Assembly: GCA_965153455.1 (NCBI GenBank)
Contig: OZ234493.1
Coordinates: 24,542,213-24,606,212, forward strand
DNA length: 64,000 nt
Direction: 5' to 3'
Origin: Sphagnum compactum
Lineage: Eukaryota
This document shows, in pieces, positions 1-64,000 of this stretch. The first letter of the stretch is position 1; each line of letters starts with the position of its first letter. The notes beneath the pieces are model-generated. The model was not told where the DNA came from and did no database searches. It saw nothing but the letters and a program-made list of their open reading frames with translations. Position numbers and translations under genes: made by a program.

Positions 1-620
1 TGATCCTTGACATGTTTAAAGGCTAGCAGATGGTCTAGGTAATGAAACCCATGTTCAAGTGTTTCCTTTATCACTTCCATTTCTTTTGCAGGTTGTTTTC
101 GTATGTCATCAATGGCAAGGTTTAGTTTTTTTGCATACCCTCGAAGTTATGACAGCTAATGGTTCTTGCCACCACTCATCGGTTTCCCCTTTACATCACA
201 CTCTACAACAAGAATGGCCTGCTTACCAGTATGTTGAGCTACTTCAATCCCCATTTTCTTCATCACCTTATTTAAAGCTCGATGTCTGACCTTTTGTTCA
301 GTGCCTTTGGAATGCACATATGATGAAACCACTTGTGAATCTAGCTTAGAAGACAAATCTCCAGCTGACGTATAGTCAACATCCTTACCTTGTGTTGTCT
401 TCGGGTGCTGACAAAAACTTGGGAATGTTGACATTATTGGAGTAGTATGATTAACATCTAGTTATGTACAAATGGTAGACATTTGCTGCCATGATGAAAC
501 TTGGTTAGGATATGATACAAGTGTTGAACCTAGTATAGATGTGACTGTTGAATTTGCAAACTAAAGATCAGGCATTTGTTGGGATGTAGTTGGGTCCCTA
601 CATTGGATGCAAACTAAACA
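1..620 (-). mobile_element. Degenerate transposon-associated ORF fragment (possibly CACTA TnpA-like)
   Basis: ORF 156..434 continues past a stop as ...LRGYAKKLNP...IRKQPAKEMEVIKE...HGFHYLDH. It is disrupted, has no recognisable host domain, and lies next to CACTA remnants. The family assignment is a guess. Confidence 0.3.
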
Positions 621-928
621 TCAGCATTCCTAATACGACGTACGTGGGTCCCTACATTGGAAAAATTCCTCGCTTTTCTTCCTGCCTGCTGTGAAGAATA
701 TCCGTCCTTGACTTTCCTCAGCTCTGATCTTCGCACAAATTTTCTTCATCCCTGCCTGCCGTGACGAATCTGTCGTGGACTTTCCTGAGCTCGTGCCCTC
801 GCCTTCTTCTTCTTCAGCTACATCTGCCATTGTTCTCACACACGCAAGAAAAATCAACAACCGCAATGGTCATGGTCCAGTTCTCGAATTCTTATCCGAG
901 ACGACACTTCCAGCTAGAAAGGACAGTC

Positions 929-1409
929 ATGGGTATTATCGTTCGATATCTGCTCATGCTCGCCGCGGCGAGCTTTCTGGCCGTTGCCAAGCCAGTACTC
1001 CGGCTTCAAGCTGGAAGACTACAATTTCACCGACATAATCAACGGCGACGTTTGCATCGTCGGGGGCGGCTCGAGTGCCACCTATGCAGCCATCCGCCTA
1101 CGCGACTTCGGCAAGAGTGTTGTTGTAGTGGAACACAAGGACCGCATGGGAGGACATACACAGACTTATACAGATCCCCAGACCGGAGGTACAGTCGACA
1201 CCGGGGTGCTGGTCTTTCATAATTTCGACATCGTCAAGAACTATTTCAAGCGCTTCAACATCCCGCTCGTGACGGTGAACGGTTCCAGCCCTGGCCTGAC
1301 AAACAAATATGTGGACTTGCGCACAGGGAAGGAATTGGCGGGTTACGTGCCGTCGGACCCTACCGCGGCTCTGGTCGGGTACGCTGCACAACTCGCGAAG
1401 TACCCATAG
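929..1409 (+). pseudogene. Truncated, frameshifted paralogue of the fungal-type FAD-dependent oxidoreductase
   Basis: ATG at 929 gives MGIIVRYLLMLAAASFLAVA. Relative to the intact copy, an 11-bp deletion between GTTGCCA direct repeats shifts the frame. ORF 984..1409 has DVCIVGGGSSATYAAIRL...EHKDRMGGHTQTY and aligns to 9034..10449 up to KYP, where homology stops. About 290 bp of upstream sequence (~637-928) is also shared. Confidence 0.9.
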
Positions 1410-2430
1410 TGTAAGCAACAAAATATAAGGGTCTTTGAATAAAAGGACTAACAAGTAGATGATTTTCTAAGGATGATAAATAAAAAATATGGTACATTAT
1501 TTTTTAATTCTTATTCACATGAACTTCAAAACCTAAACTGTTATAATCATATTTTCAAAAAATATTTGCAAATACTTGAATTGAACCTAAAATTTGTGGT
1601 AATTCAAAAAATAAAGTTGAAGTACTTGAAAGTAGGTGAAATATTTTTGCAAGTATTTGGTTTTTTTTTTCAAGCACCTCAATATTGATGTGGTGAACAT
1701 TTTAGTATAAGTATTTTGGTTAATATAATTTGTTTTCATATCTAAAATCATCCCCAACCTTCTGAAAAGTAACATTATTGTTGGGGATACTTTTGGGGTA
1801 TTATTTCAAGTTCAAATGATATGAGACAAATTGTTTTGAAAAGCTAAAGGGAGGCTAGAAATGCCCATGAAAAAACTAAGGATTTCATTTCTTTTGAAAT
1901 GCTAGAGAAAGGTTAAAACTTAGAAGTTTAGAAAATTGTTTTTTTCTTGTTTTCAAGTAGAAAACTTGAGGTAAAAGCATTTACAAAATATTTTACTTAT
2001 AAGCACCCTTTCCAAATCCTAGGTCTTGATCATTCCATTTCCCATAGTTTTGGTTAATGGGCACTACCTATGCTAGAATTCTATGATTTATCAAATCTTT
2101 AAAATTTGATGTTTTTGTAAATCCTAAAATTGAAATAGGTAGTTTACACGAATGAATTTGAAGTTTGCAAATTCTTTAATTGCAATATTTATGTTAGGAT
2201 TCATGTAACCCTTAAAAATACCTATGATGGGGAATGTGCAATATTCAAACATGTTACAAAACACATGTAGTATAATACTTGAACGCACAAGATGATTATA
2301 ATTATTTCTCAAATGTTTTTAATCAAAATTAAATATTAACCGTTTGGCCCTCCATGGGATATAACTAATTACATTGTACATTGTGATCAATTAGAAGATG
2401 TAATCAATAAATATATAATCCATTGAAATT

Positions 2431-5400
2431 CACTACAACAAAACTATCTCCTTTTCACTAGTTAAATTTGACTAACATGACTCTGTAGTCAAATCTGAAA
2501 ATTGCACATGACTAACTATGTCCGTCATGACTAATCACAAATCTAACATAGTTTGTTATGACTTAGTGTGATATGAACTTTAGTCATAATAGATAATGTG
2601 ACTAAACACATGGAACCTCCTGGTGCCTATGTGTACTCGTACTAATAACACCATAATTGACGTTAGTCACATGTTACCACATGTAATGTGACTAATAATA
2701 ACATGAGCTAAATCAGTCATGGTAACTACACGTGTAGACAACAAATATAATATGACTAAAATCAATCAATGGAATTATGCGTGTAATATTAGCATGACTA
2801 AAATGAGTCAGGGGAGATACACATGTAGTAAGGTGATGGTAATATGATTGATATATGTCACATGAGGTACACATGTCTTGTACTTGCTACCACATGTAAT
2901 ATGACTAATAATAACATGTGACGTAAATTAATCACGATAAATTCACATCTAGATTAAAGATCAATAATATGACTAAAAGTAGTCAATGGAGCTATATACT
3001 AAAGTCATATTAGTAGTTAACATGACTAAAATTAGTCCATTGAGATACACGTGTAATAAGAATAGTGGCAATTTGTGACTAATATCTGTCACATAAAGTA
3101 CACATGTTTAATAGTTGTTACCACACATTCAAGAATGTGATTAAAAACAGTCACTTTAATTTCCTACATGGTAAGTAGATGTATATTTTATTAATTTGTG
3201 TAGGTATGGGAACTTTAAGTTTTTTCTCATAATTTTCCAATGCCTTGATGGATCACAGATTTATTTTAATTTTGCATTACAACAAAACATTTCAGCCTAC
3301 AAAACCATGCTTTTGGAATTTAACTAAAATAATTTCCTTATATACATATATATATGTATGTTCTAGCTTTTTCAAATACTTGTAATTGACAATTATTTCT
3401 AAATCAAAATGAAATCTATGTCTGCTTTGAAAATCAATGTAAGTTTTGCATAAATGTTATGCAAGGTTTGAAAATAAATGTACATGAAATGGAGCAAATA
3501 CTAATCATATGCATATGCAACATGCTCATATACACATTTCAAACATCTGGGAATGAATCATCATGCATCATTGGAGTTGTCTGATGCATAATCTTCTAGA
3601 CTATTAGATCCATTCTCTTGGTCCCCTTCACTATCATCAACATTCAAATTTGTAGCATTAACAATAGACCTTCTTACAATAGTAGGTAGTTGATTTGTTT
3701 CTTGTATAGACATCGAAACCTGCAACTCTGAATAATCATCAGCATTATTGACCCTAAACATATCAAACTCAGTAAGGTCGAGTTGAATGTTTTCTGTTAT
3801 TCGTCTCCCACGAGGATCTTTTCGAAAAACTACTTTCCAACCCCTCTTCCTAGAATCACAATTAGAAAAAAAAATTGTTTTACATGTAGTGGAAAGGCAA
3901 AAGACTGGTCTAAGATTGGAATTAATGACCCAAAGTTCACAAGGGTGAAGCCATACTCATTTCATTTTACAGTTGCATCATTTCCACTATAATTGGCTTT
4001 CACCCAATTACATAATAACACCACAGTATTTAGAACCCCATAATTTAACTCTAGGATCTCTTCGACCCACCCAACATACTCCAAATTTACAACAATGGGC
4101 CTTTGATCATTGGGTCCTGAAACACACACCTGTTCAAATGTGGCAACTACGCCACTATCATTTGTGGTTAAATGTTCTTCCGCATTCACCACATGGATGT
4201 GGTTCCCAAATGCATACATTGACTGATATGACCTAGCTTCTAGCATAGGTGACATGGACATGTGTATTGTCTCTTGATCAATCGTGTCCCCTCCTTGGAT
4301 AACTAAGGCAATAAAAGGCCTTAACCATGTTGGAAATGGGGGCAATTCCCAATGGTGATCTGGGAATGCCGTGTTTGAAATTGCCCACTTTGATGTAGGA
4401 ATTCCATCCTTTCAGTCTTTCTTTCTTGTACTTCATTGGCATATTTCTTATCACAACAAATTGTTTATGAGCTCTAGTTTCCCATTTTCCATTTGGAAAT
4501 TAAATTAAATTAAATTAAATAACCATAATGCCTTAGATGCTACCATTGAAATCAAACATATGTAGTAGCTCATATATTTTATTTAATTAATTAAATTTTT
4601 TAAAAAATTTCTTGAAACACAATAACAAACCTCACTTGACAAACAACAAGCTAGATCCACAAGCATTTAGTCCCATAGGAAAAAGGTTGATAGGACTTTC
4701 ACCTACACACACCACTGGGTTTGAAGTTTGAACCCATGACCTTCTTGCAGAAATCCCACTTAGGTCCCAAAGTGGGCTATACCAGTGACCCATCAAAACT
4801 TCAATTTTTTGTTACAACATCAAGAGTAGCCTCCCAAAAAAGGTTTAGCATAATTAAGTTGACCTCTACTTAAAACTGTCAAAGACAAATTAACTATAAC
4901 CATTGAATTTGGTTATTTATAATTAGAAGTTTTATAAATCTCCTACAACAGCCAAAATAATTGGAGTTGAATCCAACATTTTTAAAGACTTGACAATTTG
5001 TACCTGAAATTTGTGTAATCACCATGTACATAAGCTATAAGTTAATTCTTGGATCTTCCAGCATGAAAATTTTCCCCATAAGTTCCAACTTTTTTTAATC
5101 CAAACAACAGTATAACTACAACAACCAAAATAATTTCCAATTTATCTAGCTTTTTCAAAGACTTCACAATTTTGAATCAAATTGCATGTTTCTTGGAAGA
5201 TGAATAAATTAATTACCTATGCCATGGAGACATTAACTCGACATACTATAACACAAAAGAACATGCCATGTCATGAAGGTTTGCAATCATGATTCGTGGC
5301 CGCCCATTTCCTTCAAGCACTTCGTTATTCATGCGGGGCTCTTCTTTGTCATCCCACACCCATCTCCTCGTGGCTATGAAATCTTGTATGTATTAAATGC

Positions 5401-6110
5401 CAAACCACAAAGCCTCTTCTAGCGTATACCCTTTAGCCATGCTTCCTTTTGCCCTTGCCTTATTCTACACAAATCCTTTTAAGGTTTTCAAATACCTTTC
5501 AATAGGTTACATCCAACGCATGTGGACTAGACCACACAACTCCAATTCCTCCACTAGATGAACTAAGAGATGTGTCATGATGTCAAAGAAAGAAGGAAGG
5601 AATTCTTGTTCCAATAGAACTAAGCATATTGCCACTTCTTTCTTCAACTCACCCATAGTTGTTGGGTCCACAATCTTCACACAAAGCTTTTTGAAAACAC
5701 GACACAAACGGATAATTGACATCCAGCATCCCTTTGACATGAAGCCCCAAAGGCATAAAGGCAAGATGTCTTGCATCATGACATGAAAGTCATGTGATTT
5801 CATACCTTTCAAGTCCTTGTCCTTATGGACTCTCTTCTCCAAAGAAGATACATAGTGTGTAAGTGTTTAATGTAGGACACAAAGAAATATCTCTTTCTTT
5901 CAATCTGTCAACACATAAGAGCAACCTGTTTAATCAACCCACCTGCAATAGTTTGAAGCCAAAGCTTTGCCCATATCCCGCATTCCTTTAGGTCTTTTCA
6001 AACAACCGTGGTATCCTTTATGCCAAATATTGTTTTCAGAATATTTTCACATGTATTTTTTTCACAGTGCATCACATCCAAAGTATTCTTGACCAACAAG
6101 TCATGCATAT
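2431..6110 (-). mobile_element. CACTA/EnSpm DNA transposon remnant with TnpD-type transposase pseudogene
   Basis: Terminus CACTACAACAAAA at 2431, followed by many (A)TGACTAA subterminal repeats to ~3160. Minus-strand fragments LDVMHCEKN, GMKSHDFHVMMQDILP, FLPSFFDIMTHLLVHL...RWM*PIERYLKTLKGFV (DUF4218-like) and YVGWVEEILELNYG...LLCNWV (DUF4216-like) contain stops and frameshifts. Confidence 0.9.
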
Positions 6111-9033
6111 GTTATGAATGTGTCAAAACAAAAATTGTCATATTTTCAATGAACGTAGAAGTTTTGCAAAATCAACAATAAAATATGTTGGGTTTCTGTA
6201 CAATTGTTTTATGCACATGGTCATTTTGCACCTTCCAAATTTGTAAACTATGAATTATTTGAAAGTGTTGTAATTTCAACGATTTCTTCTAGTTGCTGCA
6301 AGAACAATGCCTTTTAATTTAAGACCAGGAATTTTCCCCTATTTCAGAAAACTAGGGTGAAAAAGATAAATATGTTGCAAGGTTCTTTTTTGGTAAAAGT
6401 TCACTACAAATAGAATTGTTTGGGGTTTGTCTTGCCACATATTTAGTGTTGGGTTACTATAAATATAGATAGACTATCACAAGGATGTACTTTTCTTCTG
6501 AGAGGTTCTAGGTTTCTGATAAGTTGCCATTGTTCAAATCCATTTAATTGGAATGATGCATGCCTATTCATGATGTTAATTATAGCAATAAATTAAGATA
6601 ATTTTTCAAAACAAAACACAAAATTTGGTAGAATCTGTACACTTTAAAAAATTCTTAGTTATTTATGAAAAATTAAGACAAAAATGTAATGTTTTGAAAA
6701 AATTATATATATTTTTTGTAACATATTGCAAAAGATTTCATCCCAAAAGTCCTTTCTATGAGAAAGTGAAAATGACCACAAAAAAGATTGTAATCCTTGA
6801 GTCTTTCATCACTGTTGGCTCATTTGATTGTGATCACACCCATAGAAAATCATGTTTTAGATGCATAATTATGTTAATTTGGAAAACTACTTTTTAAAAG
6901 CTTCACATAATCATAATTGAAATATTCAAGTTTTAATGCAAATTTTATGCATGATAATTCAAACATCAATATCACAACATTTGAATAATCTGATTTTCAA
7001 AAAATAATTAGATATTAACTTGCGATAAATAAATTAAATGATGAAAGTAATAGAATACATGAAATATGATCACATATGGTTTATTCAATATAGCAAGTAC
7101 ATTCAAAAATTTGTAGCATTGTTAAAAGCCTTAAAATTCAAAAATGTAAACCCTACTTTTTATCTACTTTTATTTTTTGAGCAAGGATCACCAATTAGCC
7201 TATTTTAACATGCTTATGCCCATTATAGTGTGGTAATGTCTTGATTAGTGACAACCAATGCTTATAATTCTAATAATTATTTTAGTGCATGCTTAAAATA
7301 TCGACACCAAACCATAGAAAAACCACATAATATCCACAAAAACCACCAAAAACTCTCAAGACAGTCATAAAAACATCGTAGGAAAACCGTGTAAAAAAAC
7401 AATAGTGATAAATCGCATTCATTGCCATAGTACTTTTTTTTACATTCACTTGGATAGAGTTGCCAAGCCAAGAATCGGTATTGGATGAATGCATCAAGAT
7501 CAATGGTTTTTTAGTTTTTAGTATTTTATTTTTTTCCAAAGATCTATGAGGACATAATCTAGATTTAAAAGGAGGTAATGTTAACCATCCATTAAGTACA
7601 AATTTAACCTTCGTGATTGTAATGTCATAATTTCTATACATATAACTAATTAGTTATTACTTATTTTGCTAGTTATAGTTAGGGATACATATTTTGAATT
7701 AATATTAACCATGTATTAAGTAAAGATTTAATTAGAATTTTATAAATATTAACTAATTAGCTCTTAATTATCTTGCTAGTTCTAGTCAATGGTTCATATT
7801 TAAATAAATTTTTATTTATTGTTATGTGACTAGTTTAATTACTAGTAAGAATAGGTAATCTATATAAAAAACTAAGTTTGAATATATTGTCAAATTCTTA
7901 TTTATAATTTGTAATATATGCATGAGTATTAATTTGTCTTGTTGATTTTAGAATTTGAATCAATACATCAATTATGTGCTTAGTTTGAACATGCATATGA
8001 AATAATGAGATTATTGTGTACATGTCTTTCTAGAAATATATATTTTGTTTATCAACATTTTGAAACCATGATATGCTAACAAAATGGCTTTGAACCAAAT
8101 GACCAAAGACTTTATGGCCAATTGAAAAGGGAGGATGATGGGTAAACTGAGGCCCAAAGTGAGGCCCAGTTTAAGGATAACTTCAATATCCCAATTATAG
8201 TAAGGTGGACCCTGGTTCTAATATCTTCCATTTTCTGCTTGCAGTGGGGACTGGGGGAAGTACTACATGCCTATGAAACTAGCATGAAGGTGATCTGTTG
8301 ATTTTACACCAGCTAAGCTAACCATTCTAACATTTGCAAAGTTTTACTAAGATCCTTGATTAAACAGAATGAAAGGGAGTCAAGAAATCGCTCCTCAAAG
8401 CTAAGGAAGAAATGAATTACTGGTCTTGAGAACAGCAAAACCTTCCAGCTTCTCAGATCATGTGAGCTGAAGGTATCTCGTAATATCTCGTAGCACAAGA
8501 ACTTGATAATCTTGTGAGTATGTGACTATTGCCTGCTTCATTCGGGTTTCAGAATTAGAACCGGGCAAGGTCCAAAAATTCAAAGAACAAGATTGACCTC
8601 ACCAAGCAAATACAGACAGAATGCTCCTCAACAACAAGACACTTGTGAACACTTGTGACATGCATATTGATAATGGGATTTTGATGCATGCTCAAAGTTC
8701 CCTGAGCTCTACTTCTCTGATGAGTTAAGCAAAATGCAGTTTTTCTTCAATATATCCTTTAGCCATCATCCTCAGTTTGGCTCTAACCTCAGTGGCTATT
8801 GAAGTCGGTCGGTCGCAGACGTAGAGAGTATATGACGCAAGTAATGGTTCGGACTTTACAGACGCGACTAGCAGCGGGAATTGACCATGAAACGGACTAC
8901 ATCCGGTTTGCTTGTCGCTTTGTTTATTTGTTCCTTCAACCTCTTCCCGAGATGAATCTACTTCAATATTCTAATGCGTAATCGTTGTAGATCGAACGGC
9001 AGTCCAGCGCATCGGTTCCTATCATAGCCACCT

Positions 9034-10449
9034 TCACGCCACGACCAGCGGCAGCAGCGTTTCTGTAAACTGCCACAGCAGGCTGGAGTCGTGCGTGTGG
9101 AACGCCGCACCGGTGTAATATGTCCTCCTCTGGCCCTGCAGCCCGTACAACTCCTTGTAGAACCCATTCTTGATCGCCTTCGCCGGCACCGTGAGCTCAT
9201 ACGGCGTGTGGCTGGAAAATATCGCGAAATACGGAATGGTCGTCGGCAGCGTGCCCGCCGTCCCCAGCCGAGAGATGGTGCTAATGATATCGGCCTGGAC
9301 TTGAGCGTCCCGGAGCGGGTGGTCGCTGCCGAATAAAACTGCGTGTAGACCGGGAACCGTTGTCGGGCTGATCTGGTAGGCACCCGGGAGCACGGGTAGG
9401 TTATACGGTGTGTCGGCGGCGACGTTCACGATGCTGACGTTATCGGGGATGCCGCTGTGCCGTATGAGGCTGGTGTAGTACGCACTGTTGCGAAACTGTG
9501 CGAAGAGAGAGCTTTCGTTGGAGGAGAGGTCCCAGCCGACGAGATTGTGGAACTTTGGCGGGATGGTCAGGATGATCTTCTTCGCCTGGATGAGCTTGAG
9601 CCCGTCCCGAGTCTTGACGACCACCTTGGCGTATGCTCCCGCGGCGTCGCGGTCCATCGCCACGATATAACTCTTCAACAACACATCCTGCCCGAGCTCC
9701 GCCGTCGCCTTCTCGTATAATTCGCTATTATCCTGCCGTGCAGTCGTCAAGAACCCAATCTGGAGGTCCCTGATGACATCGCTCCCGAAAAGCTTGAACA
9801 CGTACAGGGTCGAGTGCTTGAGGAAATCGCCAAACCCCTGCGCGTATTCAAAGAGTAACTGGACGACCCCTTGGAGGGAGTATTTGGTGACGAAGTCCCC
9901 GAACGGCAAAAGCAGGTCCTCGGGCACAGGGTAGGTGAGGTTGAAACCAGTCTCGAGGTATGGGTACTTCGTGAGTTGTGCAGCGTACCTGACCAGAGCC
10001 TCGGTAGGGTCCGCCGGCACGTAACCCGCCACTTCCTTCCCAGTGCGCAAGTCCAAATAGGACGTCACCACGCTGGGGCTGGAGAAGTTCGCCAACACGA
10101 GCGGGATGTTGAACCGCTTGAAGTAGTTCTTGACGATGTCGAGATTATGAAACTCCACCACCCCGTATTCGACTGGACGTCCGGTCTGGGGATCCGTGTA
10201 TGTCTGTGTATGCCCTCCCATGCGGTCCTTGTGTTCCACCACAACCACACTCTTGCCCAAGTCGAGTAGGCGAATGGCTGCATAGGTGCCGGTCGAGCCG
10301 CCCCCGACGATGCAGACGTCGCGGGTGATTACGTCGGTGAAATTGTAGTCTTCCAGTTTGAAGTCGGAGTACTGGCTTGGCAACGCAGTGGCAACAGCCA
10401 GAAAGCTCGCCGCGGCGAGCATGAGCAGATGTCGAACAATAATCCCCAT
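9034..10449 (-). CDS. Secreted FAD-dependent oxidoreductase of the flavin amine oxidase superfamily (fungal type, beta-cyclopiazonate dehydrogenase CpaO-like)
   Basis: Intact intronless ORF of 471 aa from ATG 10449 (480 aa from 10476). It has a hydrophobic signal peptide, a Rossmann motif DVCIVGGGSTGTYAA, E-x5-GGHTQTY, and a C-terminal GFYKELYGLQGQRRTYYTGAAFHTHDSSLLWQF typical of this ascomycete family. GC content is much higher than the flanks. Confidence 0.92.
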   Translation of the reverse strand: MGIIVRHLLMLAAASFLAVATALPSQYSDFKLEDYNFTDVITRDVCIVGGGSTGTYAAIRLLDLGKSVVVVEHKDRMGGHTQTYTDPQTGRPVEYGVVEFHNLDIVKNYFKRFNIPLVLANFSSPSVVTSYLDLRTGKEVAGYVPADPTEALVRYAAQLTKYPYLETGFNLTYPVPEDLLLPFGDFVTKYSLQGVVQLLFEYAQGFGDFLKHSTLYVFKLFGSDVIRDLQIGFLTTARQDNSELYEKATAELGQDVLLKSYIVAMDRDAAGAYAKVVVKTRDGLKLIQAKKIILTIPPKFHNLVGWDLSSNESSLFAQFRNSAYYTSLIRHSGIPDNVSIVNVAADTPYNLPVLPGAYQISPTTVPGLHAVLFGSDHPLRDAQVQADIISTISRLGTAGTLPTTIPYFAIFSSHTPYELTVPAKAIKNGFYKELYGLQGQRRTYYTGAAFHTHDSSLLWQFTETLLPLVVA

Positions 10450-11034
10450 GCTCCCCTTTCTAGCTGCAAGTGTCATCTCGGAAAATAATTCGGAACTGGA
10501 CCAGCACCTTTGGGGTTGTCGATTTGTATTGCGTGTGTGAGAACGATCGCAGATGTAGCTGAAGAAGAAGAAGAAGAAGATCCGAGCTCAGCAAAGTCGA
10601 TGACAGATTCGTCACGGCAGGCAGGGAGGAAGAAAAAAATTCTGAGGAATTGTGCGAAGGTCATATCTGAGGAAAGTCAAGGACGGATGTTCTTCACGAA
10701 AAACGAGGATTTTTTCCAAGGTAGGGGCCCAAATACGTCTTGCTCAGCACTTTCTACTTTCTTTTCTCTCACTGTTGCTGACTCTTCTGAGAGAGTCAAT
10801 AATCGAGAAAGTTTTGCATTGGCAATGTGCATGCAGCTGAGTGGGGTCAAGTCCATAAGTGGAGATGTGCACGAGATGATTGTGGGCTGTCGTGCCCTGT
10901 TTAAATGGTTCCACCTCCAGTGGGATCACCCAACATGATCTCCCTCTTGCCGCTTGGATAATGCCCGATACGCATTGTGTTGACAACTCTTGCTAATGAT
11001 CTTGTCTTCCTCATTCTTGACTATTTTCCATTCA

Positions 11035-11992
11035 GGCCCCCTTGATACTAGGAGTCAACCCCAATGTTCAACCCAAATCCAGCATTCCTACTGGTGCAAA
11101 AGTTGAAATCAGCCCCAAGGGCTTTACACTAGGAGTCAAGGCTGAAATAGAAAAAAAGTTTTCAATCTGCCCCAAGTACTAATAAATGCTGAACTTTATG
11201 ACCTTGTATTGGCCCCAAGGCTGAAAAAGGATACCATCATTTTTGGGAGGCCAATTTGCGACCCTTGGGGCCAATGTTCCAACTTTTATTAACAAGTTTG
11301 AACCCCATGCCTAATGCACAGGTGTGTGTATTTGATGGTACATTATTACATATTGTAAAGGACCGTCAAATAATAAAAAACCCTTAACGAATACATGTGT
11401 ATGGACATTTAACCCATAAATTTCCATACACATGTATTCTTTAAGGGTTTTTTATTTGTATTTATTCTTATTAATGAAAACTACTATTAGTCTCAGCCTC
11501 ACTTTGCAACTATTCTTGAAGTCTATAGCTAAATTTGGCTATATCAATTTGTGGATAATCGCCAGTTTGGTTAAATCACAAACTAAATCAAACTAAATCA
11601 GTTTGGCTAAATCTGATGTCAGAGCGATGGCAGGGTGCCACTTGGCTGAGGACTAAGCTCTTCTTCAGCCTTGGAGCCTTATGGTTGGAACTCCAAGGCT
11701 CAGTCACTACCACACCTGCGCCTGTCCACACGGGGTCCACATTTTGCCCCCACGGGCTCCACATTTCGCTCCCCTTATTGGGAACGTGACGGTGACGCAG
11801 CCATCGATCCCGGCTATATTTAGCTACTGTCGGTCCGGATTCAAGGGAAGCTACTTTCTTCCTTTACTATATGTAATATCCTGACATCAATGTTCTAGCA
11901 TTTATTAGTAAGTTGGGGCCAATTTGCAACCCTAAAATGCTCGAACTTGGCCCCAAGTTTTTTTGACCCTGATTCCTGGTGTGAAGCGGGCA
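11035..11992. mobile_element. PIF/Harbinger-like non-autonomous element
   Basis: Left end GGCCCCCTTGATACTAGGAGTCA versus reverse complement of the right end (T)GCCCGCTTCACACCAGGAATCA. TCA flanks both ends (11032-11034 and 11993-11995) as a 3-bp TSD. Internal GGCCCCAA/TTGGGGCC repeats. Confidence 0.65.
11614..11889. mobile_element. Short solo LTR-like element nested in the Harbinger-like MITE
   Basis: 276-bp GC-richer block bounded by the perfect inverted termini TGATGTCAG...CTGACATCA (TG...CA). No matching TSD seen. Confidence 0.6.
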
Positions 11993-12324
11993 TCAGTTTA
12001 AAGGCCAGTATACTACTGTTGAGATCTTGGGATGGTGAGGGAAAAAAGACCTGAGGGGCAGAGTAGGTTTGTTACAGTTCACAAGCTCGTTCATTGCTAG
12101 GGTTCTGCACTTGGGGATTGGTAGGTTCTTTGTGAGGAGGAATGGTTTACCAAAGCCTTCCTTGCAAGTTCCTACAGTGCCTACTATCTCAGTGGAATCT
12201 GTAGAGTATTGGACCATGTTTGTGGACTCAGGTTCCTCGATGAGGAACTCATGCCTGTAGTTCCATTTGTTGAGCATATATATGCAAGGTTGTGGAAGAC
12301 TGCAGAAGAAGGTGGATAGGTGAG

Positions 12325-12895
12325 CAGGTATATTTGAAAATTTATATAATCTCCAGTTTTTTCAAATTTTAGAAATCAAAAGAACCTTCAGCTCTGTTTT
12401 TTTTTTTTTTTTTTGGGTTTAAAGTTTTCAAACAGCCTTAAATAACTGGAAATTTTCATGAAATACCTGTCTGTCAAATTCTTTATTTATTTATTTTGAA
12501 ATTTATTTTTCAGCTTTGACATATATCTATTGAATAATTAATTAATTTTGATATTTTCATTTTGAGAAAGAGAATCTCTCAATACTTTCCTTCAAAAAAA
12601 TTTTGTTATTAAAAGTAATTTCAAAATTTCTGAAAATAGTATAATTAGTGTCAAAGCTGCCCAGGTAGTAGGGCAACCAGTAAGTAAAGAAGCAGCAAAA
12701 TTGGAGAAACGTTGTTAGACAGGTCTCCTAAAATTTTCAGAACTGTGATCATTCATCATCATTCATCAGTTCTTTCGAGCTTTTGAGAACCATCAGTATA
12801 TATCAAGGTTAGTTCTTTTGATTTTTTTGAGAACCATGGAGATACACACATCATCTCTTCAAGAGCCACTCTGATGACCGCCGGTTATTTGGTCC
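12325..12895. mobile_element. AT-rich MITE-like insertion within the viral element
   Basis: Abrupt AT-rich block with poly-T and repeated TTGAGAACC/AGAACC motifs separating two coding-like decayed segments. Ends are not precisely resolved. Confidence 0.45.
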
Positions 12896-15033
12896 CAAGG
12901 AGAAGCCTTGGGATGTGAAGACGTCGTATCGGTCAGGGGGCATTGACATCCCTAGGGTTAGTTATCTCAGGGGATGCATTGTATGATATCAACCAGCAGT
13001 GTTCTCTTAATTTCCATTTTCTGTTATGTCTAGAGTCAATTTTGAGGTGTCTGGTGGCACAGACCATGGCTTGTGACCAATCATTTAGCTTTGATGGGAG
13101 CTGGGAAATGTCTAGAAGCTGTTAGTTCCCATGGAAGCTCTGCTTGTGGTGTAAACAAAAATCTGAACCTGCCATTAGATGGGGTCTGTAGGAAGAACAG
13201 AGAATACACATCTCTGTGTTCAGTTGAGCAATCAAGATTCGACAAAAATTATCTTGTATTGAGCTAACAGCATACTGTGTTTCTCTGTGAACTCAACTGG
13301 CAACCTGCCTGTCAATTTAGGCAATAAAATTGTCTCAGGGAATACCTAATGAGTAGGGGGGATGCACAATGACATGGGTGCAAGTTCTAAATCAAATAGT
13401 TTTTGAGCTTCTGCCAGAGCACCCTTTTTGCTGATGTTTGGCCTCTTAGAGAGCTTCTGGGCCATACACCTCCCCAGGTATTCCTTTCCTTTTATGGTGT
13501 TTTCTAGCCTTGACGTAGGCACTGGAAAATTTTACAAAAGCCCAATATGTGATTAACAGCACTTGTCACATAGGGGGAAGAGCAGAATGAACAACTGTGT
13601 CAGAAAATTCAAACAGTTTTGCTTGTTGAACATGGTGATGAGATTGAAGCTTCATATCCAGTTGTTCTGGCTTTGTGCTCTCATGAGAATATCTCATCCA
13701 ATGTGATAGGTGTGTCAAGCAAAAGATGTCTACACTCCCAACTAAATAGTCCAACTACATGACCATTCCTGTGTGGTGCTTTTGGTATTGGGGAGCTGCA
13801 CAACTGAAAGTTGATATTGTGTCTCAGTTTTAATGGATTTCATTCTTTAGAGAGTCCCGATTTGTCATAGATTTTTGTAGCAGATTAGAGAGCTTGGCAT
13901 GCTAAGAAGGCCTATGGAACCTTTACTGGACCTTGCAGGAGATCTTCTGATGCAGTGGAGGAATTTCTGTGGCAGGTAGCTGCAAGAGCTTTGTTGGGAT
14001 GCTTGATAGCTTACATGCTACACCTCATCTCCTTACTCTCTCACCTCTGACCTAGCCCCAGGTGCATTGTGGTAACCTAAAATTGAAGGCAGCAGCAACA
14101 GTCAGTTTTATTATACATTGTGCCAATAATAAAATATTTCAAGGTGCTTTTCTCTTCCAATATTGTGCCCCAACATTGAAAAGTTCCACTCTTTGTTAAT
14201 GAACCTTGTTGATTGTGTTCACACCAAGGTTAATACTGAAATTGAGCTACAGTAGTTTGAAGCCAAGGCATGGGTGGTGGGTGTCTCCTATCCAGCACTC
14301 CACTAACATCTCTTTCAGAATATAAACATTGCAAGCATTTCGTTTTCATGTTTTTCCATAGATAACCATTTGGTCATAGGCGTCAGGGTCAGCAATTTCC
14401 CATGTCAGACTTCAAAATTACTTATTTTGGGTCAATCCTAAATAGGGCACATTTGTTTCTTGTACTGCTTTACTCAAGTATACTTTGCTGCTCTTGCAAT
14501 TGCAACCTTCACACTTGACAGTGACTTCACATAAGCAGACCAGGACAAGTTCTTAGTTCTATGTTTTGTTCTATTAGGTCAGAATGTACATGAGGTGAAT
14601 CTGACACAGTTGCAAGAGCTGGCAAAGTGAAAGTTACATGAATTTTGTTTTCCTGTCACCAGTTGGTAAAAGATTTGGCATGAGGCTTTTACTCAAAAGG
14701 GATGACAATCTTTGAGGAAGGTGATGGGTAGCCACAATTGGCTCTTTTCCTTCATTGCACATGCCATCTGTTCTTGTTGCAGGTTTGCATCCTCTACTCT
14801 TGTTCCCTGATTTCTTTCTACAGTTTCTCTTTTTCTGCTCAGCAATAATAGTCAACAGGGATCATCTAAGCTTCAACCCATAAGGCTGCTGTCCCTTCTA
14901 GCTGAAGCACATCTCCTTGACACACTTGCAATAAGTTTCTGGGAAGGCTTTTGCCTTCAATTCCTCTCTGTCTGCCTATCTCCCTCTCTTATCTCTAGCC
15001 TGATGCAGAGACCATATTAGTGGTGAGCTCAGG

Positions 15034-15102
15034 CTGTCAGTGGAGATCTGCTCATGAGTGGAGATCTGCTTTTCTCTGTCATGAGCGGATCTCCACTGAC
15101 AG
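15034..15102. repeat. 24-bp inverted repeat (hairpin)
   Basis: CTGTCAGTGGAGATCTGCTCATGA (15034-15057) pairs with TCATGAGCGGATCTCCACTGACAG (15079-15102) with one mismatch. The 21-nt loop holds a third partial copy, GTGGAGATCTGCT. Confidence 0.9.
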
Positions 15103-18100
15103 TAGTTTTCAAGAAAACTTCTCGACTGGTTTCTGAGGCCGCATGCTATATGCTGTTGAGGGAAAGAAGAGCTAAGAGATACCATGGACTGCTGAAGAGA
15201 AGTTTAGGCTAACTGGCCTCATGGATTCTTCAGCCACAGGGGGACATATTTTCTGTATGGGAGGGTAAACCTCCCACTATGGCAGCCCTGAAGTACGACA
15301 AACATTGAGATGGGGTCTGGAATTCAAAGTTTTAACGTTCAGGTTCATTTGGGGTTTGGGGGGGCACTGACCCTGTTATTGTGAATTATTGCTGATCTTG
15401 GTAGCACAGGATTTGGTTTCAATATCCTGAATGAGGTTCAGGACTTCATCACTGGTTTTCTTGAACAAATCCAGGGATACTGCATGTGCGCTTGGTGTAA
15501 GGAGAGCATGGTCTATCTAGTGTAGATGTCATATGAAGTCATGTAATCAACATGAAATCGTTCACAGGTAACCTGACTTTTCTTCATCCTCTGAATGTAA
15601 CATCATTCTTCTTTCTTTCAGTAAGAATGGCAACTGTCAAGGATTTAAACAGACTCTAAGAGCAGCTCCACCAGTTGCAGTATAATGGCCTGTAAACTAT
15701 AATTTTGGATGAAGTTCAGGCTTTACGTAGTGTGAAACTGAGGGATGCATCTGTCAATCTATTTGAAAATATAACAAAAACTATAAATTTGATGAATTTC
15801 AGGCTCTGTATGGGGTAAAGTTGAGCTATGCATCCCTCAATCTATCTGAAAAATCTGTTACCAGTTGGACAAACTGAAACTCATTTGCAAAATAGGTTTA
15901 AATTAGGACTCAAAATCTTGTGTTCAAAAATAAAAGAAAACTCAACATGAACACATAATGTTCCAGTTCACCAATTGAAATTGCCCAATCTGCCCAGGCC
16001 ACAAATGAGGATGTCCACAGTTGTGAGACCAGGACACTGCCATGAGCCTTTCTCACATAACCACATTTGTTTTTGCTCTGATGCCATTGTTGTTAGTTAC
16101 TTCTCTGGATACACATTACACCTGCCCATATACTTGCATTGTTCTGCAATGGATATGTGGTTTGTGTGGGATCATTGATTGACTGCTGTATCCAGTGCTC
16201 ACTGGCTGAAATGCTGTGCAGATTCTAAGTCTAGGTCATCTGGTCATGACAATAAATGTGTTTATTATCCCTTTGTCAAGACCTCATTCAGCTTACTTAC
16301 ACTGAAAAGCAAGCATATGAAATTCAGTTTCTTTTCCAGAGAGATGTCTGATGTCTGGTGGATAGGATCAAACAACCTGACTTAAGCTCATGGAGGGGAT
16401 TTGCTTGCAAAGTCACAGATTTATTGAAGAATCACAATTCACACTGGGCAGTTTGATGGGAACAGCTTAGCATTGAAAAAGTCTAGAACAGAATGTCAAA
16501 AAGCTTTCTAGGACATTATCATTGTCATCTGAATAGGTATCAAGAATCAAGATCTAAGTAAATGAGTCAAGAATGAATAACTATGATAATTGAATATCAG
16601 ACTCCACCCAATTCAAAATCACAGATTATGGAAGAATTGACAATGGGGAAGCACGGCAGTAAATTAATAGAATAGTGGCAACCCACCCCAAATATTTTCA
16701 CCAGTTTGATCTACATGGATCCTCCTCACAATGGCCTTCTTTGATGAGTATTTGTTATTACCAAGTCTCCTGCATATGAAACTTTGAGAAGCTCCATGCT
16801 CACTGGACACTACAGCAAAGAGAATAGCATTTCTGTTCACCAGGTTCTGACCACTTATGTTGCTAGCCATTTTAGCTTAACAGTTTTCAACACTCTAAGT
16901 TTAATATTGCGAGTCTCTTATTCTTGGCATACTCAGGCAGTAGAATATTCATCTTATCATCCCCCAACACTCTCTACAGAAAGTCTTCTCTCCTCTATAT
17001 CAAGACCATATTCGTAAGTTCAAATCTCATGGACTATTCTCTCAGCAACTACAAAACACTTTCACCATATCCAAGGTCTAGCAAGTACACCTAATTCAAA
17101 ACCAGCAGAATCTGTACTTTTCAAGTGTAGGTGCCCTTGTTTTTACATTGCAAGATACTGTCAAGATTTCTACTTTGATTCACATTGCTTCTCCAGCCTA
17201 CATGTGCCTCACAAACAGAACATGTAGCTTTTGGGCCCATTCCATTCATCCTTCTACATTCTTCTACCATGCCAAATACCCTCTTACCATGGCACACTAT
17301 ATACTAGACCTATACTGATAAATTGGCAATAAAAAGAAAAAGAGTGCTGTCACATCAACTGCCATACCATGTGATTATTGCTTCTTGCCAATCAAATCTT
17401 GTTGCTTTCCTTTCCTCAGCTCTTCTTTGTTTCTCTTGACCATACATCTCTTGTTTCTTGCATTGCCCATTTGCACATCCAACATGGACAAATAGCAATC
17501 ACAAGGCGTCTTTGGACTGTGACACACTAGTACACTGAAAACATACACACTGTTTGCTAGAAACAATGTGTATTTTAACACTTCAAGCATAAGACTTTTG
17601 ACAACTATCAACCCTAAAGCAAGAGAGCACATTCACAAAATTGAAAATCTATGTTCTTCAACTAAACCCTTTCCAAACCTTGATGATAGTGGCCAACACC
17701 AAGATTTATGTAATCTCCTATTGGTTGCAAAACAGGCCTTTCTATTCATTCAAGATGAAATTAGCTGCAATGACAAGGCTACAAATAGCAAAGCTCCAAG
17801 CTAACCTGCAATTTTAAGCACAAATACATGTCTACAATGATTTGCAAACTACAACTTTAGCAACAAAAATATGATACAAACAAATTTGTGCATCTATTAA
17901 GTAAAAGAAAAACACTAGAATTTAAGGATCACAACATGTTGAATTGTGTGGAATTCATTCTACACAATTCCAAACATGAAAAGAAGAAGGATTTACATAA
18001 TTGATTTCACCAAAGGACCTAAATAAGGTCAAATTCAATAGTTGTGTGCACAAAGCTATGTGGACAATGGAGGAGGCATAATGGGTTGAAAAGGCCAAAC

Positions 18101-20329
18101 TAACATATTTTCAAAAGATGCATGGACAACGGAAGACATGTCATTGGTGAAGGAAATGGTTTGTAATTTTTGCCACACAACCAAGCCCATCACTGAAAAA
18201 AGGAATAAAAGGTGTCAACATTGAAGAATTGGCATCAATCTTCAAACCACTTCATGTGGGAATGGTGGTAGGTGGCTAAGAAGGACATTAAGACCACCAA
18301 GTATTTTATTAGGAATGAAGAGGAGGAAATCTATGTGCAAGGTAAAGGTTATTTAATTTACATTTAGCAATATTTAAACAATTTGTGATGTAGTTGGAAA
18401 CACTTGCAAAAGTCACCACATTTTGGCAAGACAACAAGTATATTCCAAGAGGTCTTATTTCAATCATTCAAGTAGTATAAAGAGGAAGTCTATTGAAATG
18501 GCGAAATTGGCTTTCTAACAAGCTATGAAAATTAGGTGCAAATAATATAATAAGAATTAAGTTATGTGCCACATTGGGTGACTACTTTTTGAGTATTTAA
18601 AAACATTAGGAATGCTTGCCAAGACGATGTGACAAATTGTGATTTGTTCCAAAAGATAATGATAGGAAGATGTTAATACAATAATCAAATGTGGATTGTG
18701 CAAAATGACTTTTGGACCATGTCAAAAAAAATGTTTAAAGTGTCCCAAAAGCAAATTGTCTCACATAACATTTGGTCTGATAAACATTAACATGATTTGG
18801 CATGTGTTGATGAAGTTTGCAAAACATTGAAGGTGCCAAATCAATTTGGAACTAGACCCGCCTAAGTGTGTTTTTTAAAACTTGAAATTAGGGGGTCTTG
18901 ACATGTGAAGAATTGGGTCCAAAACCAATCTACAAGTTCTATCAAAATTTTAAAAGTGCTTGAACTAGAACTAGAGGTTCTTTCAAATTTCGAAAAAATT
19001 TGGAACTAAGATTGAAGGTTTTCTTGAAAATGGAAAATTGACCAACACTAATCAAAATTCCAAAACACAAAAACTAATCAAACAAAGTTTTTTTTTTTAG
19101 GTTCATTATGAAACCATGGTGCAACATTGAATTAACTTGAATCGACATGAAGATGACACCAACATGACACCAAAACACCCATATGAGTTGGGCCCACATT
19201 AAAACAATGTCACAACAATGCCAAAAGGTTGGAATAACACCAAGATAACATTAAATGATGATACCATAAGAATCAATGGAATGTTTGTAATGTTAACAAA
19301 AAGTTTAAACAAAACATTTGATGTCTTAAGACAAACATTGAAAACATGTTGACAAATATGAGAATAACACTACAAGGATGTCAAAACAATGTTGGAATGC
19401 CTAGACCATGCCAAGATGACACCAAAATGGAACACTAAAACTATCTTGGGTGAAAGCATGGTAAAATATATTTAAAAAGTAGTTATCTCCAAAGCAATCA
19501 AAAAATGCTCCAATTTTTTACACAAGTAAAAGAAAGTAAATTAAAAATATTTTCAAATAACATAATAAAAACATGGTGTTTTTCTTTGAGTTTATAATAA
19601 GATGATTACAAAATTTGAAAAAATTTGATGCAATAAAAGTAGATAACAAGTATGTCTAAAAATGACTGGTCAAATTGAGTTTAAACCTACTTTTTCATTA
19701 GAAGTTTGATGTATTCTACTATAATAATTAAACGTTGAGAACTTACAAGTACATTTTAGAGTTACATCATGTTGAAAATGGAGAATATTCAATAATTCAT
19801 TTACTTTCACCTACTTGTACAAGTTTGGATAGCCAACAAAGTAAAAAAAAGTACAATTATTACTTTTAATCTACTTGAATGTATATTAAATATGTGATTA
19901 ATCAACATCATTATGATAGAATTAAAGATTATCCTCATACTGATCATTAAATAAAAAAACGTTTCTACTTTCAATACATTAAAACTTATTTATGGCTACT
20001 TTTTTTTGTGACAAAGATCAAAAATTGTCTATTTTACCATGCTTTCACTTGTTGAGATGATGCTTTGACGATATTTGAACACCAAAACAATCCAATTTGA
20101 ATGATATTAAACAACAAGATGCTAACAAAATAACTTTGAACCAAATGACCAAAATGTCCATATGATGCAAGAATGCCAAAAAGACATTGGAAGAACACCA
20201 CAATGACACCACAATGTCAAGATGGCACTGAAATGATGCAATAACATCGGAAAAACGTTAAGTCCACCTTGAACCATTGTGACATCATTGAAACCATGCT
20301 AGAATGTTAAAATGACATTGAAACAAAAG

Positions 20330-21510
20330 TTAATACAAATTTTGCCAAATTTTGCCTAAATAACCAAGTTGAATCTAAATAGCCATGTTAGTTAAATTTT
20401 GCCAAGTTTTTCCCAATTTAGCCATGTTTTGCCAAGGTTTACCTCAATACCTTGATGTCACGTAATTTATTTAAATTTTGCCAAATTTTTCCAAGTTTAA
20501 CCAAATTCAACTTAAATAGCCATGTTCAACCAAATTTTACCTAGTTTAACCAAATTTAATCTAAATAGCCATGTTTCACCAAATTTTACCAAATTTAATT
20601 ACATTTAAGTTAAATAGCCAAGTTTTGTCAAGTTTTGCCAAGTTTAACCAAATTTTAACCTAAATAATCAAATTTTGCCAAGTTTTGCCAAGTTTAACCT
20701 AAATGGCCAAGTTTTGCCATGTTTAACCTAAATAGTCAAATTTGCCAAATTTAACCAAGTTTAACTTAAATAGCCATGTTTTGCCATGTTTTGCCAAGTT
20801 TAATCAAGTTTAACCTAAATAGTCAAATTTTGCCAAGTTTAGCCAAGTTTAACCTAAATAGCCATGTTTTGCCATGTTTCGCCAAGTTTTGCTTTAATAC
20901 CCTATTTTAGCCTAATTTATTTAAAGTTGATGAAGTTTTGCCTTAATACCTTAGTTTATTCTAATTTATTTAAATTTAGCCAAGTTTAACCTAAACAACC
21001 AATTTTTGTCAAGTTTAACCAAGTTTAACCTAAATAGCCAAGTTTTGCCAAGTTTAGCCAAGTTTAGCCAAATTTAACTTAAATACCCAAGTTTTGCCAA
21101 ATTTACCATATTTAACCTAAATAGCCATATTCTGCCATGTTTTGCCAAATCTTGTCAAGTTTAACCTAAATACTCATGTTTAGCCAAATTTTGCCAAAAA
21201 ATTTTTCAATATCCTAATTTAGTTTAAATTATTTTAGTTTAACCAAAATTTATCAAAGTTTATCCTCCATAATTTAGTTTAGTCGAATTTATCCAAGTTT
21301 AGCCTAAACAATTATGTTTAACCTAATTTAGTTAAGTTTAACCTACTTTACCCTAGTCTAAGTCTATGTTAGTTTATAATAAATAGGCCTACATTTAGGT
21401 TATGAATACTTAAATTAGTTTAGGTTAAACTATGTTAGCCAAGGTTAGGCCTAAATTAGCCTAGGTGAACCTAGGTTAGCTTAGGGTGAGTTAGGTTAAC
21501 TTGAGTTAAA
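20330..21510. repeat. Minisatellite of ~10-bp variant units
   Basis: Shuffled units TTTGCCAAGT, TTAACCAAGT, TTAACCTAAA and TAGCCATGTT repeated over ~1.1 kb. Confidence 0.9.
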
Positions 21511-21569
21511 ACATTATTGTTTATACATTAATGGTAAGTAGATTTTATCATAAGTAAATAATGACATGA

Positions 21570-21635
21570 TGGTATGGTTAAGGACTTGTTCCCCAAAGTG
21601 GAGGTGGGAAGTTCAAATCCTTTCACTTGCAAACC
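21570..21635 (+). other. Degenerate tRNA-derived (SINE-like) sequence
   Basis: A-box-like TGGTATGGTTAAGGAC and B-box-like AGTTCAAATCC at tRNA spacing; no intact cloverleaf. Confidence 0.35.
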
Positions 21636-21849
21636 TTGACACTTAAACACTTAAACATTTAGATGTTTGGTGGCATGCCTAACCTGCGAAGTTTTTTTAG
21701 CACCTAGGGTAAGCTTTGTAGGCTAGGTTTCCTAGGCTTCTTAGGCTAGGTCCTTTAGACTAAGAAGCTAGCACATGGCAATATTTGATTGGATAGATTT
21801 GACAAGTGGCATTTTGTGAGGCTGTCATGTGTTTCGTTGAATTTAGAAC

Positions 21850-22028
21850 TATGTCCTTTGCGACTACAGTCATGGTGAATTGTAGTCATTAATGTGGCTA
21901 CAATTAATGTGACTAATGGGACTTACAATGTGGTCATTTGGACTTGGTAGTCATGTAGTTAGCTCTAATCATAGATGGCACATACGACTATATTTTTGTA
22001 GTTGTAAATGTCACGTTTTGGTGTTGTG
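21850..22028. mobile_element. Right end of a non-autonomous CACTA element
   Basis: GCGACTA/TAGTCA subterminal repeats ending in TTTTGGTGTTGTG (reverse complement CACAACACCAAAA, a degenerate CACTA terminus). Confidence 0.5.
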
Positions 22029-22599
22029 AACAATATTTACATGGCAATTTTCTCGTTTCATCTACTTTCCTACCTATTTATGTAGGTAGGTAAGTAGGTA
22101 AATACATAAGTCTTAATTACCTACTTATGTAAATAGATAAGTAGGTATGTAGGTTAAGTAAGTAGGTGTGTCTTACCTACCTACTTTTACCTTTCTACCT
22201 ACTTGCATTGGCCTATGTACCTACCTACTTACTTATTGAAATAAATATTCATTTGAATTATTTATTTTTTTAAATACTATTAATATGCCATTTGGTAGAT
22301 TTTGATTATGTCACATGTCACAATATAGGATTATCTAAAATGAATGCTCATAATGGATGGTCGAGTTGAATGCTTGAATAATAAAATAATTTTCACCCAA
22401 AATTCTTCATAATGCCACATGGTGGATTTTAGTATCACCAAATGGCACCATCACAAGTTGTTGGAATTCAATGGCATCGATTTTTCAATAGATAAAATCA
22501 TTATTTTTAAACTTCTCTAATCTAAAACACATGACAAATAATGTGTGAATATTTGATAATTATAAAAATGGTTGCAAAAATAAACCTATTTGCAAATGT

Positions 22600-22804
22600 T
22601 ACACATATGGTCAAAGGATGAACATGTATATGTTGATTATATACATCATTCATGGTCCATTTGGTGACATCATGTTAAGTCATGATTTGCGATTAAATGT
22701 TAGGTACAATTTCACTTATGCAACTATGAAATTGTAGTTGTAAATGGTTGCAATTATTTTATAGTTGCAAATTAAAGTGACAAATTAACAGTTTTCTTAT
22801 AGTG
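22600..22804. mobile_element. Right end of a second CACTA-type element
   Basis: GCAACTA/TAGTTGCA subterminal repeats ending in TTTTCTTATAGTG (reverse complement CACTATAAGAAAA). Confidence 0.6.
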
Positions 22805-24479
22805 CATCACCAAGATTTATTTAGGATATATTTATTATATAATCATGTAATTGAATTTTTTCTTGTAAATATTAATCCATACTATTAACCAATTTTTTTG
22901 TTGTTGTTGTTGACTTTCATTGAAATATCAATAAACTGAAACACAATAAAAAATAAATGGAACCAGTTAACATCCATGTTTGCCAAAACTTGGTTTTAGT
23001 AAAAAAATTGGATTTAACCATCATTTTTTTTTCAATTTTTTAATGTGGCATAATTAACCATCATCCAAAAAGAAATTTAGATTCATTGTGAAGACATTTA
23101 TTAAAAAAATTCCAAATTGGAAAAACAGTCACCAAAATTCACCAAAACTAAAAATTGTGTGGAAATGTGGTGAATTTTTTTCCAAAATAAAATTTCCTCC
23201 AAATTTGGAAAATTATTTCTTAAAAAATAGGGAATTTGTGACAAAATACTACATTATAACATTTTGAAGTCAAAAGTTTGCAAACATTTGGCATAAAAAC
23301 TCAATTTTAACCATATGCAAAATGTTGTCTATGTTTATATGCCACTTATTCCAAATCTAAAAAACTCCCAAAAAACCCATTGAACATCAAAGTTATTTTA
23401 AAACACAAATATGGGTGTTTTGTTTACATTTACATAATATTTGGAAGGATTTATTTATTTATTTTTATAATAACTTACACAAATATTAACTATTAGTCCC
23501 AAAAATGAAAGCTTAAAAGACCCACTATTATTAATAAACTCAAATTTAAAATCAATTAGGCATATTCATGGTTAGGGTACCCTTTTTTGGACACAAAACT
23601 CATATTTGAATTTGTTTTTATTATCTTCCAAATATAGAATCTACATGGAATAAATTTAAGTGAAAAATAATGAATAATTCAAATTATGATGATTTGCATG
23701 GTGATGATGATTTTTTCATATACGTATGTTATTATGCATAAATATTTTGGTAAAAAACCAAAAATGTTAAGAATGAATACATACGTTTTTATAAACAACG
23801 TAACATGTTTTCTTGTACGAATTTTTTTTGCACATGTTGCTAACGCTTGGGGCCACAAATTCTAAGCCTAATGAATTTTAAAAATCAACCAAATGGCAAA
23901 AAAAATCATTTTCCTTGTAGCCCTTTTAGAATGGATTTTGTAGCTTTCAAAATTCTTGTATCACATATTATTTCATCAAATGCATTATTTGAACATTTCC
24001 AAACATAGATGTATGCATAACTTGTCCATGAAAAAAAAATGAAGTCAATTGCATTGTATAATACATTCCTTCTAATTCATTTAAATTGAAAATTACAATT
24101 AAGACAAGGATTCAAGTTATTAAAAGCACTCAAAGAACATCTATTTCGTATCTAATCTATTCTTGGATTTTTTTATTAGATTATCATGACATCACTTTAG
24201 TTATAGTCATACACCAATCCATTATATTCAGGAAATAGTAAATGCAATAAACATCCAAAATAGTGCTTTGCAGTCCTTTTTTTTGTTAAACCGTCCTTTT
24301 TGGTATCTTAATTGTGAATATGCCCAATTGAAAATATATAGAAAATCCAAAATGAATGGAAAGAAAAAAGAAAAAATAAATTGACATCATTTTGGGTCTC
24401 ACTTCCTTTCATTCCCTTTTTGACAAGGATCTTTTTATATTATTTTCAATAATAAAAAGACTTTAAATTTTCTTTCAAA

Positions 24480-27000
24480 TCATTCAAGTTGACATTCATT
24501 CATCTATCTCATTTGTTGGATGGTGGCCCATTAAGCATGGTCTTTGAACACCTTCATGATTGTTTCCACTTAATATAATAAATAGATTCTTACAATTATT
24601 CAAGTTGTGTTCCCATAGCCCATAAGACCATTTTCCCCATCAAATTGCATGTGTTTTGAGAATGTCATGTTTTTAAGCAATAATGGTCAAACCTTCTAGT
24701 GGAGTATGATCAACCTATCATGATGGGAAAACCATTATATCCCTTCACTAATCACACATTAAGCCTACAATTTTGAAATGTCTTTTCAATGCATTTATCT
24801 TTTCACAAGTTTGGAGTCACCATTAAAGGAGTTGTGAATTAGTGGTCCATGGCATTATGTGTGTTCTTGACATCCACCCATTATTACAAAATGTGAGTGC
24901 ATTTCATTAGTCCTTGTTAAGTGGACTAGTGTATTCACTACATCTTCACTAGGTCCTGTTCATTGGGATTATTGAATTCACTCAAAATCCATTGAAATCA
25001 CTTGGCGTACATAGACATTTTTTGTTGTAGTGACTTTAATAATTTAGGTCAAGTCTTACAAGTTGATATGGCAAACATGTTCAATTGCATGTCCAGAAAG
25101 ATAATTATGTTCCAAGAATTACAAATGGCAAGAGGTGAAATCATTCAACTTATTCCTTTTGTTCATACCTTTTATGCCTTTGAGTCCCCTTTGAATTTCA
25201 CCTTCCATAGTTGAAAAGGTGATGTCACCATCACTCAATGGCAATGGGCACCTATTAATGCAATCCTTTAGGATGGCCTTTGTTTATCATTGCCCATATT
25301 TGAGTGCTATGAATAATAGCTATTAATTTCTCATCTTGTTTATTCCCCACTATAGCCAATGACAACCACATTTTAAGCCTTTTAATCGAGGTCACATAAG
25401 CTTTTGAATTCTTACCTTCCCAACTCCAAGCCATGGATCTTTTAAATGCAACCTTACAAATGTGTAACTTGGTCTTCATTTGATCTTTCAGTTCATTTCA
25501 AAACCCTATCATCATTTAACACTCTTTTAAAAGGGGGTCAAAATTCTAGGCTTCCCCATAAAATCTCCTTCATTCATTTCATTTTTTCCCCAAATTTTTT
25601 TATTAAAAGACATGCAAACATGTAAATTTGCTTCCTAGCTCGTGGGTGACATTCAAGTAACATATGGGATTCTAAGATGGTGTTTTGCACCACAACCTTC
25701 ATACCTCCTTCAATGTGTTTCCCCCCTTATATTTTGGATATTTTATTTCACTTATCATCATTTGACCTTTCCTTGGCATGAGTCTTTAAACATCTTGTAG
25801 GCCCATATTTTGTTGATAATCCTCAAGGGGTGTTGGCTTGCCACCAATTCTCCCTCCCCATCACTTTAGGGGGTGTTTGTTGCATATTGTCAATTTAATT
25901 GCATTGTTGTAGTTGCATATGTAGGCAATTGGACCACCTCCACCCTTGCCTTGAGGTTCTTCCAAAACCAAGTCGTTTCCTTTTCAAGACCTTGGCCCAT
26001 GTAGACAATGGTGATCTCCCTTTCCAACAACACTTATTGGTAGTTTGTGACCTTTTGCCCAACCCAATTTGAACATGCCTTAACCCTTTCAAACAACTTG
26101 TGGCTAATCAATTTCAACATCTATAAGACTCCATCTTGGAACGTGTGAACTAACATGGCCTTTTTAACATTATTTCTAAAGAGACATCTAAAGTTTATTG
26201 AGCTCATTTCCTTTCATGTTTGAGCCTAGGAGCAAGTGCACGGCTCACAACTTGACTAGTCGGTCACATTTCATCTACCACCCACAAATGTTTCTAGGGC
26301 ACCTTGAATTTGGTTAGTGTTTCCGCATCCATTAGTGCCAAGCCTTCTTCATGGCTTGTGTACACATCCCATTGACCCACTAGGCATCCACTTGTTGGAA
26401 TGTGCACATGATAATGAACATACATGGACCCATGATGCAATGCGAGATGTTGTGCATTGATTGCTTGAGAAGTCATTTTCCAAGTGGTACATGAACAACT
26501 TCACATGTTTCCTTCATTTGCACAACCAACCTTTTATTGATGTGTCAACATAATGGTTAGGCATATCCAAAGACAAGGTCGACATTGTCATTGCAAATCC
26601 TACGTGCATTGACCTTATACCTTGAACCATTTCAACATCTAGATTCCCAACTTTATAGGCACCCCAAATAAAGGAAAGCAACTACAAAGATTGATGCTTC
26701 GAAAACCAATTCATGCCATTAATATTGAAAGCTTTTGTTTGTTTACACAAGCATGTTCATGGCTTTTGAAAAGCTTATGCCAACACAATATATGAGAAAT
26801 GAAAGGCTTAGAAAGTTAGCAACTTTCAATCATAACAATTGTATTTAAACAACAAACTTTAGTTACACTACAAATGATGCAAACCATTTCCACGTTAAGT
26901 TGTGTCATGATGCTAGTGTTGGTCACATCCCAACTCCCACCGGTCATCAACCCCTTGCCCATCTCCACATTTGACATATTTGAAAGAGTAGGTATATGAA
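24480..27000 (+). mobile_element. Decayed CRE-like non-LTR retrotransposon (RT plus CCHC and restriction-like endonuclease)
   Basis: Fragments KFGV...VVHGIMCVLDIHP, LQVDMANMFN, GT..CNPLG.PLF, PTIANDNHI (YADD-equivalent), SLPITLGG, HPIDPLGIHLLEC.H....THDAMRD, DIVIANPT, FMPL..AF.CLH. Many stops. Confidence 0.8.
24879..25032. mobile_element. Miniature CACTA-like insertion inside the CRE element
   Basis: Splits the RT stretch DIHP|..LQVD. Ends CATTATTACAAAATGT and ACATTTTTTGTTGTAGTG; flanks ACC/ACT. Confidence 0.55.
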
Positions 27001-27560
27001 TAATTATATCCTTAATGTGTGTTCAGGCCAGATAGAAAACCATAAGACCTTTTTCAATAAATGCTGATTTTTCTCAAAATTAGTAGCTCGTAATGCTAAA
27101 AATTCTAAAAAATTGTTTGGCATTACTATTGACTACATACCCCTAAAGCTTGGTGGTGTGGTGTGCTTAAGTAGTGCAATTTGTTTTTCTCCCACCTCAA
27201 TTGTAGGAATTTCAGGAAATTTTAATTTTTGTTACCGAAGTGAAAAAAAAAAAAAAAATTGTCCAAGAAGATGCTGGAATGGTAAAGAAAATATGGTAGT
27301 GTGCATTTTTGTTTACCCTTTAGCACCTGCTTTTGAGTTTTGTCCATCCTGCTTCCCTTGTTTTCTTGTTTCTTCATGATAAAGTTACACAGGTTTTCCA
27401 TTAAAAAAAACTCAGAAAATAATCCAGGATTTAACACAAGGCAAGTGCCAAAAAACCAAAAGCAAAGCCAATCTCAGCAAGCAGTGGATACACCCCCGAC
27501 AACTTAGAAACTGTCAGTTACTTTGGGAGTTTGGAATAATTCCAAAGGAACATGTGAAGC

Positions 27561-27562
<2 letters not shown>

Positions 27563-27603
<41 letters not shown>
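27563..27603. repeat. (GA)n microsatellite
   Basis: About 20 GA units, read directly. Confidence 0.95.
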
Positions 27604-27604
<1 letters not shown>

Positions 27605-28680
27605 ATGCAGAGTGTAATAACAAGATGCTAAATACCCCATGAGGAACTGCACTTCATGCAAGTGTGTGGATTGCATTATTTCTAAATGGAGAATGTCATA
27701 CGTGGATCCTGAATGTGACAATTACTCATAGTCAGAGTATTGCCTTGTCCTATTCCTTTGTCCCATGACCCCATGAGGGTTCAAAATTAACCCACAGAGG
27801 TATGTAAGTATATTCGTATCATATAATAAATTATGATAGTTGTTATGTGTGTTGTGTATGTATCCTCAGAAGAAAAAGCAGCACAATCCAAATTCCAATC
27901 CAGCTTCTCAGGAACTTAATTGTAATATACTTGCATAATAAAGTGTGATGGTGGTGTGGTATTGGGAACATCTTGGGGAGCACCATGAGAACTTGGGAAC
28001 ATGTTGGGGGGAACACACTGAGAACATGTTCCCAAGTTCTCAGCGTGTTCACCAAGATGTTCCCAATACCACCACCACCACCATCACACTTTATCCCAGA
28101 AGCTTTGCCCAGAAGTTGAACTCTCCATGACCCATTAAGTTGGGCCAATGGGGAAGGACTTTTTTATAATTCTATTTTGGGAGTGCCAACTTCTTCTAAT
28201 TGTGGGGATATTGAACGTTTGGGAAATGTATTTTTGTGATGGGTCAATCAAAGTGGCTGATTGCAACCCCAAGGAAAAAAAAAGGGGGGGGGGGAAAGAA
28301 GAAGAAGAAAATAAAACTTTAGGAAATGAATGCACTCTATAACTATAATTAATAGGACTAAACAAATAGGAATGCTCTATTATTAATAGGGAAACAAACC
28401 ATAAGTGAGAATCCAGCAGATTTCAATTGCTAGCAGCCATACTAGTTTGGCTGTTACCTACAAGTGTTTCTACAAAGCTTTATGATAGCACCCAGCTGGA
28501 ATGCAGACCTGCAACAAACAATTAAGAAAAAAAGAAAGAGGTAGGTAGGAAGTAGTAATAAAGGGACTCTCTTCAGAGACTTCTTTGGACCTGACCATGA
28601 AACACCTCTGCAGCACCCAGACAAACAAGCACAGACCTCTCTTAACTTACTCTACTTGTCCATGGAAAATAAATGGCTGA

Positions 28681-29071
28681 CTGCAGCTTGTTCCCCTCTA
28701 TTAAGTTGACTCCATCTTCAGCTGCTCAGTTACTATGTACATACAAGTAGTTTACAACGCATCTCCTCCACAAGAGCACTGACTGTGACTAAATTGCTAA
28801 TTGGATCAGCATGCTTGGTATCAGACTATATAGTATGTACTGATCTTATTACACTTGTGAGATTGCAAGTGACAAGTACTGCAGCTTGTTCCCTCTATGA
28901 AATTGACTCCATCTTCAGCTGCTAAGTTACTACATACAAGTGGGTTACAACCCATCTCGTCCACAAGAGCACTGACTATGACTAAATTGCTCATTGGATC
29001 AGCATGCTTATTATGAGACTAGGAAGTACTGATCTTATTATTACACTTGTGAGACTACAAGGGACAAAGTA
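28681..29071. repeat. Tandem duplication of a ~198-bp unit
   Basis: CTGCAGCTTGTTCCC...TTACACTTGTGAGA starts at 28681 and again at 28879. Confidence 0.9.
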
Positions 29072-31777
29072 AACTCACAAAATCTTTTCAAACTACGTAC
29101 TAGCCAGTGGAGAACTGGCAATACTTCAGTTGCTGTAAGTACTGAAGCCTTCTGATGATGGTAAGTTAGGTGGGCATAAATTATATCTTTGTAGATCATC
29201 ATCCATTCCATGACAATTTTTTAACTTAGGGATGCTTTACAATTGGAGTGAACTCATTTTGAGATCTTGAACTTGTGTGTCTACTAGGGTTGTTTAATTT
29301 TTTTAATTTTATGAAATTGAGAAAATTGGTTTTTTCTTCCAAAAAAATAGAAAAATTAGTTGAATTTACACTAGAAGAACAGAATTTTCCATTTTTGGGT
29401 TGAAAATATGACAATTGTTTTCAGAAAACATTTGGTGTCCATCTAATAATGAACATTCTAAAATTGTGATTCCAATGAGCCCTTTTTATAATAGTGTTGG
29501 GCGGGTATTAGAAATTGCACCCAACCATAGCATTAGTTATTAGGGCAATCCCTAGATTCCATAATCAGAGTTCCAAAACAATCAAGGAATTGCTTCTAAT
29601 AGATGATCACATTTTTGTATTGGGTGGGGGGGCGGAAAGAGATTAACTAATTACATATGAAACCACCAATTTTTTATTCATTCGTTCAAAATATTGGAAC
29701 ATGTGGTTCTTTGTGAGGAAACCAAATTTGGTGGTTATCAACAAAATGAAATTATATTCACTCAACATTGCTGGGACCATTCACAGTTGGGGTACCAAAA
29801 AAGGAAAAAAGGATTAAAGGACTTCTTAGAGCTATTTTCTACAATAATGTTACATAAACAAATTTAAGTGAGAAAAATTAAATAGTCAAATATAAGGACA
29901 TTCATGTGTTAATGGTGATTTTTCACATTCATACATAATTATGTACATGAATATTTTGCTTTAATGCCAAAAACACAGAAAATCTTAGAAAATTCCAAAA
30001 TGAGTTTCAATGGACAACCAAACATATTTTTTGGCAAATTATTTCTTGCACATGTGATTTGCTAAACATTTTAAACCCATTGAACATAATTTTTTTATCA
30101 AATGGTAAAAAAATGAGTTCTTTGGCTTGCAACCCTTTCTTTCAAAATTTCAAGACTTTGAAATTTTTGTATGATTTGGTTTTCATCAAATTCATCCAAT
30201 GAACATGTACTTTCATAAAAGGGGGCATTGGTGTACAATTTTTTTGAAATCAATTGTATGATTATGCATTCCTTTTTAAAAAGTGCAATTTAGACATTTG
30301 ATTACTTTAGTTTACAAGTTTCAAATTGATATTTACATAGTATCCAAATTTTTTCTAAATACTTTTATTAATTTAAGAAGACATCATTTTATTTATCAAC
30401 ATACAACAATCCATTACAATTGGGTGCGGATGAGCTCAAACGAGCCAAAATTGATGTTAAAATGTCAATTTTTTTGCAATTCTTGTTACATTTGTTTATG
30501 CGGTGCCACTTTAATGGCATGTGAATCATGGAAAGTTATGCTTATTGAATAATATGGATATTGAAAAATCTACAATGAATTAAAAAAATTCCAATATCAA
30601 AGTTTGGTTTGAATAAATGATGTTTAACAACTTCATTCAATGACGCTACTTTCATAAAGGGCTTTTTAATTTTCATAATACAATTTATTTCATCCTCAAT
30701 TGTTTTTATAGTAATAGACATAGCTAAAAAACATTCAAATTTTCATATTTTTTCAATTTTATGTTTATTAAAATTAAGGTTTTAAAAAACTTCATGAGTC
30801 CTTTCCAACATGTAAATGTGATGTAATGTATATGTTGTTTATAAAAAACTTGTAGCTTATAATATTAAAAATTAAACTTGAAAGTGTTAACATATTTTGG
30901 TATGATTGGAAATTATGACAAAATTTCAAGACAAAGCACAAAATTTGACCAAATCTGTGCACTTTCAAAAACTCGTATTTCTCCAAATTTGATTGTAAAA
31001 AAAATGACATATTGGGGCAACTATAAATACAATATATATAAAGTTTCAGAACATTTCATTTGAAAATTCCTCTTTAGGAAAACATATTTTTTGATAAAAC
31101 AGGACTTCAAAAGGGACAATAATCCTAAATGCAAAGTAAACACATTGGCTTGTTATACATCATTTGGACCCAATTATAATAATTTAAAATAAATAAAAAT
31201 CCAAAGTTCTCCTCTGTAGTCCTTTTTTCAGTTAAACATTCCCTTCTGGTACCCCAATTGTGGATGAACCCAACTTATGACTCCTTTTATAACTTTTCAT
31301 GCTCAAACATGTTGTTGTGATTGGGTAGTTATGTGATGTAAGTATTATTCCATGCACACATTGACTCTTTTTTTTTTAATGAAATAGTTTTATTTTTGCA
31401 CACTTTGTTGTGTTATAAATGGGTAAGGTGCGTAGGTTGGTAATAAACATTTAATGTACTAGAGGTCTTCATCTTATTCAATAGTGATATTTTGTCTTTT
31501 GGGTCCAAAGACGAAGTGAATAGAATCAGAGGGTGCACTTATAGCTTTTTGAATTGTTCAAAGAGGTTAAGAAATGAAAAAATATTCATCAAACACATGG
31601 CAACCCAAGAATGATACATGTTGTCACCAATAACCAAATAATCAAATGTTGACAAATGGATGTGACCTACCCATCACCAAATGGATGGAGCAAAAACTTA
31701 ATAGAATTCTACATTTTATGTTCACAAATTTGTATGTGGAATGGATTTAAATTAGGAGATGACATAGGCGATATAGA

Positions 31778-34343
31778 CAGGCCTCCTTAAGAGTGGTAAA
31801 CCCCACTTTTAGCCCTCATAAGGTAAAAGTGGGGTCGACTGGGGGGTCCAGGTGGGCCATTTTAGAATTTAGACTTTAGAGTCAAATAGGCGCCTCTGTT
31901 GCATTCGTTTTATTCATGATAGTGAAGTCAGGAATAAAACACGGTTTAGATGATGGCCAATGTGTCAAACTGCTTGGTCTGGAAGACACCCTCCAGCGAC
32001 AGGTCGAGCAAATTGTCGCAGTACGGGTCCTTTTCCCATTTGAGAATGGAGAAGTTTGATTCGATAGGGGTCGAGTTTGGGAACAGCATCGCAAGGCCGC
32101 CACAAAACGTCCATAGGGTCGCAAACCAAATACCCAAAGCTTCCCACGCGTCGTTGAATTTTGTCTTGAGGTCGTGTTGGTCGAGGATCGTCTTGATGGA
32201 AGGCTCGTACTTGTACGCCTTCACCAGATCGCGATGCTGCTGCTCGATCTCGTAGATGGTGTCCTCGTCCCAGTTCGCCTTGATTAGGTGCGCACTGCGC
32301 GACTACAGGACGTCGCGGATGAACACGACAGGTTGAACACGGACGAGATCAGATGGTATGACGGGCGACGCCTCCTTGTCGACAGGTTCGTTGCGTGAAT
32401 TACGTTCAGCTTGGATGTCGATAATGCTTTGAACAATGCCCATAGCGAACATGCCAATCGATGTGAGCACATCGCGCCGCGCGACGTCGTTGAGCGCATC
32501 GAAGTGGGCCTCGGTGCGCGAACCCTGATTGCGGACGAACAACTCGAGCGATTCGAAGGTGACGAACCAATCGAATCGCTGGAAGTAGTCCGACGCCTCG
32601 AGGTCGCCGAACTCGGCGTCGATATCGATGCGGCACAGCTCGTACACCATCTGAAGGTCGACCTCGAGCTTGTTGATGTACGCGCGCTATTGGCAGATGA
32701 GAAGGAGGCGAACTTGCAGCTCGTAGAACATCTTGTGGACGAGTTCGAGGCCAGGTGCCACCACAAAGACTTGGACCCACCACATCTCCGACAGAACAGG
32801 CGGGACGGCGACACCACGCTGCTCGCGCCGTTTGTCAAGAAACGCGATAATCTGTCGCTCGTACTTGATATCGAACTGGAGGACGCTGTTCAGTGCGACC
32901 CACCAGTTTGTCTTCTTCGGGCTAGCAAGGCCCAACTTGGTGATCAGCGTGTTCTGCTTGCGAAGGTAGACCGTCGCCTCATAGACTTTTGCGACAAAGT
33001 CACCTTCATTGATCAGCTCGACAGTGGCTTTAATAACGAGATCGGCTTGGTGGTTGACACAATTTTCCTGTGTCACGTCATGCGTTGCGAGGTCGACAAG
33101 CTGCTTCTGAATGCCAGTGATGTGTCCCATGTTCGTGCGCTCGCCATCGGTCGCAACCCTGATCAGCTTGTCGGCCCATGACACACAGAGCGCGCTGAGA
33201 AGCGTCACGAGCATTTTGACCTGCAGGTCGGCTCTGTGGCGACCGAAGTGCGGCATCGTGATCAAATGAAAGTTGTAGAGGATCCCTTTGACAGAGATGC
33301 GGATGCGGACGTCGAAGAACGCCATGCCGCGATGGGTGCTGCCATCGAACGTGATAGAGAACGCCCACACGTCGTCGCTCGAGAGCAGGACGCCGATCTT
33401 GGTCAGGGCAACGCCGACGAGAACGCGGACATACTGGCCGACCGGATGGTCATTCACACCGGTCAACTTGCCGATGCTCATCACATCACACGTGTGTCCG
33501 ATCACGGCCGCGATCTGCCGAAATGACATGCCGCATGACGCGTGCTTGATGATGAGCTAGAACCGCTTGACGTTCTTGATCACGACGACGTACGACCCGT
33601 CATCAACTTCGCCGTCCGGCTTGAACAGCAGCAATGTGTTGCGCTTCAGCTTAATCAGACGAGCAGCACGTTCAGCGATATTCGGATCGAGAACCTCACC
33701 ATCGTCGTGCTCGAGGGCAGCCATCTCATCTTCGGGCTGGAACAAGAGCTCACCAATGATCGTATCGACGACAGCGTTCGAGATCTTGAGCGTCAGCTTG
33801 TCGCCGTCAATCTCGATGTACCGGTGCAGCATGTTGTTGCGCGACACGATCCCGTCGAAGAACTTGACATGGTTTGACGGCAACAATGCCTGGTACTCGC
33901 TCGATTTCCCCTGGTGCTGTGACTCCATGTGTTTGATCATGACATCTGCGCGAAAGTCGGGCCCGTACGTCTGGTTTGCGACGCGCGCGGCGCGCTTTCG
34001 ATTTGCCATGTCGACTTGCCGCCCAAAGTATTTGCAAAACGAGCAAACCGCCTCGATAACCGCGGATGTCTTAACGTCGCGGTTCGTCACGTGCAGCCCA
34101 AGCTTCTGTTTGTAGGCCGGCTGCCAGGGGCTCGACTTCTTCTTCGGCGGCATGATCACGACAGCGACGCGGAGGTCCGCAACAAGGTCCGCAAGTCTAC
34201 TTTCTGCCTGTAATTGACCCTAGGTGCATCGTTTTGCACCTTTGGACAATGCATGACTCACTCTCTTAAAAGTGGGGTCCGGCGAGGCTTAAATGTGGTA
34301 AAAGTGGGGTCTATTTTTAGAATCCCACATTTAAGGAAGCCTG
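31778..34343 (-). mobile_element. Full-length hAT DNA transposon (2566 bp)
   Basis: TIRs CAGGCCTCCTTAAGAGTGG / CAGGCTTCCTTAAATGTGG (reverse complement). Perfect 8-bp TSD GATATAGA at 31770-31777 and 34344-34351. Subterminal AAAGTGGGGTC repeats at both ends. Confidence 0.95.
31946..34159 (-). pseudogene. hAT transposase, one reading frame with three internal TAG stops
   Basis: ORFs 33557..34159, 32687..33529, 32303..32650 and 31946..32224 share one frame (738 codons). Motifs: CSFC...HMESQH zinc finger, SITFDGSTH (D1), VATDGERTNMG (D2), CVNHQADL (CxxH), TNWW, FPNSTPIESNFSILK (E/dimerisation). Confidence 0.9.
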
Positions 34344-35402
34344 GATATAGATAGTCATGCGTGTTTAAGAGTTTCATGAACCCTAAGTCTTTAAATGTAC
34401 ATTGTCATGGTGTTGGCTCCAGTTTGAAGGGACACTAGTTATGTTCTTGAATCCTATTTTTTTTTTTTTTTTTCATATGTGATACTTAATCATTTCCCTT
34501 CCTTTTTTTCCTTTATTCTTTGTCAAACTTGAATCCCATGGAGAAAAAGAAAAGAAAGAAGAAATACATTATGCATATGTAAATGGTGTTGTGTATTATG
34601 TTCATTCATTCATTCTCCCATGAAACATCAAGTTTGTAATAGAATGAATGTATTGCACCTCCCAATGTCATTGAAGAGTATTGTTAATTTAATAAAAATG
34701 AAATTAATGCATCATAATGTACACTTGCACAACTTTACATTGTGAAAAAATACATACATAAGATCATTTAAATGGATTTTTAAACATATGCAAGCACATG
34801 GTGCAATTGAAAAACTCAAAATATGCCCAATAAAAAGTGTAAAGTGTATGAACTTGAGATTTTGGAATGAATAATTTACATATAATATTACAAACATTGG
34901 GGACAAGATTTGAATTATGTCGGATCCAACCTGAAGGCATTCACACTTGCAGCATGTACAAAGGTGATTGCATCATTAGTATTTTACCCCTATAACCATT
35001 CATCCAATTGTAAGCCCTTTCATCCTTTGACACTCCTTTAACCATTCCAATCCCTATGCAACTCTCACAACTCTTAAATCCTATATCCATCCTCAAGCCC
35101 TTTTAGTCCATTAACACATTTAGTTGTAAGCAGAAGAATCATAAATGGCATCCCAAAGGTTCATTTGGGAGAACATTTGGGATGAGAACCTTATAGTAAA
35201 AAAAAATGATATCACAATTATACTTGATCAAATTAAGCATGGGCCAATAGCGCAAGGCCCCAAGTGGATACAATTCATGCCTAGCTTGCAATTGGTTATC
35301 GTTTCAATTTACAATTATAATTGCTACATGTAATACACATTATAGCCAACCCATTAAATACAAAATACTAGGTCATTGGGCAATGTGTAGGCTAGTCATT
35401 GA

Positions 35403-36223
35403 TGACGCGCTCCTAAGTCCCTTGTTGAACCCACTTGAGGGTTCAACTATGTGGAGTTGCGAAAAGTTGGGACTTGGGGGCCGCTCCCGACTTCCAGCAC
35501 TAGAAAGGGGTAGAGGGGCGTGCTAGAAATCCCGGGATTAGACTACGAAGAGGACAAGCATTTCACCTATTCAAATCTGCATCAAAACCAACCCCAAGTT
35601 GGTTAGAACTCATTCTGCACCCTTTTGGTGTTGGGACAAGCCACGGGCTAACTCGGACTCACTTGACTCACCACTGCCCGGACTCGGGGCAAGCCACCAC
35701 CTTCCCCCATATAGTATACTTTGCGTCTCACCGTGGAGGCTACATCCGAATGGCTCTTTTTCCCGGGACTCCCAAGTTGGAGTCCCGAAACTGTCCCGGG
35801 TTGGAGTCCTGAAACTTTGGGAGTTCATAACTCCCGGCTCCAACCTCCGATTGGAGTGAGGTCTGAACCAAAGTTGTAGCTCTTTTTGAGAGCTTTCCAA
35901 CGCCATGTTTCACTCCCTTAGGCAACGTTGGGAAAGGGTCGATTCCCGAATTTTAGTGGTCGGGAGTCAAACTGCCAGTTTGACTCCCGGCCCTTCTTTT
36001 GCCCATAACTTGGGCTGCAGATGTCCAAATGGCCAATGCGAGGGCATTTTAGACATTTACACTTCAAGACCTTTTCATTGATATAAAGAACACCTCAAGG
36101 CGAGGTGTTTTGACCCCCTGTCATTGCTTTCGAGTTTTTGGGAGTCCCGAAGGACTCCAAATCTCCCACTTTTGGGAGTGCTGAGTTGCATTCTCAACTT
36201 AGTCTCAAAGTGGGGTTGCGACA
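35403..36223. mobile_element. Solo LTR (821 bp)
   Basis: Termini TGACGC...GCGACA and a perfect 5-bp TSD ATTGA (35398-35402, 36224-36228). GC-richer with GGGAGTCC/GGACTCCC repeats. Confidence 0.9.
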
Positions 36224-36919
36224 ATTGATCTTGCTTTGGGTAGTGGGAGGTTGACCTATGGGGTTTGACCCATTTCAACCCATGTTGATTTGGTGGTCAT
36301 AAACTAGAAACTAGAAATTGAATACAATCTAATAAGAAAAACAAAGAATGAAGTGAAAAAAAAACCCATGTTTTTTGTAAGAAGCTGCACAAAATAGTCA
36401 ATGCAATTTGCATTCGCCTTGGGTGAGGAGTTTTTTGTTACAACAACAACAACAACAACATTAGTTGTTAGAAAGTTGAGTTATATAGTTGAGATATATG
36501 AGATGTAATACTTGCTGAGGTTTGAAGGTGATAATGATGGATGTCAGGCAACAATAGTAGCTGCCATGGTGTTGTTGAATTTTGCTATCTGGCCACAATG
36601 TGCACTAGTAAGGAAAAGGAGCTTGGGGAGGAGGAGTAACAACAACAACTCCTAGGTCGCAACGGAATTCTTGTTTTTAGCAATGGTGAAGCAATTGTGG
36701 TTGTGTGGTGGGCTTTCCTAACAACCTTTTTACAACCCTTGGAACTCTTGCAACTTTTCTTTTAGATATTTCTTGTTGTTGTGCTCTTGCAACGACCGGG
36801 CTTGCCATTGTTGGCAAGCTTTTATAATAGCATGAAATTTTAATTTTTAAGGAAAGTCTTCATCCTTTTTTCTTTTGGTTTTGGTTTTGTTCTGTTTTTC
36901 TTTTTTTCTCCTTTTATTC

Positions 36920-39900
36920 TTTTTTGGATGGCTCCTTCTTTGCATCCCCCCTCAATTCAAAATACCCCTTGTCCTCATTGTTTTGGCCTTTACACTTTAG
37001 GTGGCCTTTTGAGGCATGTCAAGAATGTTCACACTCTTGCTAGCCTCGTTTCCCAGGCTAGTGATGTTGTTTTATCTTTGTAGGTGCCCTCACTTCCTAT
37101 GCTTCTCCTTGGTTCTATTCTTTTTGCTTCTTCGAGTTGGTTTCATGTTTAGTCTAACTCCATTTTGGGGCTGTTTGAGTTTCGTTTCGTGTACCCTTAT
37201 TTGTTTCATATGATCTTTCGAGCCATTTAAGACAAGGTTAAGTAGGCTTTTTGCTTACCCCTTGATCGAATTGTTTAAGACTTGACAGACGAATTAACAT
37301 GGTTCCTTTTCCTCATGTTGTCCCATTGGTGTTTGCATTATATTAGAGAAGGTCGTTCAAGTCAATGAGAGGTTTTTGTTCGCCTTAGGAGGTTTATGGC
37401 GGGCGATTAGTCTTTTTTTCAAGAGGAGTCTTCACGTGCCTCATGTGCGCCCCGTTCTCACCATTCATGGGAAGATTCTTTGACCACTCGTTTTCGTCGA
37501 TATCTAACTTTAAGGAGAATATAGTCTTGCTGTTAAAGCTTTCTAGCCCATGACACTAGTTATTTTTTCGAAAGACACCATTGCTGCCCTGCACCAATTG
37601 CACCCCCTTCCTTCAAACCTTGTCCCTCGACCTATTTTTGACTGTCAACCTGGGCACACTTTTGTCCTGGATAGGATTCTGTTTGCCCAAGCCTTAACCA
37701 CTACTCCCCATTTGTTTTCGGGTGGGCATTTTGGGATGGTATATGAACTTTTCTCAGGATGCTTCATACCGGAGGACTCATCTTCAAGGTTTTCAGTTAT
37801 TCTAGGCTACTACTGCTGTTGCTTGTGGGAATATGTTCAGGTCGGTGGCCTTAGTGTTGGGGGTTAATAGATTGTTGGCAATGGTAAAGGACACTAGTGA
37901 TCTTCGTCCTATTGCCGTAGGTGAGGTGTTTTTTTGACTTATTAGTCGCTCCATTGCCCTATAGCTTCGAGGGTTGTTTTAGGAGCACCTATCCCCCAAT
38001 TAGTTTGGAGTATCAACCTTTGAAGGCTATGAAGTCAACGTTTTTGGCGTTTAAACCTTCTTCGACGTACACCTTGATTGGGTCATGATGTAGGTTGATG
38101 TTGAAAACACTTTTAATAACATTTTTTGAGTTGTTATTTTAGAGAGTTGTATGATGCCGAGGGCCCTTTAGTGAACATTGTCCCCTTTACCATGTTTGTT
38201 TTACGGTGCTCATTTTTCTTTTTACTACTAGCATGGGCGACATCTGGAAGGGGTCACCATTACTGAATCATTTTCAAGCATGAGGCAAGGTGGCCCCCAA
38301 GAGGTCCTTTATATGTTTTGGCCCATTATTGAACTTTCCTAGAGACCATCGCGTGGGCCCCCAACTACGTCTTTCCATCCTTAGTGATTGATACCCACAT
38401 TGTGGAGCCCATGAATGAGATTACCCACACTTTTGACCACCTAGCCCTAGTTGGGCTTAAAGTCAAAGTGTTTAGTGCAAGCTTTGGAGTTCATCAGGGA
38501 TCTCTCTAGGCATAGAGATTTTTTAGGGTTGCACTTTGGTCATAGATGGCCTACACACTTTGGGTGTGCCAATGGATTTTTAAGACTTTGCCACGCATTT
38601 TTTGGATGAGGCTTCATCTCAGGATGTGGCACATATCGATGATCTTCTTCTCCTTGGAGACACCCATGTTGTTTTGGGCATTTTGCCTTCATGTGTAGCT
38701 TATTGACCTTCTTATTTCACATGGATTATACCTCTTTTTTCTTCTTCCTGTCTTTTTTGGCGGGTTTTGATAGGAGAGTTAAACAAGTATGTGGGGACAT
38801 TATGGGTCTAGGATTGTGGGAGTTTTTTTAAGGCCCCTTAGCGAGGCATCAGGCTTGATTACCGATATCCTTTGGTGGTATAAACCTTTTTTCTATGGAG
38901 GATTGTGCCCCATTTGCTTTTTTAGGGAGTTGGACTTTGGTGGCTCCATATTTGTGCTATAGGTTTCGTACTTTCAATAGACCCATTTTGGAAGAGTATG
39001 TTTCTTAGGTTGAAAAGGGCCCACATTTACTTCAGTCATGCTTATGTGCAGTGTGAAATGGCTTTCTTCTTGCAACTAGGAAGATGCACCCTTTTTTTGA
39101 GAGTTTAATAATTACTGGCGCCCTAGGTTACAAGCATTTTTGATAAACATCCATCATGACACATCTCTTAGGTCTATCTTGGAGGATGATTCCATTTCCT
39201 CAGCATTTAGAACCCACATTCGTTCTTGTTTGAGTAAGGGGCGCAAGGCTATGGTTGGTTGCTAGGCCATCTATCCATTTGATTTGCATCACACACTCTA
39301 CTTTCACTTCAGCATTGCGTTTTCATCTTGATGTGATTCAACCCTTGGCATCTAATCTTTTCATGTGTGGATGTGGACACGGTTTGGACACACTTAACTT
39401 ATTGCCCATTTGGAGGTTAATGTATGGCCACACATGACACCATCTAAAATGTCATGTATGCCTTCGCTCAAAAGGGTGGGCATGCTATATGGAGAGAGCG
39501 ATGGTATGCCCTTACGTCAAGAGTTTCATTACAAACCGATCTTTACATGATTTAAGAGGACCAGGTCTTTGTTGATGATGTGGTGGTTAGTGGCACAATG
39601 TAGGAGATGATGGTCTTGGGTGTCATTAATCAACCAGGCGCAGCTATGGAACTTACTACCATTGCTAAGATCCAAAAGTATAGAGGGCTTCATGAGGGGC
39701 ACCATTTTATTTTGATGTCCATGGAGGTGCACGGCGCACTTGAGCGTGATATGGATTGTTTCATCATTTCCACGATAGACGATCAAGAGGTCATTTATCC
39801 TTATTTTTTTGCATTCAATTTTTTAGGCAATGTGTTAGTATTGCTCTTTAGCGTGCTTTAGCCTCTGCTATAGAAAGGAAGATTACGTTGTTGGGTGATG

Positions 39901-40130
39901 TTTGTTCTTGACCTTCCATTACCATTAGATTTCACAATTTGCATGCAGGCAACATTAGAGGGGCTATGGGTGAAAAGGCTTCCTACCACAAGAGGGATTA
40001 GCTTTCCTTTTTTTTTTGGTTCTTGCGGGCTCTGCGTCTTTTGGCCTTTCTTTGGCCTTCCCTTTTTGTCTCCCCTTTGATAGTTCTGGCCATTGATCTT
40101 TTATTGGATTTTTGTGATTTAATTAAATTA
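36920..40130 (+). mobile_element. Near full-length decayed CRE-like non-LTR retrotransposon
   Basis: LLAMVKDTSDLRPIAVGEVF, *FGVST..G, VM*VDVENTFN, RQGGP, VFPSLVIDTHI, LPISFGGI, CGCGHGLD..HL..CPFGG....THD (CCHC), DLYM...QVFVDDVVV, KIQKYRGLHEGHHFILMSMEVHG (restriction-like endonuclease). Many stops and frameshifts. Confidence 0.88.
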
Positions 40131-43100
40131 ATTAATTTTTTTAATAAGGCCTCATTAAGTGAAGAACAACCTGGAAGTCTAGCCTTGGATTGTATTTCTA
40201 TTTCTATTGTATAGTTTTAATTCTATTGTGGGTATAGGGGCTTGTAGGTATAGGGTGAGAATGTGTTTCACATTTTGTTTCATTGTTGGCAAAGCTGACA
40301 CAATTACAGAGATCATGTTAATTTAGGTCATATTTAAGACTTGATGTTTAAAAGTTGGTACTTGAAACCTGATGGATGTTTTTAATCCCTTAATAGAAAA
40401 TGACCAACTTCCTGGGATTTTTCACACTGGGGTTTCCCCTTGGGTGTGAATTTCATTAGTAGGGAGGGATCTTCTCTAATTTGGGTATTCTTCTAGATCA
40501 TGTTCAGTAAAGACTTTTGTCTTTTCCCAACTGAGAAAAGAAACAAGATTTGACTTCATTGCCAAAACAACAAAAAGAAGAAGCCACCATGCTTAGCACA
40601 CCCAAAGTATCATTTTGTCACTTGGATGGTGTGCCATAAGTATGAATTCAATTTAGACATGGGGAGGGGGGGGGGGGGGGTGATGAACTAGTCACATTGG
40701 ACTATGATGGATGAGAAAGATGTTGGGGATTTATTGCTCAACAATGGCAAAAGCACATCATCAGTATCCAAACTCCCAAAGAATGGTAGACAAGATGTTG
40801 GAGTGACAAAAGATGATGACTTCTTTTGTTAGTTTTAAAATGGAAGTTCCATTGAATGTGGAACATGTTAATGATTTTTCAAATTTAAGTAGTAGTAGTA
40901 GAAGAAGAAGTCATGGATTGCCATATTCCAACAACCCTTTTCCCAATGTGAATAGAGATTGAGGTTTGTCTATATAATTGACCTATATAATTGTGACAAT
41001 CATAAATAGGTATCTTTACAAGTTAATATCAAGATTTTACAGTTGAAGTACACAGAAGTTAGCATTGTAGAAAAGAAAACAGGAATAGCCCCAAAATGAT
41101 GACTCCAATGAGTCCAAATAAACATGAAGTATTAGGTGTAATGATAACATTATGTTATCATTTGATTCCTTGACTATGATTATCATCAATAATCAAAGCT
41201 AAGGAACAGGATACCTTCAGTTTGTTTTTTTTTTCCCTCCCTAAGTTGGAAGTGTGTTGCAAACTTGTCTAGCACAATCACCTTGGACACCATTAGGCGA
41301 CACCAAAAAGGATAGGAAAAAGAAAGAAAGATGGTTGAATGGATTAGGTCACAAAACAGACAAGGATAACCCATCATTCTATAAAATCGGGTTTTGTGAT
41401 TTTTAGGACTTTACAATTGGAAATGATCTAAATAGCTCTGCTCATATAAAACCATAGAATAATGCCAATGTTGAGAATAATGGGAAACCATGCATTCCTT
41501 TGTAATAAGAAGAACAACTCTTTAATTCTCTTTCAATTTCACAAGAAGAAGGGTGTGGCATTGGAAAAGGATTCCACATCCCAAGAAGGCATATATATGG
41601 CATAAGAAAAGGGTTCCAAAACACACAACCTTGGAGCCATGAGGAAGATATTGAGGGCCTTCTTGAGGAGCGACTCATTCACATGCTATCTCCAATAGGA
41701 GGCAATTCTTATTGCATACGGAAAAGGGGGTTCCCCTTCATGCCACCTTCAAGAGGAGACAATAGGTATGTTATAGAAACAAGAGCTTCTCTTGTTTGGT
41801 AGCCCATTGCGACCAAACCCCAATGCAATAGAATTTTCTCTCTCCTTCCAAAAAAAGTAATATAGAAAGCAAAACCCCAAACCCCAAAAATGCAATTGCT
41901 AAACCCCATTCCATTAGTATAAATTTCCCTTTTACAAAAAAAGTATTAATGAAACAAAACCCTCAATTCTAACATAAAGGTCCCATATGCTCAAATCCCA
42001 TAACATTAAAATTACATGAAATTAAAATAAATTTTTTAAAAATCAAGGCAAAGTCCCTACTCCCCTGAATCTTAAAATGTACAAAAACTCATAGAAAAAA
42101 AAGGATCTCTAAATAGTTAGAAAATTCCCCTTAAGCCTGACACCCCACCCCCTCTAACATTTAGAGGATTTCAAAATAAGGGTTCTTAAATATAAGAATT
42201 ATTCCCCTCCCCCCCCCCCCCCCCTTCCCATAAAATTTATAAAAAAAACTTATTAGTTCATGACATCTAACATTCTCATAGAATTCAACGTAATGAATTT
42301 TTTCTAAACATTAGAAAAATCCCTAAATTTCATTTTTAAAAAAATCCTTTTTAAGAAGACCCTCCCAAAACCCCCAAACCCCCTCCCCCTCCCCAAACCA
42401 CCTAAATAAATATTAATTTAAAAAAAAAACTCCCCCTTCTACTGAACCCTAAAACCCCAACGACGTGGTCTTCCCTAACCCATGCACGCTAATTAACCGT
42501 GATTAGCATTAGGGTGCCTTTTTAATCTCGTGATTAGAGATACTCACGTCCTGTGCACTCTGCGATTCCTCGAGCTTCTTCGTTTGTTTGTTTGTTTGTT
42601 TGTTGGTTTTGTTGCTGTTGCTGCTGATGCAGTGTACGGATTGCGTGATTTCCATTAACATAGTAGTGTCGCTGTTGTTGTTGCTTTGCCGCTGTCGTGT
42701 TGTGTTCCGTTGTGTTGCAGAATTGCTTTTGCAATTCTTCCAGTACTGAACCTTGTTTCTGCAAAGATTGCACAATCTCTTCTTTGCATTCGTGTGTGTA
42801 TGTGTGTGTTGTGGGTTGTTGCGGACTCGTGCTGGTGGTCTCCGTTTTGGAGAGCTGATTACTTGATTGGTTTTTTTGTTGTTGTTGTTGTTGTTTAAGG
42901 TCTTTGGTTGCTTGAAAGTGTGGAAGTCGGAGGTCCCGGAAGTAGCTTGATTGTGAGCTAAGACGACGGTCGGGAAGGCAAACTCGACGCAGACAGACGG
43001 ACAGTTCACTTGACCTGGTGGGTGTGGAAAGATTGTGTTCGTGTTCGAGAATTGATGATTTCCTGAGGTTTTGTCAGCTCTCAAAGCCCGCGCGTGCAAT

Positions 43101-43450
43101 TCGTGAGAGTTCGAGTTAGAGTTCGAGTGCTGTGGCATCATGAGGCTAATTGCGAGGATTTTCGACTGGAGCTGAACTCTGTTGCATCAGTTATCTTGTC
43201 TTGTGCGAGTGTCTTGTTTTGGAGGAAAACAAACTTATAGTAGTCGAAGAAGAGGGCGGAACTTGTACAATTCAGGCGAAATGGTGTGGAAAGAATATGA
43301 TCATCAGCTGTTACACCTGGAGCTTGAGACGCCGCGATGAGGCACCTGGGAAAGAGCTGGAGGAGAGAGCAACAGCGGATCAGACCTTAGAGAGTAACAA
43401 CTGCTTGAGGAAAACTAAGTGATCATTGACGCCGGGCAAGGACTCTAGCG

Positions 43451-44735
43451 ATGGCAGCTGGGAATGCAGGTATGTTGCGAGCGCAACAGCTGCAGGAAAA
43501 GCGGAGCGCCGCACACCACCACCACCACCATCTCAGCAGCTACTTCATGGACCGGCCTGCAGCAGCAGCAGTGGAGTGTCAGTCGAAGGACATTCGTTTC
43601 TGGACTTCACTACGCGAGTTTCTTCTTCATGTCCTCTTCCGGTGCTACGGGAAGGCAGCGCCGGGGGGCCAATCAGTCCGCACCGCCGCCACCATGTCGA
43701 AGGCTAGCAATTACAAAGTCGAGAAAGAAAGAGTCGCGGAGTCGATGCTAGGCTCCGCTGTTACCGGTACCCTCTATGGCCAAAGGTACAAAAGAACAAG
43801 CTGCAGCTGCTGCTGCAGAGCATCGTGTCTTCTTGTTGCATTTCTTTGTTTGCAGAGAAGTGCTGAACATTGTTTCTTGGTCTACAGGAAAGGGAGAGTG
43901 ACATTCTGTGTGCAAGAAGATTCCAGAAGTGCTCCTCTCTTATTACTGGAGTTTGCAATGCCCACACAATCCCTGGTCCGCGAGATGTCTACTGGTCTTC
44001 TGCGAATCGCTTTGGAATGTGAGAAATCCAACAAGAACGCCTGCAAGGACTTGAAAGCAGGCGGCCTCTTCGCAGAGCCTGTATGGACGATGTTCTGCAA
44101 CGGCCGCAAGGTGGGTAGCTCAGGGACTGGTGTTCTCATCAGGATGGATTTGGATGTTTTTTTTTCTTCTTCTTGTGTTCCAAGAGTACACTATTGTGTA
44201 ATATGTGCCATGACCTAGTGTCTCAAGTTGCAATTTCTTGTGTACTATATGTCCCACAATAAACGTCACATATTGTACATCGTAATGAATGAAATTATAC
44301 AGTTTACCTCACACAAGTGTCATTAGTCGTGGTTTTTTATGTGTGATAAAACCCACTTTCTCTTGTTGTGGTACTCAATGTCTGATTGCTTGCTGGAACT
44401 GAATTGCATGCCCCTTTCTCTGTTCATGTTTGTGTGCTGCAATGCAGGTGGGTTTTGCAATCAAGCGACAACTTGTCGATGCAGATAGGGATGTGTTGGG
44501 TGTGATGCAATCGGTGACGATGGGTGCTGGTGTCATCCCAGCAGCTGTAGCCCAAGAGGCTACCTGCAAACAAGCCGTCGTTCTCAAACGTGACTCCGAC
44601 GATGATCAGGCCATCATGTACATGCGAGCGCGATACGAAAGAGTAGCGGGTTCTCCTGACAATCTCTCCTTCCACATGATCAATCCCAATGGATCCCCGG
44701 GTCAGGAGCTCAGCATCTTCTTCATTCGCATGTGA
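43451..44735 (+). CDS. MIZ1: MIZU-KUSSEI 1-like protein (DUF617), 3 exons
   Basis: Exons 43451-43785, 43888-44110 and 44448-44735 (281 aa) with GT-AG introns. Conserved VTGTLYGQRKGRVTFCVQED...LLLLEF..PT..LVREM..GLLRIALEC, PVWTMFCNGRKVGFA, VTMGAGVIP, MYMRARYERVAGS.D..SFHMINPNG..GQELSIFFIR. Orthology versus paralogy not resolved. Confidence 0.92.
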
Positions 44736-44889
44736 AAGAAAGGATCAACACCCCCCTGAGAAATCTTTCCTCGCCCACAAACACATGCATGCAGAGAAGA
44801 CATGATTCTGAGATGCGTTTAGGGTTTGTTTAGGGTTTTAGGGCTTGTGTGTGTGGTGTGATGAGAGCTCTGGTTCCTCTCAGGTTTCA

Positions 44890-45280
44890 GCATGAAAGTC
44901 TGGTTTGGTTGAGTGCAGACCAAACTTGGTCTCTACCAGACTAAAGTGGGCTTTACAATATGGGCTTACAATGTGAGTGGAGACCAAACTGGGTCTTTAC
45001 CTGTAGATTAAAATGTGCTTTACAATATGACACTAAACATGGGTTGTTCCTCTCTAGTTTCAAGTATGAAGGGTTGATTGAGTGGAGATCAAAGTGGTCT
45101 TTACAAGGGTTGAATGAGTGCAGATCAAACTGGTCTTTTATCGGACCAAGTGTACTTTACAAGGTTTTATTTGAAAGGCAATCAAACTGGTCTTTTATCA
45201 GACAAAGTGGTGTAAATACAAGTGTTGATTGAGTGGAGATGAAAGTGCTCTTTTGTCACACAAAGTGATCTTTTACAATA
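44890..45280. repeat. Degenerate tandem repeat downstream of the MIZ1-like gene
   Basis: Recurrent TTGAGTG(C/G)AGA(C/T)CAAA..GGTCTTT(T)AC...AAAGTG..CTTTACAA units. Confidence 0.75.
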
Positions 45281-46623
45281 TTCACTGAGTCTTCACTGAG
45301 TCCACCTATTACAAAGGAGGGGGACAATTGGCTAAGAATTATGTGAGAATGAAAGACTTAAGTGATGGAGTGAGCCCATGCACTTCCATTGTGCACCACC
45401 AGACAACACTCCCTTTTCCATCTCTTAACATCATCATCTGTGGAGGTTCACTTCCAGGGTTTGGATATGGATATGGTTATTTAATGACCTCACCTTTCAT
45501 AATGTTGTAATGGTTATTGAATAATATGTTCTTCCAGATAGAATGTTGCAGCCATGAAATGTCATTCTTGGGACAGTAGAAACCTCACCCAATGCACATA
45601 TGGTTTGCTAGACAGGTTCAAGGACAGTGACTCTTTGTACCCACTTTAAGAATCTGCCAAAACTGTGAAAATGCATGAGGATTCATTCAGAATGCTGCTT
45701 TTGATAAAGAGCAATACAACTTGAATGGACGAAAAATTGAAAGTCAAAAACAGAAACACATTTTTATATGTTTACATGTGTCTCTGTAGATCTCACTTAC
45801 AGGGGATACAATAGTAGTTGAATCTATTCGGGAAAAACCCAAACCTAAACAAGTTTGAGTTCAAATTCCACACTCCACATTTTCAACGCATTTTATATGA
45901 CCCATTTTTACTAATTGATTTGAAAGCTTGTAATTATGCCTATATTTATTGGCTAAAACAACAGAACTCACCTCTAATCTTGCTTTCGTTTTCTTTCTCA
46001 GGGACACAAATTTTCACTTCCACAATTTCACCATATCGATTGCACCCTCTTGAACATCATCAACAACGGAAGAAACCACAAATTGTGTTCAGTTCCACAT
46101 GGCTTCTGCTAATGCACAATATCAAATTGTACAGAATTAGAAATATGCATTACATAGATATTGTACTCTGGTTCATCTTCTAAATTTTGAGATGCATTGT
46201 TTAGAGCTTGTGGCACACTTACAGGCTCTCCAAAATTCATATTTCTATTGCTGATTGTGAGAGACTAAGTTTTTTTTGCACAACATCCACTAGCTGCCAT
46301 GATGCCTTCATCCCTTCAAAAGCCCATCTGTTTCTCCAAACCTCCTATATCACCACCTCCACTTGCAGGGGTAACAACTGCTGTCATCTCTTGATGGTTG
46401 TTACGAGGACTCTACTACAAACACCCCAAATACCCCAAAGGATTGAAGCTGGACCAATTTTTTCAAAAGATCTAAGTTCCAATTTAGGGTTAGGGGTTTT
46501 GAGAGTTGAATTAAAGGGTGGCAAGACACACATTTCAAAGTTCGCATACAAGTGCATGAGACATGAAAACACAAAACCAATTTGCATTAAAAAAATGGTG
46601 TTGATCATCGTATCACAAACCTA

Positions 46624-46867
46624 ACCCCTCCATGTATCTATGCTTTTACAACACTTTAATAATAATATGTTCTATGTTAAATGTTAGTGAAATGTTTATC
46701 AATCATTGATTTGATGTTGTAATGACATTGCAATACAATGATCATTCATCACAATGTGTTACAATGTCATTACAACATCATATCAATGATTGCATCAACA
46801 CTTCATTTAGCATTTAATCTTGAACACATTGTTAAAATGTTCTAAAAGCATAGATACATGGAGGGAG
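46624..46867. mobile_element. Stowaway-like (Tc1/mariner) foldback MITE
   Basis: CCCTCCATGTATCTATGCTTTTA...TAAAAGCATAGATACATGGAGGGAG, self-complementary along nearly its whole length, with TA on the left flank. Confidence 0.8.
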
Positions 46868-48033
46868 CAAGTTTGTGTGACATTAGAAACTATTAATGTA
46901 TTTTAGAACTTAAAAGTAGATTATATCCTAGGGAGGTCACTTCTTGTATATTTTTGGAAGCACATAAGATAAAAGGATGTTTTTTAGTTTGCTATGAAAT
47001 AATGACATAATATGAGTATGTTTTTAGATTTACTATACAATTTTCAAGTAAAGTCAAACATTTTTTTACTCATCCCAAATTGGCATACACATGTCTATGT
47101 TGTTAATCAAGAGAAAACGTGTTCTTCATATAGCCTGTGAAATGAGATTCAAAGACAAAACATATTGGTTAAATCTTTTATTTGCACCTTAGTTTTAAAT
47201 TGAGATGCAACTAAACCTTTTCAAAAGTCAACTTTAATTAGTAATATCTTTATCATATTATGTCCAAATGAAAGGATTTAAACTTCATTTTGGAAGGTTT
47301 TCCAAAATTTACACACAAAAATAATAAAATGATCAAAAAAAAATTTGAATTGAAAAAAATTACATGTAAATTTGCTTTTCAATTCACTTCCACAACAATG
47401 TTCTGATGACATTATTATTTTTTTAACCATCATTATCTATGTCATATTTTGTCCCAATGAAACAAAATTTTAAAAATATGATTTTTTTTTGTATTACATA
47501 GTACATGTTAATTATGAAATTTAATACAAATAGTTCATAATATGACGTATCAACATATAATAACGTTATCTCAAAACATTCAATGTTACATAATACATTT
47601 ACAAAATACAATACATTTAAATATGGTATACCAAATACATACACATTAATTTTTAATTATATTATATTATTCACAAATATTTTTTATTAATATAGTATAT
47701 AATAAATAAATACTATCATATAGTATATAAGTGATCTTATATGATAAAATATTGGATCAAAAAAAATATATTTGCATGGATGAATATTATGTTTTTAATT
47801 TTCATCAAGTGAAGCCCACAATAAAATATTATTTAGAAAAATATATATCTAAATGGAATATGTAAATTTAATAATGATTTTTAGAATGAAATCTATTTCA
47901 TTTTATTTAAGTAAAAATATATTGATTTTTTAGTATTTAAATAGTACTTAAATTATATAATTATCATTAATATGCTAGTTGATAATATAAGATATTAAAA
48001 TTAAAATATTAATAATATTCCAATTCATTAATA

Positions 48034-48475
48034 CTAGTGTGGCATGTGTTGTTGGCCCAAGTGTTACCACGTCCTCAATTGATTTTTCCTTCCAAAACCA
48101 GGTTTTTTGGAATTTATTTGAAGTTTTCATGAGTAGAAATCACTTTTAAACTAATATTTCCCTTATTTTGAATCCAAATCTTACCAAATAAATTCCATTA
48201 AATCTTGTTAATCAAGATCTTTCCAATAACACCAAAGGTACATTCCAATTCCTCCGAAAATTTCAGCTAGGATTTAATTTAATTTTCAATGAAAATATCA
48301 TTCAATATTCAAGAACTTCTACAACACAAGTCCAAACACCATGAAACCAAGCTAGTGCACCCCTCCTCCTCGAGAGCTTTCCAAAGAGACCAAGAACGCA
48401 ATATGAAGCATTCTAATTCAGTGGATCTCATTGGTACAAAAGAAAACAAACAAACTACCTTGCTTCATAAATAGA
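48034..48475 (-). mobile_element. Non-autonomous Helitron
   Basis: On the minus strand it begins A|TCTATTTATGAAG and ends ...GGGCCAACAACACATGCCACACTAG|T: TC...CTAG termini in an AT target with a GC-rich subterminal segment. Confidence 0.7.
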
Positions 48476-50542
48476 TTAAGGATTAATAAAATTTTAAATT
48501 TTAAAATAAAATTTCCATTTTTATTTTCATTTGGTTTCAAAATAACGAAATATGTTAATTAACTATAAATCAATTCATATGATAAAATATTAAAATACTT
48601 TATAAATTATTACTTAACATAGATTAATTTTTATATTGTATTACATTATGTTTGTCAAATATATATATATGTATAGTAATAAATGTAATCACCCAAATAA
48701 GTATAATGTTTTGCATTATATTGCAATATGTTATTTATAACATACTATACTAAATATATGTTTATATTAAATATATATCAAATCATATGATTAAGATTGG
48801 ATTTTCATCTTTTTATTTTTAAAAATGTCTTTATAGTGTAATAAATGAAGGCCCAAAATAAAATATGATAATTAAGTTCAAGACTATATTTAAAATAAAC
48901 TACTAAATTAGTTATAAGTTGGTTTAAATCACCATCTAATATGTCCTATTATAACTAATTGATGCGATAAAAGGTTATAGTAAATAATCTTACACATTAT
49001 AAATTAATTATATGAAATAATGATTAATATAAAATTTTATATAATATTGACATTATCAACTTAATAGTACCAAAAATAACTTTAGTAAATTATTTTGATT
49101 ATAAATGAATGTGTAGTTGAAGTTTCATTCAAGGTGAAATGAAATTAAGGCATGATAAATTTAGTTCACTTTTACAAATTTAGGTTATTAGATTTGGATT
49201 CATTATGTACTAGTGGTGGTAGACATTTATATATTATATCATAGTTTGACCATGTCAACACATTCATAAATGCTTGGTCAAAGCAATGTGTTTTGATGGG
49301 GTAGAGGTAGTCATATAAATCAAAATACATATAATTTCACAAGTCTAGGGAATTGAACTTGATCACCATCACAATCACAAATCAAGTCTTTAACCATCTA
49401 ACCACAACTTCAACTTAAGAAGATAATGTCGATGCAAATATCTCAAAACAATGTCCATTTCAAATTGCATATACTATGATATAATTATGTATTAATTTCT
49501 CATCTTAAGTTCACCATTGCATTTAATGTAAGTTTTTTATTTTCATAATCCTATAATTATATAGCAATTTCAATTTCAAATGAAAGTATTTATCTCAAAA
49601 TTTAGAATTTAATCTCTAATTTCAAAATGTCAGTTTTAAGTGGAAGAAATGAAAGCCTTTAGACTCTTGAAGAAACAAAAGATGCGAAAAGTTGTTTTTT
49701 GTAATCACTGATTCTGGAAGTTATAGACTTTTTTTGTTGTTAAAATCACTGAACCCATTTTCTCTTTCATGCAAATTGTTGGTTCAACAAAGTCAACAAG
49801 ATATGAATGATATGAGAGGATGGGTTAGCTGATATAAAAAGTAATGAGATGAAGGTTCATTTGCTGAGGAAAAATAAGAGTACATGATATTTTGTAACAT
49901 AGTTGGTCTTTTCATATCTAGTTCAATACATTGTGCTAGTATAATGTTGGATCCGTAATGGAGAAGGTTAGCAGGAGAAAGATAGAAAAATAGTGAAATG
50001 GCTCTTCATAGTGAGAGATACATTCTTTATTGACATATGTGAGCTAGCTAAAATCGAATAGCAATTAACTCTATATAGACATATATAAGGGTTGGTTTCA
50101 GATCTTGTTGCCTTTCTTGTTGCCAAGGAAATGCTAAGACATATGTGGTGAGATTTTTTTGGTTCTTAAAATACTTGAACTGTTGATATTTGCCATGATA
50201 ATCCTACCCCAAGTGACTTCAATTTGCATGCAAGAAAAACTGGGATAACTTTGATTTTTATTCATAACAAGTGATGGCATAGACTACTTGCAGATAGAAG
50301 TGCAGGTCTAGATTTTTAAACTCAGTGGTTTACAAATGAAGGAAAAGGTTTCTGACCCAAAAGCAATTTATTAGAGTTTGTAGAATGATTAAGCAATGAA
50401 GAAGAGGAATGACAATTTAGGGAAATAGGGAATTATATACATTGAATTTCTATATATCTTGGATGTGTTTTTTTTTTTTTGTGTGTGACCATTTTCAAGT
50501 ACACGTATTTTCTATTCTAGTTCCCAGCAGGTCCAAAGTTCA

Positions 50543-50578
50543 AACCAGTGTTGGGCATTAGGTAGCCCAACACTGGTT
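50543..50578. repeat. Perfect 14-bp palindromic hairpin made of hAT-MITE-like termini
   Basis: AACCAGTGTTGGGC-ATTAGGTA-GCCCAACACTGGTT. Confidence 0.85.
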
Positions 50579-50627
50579 GAGGAGGTGACGATCTCTCCTA
50601 ACTCAGCTGCTGGGTGTGATTGTTACA

Positions 50628-50815
50628 CGAGAATTAGTGAGATTTGATGGATGAATTTTGTAATGGTGTGATTTTTCAGCTGTATTCTAAAATCATCAAT
50701 CAATCCCATCACTGCCAGGTAACATGAGAATTAGTGAGATTTTGTTGGATGCATTTTGTAATGGTTTGATTTTTCAGCTGTATTCTAGAATCATCAATCG
50801 ATCTGCCAGGTAACG
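50628..50815. repeat. Tandem duplication of a ~97-bp unit
   Basis: GAGAATTAGTGAGATTT...TTTTCAGCTGTATTCTA...CTGCCAGGTAAC occurs twice. Confidence 0.85.
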
Positions 50816-51407
50816 TATCCGAAATGAAAGATAAAACTTGGAACTGGTTGAATGAATCTTGAAGGTGGAGACATTAGCCAAATTTTTTGGTGCCAAATTT
50901 CTCCTCTACCCAACATTGATAAATTTTTTTGTAACATTAGTTTTAGATGTCTTTTAGTTCATCACATTCGAAGGAGAAGAACATGGAAGTCACCATATTT
51001 AGACACTGGGTCCTTGGGGGTGGCCAAAACATAACAGGATTCTACAAAATGCGTACTGTCTTCTCTGACCTGTAGCCAAGATATGGCTCTAAATTCCTCT
51101 CGTGGATGGTTGCTATTATGGCTACATCACAAAATTGGAAAAAAAAAAACCCTTGGCAGGAATTGATCAAGACAAGTTTCTTTGTTGGATTCAGAAAGAA
51201 AAACAAAACTCATGTAGAACTAATTGTTGACAATGATTTTGTGAAGAATAAATAATTTCTAGATCACATATTATAATTTCTACAATCATCTTATCTACAC
51301 TTGTACAAACTAGAAACACATTCTTGCTAATGTTGCCAAAACTGATGTATCAACACTGTCACCAAAAAACTGCCAGAGATTGGTAGTAGTGGTAGTAGTA
51401 GTAAGGT

Positions 51408-51447
<40 letters not shown>

Positions 51448-51453
51448 TGGTGC

Positions 51454-54400
51454 TCAAGAACAAGGCCTTGGGGCAGTGGCAGCAGGCGGAGAAGAAGAGA
51501 CAGGATCCGCCTGAGATGATGATGGGGAGCGAGGTTGAAGAGCTGCAGCCATACAGAGAGCTCCTCCGGATGATGCAGCAGCATTGGCAGTGGAAGTAGT
51601 GGCGGAGGCGGCAATGGCGAACGTTTCGCGCACTCGTGCAATCTCCGCTGTCGCCAGCGCTAACTGCGCCTGCAGGTGCGCTACCTGTGAGGGTATGTTA
51701 TGTTTTTTGAGCTAGCTCACAGTCATCTCACAGCTCTATTGGTCAACCATTGACCAATTGCAGGAGCTCTCAGAGCTGAGAGTCAAACTATGACTCGCCA
51801 TAAAGTGGCATCTGTTCTTTTTCTTTTTTTTCATGATTACATGACATGTTCCCAGAGTTTCTAACATGATTATAACTATATCATTTCAACGCATTTGCAG
51901 CTCTCCAATGGAAAGGGACTGTCCATGCAACAAGAAACAAGGTCCTATATCAGTGGCTTTCCAATAGGCTACTGTGATCAAAGTGTGCTGTGTGTAAAAA
52001 CTATGATCACAGCAGCCTAATGGAAAGAGACACATTACACTTAGAATCTAGACTTTATACCCGTGCCCTCTGCATTGGTGACTATAATCTGCTTTGAAAA
52101 CCAAAAGCATCAAGCATCGAGGCTTAATTGTTTCTCTTGATAATGGATTTCAACTTTTCTGTTGCATGCCTCTGAGAGAGATAGCATTTGTGTTCAGCAG
52201 CACTTCGCTGTGCTTCATTGGCACCCTTTATCAATCTGGAGTACGAGTGGTAACGCATTCTTTACTCAAAATAGGATTTCCCGGTCCATGAGTGTGAGTG
52301 TTTCTTCTACATCAAGTTTTTTCCATGTTTTCAACAATCTCTTTACTTATGCTTTTCTTTACTCAACAAATCTCACTACTCAAAACTGTTTTTCCAAGAG
52401 TGTTCTTCCAAGAGCGTTTTCCAACAATGTCTCTACTCAAGAATGTTTTTCCAAGAGTGTTTTTCAACAATCTCTACCTGAGAATGAATGTTTTTCCAAG
52501 AGTGTTTTTCAATGATCTATACTCAAGAATGAATGTTTTCCAAGAGATTTCTTCAACAATCTGTACTCAAGAATGTTTTTCCAAGAGTGTTTTTAAGCAA
52601 TCTCTACTCAGGTATGTTTTTTCCAAACAGAGTCTTTGCTATTATGTGGCATGCCTGCCACTCTAGGTGGAGATCAGTGAGCAAGGATTAGTGGGTGAAT
52701 AATGTTGGTAGCTGCTTGCTCTCTCCTTCTGAGCAAGCAAATGCCAGCAGCAGCATCTGCCATCCATCATCTAAACTTTGTCCCACACTCAGATTCTTTG
52801 CATGCAAAGAATCTGCCTGTAATGAGTTCAATGTTTTACAATCAGGGGTGAGTGAACCCACAAAAGTCATGGCTGCATGAACCTGCCCTGAAGGGGAGAG
52901 TATATATGTTCTGTTCAAAGGGTTGTTCAAGCTTGACTTCAGACTTAGGAAGCTGTAGTTTACAATAGGGGTTGTGGGTGGTGTGGTGAGATAGGAAAAG
53001 AAAGTGAGCTTTGAAAGTGTTTCCAGAGCACAACAGTATTCCTTTCACATGAAAAGAAATTCCAAGTTTTGTTCCAATATGGATCAGTTTTGTGCCAAGA
53101 ATTGATTGTCTTTCACACTCATTGAAACATTACTTGATACTATTGATGTCAATACTTTTTTCCATCAAAACATTCTGGATAGCTCCCATCATGCCACTAC
53201 CCAAAGGTTGAATGCCACAAAGCATGTGTAAATTTGTCTTCCATGAAACAAAGCAACAACTAATGTCCGGAAGATTTCAAGTCACAAGCAAATCCAACTT
53301 GTGGAATTTACTTTCCCACTCTGTTTTTTGTTGGTGGGTCTAGAATATTTCAAATCACAAGGAAATTGAACTTTTGGAAGTTACTTTCCCATTCTGTTTT
53401 TTTGTGGGTGGGTTTACTGGTGATGGGAAGTATGTACAAACTATGACTACAGTTGAGAGACACTAATGGTCACCCTAAATTCCACTGCAATAGTGTAGTG
53501 AATTTAAAACATTGTAGCAAGTTACATTTCAGTGTCTTCAACACAATCACCCACAATTTGCTTCAATTATGTTGCAGTTCTATGAATCAGCTCATGTTGG
53601 AACAGTATCATCAGCTTCAGTCTGCTCTGAATATATGCGTTCTAGATCCTAATTCTGGATTTGGTCATAAATCAAGTACCAGTAGTGGCAAAATGGGGTT
53701 CAAGGCTAGAAATAGAACTCAGCAATTCTTATTGCTGCAACATATGCTTGCACATATGGTTCTCATAAATTAGCACTACAACTTTACCGGAGTGGATTGA
53801 TGGGAAAGAAGGAGACCTGAGTGGTTCCCTGCAATTTGAGTGGAGCATAACGATGATGATTAAGGGAAAGAGTTTTGATCTTTTCAGAGAGGTTTCATGA
53901 GCTAAAAAGGGAGAAGAGAGCAAAAGAGAAGTGAAAACCTGCTGCTGAAGTACAGAGATGGCGCCAACACAGCCATAAACAGGATCTTGAACACGTGCAT
54001 CAGCTTCATAAGCCAGTGAATTCACACAGTCTTCCCGATGCGGAGGTGGCAACTCATGGAGCATTTTGGTGACATTGGCGACACCAAACACCTACCCACC
54101 CCCCCTTAACTCTCCAACCTTTCACTCTTCCCTATTCACCTTGGAGTTTCTCCAAATTTGATTATACACATCCCATGTACTTGAGCATATGCAAACATGT
54201 TGATCAAGCTACTACGGTGGTGCCTGTGAACTCCTAACCAAGACTATTTCTTAGTTAAACATGAAAGCTCGCTGAATAGATAAATTCTGTACATTGCTCA
54301 CCTTAAAGTGGAGGTGACATCTTGAGAGGGCTTTTGGCATGTAGGCAAATGGAACCCAAGTGTAAAAATGTGAGCACTTAGTGCATGAGTCTCAAGGAGG

Positions 54401-54836
54401 AGGTGAATTTCAATCAATTCTATGTGCAAACTGCACTTCCTCATATTATGGTTCATTGCAATCATCTGCAGAAAGTCAAAGACCACCACCTTGCTGCAGG
54501 GGGTTCATACTGGTCATTGTTGTCGTGGTTTATGCTTGGTGGCAATTCATGCCAGCAAGTACAAATCATATTTGCTGTTGGATTGACTCATTCAAGAGGT
54601 CTATTGCTAAAGAAGAGTTAATCTCAGGTAGGACTAAGCTTTTCAGGAAGGCTACATTGTGTGCAAAACAAAACTGGAGTGTGCATAAGCTTGGAGTGCA
54701 CCTTGTGGACATGAGCAAATTTCTGGGGCTGGTCAGGGGGGAAGTAGGGAGCAAACAGGCACTGTGCAGTGCACTTTCGGCGCAAAACTCGGCAGGCAGC
54801 ACATGCAGATGTGCCAGGCACTGATGCCATTGCCAT
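51454..54836 (-). CDS. LBD: LOB-domain (LBD/ASL) class I transcription factor, 3 coding exons
   Basis: Exons 54836-54702, 54091-53939 and 51684-51454 (172 aa) with GT-AG introns. C-block [39 protein letters not shown]...[21 protein letters not shown], and a leucine zipper [15 protein letters not shown]. The start could be further upstream (54860). Confidence 0.93.
52350..52630. repeat. Intronic tandem repeat (~40-55 bp units)
   Basis: Repeated CAACAATCTCTACTCAAGAATGTTTTTCCAAGAGTGTTTTT in LBD intron 2. Confidence 0.85.
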
Positions 54837-57108
54837 GCGCAGTCGGCGGTAAGGATGCATCTACTACTCCTTTTCTGTTTTTTCTTTCCAGCCTCCTTTT
54901 TGTCTCTTTTCTGAAGTGCCTTTCCAATACCCTGATCAATACAGTGGCCAGCTAGCTGCAATTGCTGCAAATCTCCACTTCCCACCATCTCTTACCATTG
55001 TATTTGGACTAGTACTCTTCTTCACCACTCCTTTTGTCAAGGACAACAAGGGAGTTTTGAAGTTTGTCCACTTCCCTCCATGTGATAGATATGCTCCATC
55101 TTTATTGCACCTTCTTGTCTCATCACCGCCTCCCTGCAGGAGGCTGCTTGATTCCAGATGATGATGGGCTTTGGGCCTCCTGATAGGTGGTGGTGATAGC
55201 AGCACATCAAAGTTATTGTACTCGGCTGTTCTTGTTGAATGCCTGCTGGGTGCAACGTGATTCCTCCTCATCCCTCTGTCATACCCTGCCAAAATAGTAG
55301 CAATGGGTAGTGTGACTTTCCTCCTGTTCATGTGACTGTGGCAGAACCGGCTTGTAACTTCCTCGCTCATTGTAGCCAATATAACTTCCAGCTGCCTTGT
55401 AGGGCGAAGGTAGGCTGGCAGTTGGTTGGTTCAACGGCTCCCCTCTCTCTCTAGCTAGATCCCAACAGGTGGTCTTCTCCCAACTCCTCCTTCCATTTCC
55501 CTCTCTATTTCTCTACTGCCCAACCCCGCCCGCCCCCCACACTTTCTTCAACACTTTTTCAATAAGGCTGCTTCTTCCCCACACACTCATCCCACTCAGA
55601 TTTCACAATTTGTGTCATTCTTTAGAACCCCCAAAAAGTCAGCAACGATTTCTTCCATTTTTTTGAGTTCCCAGCTTGATCCAAAAGCTTCCGGGTAGAA
55701 AGGCAACTTCGTGGGCTCACACATGCTGCTGCTGCTGCAAGGGCAGATTGTGACATGTACAGCAGTGTTTCGTCAGATTTTCAGCTAGAATCCACAAGTT
55801 GGATTATGGATGGCTACAGACAGCAGAGCTAAGAGCTTCAAGCAGCTATGGAAAGGCATGATTTGGGAATTCATGAAACTTGCCCCAGTGATTGCAGAGA
55901 GAGTGACAGAGAGAGACACACACAGATAGATGCGCAGAGCTAGCTAGGGCATGCCAAAAACGATAGAAAACAGTGAAGCTCAACTCAGCTCTTGTTTCTA
56001 AACATGTATCTCATCAACACACAGAGGAAAATCAGGATTTTATTTCATAATGGCAAAGCTGGATGGATGGATTGATAGTTTGATGTTAAACCTTCTGATT
56101 GGGAAAAAAAGGAAAAAGGGAAGTCAATTTTGAACCCTAAAACAAAAGAGCACACACAACAACAGCAACACAAAACCCTAAAATTGATTCCTTTCGCCCC
56201 GACCCACATACAGCGGAAGGAGATCTAATGCGGGCGAGATCTAAGTACACAACCCTTTTTACAAAGGAACCACCACACACAATGTGAAGAAGACACAGAG
56301 AAGAGAAGCAAATTCAGGGCAACAGTAGATCCAAACCCTAATTTTCTCATCCACCGCTGGAGGTACCTGAGTACCTACCTGAAGCCATAGACTCCGGATA
56401 AATTCAAAGAACAAACATGATCTCGTGATCACACCCAGCAAACATATGCCAACAAACAGCAACGGCAACAACAGAATCAATCGGGCAACCAACGAAGAAA
56501 TCCGATCGTCTTAAACACAAAAAACAAAACCGCATCCGAAGGAAGGCATATGCTGCATTCCTGCGCGTACGCCGCTTCGACCAATCGGGAGTAGACATCT
56601 GTCGCTTGGTAATTGGATAAATTTCTGCATTTCATGATAAAACTTCAAACTTGGCTTTTGTTGAGATGAGAAAATAGGTATTGCCGTTTGGGATGAACGT
56701 TGGTCTGTCTCATCCATGAAGGTGCTGTTATGGGGATTGTAATCTGAACCTTATCTTGATGAATAAAAGTGGATGAGATTTTTTATACCCACCAACCACT
56801 CGTCGTGTGTACATTTGGTCAACGAAGGCGATGGAAAAAATTAGGGCTCAGAAGAGAAGAAGGGAAGAGCTAATCATGAATGATAATTTGGTCGTTGTGG
56901 ATGATTATTGGTGAACTAAATCGACAAGCGGAAACCGAATACCCTGCACTGTGGATGATAAATTGTTAGTCGTTGATGAGAAAAGGATGAAAACCTGGAC
57001 TCTTGCTCAAGACTATGGCGCGGTGCAAGCGAAGCGAGAAAGAGAGAAAGAGAGAGAGCTAGCGAGGAAGTTGAGTGAAGAGAGCGCGACTGTTGTGTTG
57101 ACGCGGCG

Positions 57109-60100
57109 ATGGCGCTCGTTGCTGCCGCTGTTGCATCTCCTTCTATGGCTTCTCTTCGATACTGCTGCCCTGGTGAGCTTTCTTTTATGTTGATGATTTT
57201 CCTTTGCCCCATATATTCGCTGAAGATCGTTGAGGTCATGTCCCTATTGTGGACTGCGCAATTCTCTTGGGGGCCAGGTTTCTGGAGTAGTAGGTACTTG
57301 TCTCGATCAGAAATCTTCCGTGGTATAAGTTGTGAAGAACTGTCTCGGGAGGGTTTTTTTTAAAGTTTTCCCTCCCGCTCCGCCCTTGGTTTCGATGTGA
57401 TTGCGGGCTTGGACGAAGAAAAGAACTGGATTACTTTTGTTTTAGAAACTTGGAGCTTCAATCTGAGTCAAGCGTATTGGATAGACATTTGATGTGACCC
57501 CTGAAGTTCAGGTTGAATGGAATCTGGAGTATAATAACAATGCCTAAGTTCTGATTGTCGATTTGTGATGTGTGGGATGTGTGTGTTTTTTGCTTTTTTC
57601 TGCAGCTCCAACAATGTGTTGTGGTAGGGATGGAGGGGGTGGCGCTTTAGTGTCGGGGCTTTGGAAGCAAACATCATGTAGAGGGTGGCAGGGCCTGACA
57701 GGACTTTCCTTCGGCAGAGGTATGCTGAGCAGGTACACTTTTGTTCACTGGTGGAACTGGGAGGATCTAACCCCAGTAGATGATCTCATTCCTGCATTTG
57801 GTAACTCCCAACTGTAATGCTCGATTAGTCAAATTTCTTGTCACTGGGGAATGGCAATGCAACCACAGTTTGGATCAAGGGTTCACTTGGGATCCCCCAC
57901 TAAGGTGCAGATCTGCCTTTAGGTTTGAAGTTCTAGGAAGCATTTTGAAAGTGTTAATGAGGACTCTGTTTGAGGACTTTCATCATGTGACTGAAGCTTT
58001 CATTCATTTGGGCCTGGTGATGAATTCGGGGTGGCGGTTTTGGCCGTAAAGGTTTTTGGCTGAGCCAGTGGAGCAATCTGCAGTGAAGCGAAGAGATGAG
58101 GGATGGCAAGTAAATGTGGCAGCAGACCAGTCAGGATCCAAGCCTGATGCATCTGAGCGCAGTGAAAAGTGTGGCTACCATCCTTTAGAAGAACTGTCAA
58201 AGCTTGAGAAGGAGGAGATGTTAGCTGCCAATGGACGACCAACGGCTGCTGCTATTGCAAGGACAGTTGCTGAGGTGTCTTCTTGTTGCCGCCCCTGCCA
58301 TATTGACTGTTGTGAGCTATACAGATGCCCTAGGCTATCCTAACATTTAGCTTCTTTGCCACTATGTGGATCTGTTCTTTGGCTAATACACAAGAATGAC
58401 GTCACTCTTCTTGCTTTTCCTTTCAGGTCAACTGGTATGCAGCCATATTTGCTTCACTTGTGTCTGATGAAGATCCAGTATTTGGAACTGAGGTGCAATA
58501 CCTTGTTGACGAGCATGGTGGTTTGTGGATTCATCCTTTACCCTGCTTAGATCTTTGCAGTAGGTTAAAGTATTGGCTGATGTCAATTGCTTCTGTACTT
58601 TGAACTTAATTGAACCTACTTTATCCTCTGTTAACTACTTGGTATCTTGTCCTACCTTGTTTAGACAAGGCAAATGGCACGGTTCCAGTCATATGAATTC
58701 AAGCTTAGCTAGTTGATAACATGAAGGCTGACATGCATGTGACATGCACAAACGTAGTGTCTGTTGAAATTTGAAAATTTCTGGGTATAGGATGTGGTGG
58801 GTAGTTGCATCATGGAGCTTACAGTGCTTCTCTTCAAGATGTCCTAAATGAGCTTCTGAATTGCAGATTTGTATTTTGAGATGAATGATGACAATGAGTT
58901 TCTCTCCAACCTTTCTTCTGCACAAACCTCTACAGTATGTCTGTTACCTACCTCGAAAATATTTTACTGGGTTCAGAGTGTGTAGCTTAATCATTCTAAC
59001 AATGCATTGCAAGGACCACAATTTCTATCCTGATAAGAGTTATGTGCTGTCCATACTTTGTCAAGCACAGAAGGAACTCTCCATGTGCTGTGGGAGGTGA
59101 TCTCCCCTTGACAGGCCCATTGACTAAAGTGCATATCAACCTGAAGGTTCCTTTGACCTTGTCAAGGGCAGGTATTAATTGGATTTAGGAGTATGGATGA
59201 AGTCCAATTGGCACACCTGATTGAAGAAGAAGGTGATGACGACGATGAGGATATCTCGGACTTTGATGAAGAGGATGGCAGTAATGGTGGCTCCAGTGAT
59301 GATGATCTTGAGGACTTTGACGTTCAAGTGAGTATTCACCTTCCTGGACAGATGTATTTTTCTTTCCATGTCCAGTGGTACACTTCTTGCTGATTGGAAT
59401 ACAGCAGGAACAGGACCCAGATTTGGTATACTTGTTTGACCCAAGTTTGTGGCAGACTATTATATGCTTATCTACACCCATTATCAGGAGCTGACGAAGT
59501 CCATGGGGAGTCATGGCAGCTTATGGCAGCTTTTCATGGTGAAGGTGATGGTCTGATACTTTGTGGGTGACATTCATAAGGCTATGACCACACTCATTTC
59601 CATTTAGTTTTGGTCTTGCTGGAACTGATACACATTTATGTTACAAGTGTTATTGTAGGGTTTTCTCTGCAATCTCATAGATATTTTCAGGGTGCAGGAG
59701 GCCCTAACCCACATACCCTCTATGCGGCCTCTCTATGCTAGGCTTTGATGCTTGTACAGGAACAGTCTTAATGAATTGAAGCTCACCCTCACAAGCTTAT
59801 TGCAGCTTGAATTGACTATTCTGATTAGCTACATCTCATTATTGCCAGCCAAGATCATGACTGAGTCTTCCTGTTGCAATTACATACACTCTTTGCTGAA
59901 ATCAACAGCATCAATCACTGTTGGTAGACTATTCTTTGCACATATTTTTTGTTATCCATATTTTTATGAAGCTGTTATATATTTTGTGTGCTTCTTTTGT
60001 TGACTTTGAGGAAAGAACCTTAGAAGATTTTTTGTCTGGGATTCGTTTGCAGTTTTGGGATGAAGGATTACCTGGAGTTGCAGATGCTTTTCAAGGAAGT

Positions 60101-62102
60101 TTATCACCTGAGTCATTGGGTGCATTAAATGTCTGGGGTGGTTCTGAGACTTTAACCTGGGTGCATCCCTTGGATTTTGCCACCAAGATGGCACAGGTTA
60201 GAAAACTGTTCTCTTCATTAAGTCTGCACTCCTCGACTTTTTTCCCTGATTTGAAAATCTGTAATACTTGCTCATGTCACCCCTTCGAATGATGACCTTG
60301 TGTAGAAGCAATCCTATTGTTGTTTTCAAGTTTTGCATGATATTCTTTGTCCTTCACCACCTTTGTTTTTGGTGGGGTTGATGTCTTCCTTCTCTTTACA
60401 AAGACATGTGAAGTTACTTCCAACATACCAAATCAATGCTTTTGAGCTGTACCCCATGTATGCTGAAATGTTTGGGATCCAGAGGGGAAATCTCTATTAT
60501 TCTAATTCTGATATTGAACACCAGGCAGCAGCAGCTGATCATATTGAAGACTTTGCAAGGCCATCAAAGCGGCTCACAGTTAAAGGGGTTGTGCGGCGGA
60601 TTACTGATGAGGAGGAAACATATGTGCGAAGCTTGTGGTTTGATCGTTTTCTTTGGGATGAAGACAATGAGGAAGAGGAGGAAGAGGAGGAAGAGGTTGA
60701 ACAATCAGGAGAGAGATTGAGAGAACCAGGGACAGCTCAGGACACTCGAGCACATCTGAAGCTAGTGGATAGGTCAACATCAGCAACTAAAGAGTTACAT
60801 CAAGCACCAGTAGGGAAGGTTGTTACAGATCCTGCAAGCAGTGACACAAAGAAAGTTGCTAAGAGCAAAATTGAGAGGAGGATGCAGGAAGTGATCTCCA
60901 GTGAAATTGCGGAATCAGCCACTGCAGAGGCTTCTGGAACATCAACATCTGACAGTACCAATGGCTCAGATGTCAGGAGGAGAGACAGAAGTGCAGGCTC
61001 ACCAAGAGTTTGGTTGAGGAATGGTCAAGCTGCAGACATGGGATCTGAGATTGAGTCTTCAGAAACAGATGATGAGGATCAGGAGAGAAGTGAGAACTCA
61101 GAAGTGGAGGAAGATGATACAATAATGGAGTGGACTGTGGAGGTGAATGGAGAGGTGGGTACATCGTTCTACAAGCTGGAGATGATGAGCCTGCAACTTG
61201 ACTCCTTTTCTGGTGTGCAGGTAATGCATTGTGAACGAGGGAAACCCTCCAATCTAGACTATTCGTTGCAGGATTGAGCCATATCTCTGAACAAACTGTT
61301 GATTCCTTACAGTTCTGTTTGCCCATTTGACTTAATTGCCATCATGTAAAAACAAGGAGAGCAGAGAATTTCTCGAAAGTGTTATTCTCAAAAGGTGTGG
61401 TCCCTTCGTTTCCAGGCATCCATAGATATTCAAGCATTTTGTGATTCGGAGCCAGACATACTGGCACATTCTGCAGCAGCCATTGCAGAACGAGTGAATT
61501 CTGCTGGGAGCAAAACAGACAGAGCACTCAAGGCACTTTGTAAACGAGAAAGAGGGCTCAATGTCGAGGTGAGAAGTTTCATCTCCAAATACTGGTCTGT
61601 GACTGACATGAATATGTTGTGTATGTGAGGTGCATCTATTTTATTTATTTCTTACTTCCTTGGGCTGCGGTAGTTTTAAAATGGTCCTTGCAATTAGTAA
61701 TATATTCAGTGATGATAGTTTGTTTGGTCCTGAATGGCTGTCAGCTATTTACCAAGGGTGGAAATATGATGGCCTACATAGGAAGTGTCGGTGATTGGAA
61801 TTGACAGCCTTGGTGTGGATCTGCGTGTAAGCTGTGGCATCGAAGTCCAGACACTTCGTTTTCAATTTGCTCGGAGGGTATGTATATGTGCTTCTCTCCA
61901 GCATGTGTTTCATGGAGAGCAGTTTTTGATGCATTGTGCAAAATTCCATTTCTTGGTGGGCCTTCTCTGTTACTATTCTGATTTGAGAGTTATAGTGCAG
62001 GCAACATCTGAGAAGAATGCTGAGCAGCTACTAGATCAATTGATAAATCCACGGTTCAGTCACAAGCGTCCCCGAAAGAGTCAGCAATCCCCTCGACGCT
62101 GA
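57109..62102 (+). CDS. At3g49140/At5g24060-like protein (FMN-binding split-barrel-related), multi-exon, probably plastid-targeted
   Basis: Approximate exons: 57109-57172, 57606-~57732, ~58052-58274, 58427-58520, 58867-58934, 59172-59327, 60053-60196, 60525-61220, 61416-61568, 61782-61877, 62001-62102. Motifs YHPLEE, ARTVAEVN, YLVDEHGDLYFE, VHPLDFATKMAQ, FYKLEM, EPDILAHSA, ALKALCKRERGLNVEEVSVIGIDSLGVDLRVSCGIEVQTLRFQF..ATSE..AE. The 5' exon junctions are uncertain. Confidence 0.85.
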
Positions 62103-64000
62103 ACAAATGGAACTGGTAACATTCTGTCCTTCAGGTTGAGTGCCATTATAGACACAATTCTGAAGATAGGCTTGTGCTCTCTGCAGCTGCTTACATTCAC
62201 AAGAAAATCAACTTCATTTTTTTTGAGAGTTTGCTGAATGGCATGTCAGACCAGTAATCACTGCAGGCTGTCTGCCATTGCTGCAATTAAGAAGGCGCAA
62301 TAGATAGGTTCATGGTTCAGGTTGTAAGGTTTTGGGTTGTAGTTCTGGATAGTTCCAACCATGGGATTAGTGTCAGGGATTAGGGATTGATAATGGTATT
62401 TGTTGAATGCATACTCCTGGTGGCAATTGCTGATATCATGTTACCTGTTCGAATCAAAGATTTCACCAATGCAAATGTATGTGACAATGCATACTTTTAA
62501 AGCTATGGACAAAGGTTTGGTTCAAGCAGGAAGTGCTGAAGGTTACTGCGAACTATCCTGCAGGCCATGAGATTGTATGGACAGGACGACTTTAATCCAC
62601 TTCTAGTTTCTCAAATTCTCCTTTGTTACTGGGGAACTGTTAGTAAAGGAGTCCCCTTCCCTATGGCCTTCTAGCACTGCAGTAGTCTGCTTGATTTTTG
62701 CAGAAGGAAGAAGTCTCCTTTCATTGTATTTTATGGAAATATGATTTTGGCATAACCCTCAATCATCCAAAGAATGGATGCTTGTGTATGTTATTTTCCT
62801 TCTTACTTTGGTCAGTCTGCTTGTTCTGTGAAAAAGGTTCTCCAACCTCACTCCTCAAGTGAGTGGGGATTAGATCTTCCAAGTTCACTACTGAGACTGA
62901 TTTTGTCACAAAATTTCTGGCATCGTGGTACTGATACTATTGTCTGGACTCTGCTGCTCGAAGCTTCAAATGTATATGTTGAGTATCCACTTACCTGGTT
63001 ATTGAGAAACCCTACCTAGTAACCATCATTGAATGTTGAACCCACAACTTGTGGAAATTAGGCATGACCCATTGATGCCCTTGTCACTAATGAACAGTTG
63101 TTTTGGTGCAAGGATCAGTTTAGGCAATTTTTGGAACCAGCATATTCATTCTGGATATGGATAAAGAAGATTTCATATTGGAATTTGGATATGAGATCAA
63201 TGAGCATTGTCTTCAAAATTCTCTTCTCCTCCCCTACCCTCCACCTTAGCCTCTTGTTGACATTCTTCTTGAGGGATGTCTTGCATTTTACTGAAAGAGA
63301 AATGATAAAATTCTTACGCACCGTCTGAAGCAGGCTAGCTTACTGTAGACCCATTTTGTGTCTGAGGAGCAAGTCATTAGTGAAATAAGATGGCATCAGG
63401 TTGTATCTTGCTACAATGCTCAAGGAATTGGTGTAACTGAAGAACTGCAAAGATGTCAAATGTATGCACTAATGGATGACTCCATTTTAGACATAAAGTT
63501 GGGGCTTTTATGAACTAGCGAGTCTTGGGAATTTGACCATAATTTGATCTGAACAAAACTTTCAGTGTATTATCAAGTTTTTGGAAGTCTGGTTTAGCTC
63601 TTTCAATTGTAATCAATGTTTGTGTTCAGTTATGTTTCACCGGTAATTTTATCCTATTGGTTATTAAAAGGTCATGGCCTTCAGTTCATTGAGTAGAATT
63701 GCTTCAATGGCAAAAGCCAATTGTAAATGTAAAAATCATGTTGGTTTGAACATGGAATTGTATCCTTGACGTAATGGATCATGTGATCCTAATTGCACAT
63801 GTTGCTTTGCATTTTTGGTTTTTGGCCACTATTGTGCATAATATTTTCTTGGCTCATTCCACTAGTTTGCTAGTGTCAAGCTTGCATGGAGTGGTGTACT
63901 AAGATTTGATTGTTCAACACATCAACAAGTCTTCCACACCATCTTCATTATGGAATTCCAGTCCATTGCCAACAATGATTTAAAAATGGGATCCCATGCC

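Follow-up and report, generated by a model that had tools for sequence, protein, structure and literature searches.

Transfers of fungal genes into peat moss are already known as a class. Published fungus-to-bryophyte transfers include FB-lectin, the killer protein KP4 and macro2. According to the same source, genes acquired by bryophytes contain few introns and have fungi as their nearest relatives; they are restricted to certain lineages and lie in surroundings rich in repeats (PMC12513842). The main texts searched on fungus-to-bryophyte transfer do not mention the enzyme family treated here, which may nevertheless be included in the supplementary lists of PMC12513842; no mention was found in the Marchantia paper on horizontal gene transfer, and our literature search for the family in Sphagnum or mosses returned nothing specific.

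The closest described enzyme is the beta-cyclopiazonate dehydrogenase CpaO of Aspergillus (PDB 9kp8, 9vex). According to PMC13003489, its His373 bears covalent 8-alpha-N1-histidyl FAD, and His165, Tyr283 and Trp317 are the residues most critical for anchoring the substrate. The polyunsaturated fatty acid isomerase of Cutibacterium acnes (PDB 2b9w), for which the same text reports a similarity to CpaO mainly in the FAD domain, is without the covalent flavin histidine (PMC13003489).

The present locus lies on contig OZ234493.1 of Sphagnum compactum, within a stretch of 64,000 nucleotides that was analysed as a whole, i.e. the window (Table 1). It consists of an ATG-started reading frame of 480 aa with no internal stop. 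Introns are lacking; the full protein is alignable in a single frame and the RNA runs list no splice joints. The gene has a GC content of 0.577 and a GC3 of 0.767, versus GC3 values of 0.41-0.56 in plant coding sequence elsewhere in the window, and the GC profile in 1-kb steps peaks at 0.58 over the gene against 0.25-0.42 in its flanks. A first-pass annotation, made from the letters alone, had described the gene as intronless, GC3-rich and fully open, with a signal peptide and three motifs of an ascomycete amine-oxidase-like family that includes CpaO, and these points are borne out, the signal peptide at the level of prediction. The motifs GGHTQTYTDP (aa 87-96), DLLLPFGDFVTKY (aa 187-199) and LQGQRRTYYTGAAFHTHDSSLLW (aa 446-468) are all present in the translation. 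A Sec-type leader is predicted from a Kyte-Doolittle scan and reading by eye, with a hydrophobic core of aa 17-28 that follows R15; the leader ends in A-T-A before LP, and R6 and K7 precede the core if M1 is the translation start. M10 (10447-10449) is the likely conserved start, because the paralogues begin at an MG(I/V) matching it. In the AlphaFold model, aa 1-37 have a pLDDT below 50, with a helix at aa 10-26.

Table 1. Features of the window discussed in the text, with position, strand and evidence
Feature	Position	Strand	Evidence
Truncated pseudogene copy, inverted: upstream region and codons ~1-172	637..1408	+	tblastn, Pfam, inverted-repeat arms I1-I4
DUF4218 fragment associated with plant transposons, located between the gene copies	5510..5866	-	PF13960 4.4e-14
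Transcript 3' untranslated region	8702..9033	-	depth of polyA RNA-seq run X19 in bins 8702-9052
Intact intron-free CDS, predicted CpaO-like covalent-flavin enzyme of amine-oxidase fold	9034..10476	-	ORF, Pfam, PDB, model, conserved columns
Predicted N-terminal leader, aa 1-31	10384..10476	-	hydropathy maximum aa 17-25, then A-T-A before LP
5' untranslated or leader region with (CTT)n tract	10477..10698	-	metatranscriptome contig pieces reaching 10564-10698
High-copy repeat directly upstream of the gene	11042..11392	.	summed contig word depth, run X15
Plant-specific DUF617 (MIZ1-type) gene, two frames or exons (43430-44215, 44403-44732)	43430..44732	+	PF04759 3e-28, 3.6e-29
LOB-domain (LBD) exon	54627..54860	-	CX2CX6CX3C motif scan; PF03195 8.7e-14

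The protein belongs, by its Pfam matches, to the flavin amine oxidase superfamily (PF01593, 1.3e-12, 48.2 bits, cut-off 19.8; PF13450, 6e-11, 42.9 bits, cut-off 21.9). A sequence search of the PDB finds CpaO with an E-value of 2.9e-82 over aa 40-476, and CpaO (9kp8) is also the best Foldseek match of the AlphaFold model (mean pLDDT 78.7, pTM 0.78), with an E-value of 4.9e-42, TMq of 0.83 and TMt of 0.93, and an rmsd of 2.2 over 437 columns at 35% identity. The modelled protein thus appears to have the three-domain CpaO fold over its full length. The second-best structural match is the isomerase 2b9w (TM 0.71/0.80), at 19% identity, a match that has been reported for CpaO as well (PMC13003489). 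Our search finds 453 members of the family among the representatives at E<=1e-30. Conservation among 53 non-Sphagnum relatives reaches at least 97% in 84 columns, of which the protein retains 82, the sole changes being L to M and D to E.

Sphagnum protein and CpaO belong to the same subfamily and have the fold and the Rossmann motif G-x-G-x-x-G(x)17-E in common, the latter intact as G58xG60xxG63(x)17E81. Residues were mapped by reading the alignment by hand against PMC13003489. His423 corresponds to the flavin-bearing His373 in an ungapped block and is invariant in an alignment of 15 rows; the gating, essential Tyr283 is retained as Tyr333. Like CpaO, the Sphagnum protein has N-glycosylation sequons and is predicted to be of the secretory type. 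Five N-X-S/T sequons are present in the Sphagnum protein, three of which (N45, N130, N179) are found in 8-10 of 10 Sphagnum rows versus 0-1 of 53 others. Substrate-anchoring residues of CpaO differ, i.e. His165 (Tyr211 in Sphagnum), Ser167 (Gln213), Tyr181 (Leu229), Tyr194 (Phe242), Trp317 (Tyr367), Asp412 (His462) and Tyr413 (Asp463), so that Tyr333 is the only one of the three most critical residues retained. Cyclopiazonic acid clusters possess hybrid PKS-NRPS and prenyltransferase neighbours. No ORF of such a cluster is found in the 64 kb, where plant genes and transposons occur instead: the ORFs of at least 150 aa comprise, besides the flavoenzyme gene, DUF617, transposase-like frames and others that have no assignment. 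Because the anchoring residues differ and the cluster is lacking, an identity as beta-CPA cyclase (beta-cyclopiazonate dehydrogenase) was ruled out, and the substrate is predicted to be other than beta-cyclopiazonic acid. True amine oxidase was likewise dropped as a candidate, on account of the differing pocket residues.

Copies of 77-91% identity are present in seven species, Sphagnum fallax, S. magellanicum, S. jensenii, S. compactum, S. balticum, S. tenellum and S. troendelagicum. Beyond the genus, the next among the best 120 of 816 matches are ascomycetes and actinobacteria at 55-65% identity, with five ascomycetes and four actinobacteria among the named rows. The host is a moss and not an angiosperm, the plant group with which the first-pass annotation had compared the family. 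As to homologues spread broadly across green plants, which by that annotation would speak against a transfer, the best 120 of the 816 matches name no plant other than Sphagnum. The nearest Atlas cluster, taken as a lead only, has 1,406 members, 99% of them Eukaryota and mostly Ascomycota.

The most careful phylogeny (IQ-TREE, 81 rows by 471 columns) classes most of its rows as fungal-type or bacterial by their N-terminus and a few named cluster members. Sphagnum forms one clade (100/100) on a long stem branch (0.35). Its sister is a group of Helotiales (UFBoot 98, SH-aLRT 76) composed of Chlorociboria, a Mollisiaceae/Helotiales species (P0188) and the row P0120, and both together sit inside lichen and other ascomycete sequences, with a wider group including Schaereria and Varicellaria at 90/72; the bootstrap of this tree is unsettled (correlation 0.984). 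A quick tree returns the same Helotiales sister with a support of 89. In a FastTree of 338 rows Sphagnum is nested in fungal-type sequences as well, with a Lecanoromycete clade containing Alectoria as its sister (0.74). The Sphagnum clade accordingly appears nested among ascomycetes at moderate support, with Helotiales as the best-supported candidate sister group. As the closest relatives are found in ascomycete fungi, a fungal source is favoured, and a fungus-to-moss transfer followed by duplication in the moss lineage is the most likely origin of the gene.

An actinobacterial donor, i.e. a soil or peat actinomycete whose gene for a Tat-exported flavoenzyme passed directly into the Sphagnum lineage and had its leader remodelled to Sec, is improbable. 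The highest non-Sphagnum identities among the best 120 of 816 matches, 63-65%, do belong to a Kineosporiaceae MAG and to metagenome proteins of Tat type. In raw identity, actinobacterial proteins equal or slightly exceed fungal ones (64-65% versus 57-62%), and the Sphagnum leader starts with MG and ends with ALP like the bacterial leaders. However, all three trees place Sphagnum with fungal-type sequences and the actinobacteria elsewhere (98/99 for their clade in IQ-TREE), and the leader is short, as in fungal rows. Forcing Sphagnum and 14 actinobacteria into one clade yields a tree 57.6 lnL worse (p-AU 0.044), a marginal rejection with a group that was picked after the tree was known. The check by BLASTp and maximum-likelihood tree proposed at the outset thus speaks for the fungi and excludes the actinobacteria only marginally. 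Composition argues the same way: GC3 reaches 0.96 in the closest bacterium, against 0.77 for the gene and 0.58-0.67 for fungal-type loci. The lack of introns, which would suit a bacterial source, is also seen in near fungal-type loci over their aligned part (L051).

Under the fungal reading, the donor would have been a filamentous ascomycete. An ancestor of living Sphagnum would have acquired its intron-free gene, which encodes an exported flavoenzyme belonging to the CpaO-like branch of the superfamily, and the gene would then have been fixed in a plant chromosome and duplicated. The outcome would be copies in tandem on one chromosome, another locus on a second chromosome, and several copies that have decayed. 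Consistent with this, the Sphagnum copies sit on chromosomes of 17-37 Mb, partly in tandem arrays; adjacent gene numbers occur in S. fallax (08G102100/102200) and S. magellanicum (08G098900/099000), the latter with further copies at 08G100200 and 16G056900. The window itself contains a truncated second copy, 8.5 kb from the intact gene. It is recovered by tblastn in two frames (aa 10-29 at 929-988; aa 32-172 at 984-1406, 79% identity) and still matches NAD_binding_8 and Amino_oxidase in Pfam. Its first ATG is changed to ACG, its leader has gained 1 nt by insertion and lost a stretch of 11 nt, and a stop is located where homology ends. The 5' region of the intact gene has been duplicated along with it and aligns to 740-928. 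LTRs or TIRs framing the gene as transposon cargo were not found, the repeats of positions 1-16000 being the inverted arms of the two gene copies.

Such decay raises the question whether the window copy, too, is a relic of the transfer, open and weakly transcribed but free of selection, a reading we regard as unlikely. Many family members are indeed broken (the truncated copy, L049/L050, L052, L054, L057) and the RNA depth is low. The comparison of dN/dS across paralogues that the first-pass annotation had recommended gives a divided answer, and constraint on this copy may be relaxed: ratios are 0.26-0.36 between two deep paralogue groups and 0.6-0.9 between close copies, with the window copy at 0.6-0.7 versus L042 and L043 and at 0.93 versus its closest relative L040, the last ratio being based on few changes at a dS of 0.039. 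Against a relic stand the 480 open codons, the near-complete retention of conserved columns, the intact FAD-binding motifs and His423, and the ratio of about 0.3 in the deeper comparisons.

Far less probable still is vertical inheritance of an old eukaryotic or plant gene lost in other plants, or a transfer from moss to fungi. The long stem branch would be compatible with it, and plant matches were surveyed within the best 120 of 816; yet an identity of about 60% to Pezizomycotina, and nesting inside them, is unexpected if plants and fungi parted over a billion years ago. The family is moreover large and diverse in Ascomycota, Sphagnum forming one shallow clade, and the lack of introns and the GC3 set the gene apart from native genes of the window.

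Contamination or an assembly chimera, in which a fungal or bacterial ORF was misjoined to moss DNA, might be suspected from the GC and GC3 island in AT-rich flanks and from the many fungi and bacteria living in Sphagnum samples, but is refuted for practical purposes by orthologues and paralogues on chromosome-scale sequences of seven species, by the truncated copy with its upstream region in the same window, by flanks conserved alongside the gene in independent contigs, by contig pieces of run X15 that follow the gene, as well as its flank on either side, with no unusual depth (none of those listed crossing a junction), and by the closest microbial sequence among the best 120 of 816 matches being at most 65% identical.

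The flanks in question align to independent moss-associated metagenome contigs at 8359-10636 (95.5%), 7148-11017 (91.7%) and 12169-15996 (93%). As the first-pass annotation had noted, the gene shares the window with MIZ1 and LBD genes, here matched by PF04759 and PF03195, and the DUF617 and LOB genes constitute a plant chromosome context. Its embedding among plant repeats is equally confirmed, by the DUF4218 fragment and by the high-copy repeat, whose summed contig word depth in run X15 is 3,250-29,084 versus 20-175 for the gene. The gene is physically integrated among native genes, an arrangement common to related Sphagnum species. Chromosomal position in seven species, syntenic flanks and nesting in ascomycetes together uphold the acquisition from fungi initially proposed.

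RNA-seq, also recommended initially, confirms expression with few reads. About 12% of the polyA run X19 provides 28 reads, all within 8702-10456, covering the gene and ~330 nt downstream only, with zero depth in 8000-8701. First mates lie on the plus strand in almost all of them, which with the usual stranded libraries indicates minus-strand RNA. The reads are 95-100% identical to the gene, and as 21 of the 28 are at 95-99%, their source is a related Sphagnum species or a paralogue. Metatranscriptome contigs cover 8473-9428 (a contig of 959 nt) and 9582-10698. The gene is transcribed as an unspliced polyadenylated mRNA, with reads from related Sphagnum, and the window copy would thereby still yield such a message.

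Most likely the Sec-type leader directs the protein into the secretory pathway, and N-glycosylation is likewise most likely. FAD is most likely attached covalently at His423, and the enzyme most likely acts outside the cell as a dehydrogenase or oxidase, to which a small organic substrate would give up a hydride and from which O2 would receive the electrons. A role in apoplastic chemistry, defence or specialised metabolism may be envisaged. The CpaO substrate pocket is not conserved. The proposal as a whole, from ascomycete transfer through fixation and duplication to a secreted covalent-flavin oxidase, seems to us probable. Peat, which ranks among the largest carbon stores on land, is built and preserved by Sphagnum, in part through an extracellular chemistry that holds back microbes and decomposition. 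A genus-wide, duplicated and expressed family of predicted secreted oxidases of apparently fungal origin is a testable candidate for this chemistry. The locus adds a well-documented case, with integration, synteny, phylogeny and RNA, to the fungus-to-bryophyte transfers, and reveals a strongly conserved, uncharacterised sister group of CpaO in lichen fungi, Helotiales and actinomycetes.

A broader scenario is put forward here as a speculation that we hold to be doubtful in its entirety. The family would be an unusually mobile and highly conserved group of exported covalent-flavin oxidases that has crossed between three kingdoms (Actinomycetota, Pezizomycotina and Sphagnum), and in which a bacterial Tat leader (M-G-L-T-R-K-D-V-L-K-L...A-L-P) was turned into a Sec leader of eukaryotic type (M-G...A-L-P). 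The gene that Sphagnum might have domesticated would stem from a helotialean fungus living in bogs and would have been expanded in the moss into a tandem family with fast turnover. Its secreted products could oxidise some common metabolite of environmental or microbial origin within the moss apoplast and so add to an antimicrobial, decay-resistant peat chemistry.

A described function was not found in our literature search for any member of the orthologue group in Pezizomycotina and Actinomycetota. No shared bacterial neighbour that could hint at the substrate emerged from 35 flanking ORFs of 10 out of 39 loci. The only recurring neighbour is an SDR-like ORF adjoining the Promicromonospora copies L003, L005 and L009, and one deep Streptomyces paralogue adjoins an NRPS module. 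Among the seven ORFs flanking the fungal-type metagenome locus L051 there are no Pfam matches.

The orthologues of Pezizomycotina (Helotiales, Lecanoromycetes) and Actinomycetota are collinear with the Sphagnum protein over its full length and have the 82 of 84 conserved columns in common with it, including the C-terminal F-H-T-H-D-S-S. Export leaders occur throughout the group, predicted as Sec-type in fungi and Sphagnum and as Tat-like, with M-G-L-T-R-K-D-V-L-K-L, in bacteria. In contrast to these orthologues, the Sphagnum protein has a plant host, three lineage-specific sequons and an extra residue near aa 281, and its family is tandemly expanded, with pseudogenes. In its gene structure, surroundings, distribution and nearest relatives, the Sphagnum flavoenzyme gene matches the pattern of acquired bryophyte genes described in PMC12513842.

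The gene at issue is a 480-codon open reading frame running from ATG to stop without interruption, as the first-pass annotation had held, and all three motifs quoted there are present in its translation. It is likewise intronless, since the entire protein is encoded in a single frame. Its composition (GC 0.577, GC3 0.767) bears out the GC3 richness claimed earlier, against a GC3 of 0.41-0.56 in the plant coding stretches of the same window (DUF617 exons, LOB exon and the ORF at 60381-61277), and GC is 0.25-0.42 on both sides of the gene in a 1-kb profile. Of the signal peptide described in that annotation, a basic residue, then a hydrophobic core (aa 17-28) that runs to A-T-A|L-P can be read by eye, and the leader is kept as putative. 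The paralogues start at a methionine matching M10, which is therefore probably the conserved start.

Features of the window and stretches aligned with moss metagenome contigs
Feature	Position	Strand	Remark
Truncated second copy	637-1408	+	inverted relative to the intact gene
DUF4218 transposon fragment	5510-5866
Alignment with L042	7148-11017		91.7% identity
Alignment with L040, L041	8359-10636		95.5% identity
CpaO-like gene	9034-10476	-	480 codons
High-copy repeat	11042-11392		directly upstream of the gene
Alignment with L048, L057, L068	12169-15996		about 93% identity
Transposase-like ORFs	32287-34219	-	three, adjoining or overlapping
DUF617/MIZ1	43430-44732	+	plant-specific; 43430-44215 = profile 7-82, 44403-44732 = profile 72-159
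LOB-domain exon	54627-54860		plant-specific

A word-indexed search of 5.8 billion protein clusters gave 816 matches among 8,000 scored candidates. Within the best 120 of these 816, the top rows (77-91% identity) belong to Sphagnum fallax, S. magellanicum, S. jensenii and S. compactum, and identity does not exceed 65% after the Sphagnum rows. The named rows here include five ascomycetes (Schaereria, Piccolia, Chaenotheca, Chlorociboria, Varicellaria) and four actinobacteria (Actinoplanes, a Micromonosporaceae bacterium, Promicromonospora, Mangrovihabitans), and no plant outside Sphagnum. Further carriers, named through cluster look-ups, are S. balticum, S. tenellum and S. troendelagicum; the look-ups also place protein P0075 in a cluster with Alectoria (Parmeliaceae) and identify protein P0188 as a Mollisiaceae/Helotiales species. 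The nearest Atlas cluster (1,406 members, 99% eukaryotic, mostly Ascomycota) is a lead only. A prokaryote scan with one genome per species returned 39 loci, the best in a Kineosporiaceae MAG (64% identity), followed by Promicromonospora and Mangrovihabitans (56-59%) and by other Micromonosporaceae, Streptomyces, Actinacidiphila and Polyangiaceae (43-52%). Bacterial N-termini possess a Tat-like M-G-L-T-R-K-D-V-L-K-L start, those of fungi and Sphagnum short hydrophobic Sec-type leaders. The closer fungal-type locus L051 lacks an intron; L058 (10-1550, on a short contig), a 50%-identical homologue, has a break of ~170 nt between aa 81 and 83 with different frames on either side, most simply read as an intron. 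Missing introns therefore cannot discriminate between donors.

For phylogenies, 370 proteins and the 39 loci were combined; rows of at least 380 aa were kept, and after a motif filter, which yielded proteins from 31 of the 39 loci, 338 rows remained. In the FastTree phylogeny Sphagnum forms a single clade (1.0), sister to a 45-row clade holding the Alectoria cluster (0.74); a clade with Varicellaria, Schaereria and Chlorociboria is next out (0.84), and the Tat-type actinobacterial clade lies further out. A more careful tree (IQ-TREE, LG+C20+F+G4 with PMSF, 81 rows x 471 columns, UFBoot/SH-aLRT supports) was built from hand-picked rows: 10 of Sphagnum, representatives of each neighbouring clade, and an outgroup of deep bacterial and unnamed rows. 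Sphagnum (100/100) is here sister to Chlorociboria, P0188 (Helotiales) and P0120 (98/76), within a broader group including Schaereria and Varicellaria (90/72), and a 14-row actinobacterial clade (98/99) stands beside fungal-type rows plus Piccolia (80/93); the bootstrap was unsettled (correlation 0.984) and several outgroup rows are long. A quick tree recovers the identical Sphagnum sister (SH-aLRT 89).

The acquisition from fungi proposed in the first-pass annotation thus receives moderate support as to the donor, which we conclude to be probably an ascomycete; at present Helotiales is the best candidate. That the Sphagnum gene came straight from an actinobacterium is unlikely, though with more than a negligible chance: forcing Sphagnum together with the 14 actinobacteria costs 57.6 log-likelihood units, but the rejection is marginal (p-AU 0.044) and concerns a group defined post hoc, after inspection of the tree. 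Composition points the same way as the trees, towards a fungal rather than actinobacterial donor, with GC3 values of 0.77 for the gene, 0.67 and 0.58 for a pair of fungal-type loci and 0.96 for the Kineosporiaceae gene. Contamination is for practical purposes ruled out by the alignment of gene and flanks with moss contigs L040, L041, L042, L048, L057 and L068, by X15 coverage and by the dead inverted copy.

Within the CpaO-like family at large, the Tat-leader actinobacterial clade (P0010-P0118, L001-L009: Kineosporiaceae, Micromonosporaceae, Promicromonospora) shares 55-65% identity with the proteins of fungi and Sphagnum, and in some fungal-type rows the leader (M-G-L-N-W-R-D-V-L-K-L..., M-G-L-S-W-R-A-L-L...) resembles a decayed bacterial Tat leader. 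Because this clade falls among fungal-type rows and such leaders are Tat-like, a second inter-domain transfer, in either direction, is suggested.

The Sphagnum copies sit on contigs of 17-37 Mb, and these matches assign the window to a Sphagnum moss rather than an angiosperm. The MIZ1 and LBD genes reported for the same window were both recovered, and together with the DUF4218 fragment they confirm a plant chromosome; the DUF617 match is split over two frames, by either an intron or a frameshift. A JGI metagenome scan gave 29 loci, many of them AT-rich Sphagnum contigs from moss samples, with which the window DNA aligns far past the coding sequence, and in run X15 the gene and its two flanks have contig coverage of ordinary depth. 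The upstream repeat is of very high copy number (summed contig word depth as high as 29,084 in X15, where the gene itself has values in the tens), with many loose ends and small rearrangement joints. Elsewhere in the window, the three transposase-like ORFs (GC3 0.74-0.76, without a Pfam match) belong to a family that is multi-copy in Sphagnum, some members labelled Transposase. They are 48-88% identical to proteins of S. magellanicum, S. jensenii, S. balticum and S. fallax, and the family shares ~50% identity with proteins labelled DUF659 in the oomycete Aphanomyces euteiches; it may be a transposon shared across kingdoms.

Gene numbers indicate tandem arrays in S. fallax (08G102100 and 08G102200) and S. 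magellanicum (08G098900 and 08G099000, plus 08G100200), the latter with a second locus (16G056900). The dead copy in the window, 8.5 kb from the intact gene, retains ~290 nt of upstream sequence and codons ~1-172; its first ATG is changed to ACG, its leader shows a 1-nt insertion as well as an 11-nt deletion, and a stop lies at the end of homology. Intact copies occur at L040/L041, L042, L044, L045 and L046, whereas L049/L050 (6001-9958) is interrupted by ~2.5 kb, L052 lacks ~120 internal codons, and L054 and L057 are frameshifted. L065/L066 are short 5' fragments on Sphagnum-type contigs from moss metagenomes. Gene death is frequent here, and the Sphagnum copies form a resident birth-and-death family.

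Among 53 close relatives outside Sphagnum, 84 alignment columns reach a conservation of at least 97%, and the window protein retains 82 of them (exceptions L86M and D103E). NG86 dN/dS is 0.26-0.36 between two deep paralogue groups; for close copies it is 0.5-0.9 (window copy with L040, 0.93 at dS 0.039; with L042, 0.69). These ratios show long-run constraint, and recent relaxation or diversification is indistinguishable from noise. Sequons N45, N130 and N179 are present in 8-10 of 10 Sphagnum rows against 0-1 of 53 others, which fits adaptation to a eukaryotic secretory pathway; CpaO requires N-glycosylation (PMC13003489, section 11). The gene was found in seven Sphagnum species, which we take to span at least three subgenera. 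This spread, a dS of ~0.32 between the two paralogue groups and a stem branch of 0.35 substitutions per site against ~0.1 within-clade depth place the transfer before the diversification of living Sphagnum.

Four of the 19 listed sequencing runs were mapped. In polyA RNA-seq X19 (raw reads, ~12% of the run), 28 reads match at ≥95% identity (7 at ≥99%), all within 8702-10456 and none in 8000-8701 or 10457-11041; in nearly all of the depth the first mate maps to plus, the pattern expected of a minus-strand transcript in usual stranded libraries. Metatranscriptome contigs (X1, X2) span 8473-9428 as a single 959-nt piece and 9582-10698 as several, and no splice joints are listed for the RNA runs mapped. 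Together these data give an unspliced transcript whose 3' UTR measures ~330-560 nt and whose 5' leader extends over ~220 nt or more; depth is low and the reads come from related Sphagnum, not necessarily the sequenced individual.

Fungus-to-bryophyte transfers are an already recognised class, to which the Sphagnum gene would add a member: PMC12513842 counts 1,809 acquired families across 49 streptophytes, with few introns and repeat-rich settings. The CpaO-like family is unmentioned in the main texts found by literature search and in PMC12890914, and may stand in the supplements of PMC12513842 or in Ma et al. 2022. The gene offers a clean transfer case, backed by several lines of evidence, in a genus of ecological importance, and it gives a way into an uncharacterised group that is sister to CpaO.

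As to function, an intact flavoprotein of CpaO fold (in a predicted model), the conserved covalent-FAD histidine and an mRNA are established, alongside a putative export-type leader. By analogy with CpaO, whose reaction begins with FAD-mediated hydride abstraction (PMC13003489, abstract), the protein would be secreted and glycosylated and would oxidise a small organic molecule with O2 as final acceptor. Close orthologues carry an export leader in every host, Tat-like in actinobacteria, a route apt for a folded protein with a bound cofactor, and Sec-type in fungi and moss; no biosynthetic cluster surrounds them at the 10 bacterial loci examined (35 flanking ORFs). Both observations favour a substrate outside the cell over a pathway intermediate. 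A deep Streptomyces smyrnaeus paralogue (L035, 31-2313; 44% identity) adjoins an NRPS module (AMP-binding, PP-binding, thioesterase), the sole examined bacterial locus with a secondary-metabolism neighbour.

Residues of CpaO (PMC13003489) placed by hand on the alignment with the window protein
CpaO	Role	Window protein
G13xGxxG(x)17E36	Rossmann FAD motif	kept: G58, G60, G63, E81
His373	bears covalent FAD	kept: His423 (invariant in alignment)
Tyr283	essential, gating	kept: Tyr333
His165	substrate contact	Tyr211
Ser167	substrate contact	Gln213
Tyr181	substrate contact	Leu229
Tyr194	substrate contact	Phe242
Trp317	substrate contact	Tyr367
Asp412	substrate contact	His462
Tyr413	substrate contact	Asp463

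Pfam assigns the protein to Amino_oxidase (PF01593, 1.3e-12) and NAD_binding_8 (6e-11). The CpaO kinship stated in the first-pass annotation is upheld by the PDB, where the two CpaO entries are the sole strong matches (E 2.9e-82 and 7.8e-82, aa 40/48-476) and putrescine oxidase follows at 5e-7 over the Rossmann segment only. An AlphaFold2 model from a 15-row alignment (mean pLDDT 78.7, pTM 0.78, disorder confined to aa 1-37) has CpaO 9kp8 as its best Foldseek match (E 4.9e-42, TMq 0.83, TMt 0.93, rmsd 2.2 Å, 35% identity), followed by the P. acnes fatty-acid isomerase 2b9w (TM 0.71/0.80), the same order as reported for CpaO's own structural matches (PMC13003489, section 14). The window protein is thus like CpaO in predicted fold, Rossmann motif, covalent-FAD histidine and gating tyrosine, and by fold and cofactor site it belongs to the CpaO-type subfamily, but the seven substrate-contact residues tabulated above are replaced, which rules out a beta-cyclopiazonate cyclase.
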